A program made the translations under genes and the position numbers. A stretch of 64,000 nucleotides of DNA from Eledone cirrhosa. Taxonomy: Eukaryota. This document shows, one piece after another, positions 1 through 64,000 of the stretch; the stretch's first letter is position 1; every line of letters starts with the position of its first letter. The notes under the pieces are model-generated. The model did no database searches and had not been told where the DNA came from. It saw only the letters and a list, made by a program, of their open reading frames with translations. The DNA is taken from contig OZ024743.1 in assembly GCA_964016885.1 (NCBI GenBank), positions 266,476,001 through 266,540,000 on the forward strand. Direction: 5' to 3'.

Positions 1-3000
1 AGAAACATCCCGAAAACAGAGGCTATATTGACAGTAACAAACTAGCCAATATACGAAGAAATATTGTAAGAAAAAAGTTACTAACTAATATAGAAATTGA
101 TCAGATCAAGCTATTAGCACAAAGTCAGCGAAGGGAAAAAGAAACATGTGTCAGTGAAAACGAGGTAAATTGTAACACTTCGAATCCCAGGGTTAGGGCG
201 GAATCACTGGCAACAGAACAAATTAAAGAAAGGATCGAAAAAGTGGAGGGAGTGCATGCTCAAGATGAAACTCCAAATGAAAATAATGAGATCGTAAATG
301 ATAAAGAAATGAATGAGAATGAACTTGCCAACTTGAAGGATGAAATTATGATCGAATGGATGAAAATGAAAGAATCTGACATGGGGCAACGAGACACCTT
401 CCCTAAGATCCAAAACTCCAAACAGAGCCAAAAGATAATACACAAGACTAACATAATTCTCAAAAACATTATCATCACAAACAAACTAAACATTACTGTT
501 TTAAATCATCTCTATTATGCATCGGCTAAAGTCACCACTCACTTATGTGGAGTGAAGATGAAAAAACAAAGGAATTCCCACAAGAAATCTACTTGGCAAG
601 AGAACATCAATCGCCAAATAAACCTTCTTCGATCTGACAGAAATTTTAACAAACTGTAAAGTAGGTGAACATGTTAAACAAACTAAACTTAGAAAATTGA
701 AAAGAAAGTACAGTATAAAATCAACAAGTGACATAGACATGCTGATAGAAATAATCAAGCAAAAAGTGTCGGCCAAAGCTGCTCGTATAAGGCGCTTTGA
801 AAAACGATCTAGATTCTATAAGGACAATAATATGTTCAAAAACAACCAAAGAAACTTCAACAGAAAAATTGGTAAGTCAACAATAACTGCTAAATCAATA
901 CCACCCAAGGAGGAAGTGCAAGAATTCTGGGAAAAGATCTGGGCCGAGAAAAAGTTCATAACATACATGCCCCATGGATAGACAGACAAATAGAAGATAC
1001 AGCTCACCTTGAGGAACAAATATGGGAAAATATAACAGTTGAACAGTTGCGCTTGGCTCTAAGAAAAACCAGCAAATGGAAATCCCCAGGAAAAGACAAA
1101 ATATCAAAACTTTTGGATAAATGCCTTCACAGAGTCTCATGAACTGTTAGCCCAACTTTACAATGAAATAGTTAAGGAGCCAGAAAAGATACCATCATGC
1201 CTAGTTAACGGCATTACATTCCTGCTTCCGAAGAATGATGAGACAAACAATCCCAAAAATTACAGACCGATAACTTGCTTGACCACAATTTATAAAATGT
1301 TAACATCTGTCCTAACTGAATACACATATGACCACCTGATAACAAATGACCTATTTCCCATTGAGCAGAAAGGGTGTAAACGAGGCTCATATGGCTGTAA
1401 GGATCAGCTTTTGTTTAACAAAATGATACTGGAAGATTGTCATAATAGACACAAAAATCTATCGATTTCTTGGATAGATTATAAAAAAGCATTCGATAGT
1501 TTGCCACACAGTTGGATTGAAAAATGTTTAGAGATTTTCAAAATATCCCCCGTTGTCAGGAGGTTTTTGTCATTCAGTATGAAGACATGGAAAACGACAC
1601 TCCTTTTGAATAGTGAAACAAAATCACTGGAAGCTGGAGAAGTTAATATTAATTGTAGAATTTTTCAGGGTGACTCTTTATCACCGCTTTTATTCCGCAT
1701 CGCGCTTATACCATTAAGTAAATTGCTCAATGAGACAAAACATGGATATAAAGTCTATGACAAAACCATTAATCACTTGTTCTACATGGATGACCTGAAA
1801 CTATTTGCAAAAAATGATGAACAATTGCAAGGGCTATTATCCACTGTGGAGCAGTTCAGTGATGACATTAAAATGGAGTTTGGACTAGATAAATGCGCCA
1901 AAGCAACGTTCACCAGAGGAAAGCTGCTGAAGAGTTCAGACATTAATCTTGATCGGGGGAACGTGATAAGAGAACTTGATCAAGGAAAACTTACAAATAT
2001 CAAGGTGTTTGTGAAGGAGACGGAATCAAGCACTCGACAATGAGGGAAAGGATAAGGAAGGAATGTTACCGCAGAGTAAGAGCAATCTTAAGAACGGAAT
2101 TGAATGCAAGGAATAGGATCGATGCCATAAACACGCTTGCCATACCAGTAGTAACCTACAGTTACAATGTCATCAACTGGTCAAGCACAGAGATCCGTAG
2201 GCTCGATACAAAAATTCGAAAATTCTTAACCATGCACAGAATGCATCACCCTAAGGCAGATATCGATAGAATATATCTCCCTAGGAAAGAAGGAGGACGT
2301 GGGTTAATCCAGTTAGACATTGCGTTGAAAACTGCAACAATTGGATTATCTACATATCTAAGGGAATCACATGATTGGATGATCAAACTCGTTTTGAAAC
2401 ACGAAAGCATCAAAAGATCATATTCCATTACAAAAGATGCACAAAGATACAGTAATGGACTACAAATTTCAGAAGTCCCATTTACTGCTGAAATGGAAAA
2501 CACAGAAAAAGCAAAGCAGGTAAAAGTAACTGCAAAGAAAGAACTGCTACAGAAACTGGCTAAGAAATGGCAAGAAAAGCCTCTGTATGGAAAATACCCA
2601 GAACGAGCTAACAATCCTGATGTTGACAAAACTTTAACCCATCAGTGGTTGGCATCCTCTGGACTGAAATCGGAGACTGAAGGACTGATTATATCAGCAC
2701 AAGATCAGTGTCTGCCAACAAAAAATTACCAAGCCAACATAATAAAAAATGGATGCAGCCCATTATGCCGTGTATGCAAAAAACAACCAGAGACCATTGA
2801 CTAATTGATATGTCTGTTCCAATAGGCAAGAATGTATCTATAAAAACATTTGAAAAATTGAGCAAGTATAAGGACCTGTAGATAGAAATTGGAAAAATGT
2901 GGAAATTGAGAACTAAAACAATACCAGTGGTTGTAGGCGCTCTGGGAATGATACCTAAGGGGTCTAATGATTACTTATCGAAGATCCCAGGAAACCCGCG

Positions 3001-3213
3001 TATAGGAGAAATACAAAAGATAGTACTAATGGGAACTGCCCATATACTAAGGAAGATTCTGTCAATATAAGTACATCACAAGTCTAAACACTAAAGATGC
3101 ATGTGTGAGTATGTATGTTCTTTCTTGAACATGGCGGACCTTGTTGTCTCTTGAGGTCACTGGTTGTGACTTGGTGATAACTCGTATGAACATAAAGCAA
3201 GATAAATGCAACT

Positions 3214-3214
<1 letters not shown>
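1..3214 (+). mobile_element. Dong/R4-like RLE non-LTR retrotransposon, family A, copy 1 (decayed; 5' end lies outside the window)
   Basis: ORF fragments 243-659, 697-981, 1279-2043 and 2040-2804 carry RT motifs [37 protein letters not shown] and MEFGLDKCA, plus CRVC. A deletion of about 262 bp at ~2801 (relative to copy 2) removes the HxxxxC/RHD/PD region. The C-terminus (IPVVVGALG...ILRKILSI) and 3'UTR run into (TAA)n. Confidence 0.92.

Positions 3215-3275
<61 letters not shown>
3215..3275 (+). repeat. (TAA)n tract, 61 bp, tail-to-tail junction of Dong-A and Tx1-B
   Basis: Read directly. Confidence 0.97.
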
Positions 3276-3276
<1 letters not shown>

Positions 3277-3519
3277 TTTTCTTTATTAACCACAAGGGTT
3301 CACATAAAGTAGACATTAAGGACAGTACAGGACAATACAGGACGGTACAAATGGGCATTTCTGCGTGTAAAAAAAACGGAGGTTGAAATAAAATAACAAA
3401 GAAAAATTCCCCAATAGGGGGGAGACTTCCAAGGGACATTTGTGGAGAAAGCCCATTAAAAGACCACAGTGGCCCTGACCACCAGGGCAAGTGCCCTCTC
3501 CCAGTTTTCCACCTTTAAT

Positions 3520-6500
3520 TTACAGACACATACTCAGAGAAGGCCCATTCATTCGGGCCATACTTGCTTCTCTCACCCATCTTTCAACAAAATGCTGGGA
3601 AGAGAGCACTTCCCTCTCTACCCTGATTTTCCTTTTCAAATGAAATTTGAAAAAGTTAATCAGGGCATCACCGAAGAGGTAAGTGCTCGTCTTCAGCCCT
3701 TTCAAACGTGTCCACCATACTATATCTTTCGCCATGGCCACCAGACAGATAAAAACTGCCTGCCCTTCCAGGCTAAAGAAAGGGGCGGGGCAATCCTCAC
3801 GATGGACTCAGCTGATAGCTGGATCCGTCCTACACGTGACAGCAGGTGTTCGACATAAACCCACAAGTCAGCAATGCTCGGACACTGGATGAGTGCGTGC
3901 AGGACGGTTTCGTCGCCCTGCGCGCATCTCGGACATGCCCGGCTGACGGCACCTCCATGCCTGTAGAGTTTATCCCGAACTGGCAAAGCTCCTCGGTAGC
4001 ACTGCCAGGCCAGGGATTTCTGGAAGTTGTCATTGGCCCCGGCCCGAAAGTCCTTCCGAAGAGATTGGCTAGTTGATTTTCGTCGACGCCTAGAGTTTCT
4101 CCAAGTACGTCGTCGCTCTTCCCCTCCACTAATCCCCTATAGAACGCCAAGGTGGAGTTTCCACCGATCACATTGCCCGATTGGTCGAGGGCTGTGAGCG
4201 CCTGAAGACATTCCAGTCTCCAAGCGCTCCCTCTCGGTCTTCGCTTGACCCAGGACTGCAGCTCCGTCAAGGAGACGAGCTGGGGAAAAACGTGTCTTGC
4301 AAACGGCGACCACACCTGATCACCGTCGAGGAAGAGGTGGAGATGTCGTAGCCTGAGCGCGTGTCTGCGCATCATCAGCCACGGCATGCCCAGCCCTCCA
4401 CGTAGCGGGTGTTGACAGCAGATGGACCGCCTGACCATCGGAGCGCGTCCCTTCCACAAGAAGCGAAAGAGCAAACGCTCCGGCGCAGTCAGGCGGGGCT
4501 TAGGACAAGGTACGACGGTCAGGCGGTAGTAGATGACGGATGCGATGTACGCATTCGCCACCTCCGCTCGTCCTTTCAGGGATAGCTTCCTCTCCGCCCA
4601 TTTCTGGGTGAGAGAAGCCACCCTGCTCGTCACCTCGTCCCAGTTTTTGTCCGTCTGGAGGTCTGGACCGAACCAGACCCCTAGCAATTTAACCGGTCCG
4701 TCCGTCCAGCGCCCGACGACGCTGTTGGACGGCATGGACCTGCCTCTCCAGGTGCCGAGCTGCAGGCCCACTGACTTTTCCTGGTTGATCATTGCTCCTG
4801 TCACCGCTTCGTATTCTCTTAGTGTAGTGCCGATCGCCTCGATGTGTTTGGCGTTCGACACCACTACGGTGACATCGTCGGCATATGCTGACACGGATCT
4901 TCCGCATCCTAGTTCGCGCGGGACCCCCCTCAACGTCTCCAGTTTGTGCAGTAATGGCTCGAGAGTCAATACGTACAATAGGGACGAGAGAGGACATCCT
5001 TGGCGGACCGAGCGCATGATGTTGAACGGTTCCGAAAGGTGACCGTTCACTCTCACTACAGAGCAGATGTCGCTGTGCATGGCAGCGATCCAGCCTCTGA
5101 AGACGGGCCCAAAGCCAGCCGCCCTCAGGACTGCCTCTAGGTAACGATGGTCGACCCTATCGAAGGCTTTCGACTGATCTAAATTGATCAAAGACCCACC
5201 CGTGCCAGCTTCCTTAGCTACCCTCTCTACGATGTATCGCATGAGGTGGAGGTTGTTGTGGATGGATCTGTCGGGAATGGCGCATGTCTGTGCCTCTCCC
5301 ACCAGACCACCAACGACAAGCGCCAACCTCTTTGCTAGCACCTTGGCCAAAATCTTGAACTCTGTGTTTAGCAAAGTTATGGGCCTAAAATGATCTATGT
5401 TATCCCCCTTGTTCGGATCCTTTCTCAGCAGCGCCACCGCTCCTCGGCTCACAGAGCTGGGAATTCTCCCGTTCTGTTGCCAGTTGCAGTAGACGTCCGC
5501 CAAGAGGCCTCCGAACAAGTTTGGCATTTGTACGTAAAGTTCATAGGGCAGACCATCCAAACCAGGCGATTTACCCCTTGTGCAACTAGGCATTGCATCC
5601 CGTACTTCAGCGGTTGTTATCGGCTTTTCGCAACACTCCGCCTCAGTGGCCGAAAGCCGCGGCAGTCCGTCGAGGTAGACACTAAAGTCCATCCCTTGAT
5701 CCGGCCCGCCACTGCCCCCGAACAGTTGAGCGAAGTGTCGCTGAAAAGCTTCACACATTTGCCCGGGATCGAGTAGCATGCGCCCGTCGTGGTCCACCAA
5801 AGACCGGATCGTGGCTTTGTGGCCACGACGCGCCTCCGCCACTCGGGCCCATTGAACGGCTTTCGTCCCCTCGTGTCTGAGAGCACGCACCCTAGCTCTG
5901 ACAACGCAGCCTTCGTGCTTTGCATTGAAGAATTGGTCAAGGGCCAATTTCGCCGCAAGTACGTCGGTCGCGATGCCTTTGCTAAGCGCCTCATCTAATT
6001 TTCTAACTAATTCTCCCTCTGCTCTATTTTTCTCTATTGCTAAAGTCTTACTAAACCTAATGGACTCTATTCTAATTGCTCTTTTCAAGCAAACCACCAC
6101 TTGTTGTTGACGATGGCCCCCGTCAACGCCCGCTTAACTAGTTCGCTAATCCGGTCTCTGTAGGCCTTGCGCGCTGGTAAGGACGCGTTTAGCTTCCAGT
6201 AGCCGGGTCCTTGTCTATGAAGCCTATCTAAGTCAAGCACACAGATCACGAATTTGTGGTCCGTGTAGCTGACTATCTTGAATTGTGGACAGCTTATGCT
6301 AGACCTATCTATTTCCCTACAAAATACTCTATCTAGATATGATCTGGATGACCCTATGCGATTTGTCCAAGTCCACATTGGTACATTCGGGAAATCCATT
6401 CGGTACCTGTCAGACAGTTCAAAACGTCTGAGCAGGTTGGTGAGACTCTTGCACCCTCCTTCCTTATCCACTAATCCCACACAATCCCAGCGTGCATCTA

Positions 6501-6935
6501 AGATCCCGTTACAGTCGCCCACTAACACTAAAGAGCGGGACGTTCCAAGAAAGGTCTCCAGACGCCGGAAGAAATCAGGCCGCCCTGCTCCTGTCGGGGC
6601 ATAGACGGCCACTAACCTGAAAGCTTACCCGTCTCCGCTGGTCACGTCCAGCACCACCAACTTACCTTCTGGGTCCAGGAAGATGGCCCGTATGGCAAGA
6701 TCCAAACCTCTCCGAAAAAGCACAGCAACTCCTCCCCCGATCCCGGACGGCTGGGAGATGCGTACACATCGTAGCCGCCGAAGATCGGTGCGAAAGCCTG
6801 TGCTTCGGAGATTCTGGTCTCGCTGATGGCCACTACATCTATGTTTAGTGACCTGAGGTCGTTGAGCAGGTGGCCCTGCTTCCATGACGACCCCAAGCCA
6901 CGCGCATTTATGCTGCCTATTCTGAGTGAGGTCAT
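3520..6935 (-). pseudogene. Tx1-B ORF2 (APE-RT-zf), disrupted
   Basis: ATG at 6935. Frameshifts near 6735, 6087 and 4035, and a CAA>TAA stop near 6626, relative to the intact ORF2 at 9444-12863. Confidence 0.9.
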
Positions 6936-6969
6936 GTTGAAAAGGAGTGGAAAAGATGGGAAAGACATC

Positions 6970-8933
6970 TTACCTTACTTCTCGTAGGGGAAGGACGGCT
7001 TTTCCATCCTTTTCACTGCTTGTGGCCTCCTCAGGAAGGATGTCCTTATAAATCCTCCTGGAGAGTGCTTGTCGGAAGTCTCTGATGTCTTTGGGGAATT
7101 TTTGTTTTAGTGTCATGTACGTTTTCTGTGTGATGCGAGTGATTTGTATGTGTGGAGGTGGTGTGAATTTTGGGGTTGTTGTGTAGTCTTTTTCTGTGAT
7201 GCTGGTGTTGTGTTGGATGTAGTGTAATAATTGCTTGTTGTTCAAATTTAATGCTGTGTAGTGTGTATCGTTTTGGTTGTTTTGTTTTGTTTGCGTTTGT
7301 TGTGGGTTTGTTTCTATTTCGCATTTTGGTGACTTTTGTGGTGTAGGTGATGGTGGCGTTGGAGTTAATGATGGTGATGGTGTTGGTGTTTGGGTTGATG
7401 GGGTTGGTGATGCTGGTGTGGATGGTGGCATATCTGTCCTAACCTTTTTGTTTCTTAGTTTATTTGTTTCCCTCTGTATTTTGTTTTTGGAGGGGGAAGG
7501 AAGAGAATTTTTTCTTTTTTGGTATCTTTTTTTTTTTCCGGATATCGTTTCCCACTCCTCGTCGTCACAATCTGTCTCCAGTTGTGATAGGCCGGGGAGT
7601 GGAAAATCCTCCACAGCCGTTAGTTTTGCTTGTGGTGTGGTGGATGGTGTAGGTGCTGGTGCTAGTTCTGAAGCGTTGGGTGGTGGTGGTGTTGGTTTTG
7701 CTGGTGGTGGTAGTGGTGTTGGTTTTGCTACTGTTGCTGGGGTTGTTGCTGTTATAGTTGCTTCTGTTGTTGCTGCTACAGTTGTTGCTGCCATCTCTGC
7801 TACTGGTGGTGTTGATGGTTGTGTCACTGGGGTGGGTAGGAGAGGTGGCCTCAACCTTTTAGCCTGAGGGCAGAAAGCCCTTAGGTGGGTTCCTTCACCA
7901 CAAACGACACACCTAGGTCTTCTGCCCTCGACAATTACCGTGAGGTGGCTGCCGTCGTTGAGGTCTATTACCTCTGGGATCTCCTCAATGCTTTTTTGGT
8001 CCACTTGGATCAGGAGCTCCATCCCAGATCCGGACCAGTTTTCCTGCTTTTCTTTTGCTACTGCTATTATTTTCGTGTTGGCTTCGATGCCGGCGAGGAG
8101 ACAGCCGCTATTAGCCAGGGAATTTCGATGGCCGGTGGAACGTGGGTCACCCTGATCTTTACGAGTCTCTGGCCACAATAGCTTGGGACGAGTGTGAGGT
8201 CGTCACTTTTTAATGGGGCCATGGAGTGTTCTCTAGCCTCCTCTGGTGTTTCAAAGAACACATCCACGGTTCCATACTTTTGCCCACGTCTGATGTGGGT
8301 TTTTCTTGCCCACACATGTCCCAAAGCTTTTTGGATTTGGGACTCGGATGCCCGTTCCACTCGGCGCGATTTTACATTTATTGTTCTATACGACACGGTG
8401 CACAGGCGCCGATGCTCCATTTTATTAGGTGGGGGGGTGAGGCTGACCCTGTACCCATCTTTCTTTACCATTTGTTTGGCATTTTCTAAATCTTCTTGAG
8501 TTACCGTGAACGCTTCGAATTGTTTTGCTACGATGGCGAAACTGAGGGTCGGTTTTATAATGTCATTGTTGTTGTTGTTGCTATCGTTAATATTAATTTT
8601 ATTTTCAGTTGTGGTGGTGGTGACGTCAGTCGTCTTTGGTGGGGAAGAGTCCATTTTGCTTGATTTCATTTCGACGTCACGAGTTAATTTATTTTTTTCT
8701 TCTTTTGTTTCTGTTGTCGCGGTGGTGGTGGTGGTGGTGGAGGGTTTAACACCTGCAGTCATTGGTAATGGCGGGAAATGAATGTCTGCCTGAGACAAAT
8801 TTAAAATATTGCTACTGCTTATATTTTTTTTTGTGTTGGCAAACGTAGTAACATTTACAATGGTGGTGTCGGTGTGAGGTGTTATTTTGTGAGGAAGGCT
8901 TTCAGCTGCTTCGTGCAGAGGGGAATTAGCCAT
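6970..8933 (-). pseudogene. Tx1-B ORF1 (RRM-like core, CVVCGEGTHLRAFC zinc knuckle, Pro/Thr-rich region); frameshift near 8100
   Basis: ORF pieces 8067-8933 and 6970-8178. Homologous to the ORF1 at 12899-14995. Confidence 0.85.
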
Positions 8934-9142
8934 TTTTTTTCAAAGAAATTTTTGGATAATAATAAAAGTTAAAATTTTGGGCACAAGGCCCCAATCTTTT
9001 TGGGTGTCCTTTTCGGAAAACAATGTATGTGTACTTATAAACAGTTTACAATAAAATTTTCCATAAATGGCAATTTTTAAACAAACGGAAATAACAAACC
9101 TTTGCGGAGCTCACGATAATACGATTTCCTACGTAGGTCGCC

Positions 9143-9181
<39 letters not shown>
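9143..9181 (+). repeat. (AAT)13 tract, junction of Tx1-B head and Tx1-A tail
   Basis: Read directly. Confidence 0.97.
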
Positions 9182-9182
<1 letters not shown>

Positions 9183-9443
9183 TTTTCTTTATTAACCACA
9201 AGGGTTCACATAAAGTAGACATTAAGGACAGTACAGGACAATACAGGACGGTACAAATGGGCATTTCTGCGTGTAAAAAAACAAAAACAGAGGATGTAAC
9301 AAAAATAACAATGAAAATAACAATGAAAAATTCCCCAATAGGGGGGAGACTTCGGAGGGACATTTGTGGAGAAAGCCCAGTAAAAAGCCACAATGACCCT
9401 GACCACCAAGGCAAGTGCCCTCTCCCAGTTTTCCACCTTTAGT

Positions 9444-12400
9444 TTACAGATATATACTCAGAGTCGGCCCATTCACTCGGGCCATTCTTGCTTCTCTCAC
9501 CCATCTTTCAACAAAATGCTGGGAAGAGAGCACTTCCTTCTCTACTCTGATTTTCCTTTTCAAATGAAATTTGAAAAAGTCAATCAGAGCATCACCGAAG
9601 AGGTAAGTGCTCGTCTTCAGCCCTTTCAAACGTGTCCACCATACTATCTCTTTCGCCATGGCCACCAGACAGATAAAAACTGCCTGCCCTTCCCGGCTAA
9701 AGGAGGAGGGCGGGGCAATCCTCACGATAGACTCAGATGATAGCTGGATCCGTCCTAAACGCGACAGCAGGTGTTCGACATAAACCCACAAGTCAGCAAT
9801 TTTCGGACACTGGACGAGTGCGTGCAGGACGGTTTCGTCGCCCTGCGCGCATCTCGGACATGCCCGGCTGACGGCACCTCCATGCCTGTAGAGTTTATCC
9901 CGAACTGGCAAGGCTCCTCGGTAGCACTGCCAGGCCAGAGATTTCTGGAAGTTGTCCATAGGCCCTGGCCCGAAAGTTCTTCCGAAGAGATTGGCTAGTT
10001 GATTTTCGTCGACGCCTAGAGTTTCCCCAAGTACGTCGTCGCTCTTCCCCTCCACTAATCCTCTATAGAACGCCGAGGTGGAGTTTCCACCGATCACATT
10101 GCCCGATTGGTCGAGGGCTGTGAGCGCCTGAAGACATTCCAGTCTCCAGGCGCTCCCTCTCGGTCTTCGCTTGACCCAGGACTGCAGCTCCGTCAAGGAA
10201 ACGAGCTGGGGAAAAACGCGTCTAGCAAACGGCGACCACACCTGATCACCGTCGAGGAAGAGGTGGAGATGTCGTAGCCTGAGCGCGTGCCTGCACATCA
10301 TCAGCCACGGCATGCCCAGCCCTCCACGTAGCGGGTGTTGACAACAGATGGACCGCCTGACCATCGGAGCACGTCCCTTCCACAAAAAGCGAAAGAGCAA
10401 ACGCTCCAGCGCAGTCAGGCGAGGCTTAGGACAAGGTACGACGGTTAGGCGGTAGCAGATGACAGACGCGATGTACGCGTTAGCCACCTCCGCTCGACCT
10501 TTCAGGGATAGCTTCCTCTCCGCCCATTTCTGGGTGAGAGAAGCCACCCTGCTCGTCACCTCGTCCCAGTTTTTGTCCGTCTGGAGGTCCGGACCGAACC
10601 AGACCCCTAGCAATTTAACCGGTCCGTCCGTCCAGCGCCCGACGACGCTGTTGGACGGCATGGACCTGCCTCTCCAGGTGCCGAGCTGCAGGCCCACTGA
10701 CTTTTCCTGGTTGATCATTGCTCCTGTCACCGCTTCGTATTCTCTTAGTGTAGTGCCGATCGCCTCGATGTGTTTGGCGTTCGACACCACTACGGTGACA
10801 TCGTCCGCATATGCTGACACGGATCTTCCGCATCCTAGTTCGCGCGGGACTCCCCTCAACGTCTCCAGTTTGTGCAGTAATGGCTCGAGAGTCAATACGT
10901 ACAATAGGGACGAGAGGGGACATCCTTGGCGGACCGAGCGCATGATGTTGAACGGTTCCGACAGGTGACCGTTCACTCTCACCACAGAGCAGATGTCGCT
11001 GTGCATGGCAGCGATCCAGCCTCTGAAGACGGGCCCAAAGCCAGCCGCCCTCAGGACTGCCGCTAGGTAACGATGGTCGACCCTATCGAAAGCTTTCGAC
11101 TGATCTAAATTGATCAAGGACCCACCCGTGCCAGGTTCCCTAGCTACCCTCTCTACGATGTATCGCATGAGGTGGAGGTTGTCGTGGATGGATCTGTCGG
11201 GAATGGCGCATGTCTGCGCCTCTCCCACCAGACCACCAACGACAAGCGCCAACCTCTTTGCTAGCACCTTGGCCAAAATCTTAAACTCTGTGTTTAGCAG
11301 AGTTATGGGCCGGAAATTGTCTATGTTATCCCCCTTGTTCGGATCCTTTCTCAGCAGTGCCACCGCTCCTCGGCTCACAGAACTGGGAATTCTCCCGTTC
11401 TGTTGCCAGTTGCAGTAGACGTCCGCCAAGAGGCCTCCGAACAAGTCTGGCATCTGTACGTAAAGTTCATAGGGCAGACCATCCAAACCAGGCGATTTAC
11501 CCCTTGTGCAGCCAGTCATTGCCTCCCGTACTTCAGCGGCTGTTATCGGCTTTTCGCAACACTTCGCCTCAGTGGCCGAGAGCCGCGGCAGTCCGTCGAG
11601 GTAGACACTAAAGTCCATCCCTCTACCCGGCCCCCCGCTGCCCCCGAACAGCTGAGCGAAGTGTCGCTGAAAAGCTTCACACATTTGCCCGGGATCGAGT
11701 AGCATGCGCCCGTCGTGGTCCACCAAAGACCGGATCGTGGCTTTGTTGCCACGACGCGCCTCCGCCACTCGGGCCCATTGAACGGCTTTCGTCCCCTCGT
11801 GTCTGAGAGCACGCACCCTAGCTCTGACAACGCAGCCTTCGTGCTTTGCATTGAAGAATTGGTCAAGGGCCAATTTCGCCGCAAGCACGTCGGTCGCAAT
11901 GCCTTTGCTAAGCGCCTCGTCTAATTTTCTAACTAGTTCTCCCTCTGCTCTATTTTTCTCTATTGCTAAAGCCTTACTAAACCTAATCGATTCTATTCTA
12001 ATCGCTCTTTTCAGAGCAAACCACCACTTGTTGTTGACGATGGCCCCCGTCAACGCCCGCTTAACTAGTTCGCTAATCCGGTCTCTGTAGGCCTTGCGCG
12101 CTGGTAAGGACGCGTTTAGCTTCCAGTAGCCGGGTCCTCGTCTATGAAGCCTATCTAAGTCAAGCACACAGGTCACGAATTTGTGGTCCGTGTAGCTGAC
12201 TATCTTGAATTGTGGACAGCCTATGCTAGACCTATCTATTTCCCTACAAAATACTCTATCTAGATATGATCTGGATGACCCTATGCGGTTTGTCCAAGTC
12301 CACATTGGCACATTCGGGAAATCCAATCGGTACCTGTCAGACAGTTCAAAACGCCTGAGCAGGTTGGTGAGGCTCTTGCACCCTCCACCCCTATCCGCTA

Positions 12401-12863
12401 ATCCCACACAGTCCCAGCGTGCATCTAAGATCCCGTTCCAGTCGCCCACTAACACTAAAGAGCGGGACGTTCCAAGAAAGGTCTCCAGACGCCGGAAGAA
12501 ATCAGGCCGCCCTGCTCCTGTCGGGGCATAGACGGCCACTAGCCTGAAAGCTTGCCCGTCTCCGCTGGTCACGTCCAGCACCACCAGTTTACCCTCTGGG
12601 TCCAGGAAGATGGCCCGTATGGCGAGATCCAAACCTCTCCGAAAAAGCACAGCAACTCCTCCACCCGATCCAGGACGGCTGGGAGATGCGTACACATCGT
12701 AGCCGCCGAAGATCGGTGCGAAGGCCCGTGCTTCGGAGATTCTGGTCTCGCTGATGGCCACTACATCTATGTTTAGTGACCTGAGGTCGTTGAGCAGGTG
12801 ACCCTGCTTCCATGACGACCCCAAGCCACGCGCATTTATGCTGCCTATTCTGAGTGAGGTCAT
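9444..12863 (-). CDS. ORF2, 1139 aa: APE endonuclease + reverse transcriptase + C-terminal CxxC...HxxxxC
   Basis: APE motifs SINARG, ISET, VYAP, GDWN, YLDRVF and YTDH. RT motifs KSPGLDG, FRPITLLN, LDQSKAFDRV, RQGCPLS and YADD. C-terminal CPRC...ETVLHALVQC. Confidence 0.96.
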   Translation of the reverse strand: MTSLRIGSINARGLGSSWKQGHLLNDLRSLNIDVVAISETRISEARAFAPIFGGYDVYASPSRPGSGGGVAVLFRRGLDLAIRAIFLDPEGKLVVLDVTSGDGQAFRLVAVYAPTGAGRPDFFRRLETFLGTSRSLVLVGDWNGILDARWDCVGLADRGGGCKSLTNLLRRFELSDRYRLDFPNVPMWTWTNRIGSSRSYLDRVFCREIDRSSIGCPQFKIVSYTDHKFVTCVLDLDRLHRRGPGYWKLNASLPARKAYRDRISELVKRALTGAIVNNKWWFALKRAIRIESIRFSKALAIEKNRAEGELVRKLDEALSKGIATDVLAAKLALDQFFNAKHEGCVVRARVRALRHEGTKAVQWARVAEARRGNKATIRSLVDHDGRMLLDPGQMCEAFQRHFAQLFGGSGGPGRGMDFSVYLDGLPRLSATEAKCCEKPITAAEVREAMTGCTRGKSPGLDGLPYELYVQMPDLFGGLLADVYCNWQQNGRIPSSVSRGAVALLRKDPNKGDNIDNFRPITLLNTEFKILAKVLAKRLALVVGGLVGEAQTCAIPDRSIHDNLHLMRYIVERVAREPGTGGSLINLDQSKAFDRVDHRYLAAVLRAAGFGPVFRGWIAAMHSDICSVVRVNGHLSEPFNIMRSVRQGCPLSSLLYVLTLEPLLHKLETLRGVPRELGCGRSVSAYADDVTVVVSNAKHIEAIGTTLREYEAVTGAMINQEKSVGLQLGTWRGRSMPSNSVVGRWTDGPVKLLGVWFGPDLQTDKNWDEVTSRVASLTQKWAERKLSLKGRAEVANAYIASVICYRLTVVPCPKPRLTALERLLFRFLWKGRAPMVRRSICCQHPLRGGLGMPWLMMCRHALRLRHLHLFLDGDQVWSPFARRVFPQLVSLTELQSWVKRRPRGSAWRLECLQALTALDQSGNVIGGNSTSAFYRGLVEGKSDDVLGETLGVDENQLANLFGRTFGPGPMDNFQKSLAWQCYRGALPVRDKLYRHGGAVSRACPRCAQGDETVLHALVQCPKIADLWVYVEHLLSRLGRIQLSSESIVRIAPPSSFSREGQAVFICLVAMAKEIVWWTRLKGLKTSTYLFGDALIDFFKFHLKRKIRVEKEVLSSQHFVERWVREARMARVNGPTLSIYL

Positions 12864-12898
12864 GTTTAAAATAGAGTGGAAAGGATGGGAAAGACCAC

Positions 12899-14995
12899 TT
12901 ACCGTACTTTTGGTAGAGGAGGGATGGTTTTTACATCCCTTTTCACTTGATCGTCTGGTGAAGGGACCGTTGAATCGTCCCTTCGGCTGGTCGTCGGCTC
13001 TTCTATGAGAATGTCTGAATATACTCTTCGATTAATGGTTCCTCCTAGGTCCCTGAAATCACCAACTGCGTTGGGGAATTTCGTTTTAATGTTTGTGTAT
13101 TGTTTCTGTGCTATTTTTAGCAGTCTTATGTTAGTTGGCGTTTTGATTGGTGCTGGTATTATGTAGTCCTGTTGTGAAATGTCTGTGTGTTCAATTATGT
13201 AAGTCATTAGTTTCTTGTTGTGTGTGTTTATTGCCGTGCATTTGTTTTTCTGGGGGTGGGGTGTGGTTCTGCTATTTTCTTGTCGTTGTTGCTGGGTGTG
13301 TGTGTTTTGTTGTTGTGTTTGCGATGTTGGTGCTTGTGGTGGTGGTGTTGAAGGTGTTGTTGGCGGTGGGGTTGTCGCCGGTGGTGATGGTGGTGCTGGT
13401 GTGGGTGGTGATGGTGTTGGTGGTGTTGCTGCTGTGGGTCTCTTTGCAGTAGACTTTACCCTTTTCTCATTTCTTTCCTCCCTTTTCAAAGGCGACGATG
13501 CGCTGCTTCTGCGTTTGTGCCTTCTTGAGACCTTTTGCCATCCCTCTCCCACCTCACACTCCATGTCTGATTCTGTAAGGTCGGGGAGGGGTACCAGCTC
13601 CACTCTTTCACTTGTTGTTGTTGGTGATGTTTGCACTGGAGTCTCTGTTGCAGCTGCATTTGGTATTGCTGTTGTTGTTGTTAATATTTCCACTGCTGCT
13701 GCTGTCTTTGATTTCCGTGGAGTGGGTATGGGTGCCACGGACCTATCGTTCCTGGTTGCCGCTTGTCCTGTTGCTGGTAGCCGTGGAACCGGATTCGGGA
13801 GGAGGGGGGTTTTCTCCTTTCTCATGGTCTTCTCGTTGCAGAAGGCCCTGAGGTGAGTCTTCGATCCACAGCGAAAGCATTTCGGGCGTTTGCCCTCAAC
13901 ACTTATGGGCAGTTGAGTGCCGTTATCGAAGTCTATCACATCCGGGATAGCTTCGATGCACTCCTGGTTGGTTTGGATTAGCATCTCAATGGAGGAGCCG
14001 ACCCAATCTTCTCTTACTTTTTTCTGTACTTGCAGTACAGTTGTTTTGTCCTCGATTCCGACGAGGACAGACGCGGCCAGCCAAGAAGGGGTCATTCCGG
14101 GGGGGACGTGGGTCAGTTTGACCCTCACAATTTTTTGCCCGCAGTAGGAGGGCACCAACACCATTTCCTCGCTCCTTAGGGTCACTACTGATTGGGCCTT
14201 TGCCTCCTGGGGTGTGGCAAAAAGTACGTCTACGGTGGCGTATTTTTTGCCTCGGGTGATGTGCGTTTTCCTCTGCCACACAGACCCCAAGGCTTTTTGT
14301 ATTTGGGCCTCTGTGGCTCTTTCCACCCTACGGGATTTTGTACTTACTGTACGGTACGTGACCGTACAGTGCTCTTGGGTTTCGAAAAAATTTTTCGCTG
14401 CCTTGCAGATTGCTCGGTGTCCGTTCTTTGTCACCATCTTCTTCGCTTCCTCTAATTCCTCATTTGTTATGAGGATTGTTTCCAGGTTTTTCGCAATACC
14501 TGCAAATGAGATTGGTTTTTCTCTGCTGTTGTTGTTGTCGTCAGAGCTGCTGGTACTTTTGTTGTTGCTGCAGGTACTACGACTACTGCCTCCGCCGCTG
14601 TTGCTGTGGTTGTTGTTGGTGTTGCTGCTGCTAATGCTGTTGTTGTTTATGCTGCTGGTGATGCTGTTGCGGCTGCTACTGTTGTTTTCATTGTCACTGT
14701 TGCTGTTGTTATTACGGCTGCTACTGCTATTATTCCTGACGTCAGACGAATGAACTGGGTTTTCGTATTTCCCGCACACCTGTTTCGTCGCTGTCGTCGT
14801 CGTCGTGGAGAAACCTTGCACGCTTTGCACGAGACTTTTCTTTTCTTTCGTCGCTTGCGAAAGAGAAGGGAGGGAGAGAGACACATTTAAAGAAGGGAGG
14901 GAGAGAGACAATCTTCTCTCTGCTGTAGTGATGATTGAGGAAGAAGAAGACGGAATGAGTGGGAGTGACGTATGAAATTTCTTTTTCATAGCCAT
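12899..14995 (-). CDS. ORF1, about 698 aa from ATG 14995; nucleic-acid-binding protein with CCHC knuckle
   Basis: CFRCGSKTHLRAFC (CX2CX4HX4C), Ser/Asn-rich and Pro/Thr-rich segments; lies upstream of ORF2. The ORF track starts it at TTG 15031. Confidence 0.9.
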   Translation of the reverse strand: MAMKKKFHTSLPLIPSSSSSIITTAERRLSLSLPSLNVSLSLPSLSQATKEKKSLVQSVQGFSTTTTTATKQVCGKYENPVHSSDVRNNSSSSRNNNSNSDNENNSSSRNSITSSINNNSISSSNTNNNHSNSGGGSSRSTCSNNKSTSSSDDNNNSREKPISFAGIAKNLETILITNEELEEAKKMVTKNGHRAICKAAKNFFETQEHCTVTYRTVSTKSRRVERATEAQIQKALGSVWQRKTHITRGKKYATVDVLFATPQEAKAQSVVTLRSEEMVLVPSYCGQKIVRVKLTHVPPGMTPSWLAASVLVGIEDKTTVLQVQKKVREDWVGSSIEMLIQTNQECIEAIPDVIDFDNGTQLPISVEGKRPKCFRCGSKTHLRAFCNEKTMRKEKTPLLPNPVPRLPATGQAATRNDRSVAPIPTPRKSKTAAAVEILTTTTAIPNAAATETPVQTSPTTTSERVELVPLPDLTESDMECEVGEGWQKVSRRHKRRSSASSPLKREERNEKRVKSTAKRPTAATPPTPSPPTPAPPSPPATTPPPTTPSTPPPQAPTSQTQQQNTHTQQQRQENSRTTPHPQKNKCTAINTHNKKLMTYIIEHTDISQQDYIIPAPIKTPTNIRLLKIAQKQYTNIKTKFPNAVGDFRDLGGTINRRVYSDILIEEPTTSRRDDSTVPSPDDQVKRDVKTIPPLPKVR

Positions 14996-15211
14996 GTTGT
15001 TTTTTTGTTTAAAATGAAATTTTGGGTACAAAACCCCAATAACTGGTTATTTAACCCCGAAGGGCCAAATAACGGACAGAAAGACCCCTCTCACGAGGAG
15101 GAGGGTGTCTTTATCAACAATTTGGTTCAAGTTTTAAACAATTTACAATTGTTTTAACGGTTAAAAATTACTATACCTTACAGAGCCGAGCCTCCGTCAA
15201 CCATGGCATTC

Positions 15212-15232
15212 AATAATAATAATAATAATAAT
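15212..15232 (+). repeat. (AAT)7 tract closing the left array
   Basis: Read directly. Confidence 0.95.
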
Positions 15233-17137
15233 GTACTGTGTTATATTTATCTTCAAGCCATACCTGTCTCCGATACAAATAGAACATGCGTCCATAACTC
15301 GTTGAGTTCGGTATACCACTGAATATAAACGTCTTTCCAATGAATACTGAGATTCAAATTCAGAGAGGAGATATAAATTCAAAAAATAAAATGACATAAT
15401 ATAATACCATTTCTAATTAAAAAGAATTGCTCGATTTCTGTCTTAATTACAGGCCATATTACATAATTTGTATAATTTCTATTCGCCTGTTAGGTGCAAG
15501 GGAAATATCTGATGTCAGTTGGTAACCATACAAACGATGCAAAATCTACTTTTGTCAACACATATTCTATATGAATATTCAAGAAATATAATCTAAGGAA
15601 TTCTAATGTTCCGCAAGATGAGGCTTTTAATATAATTTAATAGAATATCTATTATAATTTTCATGTGAATAATTTCACAGTTTGAAACGATTTTCGATTT
15701 ATTTTATACAAAATTCGTGAGATGGGGATCGTTCGTAAAATAAAGATGCCATTTCTGAAATTTTTTGAAAATATTGTAGGTATACCACAACAAAATAAGT
15801 TTGGGAATCTACGCTATTCACAGCCCCATCAATCAAAGAGACAAAATTGAATAGGTCGTGTGAAACTATTTATTTTATTTGTTTAATGGTGTCATTCAAG
15901 TCACCGGCATTGACAACGATAAACATTTATCGTAGAAACTTATAATTCTTTGTTTCTAGGTTAAGTGTCTGTTGATATTCATGATTGTCAAAGAATAGAA
16001 TCTAGACTGACTTGTTAGATATAACGAACCTGACCTAATAAATCAGACAGCTGAATTTCTCTTGTAACAAGTAAATATCTACGTGGTAGCTAGCTGGAGT
16101 GATCTTCAATATGGTTGTCTGAGTGCTACAAACAGCAGCTAAAGTCCCCTCAAATAACTGCCTTCTCTCTTAAATAAGGAAGGACACTTTGGATAAACTA
16201 GTCGAAACATCCGCAATTCTTGAATAAAAAAAACTCATTGGTCAACGCTGGAATGATTTTCTTCAGAAGTCCCTTTACTCGGGACTTGAGCTACATTGCT
16301 CTGCTACCAGGGTGGTATCTACCTGCTAGAAATAGCAAGAAATAGTTCCTCAAACATCTTACATTCGGAAAACAAAACGTATTTGTATATATGTATAAAA
16401 CAATCCTCAGTATACTACTGCTTTAAAAGATAGACGTGATAGAGGGTGAATTTGTTATTAGGTATGGTGAATCAATGCCGACGTAAGATCGGCTACAGCT
16501 AGCTTCATAAATACATTCCTAGCCAAAAGCAAACACTTTCAAATCAGTAAATACTAAAATGAAATAGTTAAAACTTGTATATACAAATCTGATTTCTGCG
16601 GCCCGTTAAAATAGCATTGTAACGTAAGATTACATTTCATAAGTTTGCATCGAATTATCGAAGCCCTTTATAGTCGTATTTTCGAGTATTGTGGTACGTC
16701 TATTATATATTTTCATTCATTAAATGGTGAATTAGCAGAATCGTTGCATGGTCAGAGGATAAGTCAACTGTGTATTTCATATTGTACCACTGTAAGACGG
16801 TGGAATTACGGAATAGTTACAGTGACCGGTGTCTTGTGGTATGTCTTCCGGCAGTTTGCTTTCTAAGTTCAAACCCACCATAGTGAACTTGGATGAGTGT
16901 CGATTATTCGGTTTAAGACCACCGCCTGACCTTTGTGTTAATTAGTGTAACCAGTCTGTTCATTCTTCTGCCCGCAAAATTTCGTTGAACCTTCCTCACT
17001 TACTACGTTGTTCTTGCTCTTGTTTTTATCTTAACCCGGGAAATCTATAATCAAAAGCATTCCATCTGTCTTCTTTTTCAGTTATAGAATTTTCTTTTTC
17101 TTTTCATTTTAACAGTAGCCTGCAACTTGAATTCATT

Positions 17138-17329
17138 CGGTGGATTGGCAGTATCGGTGGAGGGTCGGACGCCATGCTTTGCAGCACATTTACGTCCCTT
17201 TACGGACTGAGTTCAAATCCAACTGAGGTTAAATTTGCCTTTAATCCTTACGAGGTCGATAAAATAAAGTACCAGTAATACACTGGGATAATTGCCGGCC
17301 TTGTGCCAAAAGTAGAAACAATTATTATT
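17138..17329 (+). mobile_element. tRNA-derived SINE (about 190-bp family)
   Basis: GGTGGATTGGCAGTATCGG head, B-box-like GAGTTCAAATCC, GTCGATAAAATAAAGTACCAG core, GTAGAAACAATTATTATT end. At least 8 copies in the window. Confidence 0.85.
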
Positions 17330-17726
17330 GCTAGCAGATTGGGTGAACACGAATATGCTACATACTTCATTTAATTTTGCAATGTATTCATGTTATTTTC
17401 TTAGACATTTTCTGGGGGGAAAAGTTTAGGGTTTAATTTTTAAGGGAGGAGAGATTTAATAAGATACACTCTACGAGATGTGAAAACTTCGCTGCTGATG
17501 TCGATCAAGTGTTTTAAATCATAGCAGAATGTGTGTGTGAAAAAAATCGATAATTGGCCACAACTAGGCAACTAAATATTTTAGACGGCAGCCGGAAACA
17601 CGATTCCTCTAATAACGCAATCAGCGTTTGTCGAGACATTCCTTGTTACTAGACCACCCTTTATCACCACAACACCTACACTTACTCTTCTTACTTTTCT
17701 CCCTCCCTTTATCTCTCTCTCTTTTA

Positions 17727-17800
<74 letters not shown>

Positions 17801-17803
<3 letters not shown>

Positions 17804-18136
17804 AAAATTAGGATTGGTGCTCAAAATAGCGATGTATACATGAATGTATGTATAGTATATTTGGCAATATACCGTATGTTTAATTAAAAACATTTTGAAG
17901 ACCTTGCGCTAACATTTTTAAAGTACTGACTATGTCGCTTATTTCTTTTTTCCGGCAAAGGAAGGGAGATAAGCTGACAGATTCTGTTTCACAGCTTCTC
18001 TCCCTTCCTTTGCCGGAAAAAATAAGTAAGTGACATAGTCGCTACTTTAAAAATGACGGCGCAAGGTCTTCAAAATGTTTTTAATTAAACATACGGTATA
18101 TTGCCAAATATACTATACACTATACATACATTCATA
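17801..18136. mobile_element. Foldback/MITE-like element next to (TA)n
   Basis: About 135-bp inverted arms (~17840-17975 and ~17992-18135). Shares the terminus TTGAAAATTAG.ATTGGTGCTC with the 23006 element. Confidence 0.75.
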
Positions 18137-18215
18137 TATATATACGTTTCAGAAGAGCCCGTTAAGGGTAAAAGCAGCGATTCTTTGCTTAAAATTAAAT
18201 CTGTTATTTTAATAA

Positions 18216-18300
<85 letters not shown>

Positions 18301-18474
18301 TAAATTTAGTCCTTCATCAGTGATCTTCCAACCTTCATTGGTATATCATCGCTTTAATGACCATATACCTCTGGTTGGTGCAAGCAACGGCTAAAGAAGG
18401 TCTTGGGACACGTAAATAGGGGGAACGAGCGAGACAGTAAACAAACAAAGATGGTAATGCAACGAAAAGTGAGC

Positions 18475-18712
18475 AAGAAGTAGTCAAGTCCCTGAAATCG
18501 ATGAACATAAGTTCTGTGAAATCGTGAACGAGAGAGAATAAAGACCATCAAACCTGGTCGAAATGTGCGTAAGGAAAGAATTTCGCACAGGTCAAACGGG
18601 AGGAAGAAGTAGTCAAGTCCCTGAAATCGATGAACATAAGTTCTGTGAAATCGTAGACGAGAGAGAATAAAGACCATCCGACCTGGTCGAAGTGTGCGTG
18701 AGGAAAGAATCT

Positions 18713-18716
<4 letters not shown>
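18475..18716. repeat. Direct repeat, 2 copies, 129-bp period
   Basis: AAGAAGTAGTCAAGTCCCTGAAATCG... at 18475 and 18604. Confidence 0.9.
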
Positions 18717-18788
<72 letters not shown>

Positions 18789-19194
18789 TGTATGTATAGT
18801 AAGTGACATGTATATATAGAGCGAGAGGTATATAAATGAATGTGTATATGTATGTAAGTATGGAGGTTTCATCACCATGTGCGTATCTTGAGCACGCTCG
18901 GCTGTAGAGACAGGATGTGGGATCAGTTGTACAAGTTACACAATAGATAAAACACAATTCATAAAATACAGAACAAAGTAATTAAATCAAAATTTAAAAT
19001 TAAAATAAAGTTACAATTATAGAGCATCGGGATGAATAAAAATGTATATGGATAATATTAACAGAAAAGGTGGGTAATGAGTAGTGATAAAATTAATAAA
19101 TATATTAACAATATTAACAGTATTAAAAACTATTAAAAAACTATTAAAGAATATTGAGAGAGAGTAATAAAATTAGAGGGCATACTTTGTTGTA

Positions 19195-19660
19195 CATGTT
19201 ATACATAATTTAATACATATGTTATACATAATTTAAATCTCCATACTTTAATCACAATTTATTCTGCTATACATACTTAGAATTTCCATACATTACCTCC
19301 CATTTTATCCTATCTTCCATATATTAACTATCAGTTTATCATTTTCCGTATATTACCTCTCTGTTTTTTCGACTACACTTAATTAGAATGTTTATCTGTT
19401 ACCTCTCTGTGTATTCTTTATACATAATTAGGTTTGCCACATCTTACTCAGTTTAGTAAATTATTCATAATTAGAATTTCCGTATATTTCCTCTCGATTC
19501 ACTCTGTTATACATAACAAAATTTCCATGTTACTTCTATGTTTTTTTCTCTCGTACTTAATTAAAGTTTTCCATACCTTAAGAGTCCGGAGGTCGAGTTT
19601 AAGTTAACTTAGTATAATATACATAATTATAATTTCCACACATTCCATTTGTTCCTCCTA
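19195..19660. repeat. Degenerate minisatellite, about 40-bp unit
   Basis: Recurring ATACATAATTAGAATTTCCATA-like unit. Confidence 0.6.
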
Positions 19661-19689
19661 CACCATAACATTATTAACTTTATTATTAA

Positions 19690-19867
19690 GGTGGTGGATT
19701 GGCAGTATCGGTAGAGGGTCGCACGCCATGCTTTGCAGCACAGAGTTATTCCCCTTTACGGTCTGAGTTCAAATCCCGCCGAGGTTAACTTTGCCTTTCA
19801 TCCTTACAGGGTCGATAAAGTAATGCTCTGGGTAATTGCTGGCTTTGTGCCATAAGTAGAAACAATT
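19690..19867 (+). mobile_element. tRNA-derived SINE, same family as 17138
   Basis: Same head, B box and tail. Confidence 0.85.
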
Positions 19868-19989
19868 TTTAAATTTATTATTTGTTTTTATCCTTATCTA
19901 GTCCCTTCCTCCTTTCTGCCTTCATTTTCCCTCTTCCTTAAAACTTTCCATCACCTCCCTTTCCCTCTATATATCTATAGTTTCTGAAA

Positions 19990-20190
19990 ACTTCAGGGTG
20001 GCATAATTTGGTTGCCGTCGAGACCTCAGTCGTACTTGGACGCCGTGCAGTCAAGCTCCTCCGCAAGATCGGAACGTCGGCGGCCCGTCTGAGAAAGGAG
20101 CCCGCGAGGTTGGGCAGATGTTGTAGCGGGTGTCACTGTCCATTGTCTGCGGGAATACTTTTGCGGTCTTGTCCGCGGGGTGCAGCATCT
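19990..20190 (+). pseudogene. C-terminal remnant of a CRE-like RLE retrotransposon
   Basis: VAVETSVVLGRRAVKLLRKIG followed, after a frameshift, by L*RVSLSIVCGN. Resembles the AVETxG...QRxSxAIxRGN C-terminus. Confidence 0.5.
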
Positions 20191-20536
20191 TTACCGCTGT
20201 GCCCTGGCCTAGAGTTCAATCTCTCTCCCCCTGCCCCCATCTTCTTCTATGACACTAGAGTCCTTCCCATTCTCTCCCTTTTCCGATCTTTTTTTCTTTT
20301 GATCTTTTTTTTATATTTTCGCATTTTACATTCCAATCTTCTCAATCTATATTTTTCTGTTTTTTTTCATTTTCTATTAAACTGTATTTACATGATATAT
20401 TCCATAAATAAGAATGCACTCTTTTAACTCAAGGGTAAATAAGACTGGAATTGATTTAGTTTCTTCAGCCACTCTAGCATTTCGCTTCCGTCTCTGTTCA
20501 CTTCACTTCTTTATTTCTTTCATTATGTATTCATTT

Positions 20537-20902
20537 GCGGTGGATTGGCAGTATCGGTAGAGGGTCGGACGCCATGCTTTGACGCATGCTTTTACGGCCC
20601 TTGCCATTCTGAGTTCTAATCCCGCCGAGGTTAACTTTGCCTTGCCTCCATAACGAGGTCAATAAAATAAAGTACCAGTAATGCACTGGGAAATTGCTGG
20701 CCTTGTGCCAAAATTAGAATCAATTATTTATTCATTTGTATCGGTAGTGCGTCAGACACCATCCCTTGAAGCATGGGGTTATGGCCCTTTACGTTATGAG
20801 TTCAAATCCGCCGTGGTTAACTTTGCCTTTCATCCTTACGGGGTCGATAAAATAAAGCACCAGTGTAAGTAATTGCTGGCCTTGTGCCAAAAGTAGAAAC
20901 AT
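20537..20902 (+). mobile_element. Two tandem SINE copies (20537-20728 and 20738-20902)
   Basis: Same family. TATTCATTT lies before, between and after the copies. Confidence 0.85.
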
Positions 20903-22705
20903 TATTCATTTTTGTTTTTACTTTGGCCCTTTATTTTTATTTCAATTGTTTTTACTTTGGCCCTTTATTTTTATTTCAATCCTCTATTTATATATTTTTG
21001 TATGTTTTTTATATATATTTTTATCTAAAATTCCTTATATTTCATCTAATTTTCTTTTCTTATTTGTTTCTTATTTGTTTCTTATTTGTTTCTTATTTGT
21101 TTCTTATTCTTTGCGTATTACTATTATTATTAAAGACTTGAGCATTACATTTTTTATTTGAAATCTGTGTGGAAGCCAAAAGGCGAGATTTTTTATTATT
21201 CTTACATGGAACATCACCTGTCACTTGATTGACATTCGCACCAAGTTCCTAGTCTAAGGATAGCTTTCTCCCTTCTTTCAACCAGTCTTACATATTAAAC
21301 AATGATCAAAAGTTTTAAACGTACAAATAAATTACTCAATATTCTATGTTGTTCAGCCCCCGGTCAGACATAATCGATAGATCTTTTTTCATTCCAGCCA
21401 TGACAATCTCATTGTTTTCGTATGTACAGATCACGGAAGGAAAACATTACGGAACGAATTAATTTCTTAAAGATGGTAGGTTGTGATCTGAGCGTGATTT
21501 GGCTGCTATCAGTAGTAGGTGAATCAACCATGTAGAAACTTCTTTTTGGTGTTGTTTTTGCAATTTATCCTCAACTCAATCCCGATCAAACACTCTTATA
21601 AACAAGACTTATTGCTCAGCTGTTTTGTTGTGACTTGTTGAGTATCAAATATACTTAGGTTTTTATGTTTGTTTGTTTAATTTTTCTGGGGGGTTTTTAC
21701 TGGGGAAATCCGAAATAACTATTTCTGATCTTATATATGAAAATATTAACTTTTTTTTTACTTCCTTACAGTGTATGTGTAGTGTGTGTGTATGTATGTG
21801 TGTGTGTGGGGGTGAAACAATCATTGGACAAAATGCCTTGCACAATTTTATCTTTATTCTTATGCTCTCTGAATTCAAATGTCACCGAGATTAACATTAA
21901 CTTTCATTCTTGAAATGAGTTGCTAAAATAAGTATCAGCCATGTATTAGAGTAAATGTAATCGATGGTTAAACTTCACCCTATATTGCTGGCCTTATGCC
22001 TAAATCAGAAATTATTATTTTACTACTCCATCGAAGGAACGTTATCATATACGTTAGACTTGTTTACTCCTCCAGGCAACCAGACTACAAACACTAATTT
22101 CTTATCTGAGGCATAGTTACAAGGCCTTTCATCATATCGTCGTTTCTTTTCAGCTGACATGTCAGTGGCTTCCTAATCCAAAGGGAAGATTTCTATCTTA
22201 TACCTCTTTATAGTAGAGAGGAAAAGAAAGATTAAATTCGCTGAACTTTGGTGATTTGCCAAAGAATTAAATTCAGCTATACAGTTTAAACCAGATTTAC
22301 AATAAAAGTACATCTGACTTTATGTTGTTTACAAAATCCGAAAGAAGTTTTCCCCTGAAAATGTATTGTATATGAGGAATTGTTTTGTTGGAGTGTGGGG
22401 TAATTATTGAAAGAGCAAATTTACTGGTTCACTAGCTGTGGTTTAGATTATTATTGGTCAATTTGATCCATAACATATGGAACACACACATGTATATATA
22501 TACATATATTTATATAAATGTTCTTTAAATATTCTCACTGACTTATTCAAATCCGTGGATTAGAACTTTTGGTATAAATATTTGTTAAAAATACAAGGTG
22601 TAACTTCATTTTATACCTCCTTAGTATAAAAAAATGACACGCATATAGCATAAATCTGATATATATATATGCATATATGGTTTATATACATGGCGTGATT
22701 TCGTA

Positions 22706-22744
<39 letters not shown>

Positions 22745-22745
<1 letters not shown>

Positions 22746-23547
22746 CGTATTTTACAATACACTGTAAGGTTAATTAAAAGCACTTTGAAGACATACGCTA
22801 TTGTTTTAAAGTAGCGACATTGTCGCTTACTTAAATTTTCGAGAGACAAGGGGAGATAACTTGACAGCTCTGTTTCATACCTTTTGGTACTTATCAAAAC
22901 TCACTACTCTCCCTGTCTGACGAAAATTATGCGTGTTAGATTCTTATAGAATTCCAGTAACAATCAGGAACTGATTTTACAGAGCGGTCGCCGGCCCTGC
23001 AGAAATTGAAAATTAGAATTGGTGCTCTGAAATAGCGATATATATATATGAATGTATATATAGTGTATTTTGTAATACACTGTATGCTTAATTAAAATCA
23101 TTTTGAAGACCATGCGCTAATGTTTTAAAGTAGCGACATTGTCGCTTATTTAAATTTTCGGCAGACAGGGGGAGATAAGTTGACAGCTCTGTTTCATACT
23201 TTTTGGTACTTATCAAAACTCACTACTCTCTTATAGAATTCCGGTAACCCGCTGTAAAATCCGTTCCTGATTGTTACTGGAATTCTATAAGAATCTAAGA
23301 CACATAATTTTCGGCAGACAGGGAGAGTAGTGAGTTTTGATAAGTACCAAAAAGTACGAAACAGAGCTGTCAAGTTAACTCCCCCTATCTGCCGAAAATT
23401 TAAGTAAGCGACAATGTCGTTACTTTAAGACAATAGCGTATGGTCTACAAAATGCTTTTAATTAACTATACAGTGTATTGCAAAATACACTGTATATACA
23501 TTCATATATATATATCGCTATTTCAGAGCACCAATTCTAATTTTGAA
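22745..23547. mobile_element. Foldback element: two direct arms plus one inverted arm
   Basis: Arms 22745-22985 and 23006-23248 forward, 23249-23547 inverted. Matching termini AAAATTAGAATTGGTGCTCTGAAATAGCGAT. Confidence 0.8.
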
Positions 23548-23556
23548 TATATATAA

Positions 23557-24427
23557 ACCGGATCCCACCCCTGCTGCCGTCACCACTGCCACACTTGTCC
23601 TTTCCACACTCTCACTGGACCTAGCGTTAGGGACACCTTCTACTGCACCTTAATGAGTCTTGTTCATAGGATCTGGTGCACACTACTTGAAGCTGTATAT
23701 ATTGGCTAAACCGGTCGTCGTTTGGCGAACAGGTTTGCCTAGCAACTCCGTGAGCGGCCAACCCAACTCTCATCGCCCGACATTTCTAATCCGCTCGACA
23801 TTCCACGAACAACCTCATAATTTTGGGCCTTGTCGCCTGTACTGGACGGATCACTGTACTCACTCCCCAGGAAGGAATAGAGCCTTAGAAGAACACTTAC
23901 TCAAAAACTACTACTATGTACTTACACGCTCTCACTTATTTATTTATTTATATTTCCTTTGTCTCATTTTCTTATTTTTTAATGTACCCTATCTTATATT
24001 TTACTTTTTACTTTTTACATCTGTAACTTCTCTACCTATTTACCATACATGTTTTATTTTTGATGTTATTGTTTTGATTATACGCGATTTTATTATTGTT
24101 GTTATCTTTTGATTATACGCTATTTTTCTATATAAGTCTTGCCTCGAGTGAATTACTTTTATATCTACGTACTCTGATGCGTTTACCAGAGGTAAATAAT
24201 GTATTGGAGATCGAATGACTTAACCTCAAGTGATTAGCGAACTCTAGACTGATATGATCAACGAAACAATTGTCAGTACTTTAAACAAAGCCCTTATTGT
24301 ACAGCCAACCATGTTACTCTTCATTCATTAACTATTATTACTCCAAGTACAACCTGCACAGAAATTATCGCGAACTCGCTGCATAACTATGGAAGCATCT
24401 TGTTCAGTCAAACAAAGCCGTACGTTA
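23557..24427 (+). mobile_element. Penelope-like element 3' remnant (GIY-YIG fragment + pseudo-LTR)
   Basis: About 23695-23752 translates VYIG*TGRRLANRFA*QLR. A hammerhead motif lies downstream. Confidence 0.7.
24169..24279 (+). ncRNA. Type I hammerhead ribozyme motif (core variant)
   Basis: GTACT-CTGATGC-GTT...AAC-GAAAC-AATT-GTC-AGTAC. Stem I is perfect and stem III palindromic; the core has an A>C change. Confidence 0.6.
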
Positions 24428-25098
24428 TATATATATATATATTTATATATACAATTAAGTTAAAAATGTACATCCACATATGTATACTGAAATACTAGTA
24501 TGCATATGAATACACACACGTATACATATGTAGATGTACCAAGTCTTTCACTGGTCACTTTACTGTGAGTGTCCAGCTATTCTGTATGTAAACACACAGA
24601 CAAACCGGTTTTTAGAGTCATACTGGTTTTTGAGGAAACACCTTTCCTCTATTCTCCAGAAAGCCAGACAAGGAATATTGAACTAGTTTCGTTGTTGTTA
24701 CAACTCATCAGCAATATTTACCTATCTACCAGCCTTTCTGGAGAATCGTAAAAGCACATATCGTTATATGCTTTTTCTATGAAAATTAGTTGTGGGCAGA
24801 CTAATTTGCATAGAGTGTGAGTACGTACCGGTTCAACGGAGACGATAAAAACAAATAACGAAACGAAATTAAATTTCGATGATATGTGTTGATGATGTTA
24901 ATGATAATGATTGTTGAAGTATGTGGATGTATTTAGTGGTGGCTGTGGTTGTGGTTGTTCCCTATGGCACCTTTTAACCGGTTTTCGATCCGGTATATAT
25001 ATTTTTGTCCCTCACAACTCCACCACCATCACCACAAAACACAACTCCATACTTCATCAACACCGACAACACATACCTCCACTCACTAACCAACAATA

Positions 25099-25825
25099 GT
25101 GTGTGTGTCTGTGTGTAAGTATTTTACTCATACGGGCGTTTTAAGTGTGCGTGCGTGTACGCAAAATTATGTGTATGTGTGTGTGTATGTGAACACATGT
25201 GTATGCATATGTCTATGTGTGTGTATATATATATCTGTATATATATATATGTGTATGTGTATGCATATGTGTATGTGTGTGTATATATGTATGTGTATGT
25301 ATGTGTGTATATGTGTACGTCTACATATATGTATATGGGTGAATCTGACTGTATGTGTAGGTGAGCTCATATATGTGCATGTATGTGTATATGTGCGTGT
25401 ATGTGTGTGTTGTCGGTACATGTGTGTGTATATATATATATGTGTATATATATATATATATGTGTGAGTATACGTGTGTGCGAGTGTGTATGTGTATATC
25501 TTGCATACATGAGTGTGAGTCCATGTGCCCATACCCATGTGTATGTATGTGTATGTGTATATATGTAAAACAACTTCTACATCGCCTCTCACCTTCCCCC
25601 CATAATCTGTCGTTTGCCACCCCCACCGATACTCCCCCACTCTCCATATTCGTGGCCGCATGCGCGCATACACATACATGTGTGTACATATACATATGGC
25701 TGTGTGTGAGCGTATGCCGATGTGTGTGGGCAAGGATATGCGTATGTGTTTTATGTTGTGTGTGTTTATACAACAATATATGTGCACATATATACATATA
25801 TGTGTGTACGTATACGTATATACAA
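25099..25825. repeat. Compound (TG/TA/CA) low-complexity microsatellite
   Basis: Read directly. Confidence 0.9.
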
Positions 25826-26509
25826 GGTATCTGACAGACGAAGAGCGTCTAACTATGTATCTATGTAAGGACCTGAAGCCACCAATACATCCACCACACC
25901 ACCACAAACGCCGCTACCATAGACAAAGGCACCAATACCACACCCCCACCCATAGGCCAACCCGTCTACTGACAATCCCCTAACCACATACCACAGCCCA
26001 TCCCACTAAATAACCTTAACCACCATATATCATCACATCCACCCCCACATACTCTACACGCCAAGGCCAACCTACCACCACCACACCACAGCGCACCTCA
26101 TCCACAGACCGTCACCAACATCTCACCATCACACCCACCCCCATATACACTACAGACCAGTACATCGCCTTGATCATGCCCACCAATCAAAACAACTCAT
26201 TTTGTCAAACTCTTGAAACTCTGACTTTACCACATAGCATGTATTTCATTTTCTTATAGCATTTTAAGAGGGTCCGTCGAGCTGCCGATTATTGAGTCGG
26301 GTAGGATCAATATAGATCGAACCTTGAGCTGATCAGTGGCGAAACGCGCGTCACCTATCAATAAATGCAATGAAGGAATAATCAATCGTCCTTTTTATCC
26401 TTTCTATATTTTACACTCTGTATAGCTCTACACATCATCACAGAAGTGAACCTAAACATCGAGTGCTCGCCCGGGTGAACCTGCAGCAACTCCTAGTTAC
26501 ACCCACTGG

Positions 26510-26542
<33 letters not shown>

Positions 26543-26616
26543 TACACACACACACATATATATATATATATATGATATTAAATAAATGGAAACTATATTT
26601 ATAAAACCATATTTAT

Positions 26617-26671
26617 TCTATTATACATATTTCAAGGGTACCAAAACTTTGGTACGCTCTCATCAGATAAA
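26617..26671 (-). ncRNA. Type I hammerhead ribozyme motif, intact core
   Basis: TTTAT-CTGATGA-GAGcGTACCAAA gt TTTGGTACcCTT-GAAATA-tg-TATA-ATAGA. Confidence 0.7.
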
Positions 26672-27129
26672 TTTCAAAGTTTTTTTAATAAATATTAACA
26701 TATCCAGGAAGAAGAACTTAACGGTTCAAGTTTTTCCTGGATAGCAGGGAAAGAAGGGAAAGGAGAAAAGTCAAATATTTCAAATTATTAAGGTGAGTAT
26801 GCAAATGAGCTTGAGGTATAGGGCTGAAATAAAACGTTATTTTTAGACGCTAGGTAGATTTAAATAATTATTAGGATATATATATATGTATGTGTAGCAA
26901 GAAGAAAGAGAAAGAAAGAAAAGTTTGTATTTGCATGAATTTAAAAGAATTAACAGTTTATAGGAATGGTGGAATATGATTCCAGAATAAAAAAAATTAT
27001 TTAGCTATATTATGAGTTATAATATTATATATATAATCAATTAGATTATATGAAGAATTATATATATTTGTTGAATTACCAACAAATTAAATATCCCTTT
27101 TGCTTTTATATATATATATATATATATAT

Positions 27130-28545
27130 AGTAGTGAAAGAGTGAAGAATAACATGGCCGGCTGTACAAAAAATATTAACAATTGTTTCATTGAACAGGT
27201 GAGTCTAAAGGCCGCTAATCACTCGAAGTTACGTCACTCGACCTTAAATACAGTGTGTGTATCTGATCAAATCACCAGAATACTGGAGGGTTTAACACAT
27301 GGCATTGGTATTTATAGATAAATCGGAGAATCAAAACAATAGTATTAATACCAAAAGATAATAAAAGATAATAATAAAGAAGTTAGAATGAAGATGATAA
27401 AGATGTAAAAAAAATAAGTAAAAAATAAGTACAGAATACGATTGCTGATAATAGTAGTAGTGGTGATGGTAGTTGAAGTTACTGTGTAATGTAGTGATGA
27501 CGGTAGAGATAACAATAACAGGAAAAGGAACATTAAATACATATTTAGTGATCAAATCCCAGAGGATTCGAAATAAAAAATAATAAGAAATAACAGTTAA
27601 AAGATAAAAAAACAATAAACAAAAATTAAGTGAGAGGGGAATAGATAAGGGACAGGAAACAAAGAGTGGGGATGAGGATACGATGATGAGACATAATGGG
27701 TAGGGCTAAGGCCAGGGAAGGAGTAGATAGATAGAGAATAAAATGTGAAAGGTGCAGTGATTATATACGGGTGGTTAATGTCTGGCAGATTGATTGTTTT
27801 ATCTTAATCGAGGTGATGTGGCTATAAGGAAAGAAAGTGAAAGAAAGGTTGGGAGATTTATGATGTTGATTTAATTACCAGTTGGTCAGTTTACAGCTAA
27901 TAAGTGGGGTGGTGTGTAGCTACTACATTAAAACCCGGGTGGTTCTGCTTGACTTCTGTGATTGCTGGATTGAATCATGCCGGTTTGAAGTTAGAGAACT
28001 TGGTGGCTGCTTTTTGCCTACAGAAAATTGATCGTTCTATTTTTTTGTTAAGCAGTATTTTATCATACTTTAAAATAAGGAGAAGCTCCATATTGCAAAG
28101 TTCGCAGTGGGACATTCCATTATTGTAGGCCCTTGTTCTCGATAATTTCGATCAGCTAATCCCAAATTCCTGGTTGGTGTCCTTATGTTGCCAGATTTTA
28201 TTGGCCAGCGTTGTTGAGCCCTCTAGTCTAGGGTTTTTCATAGAATGTCTATGTACATACCATCTTTTCTTGAATTCCCCAGCCGTAGAATCTATGTTGT
28301 GCCATGCTAAGTTGCCCGATTTGATAGTACTCAGGTACACTATACTTGATTCCAGTCATCTATTTTGTAGTGGACATTTATCCGGCAGGTGGCAGATACA
28401 ATTGGAGGCCTTCCTGTGTGCAGGTTCTCCGTTGTGGTTTTATATGTTGGCAGGGATCGGCTGAGATTTAGGTTTATTGATGTTTTGTTGCGATGCGCCC
28501 TGACGTGCGTGTGTTTGCATTTTGTAAACACATAACATCATCACA
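27130..28545 (-). mobile_element. Penelope-like element 3' remnant (GIY-YIG region + pseudo-LTR); a probable inverted pLTR piece follows at ~28550-28720
   Basis: STAGEFKKRWYVH...STTLANKIW and CELC...LLNKK...CRQK. 28585-28673 matches 24335-24427. Confidence 0.68.
27173..27283 (-). ncRNA. Type I hammerhead ribozyme motif (core variant), homologous to 24169-24279
   Basis: GTATT-CTGGTGA...GAAAC-AATT-GTT-AATAT. Confidence 0.5.
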
Positions 28546-28780
28546 ACCACACAAAATAGAACGATCAACTCACACTTTCACTACTATTACTCCAAGAATA
28601 ACCTGCCTAAGAATTCTCGTGAACTCGTTACCTAACTATGGAAACCTCTTTGAGTCAAACAACGCCGTACGTTAAAACTATACATAGTACAGAGTACTCA
28701 CTGCCTCGAACTGGATAACCTAAAAAGATAACTTGTTCTCACACACATTTATATATAAGTTATTAACTCTGCCTTTTATT

Positions 28781-28977
<197 letters not shown>

Positions 28978-29341
28978 CGGTTTCAACACACGATTTCAGA
29001 TAAAGAATCTTGCTAAACAAATTCAGAAACGATATATATATATATATATATATATATCAAGAAAACGAGAAACGAACAAATAAGATGTTGCATTAACATA
29101 AGGTCGTATTAGATTCACGCTCAACAAAAAGAGTCTCACATACACAACTTACGTATAGAGCATTTCACTTTATCAAAAAAAAAACACCGTTCAAAGTATA
29201 GAAAATGCAGAATACAAAGGAAAAATGTAAATAAAAAATTAATAAAATTAGAAAGACAATAAAAAGGTGTGCGGAAGGAAGAGTAGTGATGGGAATCGAA
29301 ATCAACCGTGGGGTTGTGATTTCGATTTCCATTACTACTCT

Positions 29342-29816
<475 letters not shown>

Positions 29817-29960
29817 TAAAGTAACTGTTATTTTAATAAATATTTGCTCTACGGTTCTTATATATTTTATATATATTTATCCTTATCGAGCCCTCTTTGA
29901 ATTTTAGTCTTCAAATTTATTATTATTACTATATATATATATATATATATATAAATATAT

Positions 29961-32270
29961 ATATTGTTATACTTTGGGAGGGTCATGTTGCCAGTAAGAT
30001 ACTCACGCACCAGCTGCTTTCACTTCAATTTATTATAATAAATTTATAAATTTAGGAATTTATAAATTTCCGGTTGGTTGGTTGATTCCACAACCAGATG
30101 CTTGTCAAAGTTCTTTCGTCACACATTCTGAGACCTCTTCAGTGACTGGGGATTCTTTTCTTTGTTTTTTGTTTTTTGTGCCTCTCCTTTGTTCTGTCCT
30201 ACGCCATCTTGTTTTTGTGTGAGTGTTGTGTGCTTAGTTTGCCTATGTGTTACATCCGGGTGTCTGTGTGTGTTTATATTCGTTTATTTATTTGTTTATT
30301 TACATGTTACTGGTTGATTGTTTGTTCTATGTGCGTGTGTGTTTTCATTTTGTCCTTAATTGTAAGTTGTGATGTTGCTGTTCCACTCATGTTTTCTATT
30401 TAATTTTGTTTGTAATTCATTTATGTTTATTGCCTCTGTGATTTGTCTAAACATTGCGTCTTTTCTGTGTGTAGATTCTATTTTTATTTCTATGTTCTCT
30501 AATTTACCCTTATGTTCTATTTTAGCATGTTGGTAGAGTACAGATGATTCTTTACTATCTTGAAAGTCTCGTCAGTGTTCATTTATCCGTTCCACTATAC
30601 TGCGAGTTGTCTCACCTATGTACACTATATTTTTATCTCTACATTGTCCTTCAGTACAACTTATGCTATATACTAAATTTCTAGTTTTACAGTTAATATG
30701 GGGGCTTAATTTACAGATTATACATTTCTTATCTATACAGGGAGGTCTTTGAAAAGGGTATGTCTTGCTAATAACTGTTTTTATGGAGGTACCTGGTCTT
30801 TCTACTATCTTAATATTGAGTTTATGTTTATCTAGGGCCATTCTAAATGTGTAAGCTAATTCACCTCTAGGGGTTTTATCGATGAACATCACACTCTGGT
30901 ATTTATTGCTATCATACCATGAGTTTATTCCATTAGCCTTATTCCTAGTTCTTTCTATTCTATTCCAAAATTTGCTCCTATACAAGGGGCAGGTCCCATT
31001 TGTATCATTATTTACCATTTTTTCCCATTTGGTTCTGGGTCCTCTATACACTCTGATTTTATTTCTCTGATTGTAACCAGAGAACTGTGAATGAAGTGTT
31101 GTATGTGTCTCTCTAGTTCTTCGGGGTTGCACATGCGGGACACGTTTCTCATCACCCGTACCAAATCCGCAATCAGTATGTTGATTTTTGTATGGTCCGA
31201 AACAGCTGAGTTTCGGTGGATCAGATATTTGGAAGTCATGGATTTGGCATAATGGGAATGGAGGATTTGTTTTTTGTTATTAATGGTATCTAACCAGAGC
31301 TCTGTGTCTAGTACAGGTAATCGATGGTTGGGGTGTTTGCTTGGGTAGTCTATAGTAACTCTAATACTCTGGTGGATGGAGTTAGCTATTTGCTGGATGC
31401 TTTCCATTGGGTTTTTCTCTAATTCCTGACTGTTCTCTAGTGGGTTGTGTTAACTACGATGTTTATATCATCAACGTAGCGGGAGTACATTATCAGGGTT
31501 AAGAGGTCTTCTAATTGTTCTTTAATTTTAAGTTTAAGTCTACTGTTCCACCATACCATCAATAGGCTGCTCCCTCCTCTTGGGCATATGTTTTTCCATT
31601 AAATTTGAACATATGTTCCTTAAGGTTTAATTTTATGCTGGCTCCCACCGCATGTGCAATCATTTTCTTTAGTTCATCGTGGTTTTCGGGGGTCCGTATG
31701 ACTCTGGTCCACCTGTTCCATCTATCTGTGTGGGTTTTCTTGGCCATTGAGGTAATGGTAGGTGGTCTGCCTCTCGCTGGTCTTGTAGGGCACAGGTTGC
31801 TAAGGTCATATGTGTCTAGATAATTATTACTGTAGGTAAGTTTAAGTAGGAGTCCCAGCTCACTGGTATCAATCCCACGGAATTCAACATTGTTCTCACT
31901 GATTATTTCTACGCATTTCTCCACAGCAAAATCCGCGTCAATAAATGGATACAGGGACACAACATCCATACTACCTATTATGCAGTTTGTTAGGTCCCTA
32001 GATCGGTTACTCTCGCTGATTCTGCTGAGGAGGTCCTCCGTGCTGTCACATACATCTGGGGACATTTCAATGATGGGGCGTATGATCAGGGAGAGGAAGT
32101 AAGACAGTCTTTAGTTACTAGCAATGTTAGCTCCACAGACTGGCCGTGTTGGTGGTCCTGTGACAGGGTCACTGCTCGTTCGTTTTATGGTCTTTTCGAA
32201 GCCCATACAACGCTGGCACGTCATTGTTCCAGGCCTGGAAGTTGTTGGAAGTCCTAGTTGTTGGCAGTGA
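29961..32270 (-). mobile_element. Penelope-like element, 5'-truncated and decayed (RT + GIY-YIG + pseudo-LTR)
   Basis: SMDVVSLYP (ORF 31559-32065), RYVDD near 31470, LPVLD (31012-31407) and LVYSISC...YIGETTRSIVERINEH (30572-31132). Confidence 0.88.
30104..30146 (-). ncRNA. Minimal type I hammerhead motif in the PLE pseudo-LTR
   Basis: GTCA-CTGAAGA-gGTCtCA gaatg TGtGAC-GAAAG-aa-CTT-TGAC. Confidence 0.6.
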
Positions 32271-32955
32271 CTAGCTGTTAGATATTATACGACATCCAGT
32301 TTAATACGACAACCTGGTTGCAGTTATCTGCTTTGAGGATAACTCGATATCCTGTCGTGCTTCTGTTCTCCTCTAATAGAGAAAATTATGAAACGAAGTT
32401 TCCATTGCTTCCAAAATGCTCTCTTTGAAATATATTGATCGCTGCTCTATCTGCTCTGGTTGGCCCATTACAAAACACCCTTTAAAGTTTGACCAGCAGT
32501 AAATCAGGGGAAATATCTAATCGAAAAAACCCAAGTTGAAAAAATAGCTAAAATCAAAGTTACTTATTTTTAAATTAATATACTTATAATAAATATAATA
32601 ATTATTTTTTATCACTTATTCCATATGGAGAAGCTGTGTGAATGATCTTATTTAGGGTCGGGCTCCGAGGGTGATAAGAAGGATTGCGGTTGGTATTTTT
32701 GAAAAGTGAGACATGGACCATGTGCTTGCGATAGAATGGAATCCGCTTAATCGCTTAGTGCCCATGTGATAGTGTTGGCTTACTTAACTCTCTTATTTCA
32801 GAGATAACCAGCATAAATACTACAAGATACGAACTATACTGCTAGACCAGCACGTTAGGCTAGTTATGTTTGTGACTCCCTGGAAAAATGAAAGTAAAAT
32901 TTGACCACGGCAAGATTTGAAATTAGAACGCAAAAAGTTGGAATAAATACTGCAA

Positions 32956-32956
<1 letters not shown>

Positions 32957-33046
<90 letters not shown>
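32957..33046. repeat. (CA)n microsatellite
   Basis: Read directly. Other long tracts: (TA)n at ~17725-17800, 18716-18785, 28783-28911, 29343-29416 and 29705-29812; (GT)n at 36084-36169. Confidence 0.95.
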
Positions 33047-33049
<3 letters not shown>

Positions 33050-33588
33050 TATAGAAAATTATACAAAACATTAATAAATAAAATATACGGCTAAAAACTG
33101 TTACTCCACATTTCTATATTTAGTTGACGGATGTCTAACCTATTCTTTTAATATGATAATTCTATTTCTCCTGTGAGCCAGTATTTACTTGATTTAATTA
33201 ATTCAATAATTTAATTAATTCATTAAACTGATGTAATTAATTCCATTGACAGACGCTATTAATCAATGTACAGCATTATGGGACAGAAAGCAGTTTCCGG
33301 TTTATGGAAATTCATTTCCATTTTCTTTTTGCTTGTTTGTTTGTTCAACTTCCAACAAAGTGTCCGTTTTATCATTGAAATCAAAATACATTAGCCACTA
33401 CTTCAATAATTTCATCAGCTCGAAAGTGTCCATCGCTTATCTTCCGTGGCATACTTTTTGATTAAATGGTCGAGAAGTTATGACAATGGTATGTCACTCT
33501 ATGAAACCGAATTCAGTTATAGCATTTCACTGAATTTTGCATTCTCTTAGCATTACGAAATATGATATACTATACTATAATATAATAT

Positions 33589-33761
33589 AATTGTTTCTAT
33601 TTTGGGTACAACTGCATTACTGGTGCTTTATTTTATCAACCCCGTATGGAAGAATAGCAAAGCTAACTTCGGTGGGATTTGAACTAAGACCGTAAAGGGC
33701 CGTAAATAAATGCTGAAAAGCATGACGTCCGACCTCTACAGATACTGCCAATCCACCGCCC
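33589..33761 (-). mobile_element. tRNA-derived SINE (17138 family)
   Basis: Reverse complement of the family consensus, in (TATAA)n. Confidence 0.8.
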
Positions 33762-33781
33762 TATAATATAATATAATATAA

Positions 33782-34598
33782 CTAGCAGCTGAGCCCGGTT
33801 GCACCCGGGGCCACTTTTTATTAAGTTAATAATTTGAAAAATATTATTGAAAGTTTACTATAAAGAAGCAGTTTCAGGGGAAAAAATAGAAATATGCACT
33901 TGGGGCTGGACGGCGTACAATGAGAAGTGGAGCGACGTGAAAAGCGTTGTTTATTAACAGCGAAATAGCAATGTCGATGTTATGCAATTTGAAAAATACT
34001 ACTTACTGTTAGTGGTGGTTATCATGTATTAGAATTAAAATAAAAACACGCGTCCCTTCTTCGCAATTTAAGGGTTTTATTTCTTTTGATGGAAAACAGT
34101 GACCGTACTGCAGAATCGATTTCATAAAACGGTACTGTGAAAATGAAACGTACTGTAGAAGGCAACAGTTTATTAATCTGAATTTTCAAACTTGCATATC
34201 ATCGACATTGCTATTTCGCTGTTACTAAACAACGCTTTTCACGTCGCTCCACTTCTCATTGTACGCCGTCCAGACCCAAGTGCATATTTCTACAAATTAT
34301 TGGTACTGTATGTTACAGCGAAAGAACGTTGATGAGTTTAAAAATGTGTATGAAATTGTAAATAACTCATCCAACTATTAGAACAGGGGGAAATAACTCA
34401 CCGAAAGCGATAGTAAATAGACAGTTTAGGGGACCTAGGGACCACATTTTTCAAGAGATTTGAAACCTCGCCTATTTGCTTCCTTGGCACTTTTTACATA
34501 GGTGTGTAAATGTTCATGTCCGTCCGACCACATCTACTACCATTTAACCGTGCACATCTGAATTTCAATCACCACTCATTTCACAAATATATATTAGA
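33782..34598 (-). mobile_element. Non-autonomous Helitron
   Basis: On the minus strand: A|TCTAATATAT... start, CCCGG-gtgcaa-CCGGG hairpin shortly before a CTAG|T end, and no TSD. Confidence 0.82.
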
Positions 34599-34606
34599 TA
34601 TAATAT

Positions 34607-34979
34607 AATTGTTTCTACTTTTGGCACAAGGCCAACAATTATCCCAGTGCATTACTGGTACTTTATTTTATCGACCCCTTAAGGATGAAAGGCAAAGTTA
34701 ACCTCGGCGGGATTTGAACTCAGAGGGCAAAGCATCGCGTCCGACCCTCCACCGATACTGCCAATCCACTACCCTTATAATATGAAATAATATAATTGTT
34801 TCTACGTTAGGCACAAGGCCCAGTGTATTACCCAGTGTATTACTGATACTTTATTTTATCGACCCCGTAAGGATGAAAGGCAAAGTTAACCTCGCCAGGA
34901 TTTGGACTCAGCATGGTAAGGGCCGTAACTCTATGCGTCAAAGCATGGCGTCCGACCTATACTGCCAATCCACCGCCCT
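34607..34979 (-). mobile_element. Two tandem SINE copies (34607-34774 and 34793-34979)
   Basis: 17138 family. Each is followed on the + strand by TAATATGAAATAATATAAT. Confidence 0.85.
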
Positions 34980-36082
34980 TAATATGAAATAATATAATAT
35001 AATATAATATGTATATATGTAACGAATATCCTTGTAGACATTTTGGCCCTCTGCAGTTGCATCTCCTCTCCTAGTGAAAATAGAGACGATTTCTTACAGA
35101 GAATGGGGAGAGTGATAGAGAAGAAGCGAGAAAGAAATATAGAGGAAAAATAGACACCAGCACAGAAATGATTTCTGTCAACCTCAAATTGATGAAAGAC
35201 AAACTTGACTTCGGCAAGATATGATCATTGAGGACAAAGTGAAAACAAAGAAAAAAAAATGAAAAAACACCGCAAAGTATCATATCTAACGACTCTGTCA
35301 ATTTGCCCTGTAATATATAATGTAATATAATATAATATATATCTCATCTCATTTGGTCTCCCAAAATCTGGGAAATACACCTATAATAAATGGCGTAGTA
35401 CGCCAACACTTCCTATTGTCGATAGTCTTTAATGAAGCCAGTGTATTTTCTAAGTATGCTAATGTATCTGCACCATTATTCCCCGGGTCATTGCACTAGG
35501 CGGGAGGCTATTTCTTCAAGGTGTCTCATATAGTGGTATATCAATTGCAAACTTTAAGATTAAGTTAATTTTGATTAACCATCACACAATTTTACATTGG
35601 GAAGGTGGCTTTTGAAGTGATATTAAGAATATCCTTAACTCACAGGATAATATCTCGTCTAGCTGATTTTCAAAGTGTTGTGACACTCCATACTTTGTAC
35701 TATAAAATAAAATAGATTCAACCGTTACTACTAAAAAGAAGTCTGATCGTAATACAGTAGGGAATGCGAAATATTTGATCATTTATTACATATTTGCCGA
35801 GTGATCAGCGTTCTTATCTTGATATCATTTCCTAAGCTAACTTTCCAAGCCCGAAGGTATTTGAATTTTCAACGTTTACTTGTTATTTAGATAATCTGAG
35901 GGTGGCGGACGAACGATGGAACTATATAAGCTCTATTTTTTTAATTATTGATGAAGTGACCAACTTTCACAGTTCTTTCTTCCCTTTTTATCATTTAGAG
36001 ACATACATATCTATACATATATACATACACACAGACACATACACAAACACACACACACATACACACACGCATATCTATGTAT

Positions 36083-36156
<74 letters not shown>

Positions 36157-36556
36157 GTGTCTGTGTGTGTAAGTGATTATAATGGAATATTCCACTATAA
36201 ATTTTGTTAAGGTGAAAAATAGTCAAGGCGCGCTTAAAAATTCAGCATGTAAGGAATTCAAAACTATCGAAGTAGTCTTCATGAGGTTAAAGATACAGCT
36301 GTTGAGGACAGTGAGTGTTAAAAGTGAAAAGAACTAAGTATTTTAATTTTAATCCATCTTTAATATCTACGATTGTTTCTATACAGTTGATAAGCTTACA
36401 TTAATATGCAAACAACGAATCAATCCATTATAATTAATTAATTACGCAATACTAAAAGTATCAGCATATCATCAGGATTATTAAGAGGGATTCAATTTAA
36501 GAAAAAAAAAATACATATCAAGAACATTGGTATTATTAACTAAATTCTTCTTCTTC

Positions 36557-36637
<81 letters not shown>
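36557..36637 (+). repeat. (TTA)27 tract opening the right array, preceded by (TTC)4
   Basis: Read directly. Confidence 0.97.
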
Positions 36638-36638
<1 letters not shown>

Positions 36639-39600
36639 AGTTGCATTTATCTTGCTTTATGTTCATACGAGTTATCACCAAGTCACAACCAGTGACCTCA
36701 AGAGACAACAAGGTCCGCCATGTTCAAGAAAGAACATACATACTCACACATGCATCTTTAGTGTTTAGACTTGTGATGTACTTATATTGACAGAATCTTC
36801 CTTAGTATATGGGCAGTTCCCATTAGTACTATCTTTTGTATTTCTCCTATACGCGGGTTTCCTGGGATTTGCGATAAGTAATCATTAGACCCCTTAGGTA
36901 TCATTCCCAGAGCGCCTACAACCACTGGTATTGTTTTAGTTCTCAATTTCCACATTTTTCCAATTTCTATCTCCAGGTCCTTATACTTGCTCAATTTTTC
37001 AAATGTTTTTATAGATACATTCTTGCCTATTGGAACAGACATATCAATTAGCAGGCATACCCTCTTTTTAAAGTCCTTCAATATTATATCAGGTCTATTT
37101 GCATCTATTTTTCGGTCTATTTGGATGCTAAAGTTCCACAAGATTGAGATGTGATATTTTTCAAGTAGGGGATGTGGTTGATGCTCCCACCAATTCTTTT
37201 GATGGGGCAGGTCAAAATGCTTACACATTATCCAATGTATGTATTGTGCAGCTCTGTCATGCCTGTTTAGGTATTCGGTTGGAGCTATAGGACTGCACAT
37301 TGAAATTATATGGTCAATGGTCTCTGGTTGTTTTTTGCATACACGGCATAATGGGCTGCATCCATTTTTTTTATTATGTTGGCTTGGTAATTTTTTGTTG
37401 GCAGACACTGATCTTGTGCTGATATAATCAGTCCTTCAGTCTCCGATTTCAGTCCAGAGGATGCCAACCACTGATGGGTTAAAGTTTTGTCAACATCAGG
37501 ATTGTTAGCTCGCTCTGGGTATTTTCCATACAGAGGCTTTTCTTGCCATTTCTTAGCCAGTTTCTGTAGCAGTTCTTTCTTTGCAGTTACTTTTACCTGC
37601 TTTGCTTTTTCTGTGTTTTCCATTTCAGCAGTAAATGGGACTTCTGAAATTTGTAGTCCATTACTGTATCTTTGTGCATCTTTTGTAATGGAATATGATC
37701 TTTTGATGCTTTCGTGTTTCAAAAGAAGTTTGATCATCCAATCATGTGATTCCCTTAGATATGTAGATAATCCAATTGTTGCAGTTTTCAACGCAATGTC
37801 TAACTGGATTAACCCACGTCCTCCTTCTTTCCTAGGGAGATATATTCTATCTATATCTGCCTTAGGGTGATGCATTCTGTGCATGGTTAAGAATTTTCGA
37901 ATTTTTGTATCGAGCCTACGGATCTCTGTGCTTGACCAGTTGATGACATTGTAACTGTAGGTTACTACTGGTATGGCAAGCGTGTTTATGGCATCGATCC
38001 TATTCCTTGCATTCAATTCCGTTCTTAAGATTGCTCTTACTCTGCGGTAACATTCCTTCCTTATCCTTTCCCTCATTGTCGAGTGCTTGATTCCGTCTCC
38101 TTCACAAACACCTAGATATTTGTAAGTTTTTCCTTGATCAAGTTCTCTTATCACGTTCCCCCGATCAAGATTAATGTCTGAACTCTTCAGCAGCTTTCCT
38201 CTGGTGAACGTTGCTTTGGCGCATTTATCTAGTCCAAACTCCATTTAAATGTCATCACTGAACTGCTCCACAGTGGATAATAACCCTTGCAATTGTTCAT
38301 CATTTTTTGCAAATAGTTTCAGGTCATCCATGTAGAACAAGTGATTAATGGTTTTGTCATAGACTTTATATCCATGTTTTGTTTCATTGAGCAATTTACT
38401 TAATGGTATAAGCGCGATGCAGAATAAAAGCGGTGATAAAGAGTCACCCTGAAAAATTCTACAATTAATATTAACTTCTCCAGCTTCCAGTGATTTTGTT
38501 TCACTATTCAAAAGGAGTGTCGTTTTCCATGTCTTCATACTGAATGACAAAAACCTCCTGACAACGGGGGATATTTTGAAAATCTCTAAACATTTTTCAA
38601 TCCAACTGTGTCGAATGCTTTTTTATAATCTATCCAAGCAATCGATAGATTTTTGTGTCTATTATGACAATCTTCCAGTATCATTTTGTTAACCAGACGC
38701 TGATCCTTACAGCCATATGAGCCTCGTTTACACCCTTTCTGCTCAATGGGAAATAGGTCATTTGTTATCAGGTGGTCATATGTGTAGTCAGTTAGGACTG
38801 ATGTTAAAATGTTATACATTGTGGTGAAGCAAGTTATCGGTCTGTAATTTTTGGGATTGTTTGTCTCATCATTCTTCGGAAGCAGGAATGTAATGCCGTT
38901 AACTAGCCATGATGGTATCTTTTCTGGCTCCTTAACTATTTCATTGTAAAGTTGGGCTAACAGCTCATGAGACTCTGTGAAGGCATTTATCCAAAAGTTT
39001 TGTATTTTGTCTTTTCCTGGGGATTTCTATTTGCTGGTTTTTCTTAGAGCCAAGCGCAACTGTTCAACTGTTATATTTTCCCATATTTGTTCCTCAAGGT
39101 GAGCTGTATTTTTCATTTGTCTGTCTATCCATGGGGCATGTATGTTATGAACTTTTTCTTCGGCCCAGATCTTTTCCAAGAATTCTTGCACTTCCTCCTT
39201 GGGTGGTATTGATTTAGCAGTTATTGTTGACTTACCAATTTTTCTGTAGAAGTTTCTTTGGTTGTTTTTGAACATATTATTGTCCTTATAGAATCTAGAT
39301 CGTTTTTCAAAGCGCCTTATACGAGCAGCTTTGGCCGACACTTTTTGCTTGATTATTTCTATCAGCATGTCTATGTCACTTGTTGATTTTATACTGTACC
39401 TTTTTTTCAATTTTCTAAGTTTAGTTTGTTTAACATGTTCACATACTTTATAGTTTGTTAAAATTTCTATGTCAGATCGGAGAAGGTTTATTTGGCGATT
39501 GATGTTCTCTTGCCAAGTACATTTCTTGTGGGAATTCCTTTGTTTTTTCATCTTCACTCCACATAAGTGAGTGGTGACTTTAGCCGATGCATAATAGAGA

Positions 39601-40564
39601 TGATTTAAATCAGTAATGTTTAGTTTGTTTGTGATGATAATGTTTTTGAGAATTATGTTAGTCTTGTGTATTATCTTTTGGTTCTGTTTGGAGTTCTAGA
39701 TCTTAGGGAGGGTGTCTCGTTGCCCCATGTCAGATTCTTTCATTTTCATCCATTCGATCATAATTTCATCCTTCAAGTTGGCAAGTTCATTCTCATTCAT
39801 TTCTTTATTATTTACGATCTCATTATTTTCATTTGGAGTTTCATCTTGAGCATGCACTCCCTCCACTTTTTCGATCCTTTCTTTAATTTGTTCTGTTGCC
39901 AGCGATTCCGCCCCAACCCTGGGATTCGAAGTGTTACAATTTACCTCGTTTTCACTGACACATGTTTCATTTTCCCTTCGCTGACTTTGTGCTAATAGCT
40001 TGATCTGATCAATATCTATATCAGTTAGTAACTTTTTTCTTACAATATTTCTTCGTATATTGGCTAGTTTGTTACTGTCAATATAGCCTCTGTTTTCGGG
40101 ATGTTTCTTTTTCCAGTTGATATATGTCTGTTCTGTATTCGATGTATTTGATGGGTAGTACATGGCAGTGTAGAAAGCCCCAAGGACTTCTTTATTATCT
40201 TCCCTTGACCATTTTTCTCTCTTTTTCTTTGGATTTCTTGGTGGTGAGCATGGAGGGCCAACAGTAGGAGTATTCCGGTTATGGGAGGTCTCCAGCTCCG
40301 AAGTGATGGGAAGGTTTGAACCATTAGCTGATTTTTCGACCCCAGTCTGGTTCCTCTCTGAGGGACGCGGCCCTTTTTTACCCGGGTGACGGCCGATCCG
40401 GTATGAGATTTTATCATTAGACATTTACTTTATTTTGTCGCGTTTTATCCTTATCCGCCAAGGGGTAATCATTTCGTGTTACCACTACTAGAACGAGTGT
40501 CAACCAAGACTAGAGGGGTCGTTCTCCCCTAGAGACATGGCTATTCCCCACCGGCCGCCATACT
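36638..40564 (-). mobile_element. Dong/R4-like family A, copy 2 (full length, about 3.9 kb, disrupted single ORF ~40424-36782)
   Basis: N-terminal KWSREDN...HPE...KLANIRR, RT with YMDD, CRVCKKQPETIDHIISMC, RHD, RPDIIL...LIDMS...KLSKY RLE motifs. Several stops and frameshifts. Confidence 0.94.
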
Positions 40565-40587
40565 TTATTATTATTATTATTATTATT

Positions 40588-43500
40588 GAATGCCATGGTT
40601 GACGGAGGCTCGGCTCTGTAAGGTATAGTAATTTTTAACCGTTAAAACAATTGTAAATTGTTTAAAACTTGAACCAAATTGTTGATAAAGACACCCTCCT
40701 CCTCGTGAGAGGGGTCTTTCTGTCCGTTATTTGGCCCTTCGGGGTTAAATAACCAGTTATTGGGGTTTTGTACCCAAAATTTCATTTTAAACAAAAAAAC
40801 ATGGCTACCAAAAAGAAATTTCATACGTCACTCCCACTCATTCCGTCTTCTTCTTCCTCAATCATCACTACAGCAGAGAGAAGATTGTCTCTCTCCCTCC
40901 CTTCTTTAAATGTGTCTCTCTCCCTCCCTTCTCTTTCGCAAGCGACGAAAGAAAAGAAAAGTCTCGTGCAAAGCGTGCAAGGTTTCTCCACGACGACGAC
41001 GACAGCGACGAAACAGGTGTGCGGGAAATACGAAAACCCAGTTCATTCGTCTGACGTCAGGAATAATAGCAGTAGCAGCCGTAATAACAACAGCAACAGT
41101 GACAATGAAAACAACAGTAGCAGCCGCAACAGCATCACCAGCAGCATAAACAACAACATCATTAGCAGCAGCAACACCAACAACAACCACAGCAACAGCG
41201 GCGGAGGCAGTAGTCGTAGTACCTGCAGCAACAAAAGTACCAGCAGCTCTGACGACAACAACAACAGCAGAGAAAAACCAATCTCATTTGCAGGTATTGC
41301 GAAAAACTTGGAAACAATCCTCATAACAAATGAGGAATTAGAGGAAGCGAAGAAGATGGTGACAAAGAACGGACACCGAGCAATCTGCAAGGCAGCGAAA
41401 AATGTTTTCGAAACCCAAGAGCACTGTACGGTCACGTACCGTACAGTAAGTACAAAATCCCGTAGGGTGGAAAGAGCCACAGAGGCCCAAATACAAAAAG
41501 CCTTGGGGTCTGTGTGGCAGAGGAAAACGCACATCACCCGAGGCAAAAAATACGCCACCGTAGACGTACTTTTTGCCACACCCCAGGAGGCAAAGGCCCA
41601 ATCAGTAGTGACCCTAAGGAGCGAGGAAATGGTGTTGGTGCCCTCCTACTGCGGGCAAAAAATTGTGAGGGTCAAACTGACCCACGTCCCCCCCCGGAAT
41701 GACCCCTTCTTGGCTGGCTGCGTCTGTCCTCGTCGGAATCGAGGACAAAACAACTGTACTGCAAGTACAGAAAAAAGTAAGAGAAGATTGGGTCGGCTCC
41801 TCCATTGAGATGCTAATCCAAACCAACCAGGAGTGCATCGAAGCTATCCCGGATGTGATAGACTTCGATAACGGCACTCAACTGCCCATAAGTGTTGAGG
41901 GCAAACGCCCGAAATGCTTTCGCTGTGGATCGAAGACTCACCTCAGGGCCTTCTGCAACGAGAAGACCCTGAGAAAGGAGAAAACCCCCCTCCTTCCGAA
42001 TCCGGCTCCACGGCTACCAGCAACAGGACAAGCGGCAACCAGGAACGATAGGTCCGTGGCACCCATACCCACTCCACGGAAATCAAAGACAGCAGCAGCA
42101 GTGGAAATATTAACAACAACAACAGCAATACCAAATGCAGCTGCAACAGAGACTCCAGTGCAAACATCACCAACAACAACAAGTGAAAGAGTGGAGCTGG
42201 TACCCCTCCCCGACCTTACAGAATCAGACATGGAGTGTGAGGTGGGAGAGGGATGGCAAAAGGTCGCAAGAAGGCACAAACGCAGAAGCAGCGCATCGTC
42301 GCCTTTGAAAAGGGAGGAAAGAAATGAGAAAAGGGTAAAGTCTACTGCAAAGAGACCCACAGCAGCAACACCACCAACACCATCACCACCCACACCAGCA
42401 CCACCATCACCACCGGCGACAACCCCACCGCCAACAACACCTTCAACACCACCACCACAAGCACCAACATCGCAAACACAACAACAAAACACACACACCC
42501 AGCAACAACGACAAGAAAATAGCAGAACCACACCCCACCCCCAGAAAAACAAATGCACGGCAATAAACACACACAACAAGAAACTAATGACTTACATAAT
42601 TGAACACACAGACATTTCACAACAGGACTACATAATACCAGCACCAATCAAAACGCCAACTAACATAAGACTGCTAAAAATAGCACAGAAACAATACACA
42701 AACATTAAAACGAAATTCCCCAACGCAGTTGGTGATTTCAGGGACCTAGGAGGAACCATCAATCGAAGAGTATATTCAGACATTCTCTTAGAAGAGCCGA
42801 CGACCAGCCGAAGGGACGATTCAACGGTCCCTTCACCAGACGATCAAGTGAAAAGGGATGTAAAAACCATCCCTCCTCTACCAAAAGTACGGTAAGTGGT
42901 CTTTCCCATCTTTTCCACTCTATTTAAACATGACCTCACTCAGAATAGGCAGCATAAATGCGCATAGGGTCATCCAGATCATATCTAGATAGAGTATTTT
43001 GTAGGGAAATAGATAGGTCTAGCATAGGCTGTCCACAATTCAAGATAGTCAGCTACACGGACCACAAATTCGTGATCTGTGTGCTTGACTTAGATAGGCT
43101 TCATAGACGAGGACCCGGCTACTGGAAGCTAAACGCGTCCTTACCAGCGCGCAAGGCCTACAGAGACCGGATTAGCGAACTAGTTAAGCGGGCGTTGACG
43201 GGGGCCATCGTCAACAACAAGTGGTGGTTTGCTCTGAAAAGAGCGATTAGAATAGAATCGATTAGGTTTAGTAAGGCTTTAGCAATAGAGAAAAATAGAG
43301 CAGAGGGAGAACTAGTTAGAAAATTAGACGAGGCGCTTAGCAAAGGCATTGCGACCGACGTGCTTGCGGCGAAATTGGCCCTTGACCAATTCTTCAATGC
43401 AAAGCACGAAGGCTGCGTTGTCAGAGCTAGGGTGCGTGCTCTCAGACACGAGGGGACGAAAGCCGTTCAATGGGCCCGAGTGGCGGAGGCGCGTCGTGGC

Positions 43501-46064
43501 AACAAAGCCACGATCCGGTCTTTGGTGGACCACGACGGGCGCATGCTACTCGATCCCGGGCAAATGTGTGAAGCTTTTCAGCGACACTTCGCTCAGCTGT
43601 TCGGGGGCAGCGGGGGGCCGGGTAGAGGGATGGACTTTAGTGTCTACCTCGACGGACTGCCGCGGCTCTCGGCCACTGAGGCGAAGTGTTGCGAAAAGCC
43701 GATAACAGCCGCTGAAGTACGGGAGGCAATGACTGGCTGCACAAGGGGTAAATCGCCTGGTTTGGATGGTCTGCCCTATGAACTTTACGTACAGATGCCA
43801 GACTTGTTCGGAGGCCTCTTGGCGGACGTCTACTGCAACTGGCAACAGAACGGGAGAATTCCCAGTTCTGTGAGCCGAGGAGCGGTGGCACTGCTGAGAA
43901 AGGATCCGAACAAGGGGGATAACATAGACAATTTCCGGCCCATAACTCTGCTAAACACAGAGTTTAAGATTTTGGCCAAGGTGCTAGCAAAGAGGTTGGC
44001 GCTTGTCGTTGGTGGTCTGGTGGGAGAGGCGCAGACATGCGCCATTCCCGACAGATCCATCCACGACAACCTCCACCTCATGCGATACATCGTAGAGAGG
44101 GTAGCTAGGGAACCTGGCACGGGTGGGTCCTTGATCAATTTAGATCAGTCGAAAGCTTTCGATAGGGTCGACCATCGTTACCTAGCGGCAGTCCTGAGGG
44201 CGGCTGGCTTTGGGCCCATCTTCAGAGGCTGGATCGCTGCCATGCACAGCGACATCTGCTCTGTGGTGAGAGTGAACGGTCACCTGTCGGAACCGTTCAA
44301 CATCATGCGCTCGGTCCGCCAAGGATGTCCCCTCTCGTCCCTCTTGTACGTATTGACTCTCGAGCCATTACTGCACAAACTGGAGACGTTGAGGGGAGTC
44401 CCGCGCGAACTAGGATGCGGAAGATCCGTGTCAGCATATGCGGACGATGTCACCGTAGTGGTGTCGAACGCCAAACACATCGAGGCGATCGGCACTACAC
44501 TAAGAGAATACGAAGCGGTGACAGGAGCAATGATCAACCAGGAAAAGTCAGTGGGCCTGCAGCTCGGCACCTGGAGAGGCAGGTCCATGCCGTCCAACAG
44601 CGTCGTCGGGCGCTGGACGGACGGACCGGTTAAATTGCTAGGGGTCTGGTTCGGTCCAGACCTCCAGACGGACAAAAACTGGGACGAGGTGACGAGCAGG
44701 GTGGCTTCTCTCACCCAGAAATGGGCGGAGAGGAAGCTATCCCTGAAAGGTCGAGCGGAGGTGGCTAACGCGTACATCGCGTCTGTCATCTGCTACCGCC
44801 TAACCGTCGTACCTTGTCCTAAGCCTCGCCTGACTGCGCTGGAGCGTTTGCTCTTTCGCTTTTTGTGGAAGGGACGTGCTCCGATGGTCAGGCGGTCCAT
44901 CTGTTGTCAACACCCGCTACGTGGAGGGCTGGGCATGCCGTAGCTGATGATGCGCAGGCACGCGCTCAGGCTACGACATCTCCACCTCTTCCTCGACGGT
45001 GATCAGGTGTGCTCGCCGTTTGCTAGACGCGTTTTTCCCCAGCTCGTTTCCTTGACGGAGCTGCAGTCCTGGGTCAAGCGAAGACCGAGAGGGAGCGCCT
45101 GGAGACTGGAATGTCTTCAGGCGCTCACAGCCCTCGACCAATCGGGCAATGTGATCGGTGGAAACTCCACCTCGGCGTTCTATAGAGGATTAGTGGAGGG
45201 GAAGAGCGACGACGTACTTGGGGAAACTCTAGGCGTCGACGAAAATCAACTAGCCAATCTCTTCGGAAGAACTTTCGGGCCAGGGCCTATGGACAACTTC
45301 CAGAAATCTCTGGCCTGGCAGTGCTACCGAGGAGCCTTGCCAGTTCGGGATAAACTCTACAGGCATGGAGGTGCCGTCAGCCGGGCATGTCCGAGATGCG
45401 CGCAGGGCGACGAAACCGTCCTGCACGCACTCGTCCAGTGTCCGAAAATTGCTGACTTGTGGGTTTATGTCGAACACCTGCTGTCGCGTTTAGGACGGAT
45501 CCAGCTATCATCTGAGTCTATCGTGAGGATTGCCCCGCCCTCCTCCTTTAGCCGGGAAGGGCAGGCAGTTTTTATCTGTCTGGTGGCCATGGCGAAAGAG
45601 ATAGTATGGTGGACACGTTTGAAAGGGCTGAAGACGAGCACTTACCTCTTCGGTGATTCTCTGATTGACTTTTTCAAATTTCATTTGAAAAGGAAAATCA
45701 GAGTAGAGAAGGAAGTGCTCTCTTCCCAGCATTTTGTTGAAAGATGGGTGAGAGAAGCAAGAATGGCCCGAGTGAATGGGCCGACTCTGAGTATATATCT
45801 GTAAACTAAAGGTGGAAAACTGGGAGAGGGCACTTGCCTTGGTGGTCAGGGTCATTGTGGCTTTTTACTGGGCTTTCTCCACAAATGTCCCTCCGAAGTC
45901 TCCCCCCTATTGGGGAATTTTTCATTGTTATTTTCATTGTTATTTTTGTTACATCCTCTGTTTTTGTTTTTTTACACGCAGAAATGCCCATTTGTACCGT
46001 CCTGCATTGTCCTGCACTGTCCTTAATGTCTACTTTATGTAAACCCTTGTGGTTAATAAAGAAA

Positions 46065-46066
<2 letters not shown>
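40588..46066 (+). mobile_element. Tx1-A copy 2 (full 5' end; ORF1 frameshift at a C8 run; 545-bp APE deletion; TAG at 44941)
   Basis: Colinear with 9182-15211. Flanked by ATT tracts 40565-40587 and 46067-46121. Confidence 0.94.
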
Positions 46067-46121
<55 letters not shown>

Positions 46122-46122
<1 letters not shown>

Positions 46123-49100
46123 AGTTGCATTTATCTTGCTTTATGTTCATACGAGTTATCACCAAGTCACAACCAGTGACCTCAAGAGACAACAAGGTCC
46201 GCCATGTTCAAGAAAGAACATACATACTCACACATGCATCTTTAGTGTTTAGACTTGTGATGTACTTATATTGACAGAATCTTCCTTAGTATATGGGCAG
46301 TTCCCATTAGTACTATCTTTTGTATTTCTCCTATACGCGGGTTTCCTGGGATTTGCGATAAGTAATCATTAGACCCCTTAGGTATCATTCCCAGAGCGCC
46401 TACAACCACTGGTATTGTTTTAGTTCTCAATTTCCACATTTTTCCAATTTCTATCTCCAGGTCCTTATACTTGCTCAATTTTTCAAATGTTTTTATAGAT
46501 ACATTCTTGCCTATTGGAACAGACATATCAATTAGCAGGCATACCCTCTTTTTAAAGTCCTTCAATATTATATCAGGTCTATTTGCATCTATTTTTCGGT
46601 CTATTTGGATGCTAAAGTTCCACAAGATTGAGATGTGATATTTTTCAAGTAGGGGATGTGGTTGATGCTCCCACCAATTCTTTTGATGGGGCAGGTCAAA
46701 ATGCTTACACATTATCCAATGTATGTATTGTGCAGCTCTGTCATGCCTGTTTAGGTATTCGGTTGGAGCTATAGGACTGCACATTGAAATTATATGGTCA
46801 ATGGTCTCTGGTTGTTTTTTGCATACACGGCATAATGGGCTGCATCCATTTTTTTTATTATGTTGGCTTGGTAATTTTTTGTTGGCAGACACTGATCTTG
46901 TGCTGATATAATCAGTCCTTCAGTCTCCGATTTCAGTCCAGAGGATGCCAACCACTGATGGGTTAAAGTTTTGTCAACATCAGGATTGTTAGCTCGCTCT
47001 GGGTATTTTCCATACAGAGGCTTTTCTTGCCATTTCTTAGCCAGTTTCTGTAGCAGTTCTTTCTTTGCAGTTACTTTTACCTGCTTTGCTTTTTCTGTGT
47101 TTTCCATTTCAGCAGTAAATGGGACTTCTGAAATTTGTAGTCCATTACTGTATCTTTGTGCATCTTTTGTAATGGAATATGATCTTTTGATGCTTTCGTG
47201 TTTCAAAAGAAGTTTGATCATCCAATCATGTGATTCCCTTAGATATGTAGATAATCCAATTGTTGCAGTTTTCAACGCAATGTCTAACTGGATTAACCCA
47301 CGTCCTCCTTCTTTCCTAGGGAGATATATTCTATCTATATCTGCCTTAGGGTGATGCATTCTGTGCATGGTTAAGAATTTTCGAATTTTTGTATCGAGCC
47401 TACGGATCTCTGTGCTTGACCAGTTGATGACATTGTAACTGTAGGTTACTACTGGTATGGCAAGCGTGTTTATGGCATCGATCCTATTCCTTGCATTCAA
47501 TTCCGTTCTTAAGATTGCTCTTACTCTGCGGTAACATTCCTTCCTTATCCTTTCCCTCATTGTCGAGTGCTTGATTCCGTCTCCTTCACAAACACCTAGA
47601 TATTTGTAAGTTTTTCCTTGATCAAGTTCTCTTATCACGTTCCCCCGATCAAGATTAATGTCTGAACTCTTCAGCAGCTTTCCTCTGGTGAACGTTGCTT
47701 TGGCGCATTTATCTAGTCCAAACTCCATTTAAATGTCATCACTGAACTGCTCCACAGTGGATAATAACCCTTGCAATTGTTCATCATTTTTTGCAAATAG
47801 TTTCAGGTCATCCATGTAGAACAAGTGATTAATGGTTTTGTCATAGACTTTATATCCATGTTTTGTTTCATTGAGCAATTTACTTAATGGTATAAGCGCG
47901 ATGCAGAATAAAAGCGGTGATAAAGAGTCACCCTGAAAAATTCTACAATTAATATTAACTTCTCCAGCTTCCAGTGATTTTGTTTCACTATTCAAAAGGA
48001 GTGTCGTTTTCCATGTCTTCATACTGAATGACAAAAACCTCCTGACAACGGGGGATATTTTGAAAATCTCTAAACATTTTTCAATCCAACTGTGTCGAAT
48101 GCTTTTTTATAATCTATCCAAGCAATCGATAGATTTTTGTGTCTATTATGACAATCTTCCAGTATCATTTTGTTAACCAGACGCTGATCCTTACAGCCAT
48201 ATGAGCCTCGTTTACACCCTTTCTGCTCAATGGGAAATAGGTCATTTGTTATCAGGTGGTCATATGTGTAGTCAGTTAGGACTGATGTTAAAATGTTATA
48301 CATTGTGGTGAAGCAAGTTATCGGTCTGTAATTTTTGGGATTGTTTGTCTCATCATTCTTCGGAAGCAGGAATGTAATGCCGTTAACTAGCCATGATGGT
48401 ATCTTTTCTGGCTCCTTAACTATTTCATTGTAAAGTTGGGCTAACAGCTCATGAGACTCTGTGAAGGCATTTATCCAAAAGTTTTGTATTTTGTCTTTTC
48501 CTGGGGATTTCTATTTGCTGGTTTTTCTTAGAGCCAAGCGCAACTGTTCAACTGTTATATTTTCCCATATTTGTTCCTCAAGGTGAGCTGTATTTTTCAT
48601 TTGTCTGTCTATCCATGGGGCATGTATGTTATGAACTTTTTCTTCGGCCCATATCTTTTCCAAGAATTCTTGCACTTCCTCCTTGGGTGGTATTGATTTA
48701 GCAGTTATTGTTGACTTACCAATTTTTCTGTAGAAGTTTCTTTGGTTGTTTTTGAACATATTATTGTCCTTATAGAATCTAGATCGTTTTTCAAAGCGCC
48801 TTATACGAGCAGCTTTGGCCGACACTTTTTGCTTGATTATTTCTATCAGCATGTCTATGTCACTTGTTGATTTTATACTGTACCTTTTTTTCAATTTTCT
48901 AAGTTTAGTTTGTTTAACATGTTCACATACTTTATAGTTTGTTAAAATTTCTATGTCAGATCGGAGAAGGTTTATTTGGCGATTGATGTTCTCTTGCCAA
49001 GTACATTTCTTGTGGGAATTCCTTTGTTTTTTCATCTTCACTCCACATAAGTGAGTGGTGACTTTAGCCGATGCATAATAGAGATGATTTAAATCAGTAA

Positions 49101-50048
49101 TGTTTAGTTTGTTTGTGATGATAATGTTTTTGAGAATTATGTTAGTCTTGTGTATTATCTTTTGGTTCTGTTTGGAGTTCTAGATCTTAGGGAGGGTGTC
49201 TCGTTGCCCCATGTCAGATTCTTTCATTTTCATCCATTCGATCATAATTTCATCCTTCAAGTTGGCAAGTTCATTCTCATTCATTTCTTTATTATTTACG
49301 ATCTCATTATTTTCATTTGGAGTTTCATCTTGAGCATGCACTCCCTCCACTTTTTCGATCCTTTCTTTAATTTGTTCTGTTGCCAGCGATTCCGCCCCAA
49401 CCCTGGGATTCGAAGTGTTACAATTTACCTCGTTTTCACTGACACATGTTTCATTTTCCCTTCGCTGACTTTGTGCTAATAGCTTGATCTGATCAATATC
49501 TATATCAGTTAGTAACTTTTTTCTTACAATATTTCTTCGTATATTGGCTAGTTTGTTACTGTCAATATAGCCTCTGTTTTCGGGATGTTTCTTTTTCCAG
49601 TTGATATATGTCTGTTCTGTATTCGATGTATTTGATGGGTAGTACATGGCAGTGTAGAAAGCCCCAGGGACTTCTTTATTATCTTCCCTTGACCATTTTT
49701 CTCTCTTTTTCTTTGGATTTCTTGGTGGTGAGCATGGAGGGCCAACAGTAGGAGTATTCCGGTTATGGGAGGTCTCCAGCTCCGAAGTGATGGGAAGGTT
49801 TGAACCATTAGCTGATTTTTCGACCCCAGTCTGGTTCCTCTCTGAGGGACGCGGCCCTTTTTTACCCGGGTGACGGCCGATCCGGTATGAGATTTTATCA
49901 TTAGACATTTACTTTATTTTGTCGCGTTTTATCCTTATCCGCCAAGGGGTAATCATTTCGTGTTACCACTACTAGAACGAGTGTCAACCAAGACTAGAGG
50001 GGTCGTTCTCCCCTAGAGACATGGCTATTCCCCACCGGCCGCCATACT
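46122..50048 (-). mobile_element. Dong/R4-like family A, copy 3 (near-identical duplicate of copy 2)
   Basis: Offset exactly 9484 bp, with the same lesions. Confidence 0.94.
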
Positions 50049-50071
50049 TTATTATTATTATTATTATTATT

Positions 50072-53000
50072 GAATGCCATGGTTGACGGAGGCTCGGCTC
50101 TGTAAGGTATAGTAATTTTTAACCGTTAAAACAATTGTAAATTGTTTAAAACTTGAACCAAATTGTTGATAAAGACACCCTCCTCCTCGTGAGAGGGGTC
50201 TTTCTGTCCGTTATTTGGCCCTTCGGGGTTAAATAACCAGTTATTGGGGTTTTGTACCCAAAATTTCATTTTAAACAAAAAAACATGGCTACCAAAAAGA
50301 AATTTCATACGTCACTCCCACTCATTCCGTCTTCTTCTTCCTCAATCATCACTACAGCAGAGAGAAGATTGTCTCTCTCCCTCCCTTCTTTAAATGTGTC
50401 TCTCTCCCTCCCTTCTCTTTCGCAAGCGACGAAAGAAAAGAAAAGTCTCGTGCAAAGCGTGCAAGGTTTCTCCACGACGACGACGACAGCGACGAAACAG
50501 GTGTGCGGGAAATACGAAAACCCAGTTCATTCGTCTGACGTCAGGAATAATAGCAGTAGCAGCCGTAATAACAACAGCAACAGTGACAATGAAAACAACA
50601 GTAGCAGCCGCAACAGCATCACCAGCAGCATAAACAACAACATCATTAGCAGCAGCAACACCAACAACAACCACAGCAACAGCGGCGGAGGCAGTAGTCG
50701 TAGTACCTGCAGCAACAAAAGTACCAGCAGCTCTGACGACAACAACAACAGCAGAGAAAAACCAATCTCATTTGCAGGTATTGCGAAAAACTTGGAAACA
50801 ATCCTCATAACAAATGAGGAATTAGAGGAAGCGAAGAAGATGGTGACAAAGAACGGACACCGAGCAATCTGCAAGGCAGCGAAAAATGTTTTCGAAACCC
50901 AAGAGCACTGTACGGTCACGTACCGTACAGTAAGTACAAAATCCCGTAGGGTGGAAAGAGCCACAGAGGCCCAAATACAAAAAGCCTTGGGGTCTGTGTG
51001 GCAGAGGAAAACGCACATCACCCGAGGCAAAAAATACGCCACCGTAGACGTACTTTTTGCCACACCCCAGGAGGCAAAGGCCCAATCAGTAGTGACCCTA
51101 AGGAGCGAGGAAATGGTGTTGGTGCTCTCCTACTGCGGGCAAAAAATTGTGAGGGTCAAACTGACCCACGTCCCCCCCCGGAATGACCCCTTCTTGGCTG
51201 GCTGCGTCTGTCCTCGTCGGAATCGAGGACAAAACAACTGTACTGCAAGTACAGAAAAAAGTAAGAGAAGATTGGGTCGGCTCCTCCATTGAGATGCTAA
51301 TCCAAACCAACCAGGAGTGCATCGAAGCTATCCCGGATGTGATAGACTTCGATAACGGCACTCAACTGCCCATAAGTGTTGAGGGCAAACGCCCGAAATG
51401 CTTTCGCTGTGGATCGAAGACTCACCTCAGGGCCTTCTGCAACGGAGAAAACCCCCCTCCTTCCGAATCCGGCTCCACGGCTACCAGCAACAGGACAAGC
51501 GGCAACCAGGAACGATAGGTCCGTGGCACCCATACCCACTCCACGGAAATCAAAGACAGCAGCAGCAGTGGAAATATTAACAACAACAACAGCAATACCA
51601 AATGCAGCTGCAACAGAGACTCCAGTGCAAACATCACCAACAACAACAAGTGAAAGAGTGGAGCTGGTACCCCTCCCCGACCTTACAGAATCAGACATGG
51701 AGTGTGAGGTGGGAGAGGGATGGCAAAAGGTCGCAAGAAGGCACAAACGCAGAAGCAGCGCATCGTCGCCTTTGAAAAGGGAGGAAAGAAATGAGAAAAG
51801 GGTAAAGTCTACTGCAAAGAGACCCACAGCAGCAACACCACCAACACCATCACCACCCACACCAGCACCACCATCACCACCGGCGACAACCCCACCGCCA
51901 ACAACACCTTCAACACCACCACCACAAGCACCAACATCGCAAACACAACAACAAAACACACACACCCAGCAACAACGACAAGAAAATAGCAGAACCACAC
52001 CCCACCCCCAGAAAAACAAATGCACGGCAATAAACACACACAACAAGAAACTAATGACTTACATAATTGAACACACAGACATTTCACAACAGGACTACAT
52101 AATACCAGCACCAATCAAAACGCCAACTAACATAAGACTGCTAAAAATAGCACAGAAACAATACACAAACATTAAAACGAAATTCCCCAACGCAGTTGGT
52201 GATTTCAGGGACCTAGGAGGAACCATCAATCGAAGAGTATATTCAGACATTCTCTTAGAAGAGCCGACGACCAGCCGAAGGGACGATTCAACGGTCCCTT
52301 CACCAGACGATCAAGTGAAAAGGGATGTAAAAACCATCCCTCCTCTACCAAAAGTACGGTAAGTGGTCTTTCCCATCTTTTCCACTCTATTTAAACATGA
52401 CCTCACTCAGAATAGGCAGCATAAATGCGCATAGGGTCATCCAGATCATATCTAGATAGAGTATTTTGTAGGGAAATAGATAGGTCTAGCATAGGCTGTC
52501 CACAATTCAAGATAGTCAGCTACACGGACCACAAATTCGTGATCTGTGTGCTTGACTTAGATAGGCTTCATAGACGAGGACCCGGCTACTGGAAGCTAAA
52601 CGCGTCCTTACCAGCGCGCAAGGCCTACAGAGACCGGATTAGCGAACTAGTTAAGCGGGCGTTGACGGGGGCCATCGTCAACAACAAGTGGTGGTTTGCT
52701 CTGAAAAGAGCGATTAGAATAGAATCGATTAGGTTTAGTAAGGCTTTAGCAATAGAGAAAAATAGAGCAGAGGGAGAACTAGTTAGAAAATTAGACGAGG
52801 CGCTTAGCAAAGGCATTGCGACCGACGTGCTTGCGGCGAAATTGGCCCTTGACCAATTCTTCAATGCAAAGCACGAAGGCTGCGTTGTCAGAGCTAGGGT
52901 GCGTGCTCTCAGACACGAGGGGACGAAAGCCGTTCAATGGGCCCGAGTGGCGGAGGCGCGTCGTGGCAACAAAGCCACGATCCGGTCTTTGGTGGACCAC

Positions 53001-55532
53001 GACGGGCGCATGCTACTCGATCCCGGGCAAATGTGTGAAGCTTTTCAGCGACACTTCGCTCAGCTGTTCGGGGGCAGCGGGGGGCCGGGTAGAGGGATGG
53101 ACTTTAGTGTCTACCTCGACGGACTGCCGCGGCTCTCGGCCACTGAGGCGAAGTGTTGCGAAAAGCCGATAACAGCCGCTGAAGTACGGGAGGCAATGAC
53201 TGGCTGCACAAGGGGTAAATCGCCTGGTTTGGATGGTCTGCCCTATGAACTTTACGTACAGATGCCAGACTTGTTCGGAGGCCTCTTGGCGGACGTCTAC
53301 TGCAACTGGCAACAGAACGGGAGAATTCCCAGTTCTGTGAGCCGAGGAGCGGTGGCACTGCTGAGAAAGGATCCGAACAAGGGGGATAACATAGACAATT
53401 TCCGGCCCATAACTCTGCTAAACACAGAGTTTAAGATTTTGGCCAAGGTGCTAGCAAAGAGGTTGGCGCTTGTCGTTGGTGGTCTGGTGGGAGAGGCGCA
53501 GACATGCGCCATTCCCGACAGATCCATCCACGACAACCTCCACCTCATGCGATACATCGTAGAGAGGGTAGCTAGGGAACCTGGCACGGGTGGGTCCTTG
53601 ATCAATTTAGATCAGTCGAAAGCTTTCGATAGGGTCGACCATCGTTACCTAGCGGCAGTCCTGAGGGCGGCTGGCTTTGGGCCCGTCTTCAGAGGCTGGA
53701 TCGCTGCCATGCACAGCGACATCTGCTCTGTGGTGAGAGTGAACGGTCACCTGTCGGAACCGTTCAACATCATGCGCTCGGTCCGCCAAGGATGTCCCCT
53801 CTCGTCCCTCTTGTACGTATTGACTCTCGAGCCATTACTGCACAAACTGGAGACGTTGAGGGGAGTCCCGCGCGAACTAGGATGCGGAAGATCCGTGTCA
53901 GCATATGCGGACGATGTCACCGTAGTGGTGTCGAACGCCAAACACATCGAGGCGATCGGCACTACACTAAGAGAATACGAAGCGGTGACAGGAGCAATGA
54001 TCAACCAGGAAAAGTCAGTGGGCCTGCAGCTCGGCACCTGGAGAGGCAGGTCCATGCCGTCCAACAGCGTCGTCGGGCGCTGGACGGACGGACCGGTTAA
54101 ATTGCTAGGGGTCTGGTTCGGTCCGGACCTCCAGACGGACAAAAACTGGGACGAGGTGACGAGCAGGGTGGCTTCTCTCACCCAGAAATGGGCGGAGAGG
54201 AAGCTATCCCTGAAAGGTCGAGCGGAGGTGGCTAACGCGTACATCGCGTCTGTCATCTGCTACCGCCTAACCGTCGTACCTTGTCCTAAGCCTCGCCTGA
54301 CTGCGCTGGAGCGTTTGCTCTTTCGCTTTTTGTGGAAGGGACGTGCTCCGATGGTCAGGCGGTCCATCTGTTGTCAACACCCGCTACGTGGAGGGCTGGG
54401 CATGCCGTGGCTGATGATGCGCAGGCACGCGCTCAGGCTACGACATCTCCACCTCTTCCTCGACGGTGATCAGGTGTGGTCGCCGTTTGCTAGACGCGTT
54501 TTTCCCCAGCTCGTTTCCTTGACGGAGCTGCAGTCCTGGGTCAAGCGAAGACCGAGAGGGAGCGCCTGGAGACTGGAATGTCTTCAGGCGCTCACAGCCC
54601 TCGACCAATCAGGCAATGTGATCGGTGGAAACTCCACCTCGGCGTTCTATAGAGGATTAGTGGAGGGGAAGAGCGACGACGTACTTGGGGAAACTCTAGG
54701 CGTCGACGAAAATCAACTAGCCAATCTCTTCGGAAGAACTTTCGGGCCAGGGCCTATGGACAACTTCCAGAAATCTCTGGCCTGGCAGTGCTACCGAGGA
54801 GCCTTGCCAGTTCGGGATAAACTCTACAGGCATGGAGGTGCCGTCAGCCGGGCATGTCCGAGATGCGCGCAGGGCGACGAAACCGTCCTGCACGCACTCG
54901 TCCAGTGTCCGAAAATTGCTGACTTGTGGGTTTATGTCGAACACCTGCTGTCGCGTTTAGGACGGATCCAGCTATCATCTGAGTCCATCGTGAGGATTGC
55001 CCCGCCCTCCTCCTTTAGCCGGGAAGGGCAGGCAGTTTTTATCTGTCTGGTGGCCATGGCGAAAGAGATAGTATGGTGGACACGTTTGAAAGGGCTGAAG
55101 ACGAGCACTTACCTCTTCGGTGATGCTCTGATTGACTTTTTCAAATTTCATTTGAAAAGGAAAATCAGAGTAGAGAGGGAAGTGCTCTCTTCCCAGCATT
55201 TTGTTGAAAGATGGGTGAGAGAAGCAAGAATGGCCCGAGTGAATGGGCCGACTCTGAGTATATATCTGTAAACTAAAGGTGGAAAACTGGGAGAGGGCAC
55301 TTGCCTTGGTGGTCAGGGTCATTGTGGCTTTTTACTGGGCTTTCTCCACAAATGTCCCTCCGAAGTCTCCCCCCTATTGGGGAATTTTTCATTGTTATTT
55401 TCATTGTTATTTTTGTTACATCCTCTGTTTTTGTTTTTTTTACACGCAGAAATGCCCATTTGTACCGTCCTGCATTGTCCTGCACTGTCCTTAATGTCTA
55501 CTTTATGTAAACCCTTGTGGTTAATAAAGAAA

Positions 55533-55534
<2 letters not shown>
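50072..55534 (+). mobile_element. Tx1-A copy 3 (duplicate of copy 2; extra 17-bp ORF1 deletion near 51444)
   Basis: Offset changes from 9484 to 9467. Flanked by ATT tracts 50049-50071 and 55535-55597. Confidence 0.94.
52425..55271 (+). CDS. 948-aa open frame encoding an endonuclease-deleted RT + zinc finger
   Basis: Start ATG placed in frame by the deletion junction. All RT motifs intact. Expression unknown. Confidence 0.65.
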   Translation: MRIGSSRSYLDRVFCREIDRSSIGCPQFKIVSYTDHKFVICVLDLDRLHRRGPGYWKLNASLPARKAYRDRISELVKRALTGAIVNNKWWFALKRAIRIESIRFSKALAIEKNRAEGELVRKLDEALSKGIATDVLAAKLALDQFFNAKHEGCVVRARVRALRHEGTKAVQWARVAEARRGNKATIRSLVDHDGRMLLDPGQMCEAFQRHFAQLFGGSGGPGRGMDFSVYLDGLPRLSATEAKCCEKPITAAEVREAMTGCTRGKSPGLDGLPYELYVQMPDLFGGLLADVYCNWQQNGRIPSSVSRGAVALLRKDPNKGDNIDNFRPITLLNTEFKILAKVLAKRLALVVGGLVGEAQTCAIPDRSIHDNLHLMRYIVERVAREPGTGGSLINLDQSKAFDRVDHRYLAAVLRAAGFGPVFRGWIAAMHSDICSVVRVNGHLSEPFNIMRSVRQGCPLSSLLYVLTLEPLLHKLETLRGVPRELGCGRSVSAYADDVTVVVSNAKHIEAIGTTLREYEAVTGAMINQEKSVGLQLGTWRGRSMPSNSVVGRWTDGPVKLLGVWFGPDLQTDKNWDEVTSRVASLTQKWAERKLSLKGRAEVANAYIASVICYRLTVVPCPKPRLTALERLLFRFLWKGRAPMVRRSICCQHPLRGGLGMPWLMMRRHALRLRHLHLFLDGDQVWSPFARRVFPQLVSLTELQSWVKRRPRGSAWRLECLQALTALDQSGNVIGGNSTSAFYRGLVEGKSDDVLGETLGVDENQLANLFGRTFGPGPMDNFQKSLAWQCYRGALPVRDKLYRHGGAVSRACPRCAQGDETVLHALVQCPKIADLWVYVEHLLSRLGRIQLSSESIVRIAPPSSFSREGQAVFICLVAMAKEIVWWTRLKGLKTSTYLFGDALIDFFKFHLKRKIRVEREVLSSQHFVERWVREARMARVNGPTLSIYL

Positions 55535-55597
<63 letters not shown>

Positions 55598-57627
55598 GTT
55601 CTTTGAGTCTCAGTCATTGATGTTAGTTAACTGGAAAGTTTGTTGAAATGAATATCAAGCCACTACCTGCAGCCTCAGATATTCAGGACGTATCGGAGGG
55701 TTCTTGCTGTTCCCAGCAAGCATGCCTTTTGAAGCGTTCCAAAAAGCGTGGCGGGGCCAATTTTCTTTAACCGTCTCTGGAAACATTTTGAGATAGTACC
55801 TAGTGCGCCTATGACAATCGGGACCACTTTGACTTCATGGCAGTTCCAAATCCTTTTTACCTCCCACTTTAAGTCCTGGTATCGGTTAATTTTCTCCCTC
55901 TCCTCTCTTGCACTCTCGTGTCGAATGGGCAGGCCACATCTACAATCAGGCACGATCTTTTTTCCTTGTCCAAAACCACCAGGTCAGGTCTATTGTGTTC
56001 CAGTTTCTTGTCCGTCTGTATCCTAAAATCCCACAGCACCTTCACCTAATCGTTTTCTATCACCGATTCTGGCTTATGCTCATACCACTTCTCAGGATGT
56101 GGTAAATTGTTTACTTTGCATAGGTGCCAGTCGATCACCCTGCCCATCACATCATGTCTCCAGCCTTTATAGTGAGTCTGGGCTAGGTGTTTACACTCGG
56201 ATACAGTGTGAGCCAAAGTCTCCTCTCTCTCTCCACAGATCCTGCACAGTGGGCTAGCATCCTCCTTGTAAATATGGTGTTTCAACCACTTCGTTTTGAG
56301 GACCTGCTCTTGCGCAGCCATTAGCATTCCTTCTGTAGCCTTTTTAAGGTCTCCTCTTTTCAACCAGTTCCATGTCTGTGGATCTCGGAATTCAGTTTTC
56401 TCAAAGAAGGTACTATGAAGGGATTTTTCATGAAGGCTGCTCTTTCTCCTTGTTGTTATTTCCTCCTTGGACATCCCCTGGTCTATTGTCCTCTCGTTCA
56501 GTACAATTCTGAGCATTGGCTCCTTACTATCAGTCACGTAATTGTGTAGGTTGTTTTTCTCCATCTGAACACAGTCCTCTATGCTGATAAGACATCTTCC
56601 ACCTTCAGATCTCCTTAAGTAGAATCTATCGACATCACTCCTCTTGTGGAATATGTTGTAGATAGTCAATATCTTCCTAGTCTTCCTATCCATTTCTTTT
56701 TGTTCAGCAACATTCCATCTCAGAATTCCCGCACTGTACCTAATAATAGACACAGCTCGGGAATTTACTGCGCTTATGGCATTTCTGCTGTTCAGATGTG
56801 ACTTCAATACGCTCCTTATTCGCCGAATGTATTCAGATATTATCAATTCCTTCATTTTTTTTGTTCTTGATGTCATCAGCCTCCAGAACACCCAAATATT
56901 TGTATCCTTCTTCGGTGTCAATTTCTTTTATCATCTCACCTGTTGGTACCTGGATTCCGTTGATTCTGCTCAATTTACCCCTCTTAATCACAAGGACTCC
57001 ACACTTACTAATACCAAATTGCATACATATATCATTGCTGAAAATACGGACAGTGTCAAAAAGCACATCCAACTTCTTCTCCCTCTTCCCGAAGAGCTTA
57101 TGATCGTCCATGAAGAGGAGGTGATTGATGGTAAGCTCTCCCTTTCCCAACTTGTATCCTGTGCCCACTTTTCGCAGTATAATGGTCAGGGACATCAGGG
57201 CAAGGACAAAACAACAGAGGGGACAGACTATCTCCCTGGAAGATACCTCTCTTGATCTTCACGCCTCCTAAGGATTCTCCAGCTGATGTTAACTCTGTTT
57301 TCCAGGACTTAATACTTTTGCCCAACAACTGTCTGATGTTATCTGCCACCCTGAAGATCTCTAGGCTTTTGGTTATCCAAGAATGAGGTACCATGTCGAA
57401 TGCCTTTTTGTAGTCTATCCATCCCATGGCAAGACCAGTGTGTCTCCTCTTGCAATTCCTAATTACCATCTTATCAATAAGTAACTGGTCCTTTGTACCA
57501 CGGGACTTCTTTCGGCATCCTTTCTGTTCGTTCGGTAACAAGTTGTTTGTGTGGAGGTGATGGTAGATTTCCTCAGACATAATGCTTGTCAACAGTTTCC
57601 ACATTACGGACAGACATGTGATAGGTC
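55598..57627 (-). mobile_element. Dong/R4-like family B, copy 1 (5'-truncated, decayed)
   Basis: RPITCL...[47 protein letters not shown] and VPIVIGALG. Clearly diverged from family A. Confidence 0.92.
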
Positions 57628-57652
57628 TATTATTATTATTATTATTATTATT

Positions 57653-60600
57653 GGCAACCTACGTAGTAAATCGTATCATCGTGAGCTCCGCAAAGGTTTG
57701 TTGTTTCCGTTTGTTAAAAATTGCCATTTATGGAAATTTTTTATTGTTAACTGTATATAAGCGCACATACATTGTTTTCCGAAAAGGACACCCAAAAAGA
57801 TTGGGGCCTTGTGCCCAAAATTTAAACTTTTATGATTATCAAAAAATTTCTTTGAAAGAATCATGGCTGATTCACCTCTGCACCAAGCAGCTGAGAGCCT
57901 ACCTCACAAACTAACACCTCACACCGACACCACCATTGTAAATGTTACTTCTTTTGCCAACACTAAACATTTAAGCAGTAGCAATATTTTAAATTTGTCT
58001 CAGGCAGACATTCATTTCCCGCCATTACCAATGACTGCAGGTGTTAAAGCCGCCACCACCACCACCACCGCGACAACCACCCCACCCACCACCACCGCGA
58101 CAACAGAAACAAAAGAAAAAAATTAAATAACTCGTGATGTCGAAATGAATTCAACCAAAATGAACTCTTCCACACCGAACACCACTGACGCCACCACCAT
58201 CACAACTGAAACTAAAATTAATAATAACAAAAATAACGATAACAACAACAGCAACGATGACATTAAGAAAACCACCCTGAGTTTTGCCAGAGTAGCAAAA
58301 CAGTGCGAAGCATTTCAGGTAACTCAGGAGTAATTGGAAGATGCCAAAAAAATGGTAAAGAAAGATGGGTACAGGGTCAGCCCCCCCCCCCCCCCCCCAC
58401 ACACACACACCTAATAAAATGGAGATCGACGCCTATGCACCGTGTATTATCGAACAATTAATGTAAAATCACGTCGAGTGGAACGGGCATCCGAGTCCCA
58501 AATCCAAAAAGCTTTGGGACATGTGTGGGCAAGAAAAACCCACATCAGACGTGGGCAAAAGTATGGAACCGTGGACGTGTTCTTTGAAACACCAGAGGAG
58601 GCTAGAGAACACTCTATGGCCCAATTAAGAAGTGACGACTTCACACTCGTCCCAAGCTATTGTGGCCAGAGACTCGTAAAGATCAGGGTGATTCACGTTC
58701 CACCGGCCATCGAAATTCCCTAGCTAATAGCTACCGTCCTCGCCGGCATCGAAGCCAACACCAAGATAATAGCAATAGCGAAAGAAAAGCAGGACAACTG
58801 ATCCGGATCTGGGATGGAGCTCCTGATCCAAGCGGACCAAAAAAGCATTGAGGAGATCCCAGAGGTAATAGACCTCACTGACGGCAGCCACCTCACTGTA
58901 ATTGTCGAGGGCAGAAGGCCTAGGTGTGTCGTTTGTGGTGAAGGAACCCACCTAAAGGCTTTCTGCCCTCAGGCTAAAAGGTTGAGGCCACCTCCCCTAC
59001 CCACACCAGTGACTCAACCATCAACACCACCAGCAGCAACAACTATAGCAGCAACAACAGAAGCATCTATAACAGCAACAACCCCAGCAACAGTAGGAAA
59101 ACCAACACCACCACCACCCAACGCTTCAGAACTAGCGCCAGCGCCTACACCATCCACCACGCCACAACCAAAACTAACGCCAGTGGACGATTTTCCAATC
59201 CCGGCCTATCACAACTGGAGACAGATTGTGACGACGAGGAGTGGGAAACCGTATCAGGAAAAAAGAAAAAAAGAAACCAAAAAAGAAAAAAATTATTTTC
59301 CTTCCCCCTCCAAAAACAAAATATAGAGGGAAACAAATAAACTATCAAACAAAAAAGTTAGGACAGACATGCCACCATCCACACCAGCATCACAAACCCC
59401 ATCATCCCAAACACCAACACAATCACCATCATTAACCCCAACACCACCATCACCTACACCACAAAAGTCACCAAAATGCGAAACAGAAACAAACCCACAA
59501 CAAACGCGAACAAAACAAAACAACCAAAACGATACACACTACACAGCATTAAATTTGAACAACAACCTTATGGTGTCGATAAAATAAAGTACCAGTAATA
59601 CACTGGTTAATTGCTGGCCTTGTGCCAAAAGTAGAAACAATTAAATTTGAACAACAACCAATTATTACACTACATCCAACACAACACCAGCATCACAGAA
59701 AAAGACTACACAACAATCAAAAAATTCACACCACCTCACACATACAAATCACTCGCATCACACAGAAAACGTACATGACACTAAAACAAAAATTCCCCAA
59801 AGACATCGGAGACTTCCGACAAGCACTCTCCAGGAGGATTTATAAGGACATCCTTCCTGAGGAGGCCACAAGCAGTAAAAAGGATGGAGAAACCGTCCTT
59901 CCTCTACGAGAAGTAAGGTAAGTGGTATTTCCCATCTTTTCCACTCCATTTCAACATGACCTCACTCAGAATAGGCAGCATAAATGCGCGTGGCTTGGGG
60001 TCGTCATGGAAGCAGAGCCACCTGCTCAACGACCTCAGGTCACTAAACATAGATGTAGTGGCCATCAGCGAGACCAGAATCTCCGAAGCACGGGCCTTCG
60101 CACCGATCTTCGGCGGCTACGATGTGTACGCATCTCCCAGCTGTCCGGGATCGGGGGGTGGAGTTGCTGTGCTTTTTCGGAGAGGTTTGGATCTTGCCAT
60201 ACGGGCCATCTTCCTGGACCCAGAGGGTAAGTTGGTGGTGCTGGACGTGACCAGCGGAGACGGGCAAGCTTTCAGGTTAGTGGCCGTCTATGACCCGACA
60301 GGAGCAGGGCGGCCTGATTTCTTCCGGCGTCTGGAGACCTTTCTTGGAACGTCCCGCTCTTTAGTGTAGTGGGCGACTGGAACGGGATCTTAGATGCACG
60401 CTGGGACTGTGTGGGATTAGTGGATAGAGGAGGAAGGTGCAAGAGTCTCACCAACCTGCTCAGGCGTTTTGAACTGTCTGACAGGTACTGATTGGATTTC
60501 CCGAATGTGCCAATGTGGACTTGGACAAATCGCATTGGGTCATCCAGATCATATCTAGATAGAGTATTTTGTAGGGAAATAGATAGGTCTAGCATAGGCT

Positions 60601-63575
60601 GTCCACTATTTAAGATAGTCAGCTACACGGATCACAAGTTCGTGATCTGTGTGCTTGACTTAGATAGGCTTCATAGACGAGAACCTGGCTACTGGAAGCT
60701 AAACACGTCCTTACCAGCGCGCAAGACCTACAGGGACCGGATTAGCGAACTAGTTAAGGGAGCGTTGACGGGGGCCATCGTCAACAACAAGTGGTGGTTT
60801 GCTCTGAAAAGAGCAATTAGAATAGAGTCCATTAGGTTTAGTAAGGCTTTAGAAATAGAGAAAAATAGAGCAGAGCGAGAATTAGTTAGAAAATTAGACG
60901 AGGCGCTTAGCAAAGGCATCGCGACCGACGTATTGGCCGTTGACCAATTCTTCAATGCAAAGCACGAAGGCTGCGTTGTCAGAGCTAGCGTGTGTGCTCT
61001 CAGACACGAGGGGACGAAAGCCGTTCAATGGGCCCGAGTGGCGGAGGCGTGTCGTGGCAACGAAGCCACAATCCGGTCTTTGGTGGCCCATGACGGGCGC
61101 ATGCTACTCGATCCCGGGAAAATGTGTGAAGCTTTTTAGCGACACTTCGCACAGCTGATCGGGGGCAGCGGCGGGCCGGATCGAGGGATGGACTTTAGTG
61201 TCTACCTCGACGGACTGCCGCGGCTCTCGGCCACTGAGGCGGAGTGTTGCGAAAAGCCGATAACAGCCGCTGAAGTACGGGAGGCAATGACTGGCTGCAC
61301 AAGGGGTAAATCGCCTGGTTTGGATGGTCTGCCCTATGAACTTTGCGTACAGATGCCAGACTTGTGCGGCGGCCTCTTGACGGACGTATACTGCAGCTGG
61401 CAACAGAACGGCAGTATTCCCAGCTCTGTGAGCCGAGGAGCTGTGGCGCTGCTGAGAAAGGATCCGAACAAGGGGGATAATATAGATAATTTCAGGACCA
61501 TAACTCTGTTAAACACAGAGTTCAAGATTTTGGCCAACGTGCTAGCAAAGAGGTTGGCGCTTGTCGTTGGTGGTCTGGTGGGAGAGGCGCCATCCCGACA
61601 GATCCATCCACGACAACCTCCACCTCATGCGATACATCGTAGAGAGGGTAGCTAGGGAACCTGGCACGGGTGGGTCCTTGATCAATTTAGATCAGTCGAA
61701 AGCATTCGATAGGGTCGACCATCGTTACCTAGCGGCTGTCCTGAGGGCGGCTGGCTTTGGGCCCGTCTTCAGAGGCTGGTTCGCTGCCATGCACAGCGAC
61801 ATCTGCTCTGTGGTGAGAGTGAACGGTCACCTTTCGGAACCGTTCAACATCATGCGCTCGGTCCGCCAAGGATGTCCCCTCTCGTCCCTCTTGTAGGTAT
61901 TGACTCTCGAGCCATTACTGCACAAACTGGAGACTTGAGAGGCGTCCCGCGCGAACTATGATGCGGAAGATCCGTGTCAGCATATGCGGACGATGTCACC
62001 GTAGTGGTGTCGAACGCCAAACACATCGAGGCGATCAGCACTACACTAAGAGAATACGAAGAGGTGACAGGAGAAATGATCAACCAGGAAAAGTCAGTAA
62101 GCCTGCAGCTCGGCACCTGGAGAGGCAGGTCCATGCCGTCCAACAGCGTCGTCGGGCGCTGGACGGACGAACCGATTAAATTGCTAGGGGTCTGGTTCGG
62201 TCCGGACCTCCAGACGTACAAAAACTGGGACGAGGTCACGAGCAGGGTGGCTTCTCTCACCCAGAAATGGGCCGAGAGTAAGCTATCCCTGAAAGGTCGA
62301 GCGGAGGTGGCTAACGCGTACATCGCGTCCGTCATCTACTACCGACTGACCGTCGTACCTTGTCACTGCGCTGGAGCGTTTGCTCTTTCGCTTTTTGTAG
62401 AAGGGATGCGCTCCGATGGTCAGGCGGTCCATCTGCTGTCAACACCCGCTACGTGGAGGGCTGGGCATGCCGTGGCTGATGATGTGCAGACACGCGCTCA
62501 GGCTACGACATTTCCACGTCTTCCTCGACGGTGATCAGGTGTGGTCGCCGTTTGCTAGACACGTCTTTCCCCAGCTCGTCTCCTTGACGGAGCTGCAGTC
62601 CCGCGTAAAGCAAAGACCGAGAGGGAACGCTTGGAGACTGGAATGTCTTCAGGCGCTCACAGCCCTCGACCAATTGGGCAATGTGAACGGTGGAAACTCC
62701 GCCTTGGCGTTCTATAGGGGATTAGTGGAGGGGAAGAGCGACGACGTACTAGGAAAAATTCAAGGCGTCGACGAAAATCAACTAGCCAATCTCTTAGGAA
62801 GGACTTTCGGGCCGGGGCCTATGGACACCTTCCAAAAATCCCTGGTCTGGCAGTTCTACCGAGGAGCTTTGCCAGTTGGATAAACTCTACAGGCATGGAG
62901 GTGCCGTCAGCCGGGCATGTCCGAGATGCGCGCAGGGCGACGAACGTCCTGCACGCACTCGTCCAGTGTCCGAGCATTGCTGACTTGTGTGTTTATGTCG
63001 AACACCTGCTGTCACGTGTAGGACGGATCCGGTTATCAGCTGAGGCCATCGTGAGGATTTCCCCGCCCTCTTACTTTAGCCGGGAAGGGCAGGCAGTTTT
63101 TATCTGTCTGGTGGCCATGGCGAAAGAGATAGTATGGTGGACACGTTTGAAAGGGCTGAAGACGAGCACTTACCTCTACGGTGATGCTCTGATTAACTTT
63201 TTCAAATCTCATTTGAAAAGGAAAATCAGAGTAGAGAGGGAAGTGCTCTCTTCCCAGCATTTTGTTGAAAGATGGGTGAGAGAAGAAAGTATGGCCCGAG
63301 TGAATGGGCCTACTCTGAGTATGTGTCTTTAAATTAAAGGTGGAAAACTGGGAGAGGGCACTTACCCTGGTGGTCGGGGTCACTGTGTACTTTTAATGGG
63401 CTTTCTCCACAAATGTCCCTCGGAAGACTCCCCCCTATTGGGCAATTTTTCATTGTTATATATTACATCCTCCATTTTTTTTACACGCAGAAATGCCCAT
63501 TTGTACCGTCCTGTATTGTCCTGTACTGTCCTTAATGTCTACTTTATGTAAACCCTTGTGGTTAATAAAGAAAAC
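57653..63575 (+). mobile_element. Tx1-B copy 2 (full length, heavily decayed; ORF1 57863-59921, ORF2 59956-63332)
   Basis: Starts at ATT|GGCAACC and ends AATAAAGAAAAC|(ATT)n. Many stops. Flanked by tracts 57628-57652 and 63576-63623. Confidence 0.92.
59568..59639 (+). mobile_element. 5'-truncated SINE inserted in Tx1-B ORF1
   Basis: 3' half of the SINE, flanked by an 18-20-bp direct repeat ATTAAATTTGAACAACAA(CC). Absent from copy 1. Confidence 0.88.
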
Positions 63576-63623
63576 ATTATTATTATTGTTATTATTATTA
63601 TTATTATTATTGTTATTGTTATT

Positions 63624-64000
63624 CCTTGAATCTCAGTCATTGATGTTGGTTAACTGGAAAGTCCGTTGGATTGAATATCAAGCCACTACCTGCAGCCTCA
63701 GATATTCAGGACGTATCGGAGGGTTCTTGCCGTTCCAAGCAAGCATGCCTTTTGAAGCGTTCCAAAAAGCGTGAAGGGGCCGATTTTCTTTAACCATCCC
63801 TGGAAACCTTTGGAGATAGTCCCCAGTGCGCCTATGACAATCGGGACCACTTTGACTTCATGGCAGTTCCAAATCCTTTTCACCTCCCACTTTAGGTCCT
63901 GGTATCGGTTAATTTTCTCCCTCTCCTTCTCTTGCACTCTCGTGTCGAACGGGCAGGCCACATCCACAATCAGGCACGATCTTTTTTCTTTGTCCACAAC
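63624..64000 (-). mobile_element. Dong/R4-like family B, copy 2 (3' end; continues beyond the window)
   Basis: IVDVACPFD...EKINRYQDL...VPIVIGALG. Same 3'UTR as the copy at 55598. Confidence 0.9.

Follow-up and report, generated by a model that had tools for sequence, protein, structure and literature searches.

A full-length Tx1-like LINE with an apparent preference for (ATT)n microsatellites, nested with R4/Dong-like elements

The 64-kb stretch of DNA analysed here (the window) contains, at positions 9182-15211 on the minus strand, a full-length Tx1-like LINE of the L1 group, recognised by reading the sequence and called A1 below. In our judgement (probability about 0.75), A1 is an intact, young L1-group retrotransposon of a cephalopod, most likely belonging to the Tx1 clade, that inserts by target priming into (ATT)n/(AAT)n repeats in a fixed orientation. 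The initial annotation had described an intact full-length element with an uninterrupted 698-aa ORF1 and 1139-aa ORF2, APE residues and a YADD motif, and this was confirmed by the reading frames, Pfam and the homologue columns.

A1 starts with a 216-nt 5' UTR (14996-15211) whose first base is G. The independent copy A2 (40588, plus strand) begins at the identical base, so the 5' end is real, as had been claimed. The UTR is followed by the uninterrupted frame of ORF1 (12899-14995), a 35-nt spacer (12864-12898), the likewise uninterrupted ORF2 coding for APE-RT-CCHC (9444-12863), and a 262-nt 3' UTR (9182-9443). In all five Tx1-like copies of the window, poly(A) is absent and an AATAAA ends 6 nt before the 3' tract. 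The ATT repeats reported on both sides are indeed there: (ATT)7 on the sense strand at 15212-15232, a perfect (AAT)7 on the forward strand and probably a remnant of the target microsatellite, and (ATT)13 at 9143-9181, a perfect (AAT)13 on the forward strand. The first 1.9 kb of flank beyond 15232 matches nowhere else within the window, and the 5' tract is therefore not the tail of A1, as first argued, or of any other element seen there. A scan of the entire window against Rfam gave no match. The 5' UTR of A1 had no unusual fold (z 0.65), four UTR ends folded no better than their shuffled versions, and a crude HDV-ribozyme pattern, run without a positive control, gave nothing at four of four 5' ends.

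ORF2 matched Exo_endo_phos (3e-14), RVT_1 (1e-28) and zf-RVT (7e-8) in Pfam, with the APE at about aa 1-237, the RT at aa 511-754 and a C-terminal CCHC finger at aa 1002-1019. The APE residues N10, E39, Y112, D141, N143, T189, D202, D226 and H227, and the RT residues D587 and YADD (aa 685-688; 10811-10800, minus strand), agree with near-invariant columns among 85 homologues. The predicted endonuclease model had a pLDDT of 94, and its top match was to L1 endonuclease structures (TM 0.84). With 9 residues, its hairpin loop is as long as in the relaxed enzyme of human L1. Mutation R155A in L1 cuts retrotransposition to 12% (PMC1950540); the corresponding position is Cys in A1, B1 and B2 and K or R in 66/77 homologues. 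In addition, the endonuclease motif that is usually QETH is SETR here. Residue 231 is Thr in A1 and Ile in the other four copies, and residue 857 is Cys in A1, Arg in three of these four and K/R in 64/76 homologues; both A1 residues may represent damage. The dN/dS of ORF2 between A1 and B1 was 0.20, and the changes private to A1 comprised 33 synonymous and 16 non-synonymous ones. By the dN/dS measure, ORF2 is under purifying selection.

ORF1 of A1 has a Ser/Asn-rich N-terminus, an RRM-like region at about aa 160-330, a CCHC knuckle at aa 373-386 (13879-13838) that is also found in B1 and B2, and a Pro/Thr-rich tail. Over the RRM-like part, B1 is 55% identical to A1 at the amino acid level. The RRM assignment is a lead only: the ESM Atlas look-alikes were CCHC and ZCCHC3-type RRM proteins, with scores of 0.89-0.93, and single-sequence structure prediction of ORF1 gave a pLDDT of 32. 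Nothing in Pfam exceeded the cut-off for ORF1, and Transposase_22 was not matched; an MBD was rejected as an ORF1 domain, its Pfam matches being sub-threshold. Searches with aa 150-410 returned no ORF1 homologue among 1107 candidates. ORF1 proteins of the Tx1 clade are of type I, with an RRM plus a CCHC knuckle and not Transposase_22 (PMC5203782), and ORF1 of A1 has this layout, its RRM part being taken from the Atlas look-alikes only.

The N-terminal APE, the RT, the C-terminal CCHC finger and the separate ORF1 ahead of them are those of the L1 group. So are the 3' ends, which are ATT tracts in all five copies where the group has a simple repeat or poly(A), and a self-comparison of the window found no terminal repeats (LTRs) in A1. 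A1 therefore belongs to the L1 group; within it, the Tx1 clade is the most likely placement. In a 42-row tree built without reference Tx1 sequences, the sister group of A1 (82/100) contained cuttlefish proteins, with sea cucumber and turtle proteins placed elsewhere. The closest named relatives were cuttlefish proteins, 50% identical over the RT region. A1 lacks the Transposase_22 ORF1 and poly(A) tail of the vertebrate L1 clade. Human LINE-1 ORF2p was its best match of solved structure (sequence E 1e-52, endonuclease TM 0.84), and the two elements share the hairpin loop length and an AATAAA at the 3' end; however, this match reached only about 180 bits, against at least 311 bits for the best 150 clusters, and A1 differs in its CCHC-type ORF1, its ATT tract in place of poly(A) and its target preference.

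Several known systems resemble A1 in part. Tx1-clade elements have been reported to target other microsatellites: Kibi, (TC)n; Koshi, (TTC)n; and crocodilian families, (TTCC)n/(TTTC)n (PMC4494074, PMC3812793). Like A1, these are two-ORF APE-type L1/Tx1 elements lying in a microsatellite with repeats on both sides, whereas their targets are polypyrimidine C/T repeats and their hosts fish or crocodilians. The target of A1 is the AT-only (ATT)n, every junction tract being ATT, and its host, to judge from the named protein matches, is a mollusc-like invertebrate, probably octopus-like. Tx1L of Xenopus laevis also combines an APE-RT-CCHC ORF2 with sequence-directed insertion, but at a unique site in Tx1D and with an 11-residue hairpin loop, compared with a microsatellite and a 9-residue loop in A1 (PMC1950540). 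Dong/Rex6 elements of the R4 clade share the TAA/ATT microsatellite target (PMC3812793, PMC1635306). In contrast to the two ORFs, APE and ATT of A1, Dong has one ORF, a C-terminal restriction-like endonuclease (RLE) and AAT on the sense strand.

The initial annotation had missed four further Tx1-like copies and five pieces of R4/Dong-like elements, all linked via ATT/AAT tracts, and also that the 3' tract of A1 doubles as the 5' tract of B1 (3276-9142, minus strand), an element related to A1 but older. B1, a full-length but broken copy of subfamily B, lies head-to-tail behind A1; its ORF2 is 96% identical to that of A1, with four frameshifts and one stop. A2 (40588-46066, plus strand), an independent subfamily-A insertion with (ATT)7 at its 5' end and (ATT)18 at its 3' end, differs from A1 by 25 substitutions in about 5.5 kb. 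This 99.5% identity of independent copies shows that the family is young and, to judge from the sequences, recently active. A2 is damaged by an ORF1 frameshift and by a 545-bp deletion taking most of the APE domain. Splicing as the origin of this deletion, which A3 shares, was rejected, as the lost piece lacks a terminal AG and the junction has short microhomology. A3 (50072-55534, plus strand) belongs, with the R4/Dong-like D3 (46122-50048, minus strand), to a tandem duplicate (46122-55534) of the D2+A2 unit; the two units are 99.7% identical over 9.4 kb, with 11 mismatches and 2 gaps. B2 (57653-63575, plus strand), a full-length, decayed copy of subfamily B, is preceded by (ATT)8 on its 5' side and followed by an imperfect ATT tract on its 3' side. 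The subfamilies are 95-97% identical in ORF2 and about 60% in the 5' UTR/ORF1. Near 12950, just upstream of the inter-ORF spacer, the identity of A1 to the B copies rises from about 50% to 84-100%, marking an A/B mosaic boundary.

The Tx1-like copies and the R4/Dong-like RLE elements are stacked in two nests, always on opposite strands. In the first nest, a broken R4/Dong-like element with an RT Pfam match, D1 (1-3214, plus strand; 5' end outside the window), is linked tail to tail with B1 by an (AAT)20 tract (3215-3275). A1 lies within the 5' tract of B1, itself decayed, and is thus the latest arrival there. The left edge of the second nest is an (ATT)26-27 tract (36557-36637), the tail of D2 (36638-40564, minus strand), which is full-length with AAT tracts at both ends, is 97.8% identical to D1 and bears a PD-(D/E)xK-type motif. 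A second R4/Dong-like family is represented by E1 (55598-57627, minus strand), 5'-truncated with AAT tracts at both ends, and by E2 (63612-64000, minus strand), the 3' end of a further copy that is 93.5% identical to E1, so that the nest runs past the window. The D and E neighbours carry a C-terminal restriction-like endonuclease motif, and the R4/Dong group is reported to target TAA repeats (PMC3812793, PMC1635306). An inverted segmental duplication between the nests was rejected, since the D-Tx tail junction shared within the second nest stems from the tandem duplication, and B1 and A2 differ with a dN/dS of about 0.2.

The label "(ATT)n-specific" stands as an (ATT)n preference, and the case for it is stronger than was originally argued. 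Target-sequence preference is common but not universal in the Tx1 clade, and in this window it was seen in 4/4 independent insertions of two subfamilies, leaving A3/D3 out of the count as a tandem duplicate. ATT tracts flank 10/10 ends of the five Tx1-like copies, and all 5' junctions read ATT|G in the same register. All ten perfect AAT/ATT tracts of at least 21 nt in the window lie at element junctions; none of the 16 AT, AC or GT tracts of at least 20 nt touches a Tx1-like copy, and CT or CTT tracts of at least 20 nt are absent from the window. AAT/ATT tracts make up 0.67% of the window, and under a crude null for this one window the chance of four independent oriented matches is ~1e-10, or 1e-5 with the two young insertions only. 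Both young insertions lie in tracts of neighbours that are older and further decayed (B1; D2 and E1), and these tracts therefore preceded them. No non-repeat target-site duplication was found at 4/4 loci tested, and no 5'-truncated Tx1-like copy, the cleanest targeting test, lies within the window. The sample is one 64-kb window with four independent insertions in two nests, and local hopping or selection could make the pattern look stronger than it is.

Insertion of A1 may proceed as follows. Transcription would start at the G, and the RNA would read past AATAAA into the repeats; the absence of poly(A) from all five copies suggests a stretch of (AUU)n close to the 3' end of this RNA. By analogy with the family, ORF1p (RRM-like plus CCHC) would package the RNA, and ORF2p would be made across the spacer. 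A nick made by the APE in the AAT strand, probably between T and A at a T/A step, would release a 3' end that pairs with (AUU)n and primes the RT. Joining of the second strand inside the tract, at presumed cut positions, would produce the ATT|G junctions and hide any target-site duplication in the repeat. Each insertion would leave tracts on both sides that subsequent copies could reuse, as could R4/Dong elements on the other strand, and in this way the mixed nests, whose arrangement is observed, are proposed to grow inside one microsatellite. More tentatively, A1 may represent a Tx1 lineage of cephalopods that is active and undescribed. Its APE would have gained specificity for (AAT)n separately from Kibi/Koshi and would share the target of the unrelated RLE-type Dong by convergence, with APE and RLE elements on opposite strands each renewing the target of the other in long mixed nests, and the lineage would diversify by swapping a whole 5' UTR-ORF1 module onto a conserved ORF2.

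We lean towards a real (AAT)n preference of the endonuclease, and we think that this preference and RNA-DNA pairing both contribute to specificity. Pairing alone, in which a relaxed L1-like endonuclease cuts broadly and only nicks in (AAT)n pair with the (AUU)n RNA end, seems rather unlikely. It fits the L1-length hairpin loop, the T/A step every three bases in (AAT)n, the missing poly(A) of every copy and the dependence of L1 priming on pairing (PMC4014453). However, the four 5' tracts all measure at least 21 nt, beyond the need of short pairing, the Tx1L endonuclease is documented as sequence-specific (PMC1950540), and changes shared by the whole family at positions of substrate contact (C152, S38/R41) persist under purifying selection. 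We consider it very improbable that there is no target preference, the 5' (ATT)7-8 being a leader of the transcript itself or the nests the product of recombination between ATT tails. The 5' tracts of 21, 23 and 25 nt are strikingly similar, all five copies have full-length 5' ends, and the second-nest unit, which ends in ATT tracts, was duplicated at the DNA level. Nevertheless, a carried leader leaves unexplained why both young copies lie exactly in tracts of older elements without a non-repeat duplication. Two subfamilies with unrelated 5' UTRs also share an identical junction, and the 5' tract of B1 is 39 nt.

A1 could also look whole and yet be damaged or silenced, or owe its clean frames to assembly polishing among near-identical copies, which we regard as unlikely. 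Apart from A1, the window has a single subfamily-A insertion, which is broken; Thr231 and Cys857 are suspicious; and no sign of recent activity was seen for a related Dong element of an octopus, despite its full ORF (PMC9115989). On the other hand, 5.5 kb of coding DNA contain no stop or frameshift, the identity between A1 and A2 shows recent activity of the family, and the ORF1 frame of A1 matches B1 across a site shifted in A2/A3. Repbase or Dfam may already contain this family together with its ATT target, though we do not expect it. Both groups seen here occur in Octopus vulgaris, probably a related host, as young, near full-length L1-Tx1 and Dong-R4 families, with a count of 80 L1-Tx1 families, of which 13 are recently active with 421 insertions (PMC13282606). 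In the available parts, that report gives counts only and mentions neither target preference nor nesting, and the word "target" is absent from its main text. Moreover, our homologue searches gave no protein above 86% identity, and the literature searched, as distinct from the repeat databases, held no ATT/AAT-targeting Tx1. Microsatellite-targeting Tx1 elements and recently active octopus ones are thus known, and against this literature the ATT target appears to be new for Tx1.

The earlier description as a site-specific integration system was oversold, the target being a dispersed high-copy microsatellite and not a defined locus. Given how many ATT tracts there are and how widely they are scattered, A1 would be weak as a gene-insertion tool and is a poor prospect for single-site integration. 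If our reading is correct, microsatellite targeting by Tx1, known for pyrimidine repeats in vertebrates, would extend to molluscs and to a repeat of A and T only, and would account for LINE nests of tens of kilobases within single ATT tracts of cephalopod genomes. Microsatellite recognition by APE-type elements has been called poorly understood (PMC3812793). With an intact copy and a three-base target, endonuclease specificity could be tested against RNA-target pairing using simple substrates. The adjoining RLE element with the same target offers a built-in comparison, which would be a natural APE and RLE pair with which to examine how elements encode the targeting of microsatellites.

The element under study, A1 (9182-15211, minus strand), begins with a 216-nt 5' UTR and ends with a 262-nt 3' UTR; between them lie ORF1 (14995-12899, 698 aa) and ORF2 (12863-9444, 1139 aa), separated by a 35-nt spacer. 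All parts are on the minus strand, and the element has no disabling change. ORF2 matched the Pfam domains Exo_endo_phos, RVT_1 and zf-RVT, and its best solved relative was human L1 ORF2p (E 1.5e-52). In an alignment of 85 homologues, residues N10, E39, Y112, D141, N143, T189, D202, D226 and H227, as well as D587 and YADD of the reverse transcriptase (RT), were as expected. The endonuclease model, built from 46 sequences, was confident (pLDDT 94), and the predicted fold best matched L1 endonuclease structures (TM 0.84). ORF1 has a CCHC knuckle (aa 373-386), and in the ESM Atlas its middle part resembled CCHC and ZCCHC3-type RRM proteins (0.89-0.93; a lead only); nothing usable was returned for it by Pfam or the homologue search. 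The 5' end showed no sign of a ribozyme. Anatomy and alignment thus bear out the full 5' end, intact ORFs, catalytic motifs and YADD described in the initial annotation, and the ATT repeats it had placed on both sides are perfect tracts, which on the sense strand read (ATT)7 upstream and (ATT)13 downstream. A1 is a real, intact and young Tx1-like element.

The window contains five Tx1-like copies, A1 included, the others being A2 (40588-46066, +), A3 (50072-55534, +), B1 (3276-9142, -) and B2 (57653-63575, +). A3 belongs to a 9.4-kb unit that repeats A2 and its neighbour in tandem (99.7% identity), so the independent insertions number four. All five copies have a complete 5' end with the junction ATT|G. 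In the first nest, D1 (+) is followed by (AAT)20, B1 (-), 13 repeats, A1 (-), 7 repeats and unique DNA. The second runs from unique DNA through (ATT)26, D2 (-), 7 repeats, A2 (+), 18 repeats, D3 (-), 7 repeats, A3 (+), 21 repeats, E1 (-), 8 repeats, B2 (+) and an imperfect tract of about 16 repeats to E2 (-). Perfect AAT/ATT tracts of at least 21 nt lie at element junctions in 10 of 10 cases in the window, and none lies inside the 21 kb that separates the nests; this interval has 13 (AT)n tracts and 3 AC/GT tracts at least 20 nt long, none of them touched by a Tx1-like copy. Tracts account for 427 of the 64000 bases, and under a crude null for this one window the chance of four oriented tract hits is about 1e-10, or 1e-5 for the two young ones alone. 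With four independent insertions and 10 of 10 copy ends adjoining ATT tracts, the proposed (ATT)n preference is well supported. The 5'-junction tracts at 15212-15232, 40565-40587 and 57628-57652 are short and alike (21, 23 and 25 nt; three values only), whereas tail-to-tail tracts span 55-63 nt; the short lengths may reflect a target-site duplication (TSD) of about 21-25 bp or a cut near the tract edge.

Between the Tx1-like copies lie pieces (D1-D3, E1-E2) of two single-ORF families with RT, a CCHC finger and a C-terminal PD-(D/E)xK-type motif, which we take to be R4/Dong-like from anatomy and family knowledge rather than a reference alignment. Tx1-like copies always read ATT and these neighbours always AAT; the two kinds of element use the same (ATT)n target on opposite strands. 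The AAT target is common to both R4/Dong-like families (36638-40564, 55598-57627, 1-3214 and 63612-64000). D2 and E1 are split into several frames, and a 262-bp stretch of the endonuclease region is missing from D1. Although E1 is 5'-truncated, its 5' junction carries (AAT)8, which is direct evidence of targeting for the E family. TAA repeats are a listed target of Dong and Rex6 (PMC3812793, PMC1635306). Dong is grouped with APE elements in PMC3812793 but Dong/R4 is placed with restriction-like endonucleases elsewhere (PMC1635306, PMC4640811), and the neighbours here, with their C-terminal motif, agree with the latter.

B1 shows four frameshifts and one stop within ORF2, and its ORF1 is split; B2 has seven indels and five stops. 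Since A1 is undamaged while B1, D2 and E1 are broken, A1 most probably inserted into the tract at B1's head, and A2 into that between D2 and E1. No non-repeat TSD was found at four loci, and this, together with the order of entry, argues that the ATT tracts are targets, not cargo. The tandem duplication of the Dong-like and Tx1-like unit (36638-55534) ends in ATT tracts and has 11 mismatches and 2 gaps; it may stem from unequal crossing-over or from two haplotypes assembled in tandem.

Beyond the anatomy, junctions, orientation and nesting of the A1 family, which are seen directly, target-primed reverse transcription would start when the AAT strand is nicked, priming would occur by pairing with (AUU)n of the element RNA, and the second strand would be joined within the tract. 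Such priming is suggested by the position of AATAAA, which ends 6 nt short of the tract, and by the lack of poly(A) in all Tx1-like copies. The endonuclease hairpin loop, which shapes target choice, has 9 residues in A1, as in L1, but 11 in Tx1L and TRAS1. Pairing contributes to target choice in L1 (PMC4014453). The (ATT)n preference may come from enzyme specificity, from RNA-target pairing or from both.

From about 12950 to the 3' end, subfamilies A and B share 93-100% identity, whereas their 5' UTR and ORF1 are about 55-61% identical, alignment noise included (55% aa identity in the conserved part of ORF1). The boundary is sharp, near 12950 in A1, 7017 in B1 and 59877 in B2. In ORF2, B1 resembles B2 no more than either resembles A1. 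The simplest reading of these sequences is that the 5' UTR-ORF1 module was exchanged on a common ORF2. Junctions are alike in both versions, suggesting that the preference stems from ORF2 or the 3' end rather than from ORF1.

Over about 5.5 kb, A1 and A2 are separated by 25 substitutions. The endonuclease region of A2 and A3 has lost 545 bp, and their ORF1 carries a frameshift; the deletion brings an internal ATG in frame with the remaining ORF2, leaving A3 an open 948-aa endonuclease-less RT protein (52425-55271, +). ORF2 dN/dS was 0.20 for A1-B1, 0.31 for A1-B2 and 0.42 for B1-B2, and A1-private changes comprised 33 synonymous and 16 non-synonymous ones, indicating that the A lineage was active after leaving B. 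Thr231 and Cys857 of A1 differ from most other copies and count against its present activity. Cys152, which occupies the position of L1 R155, is common to A1, B1 and B2 and was therefore present in active ancestors; it is a candidate specificity or weakening change. The R155A mutant of L1 retains 12% activity (PMC1950540).

The proteins nearest to A1 were 79-86% identical, and the next group, including two Acanthosepion pharaonis (cuttlefish) proteins, about 40-54%; the two groups were joined at 82/100 in a tree of 42 rows. A short piece of an Octopus sinensis protein was 64% identical. The host would be a cephalopod and probably an octopus. Type I ORF1 is tied to Tx1 in non-mammalian animals (PMC5203782). 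A1 is best termed Tx1-like, as judged from its Type I ORF1 and its distance from mammalian L1. In coleoids, L1-Tx1 and Dong-R4 are both ancient (PMC8967140), and among molluscs Dong-R4 has been reported almost exclusively from cephalopods (PMC10294476). O. vulgaris has 80 L1-Tx1 families, 13 recently active, and 51 Dong-R4 families, 5 recently active (PMC13282606). Microsatellite-targeting Tx1 is a known kind of system, with (TC)n, (TTC)n, (TTCC)n and (TTTC)n among its described targets (PMC4494074). The available part of PMC9115989 does not mention Tx1, and those of PMC3747384, PMC9004415, PMC5753468 and PMC3706591 add nothing on an ATT target. Neither an ATT/AAT-targeting Tx1 nor mixed Tx1/Dong nests were found in the literature, which was covered mostly as titles and abstract starts, with subscription journals and Repbase Reports outside; given this scope, the negative is weak evidence of novelty. 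The ATT target, mixed nests and module swap look new, though they may already be in repeat databases.

Other repeats were also present in the window. A decayed element at about 30300-32100 (-), with RT and GIY-YIG-type motifs read from its translation, is presumably Penelope-like; a 12-nt ATT run lies downstream of it at 29917. Repeats of about 200 nt that are 70-85% alike, probably a SINE family, occur at 17128-17326, 19681-19887, 20526-20906, 33571-33781, 34590-34998 and 59563-59647, and B2 has an 80-nt fragment of this family within its ORF1. At 22720-23548, inverted repeats 226-264 bp long (about 91-93% identity) are possibly a MITE, and a 129-bp unit is present twice at 18471-18716, between (AT)n tracts.
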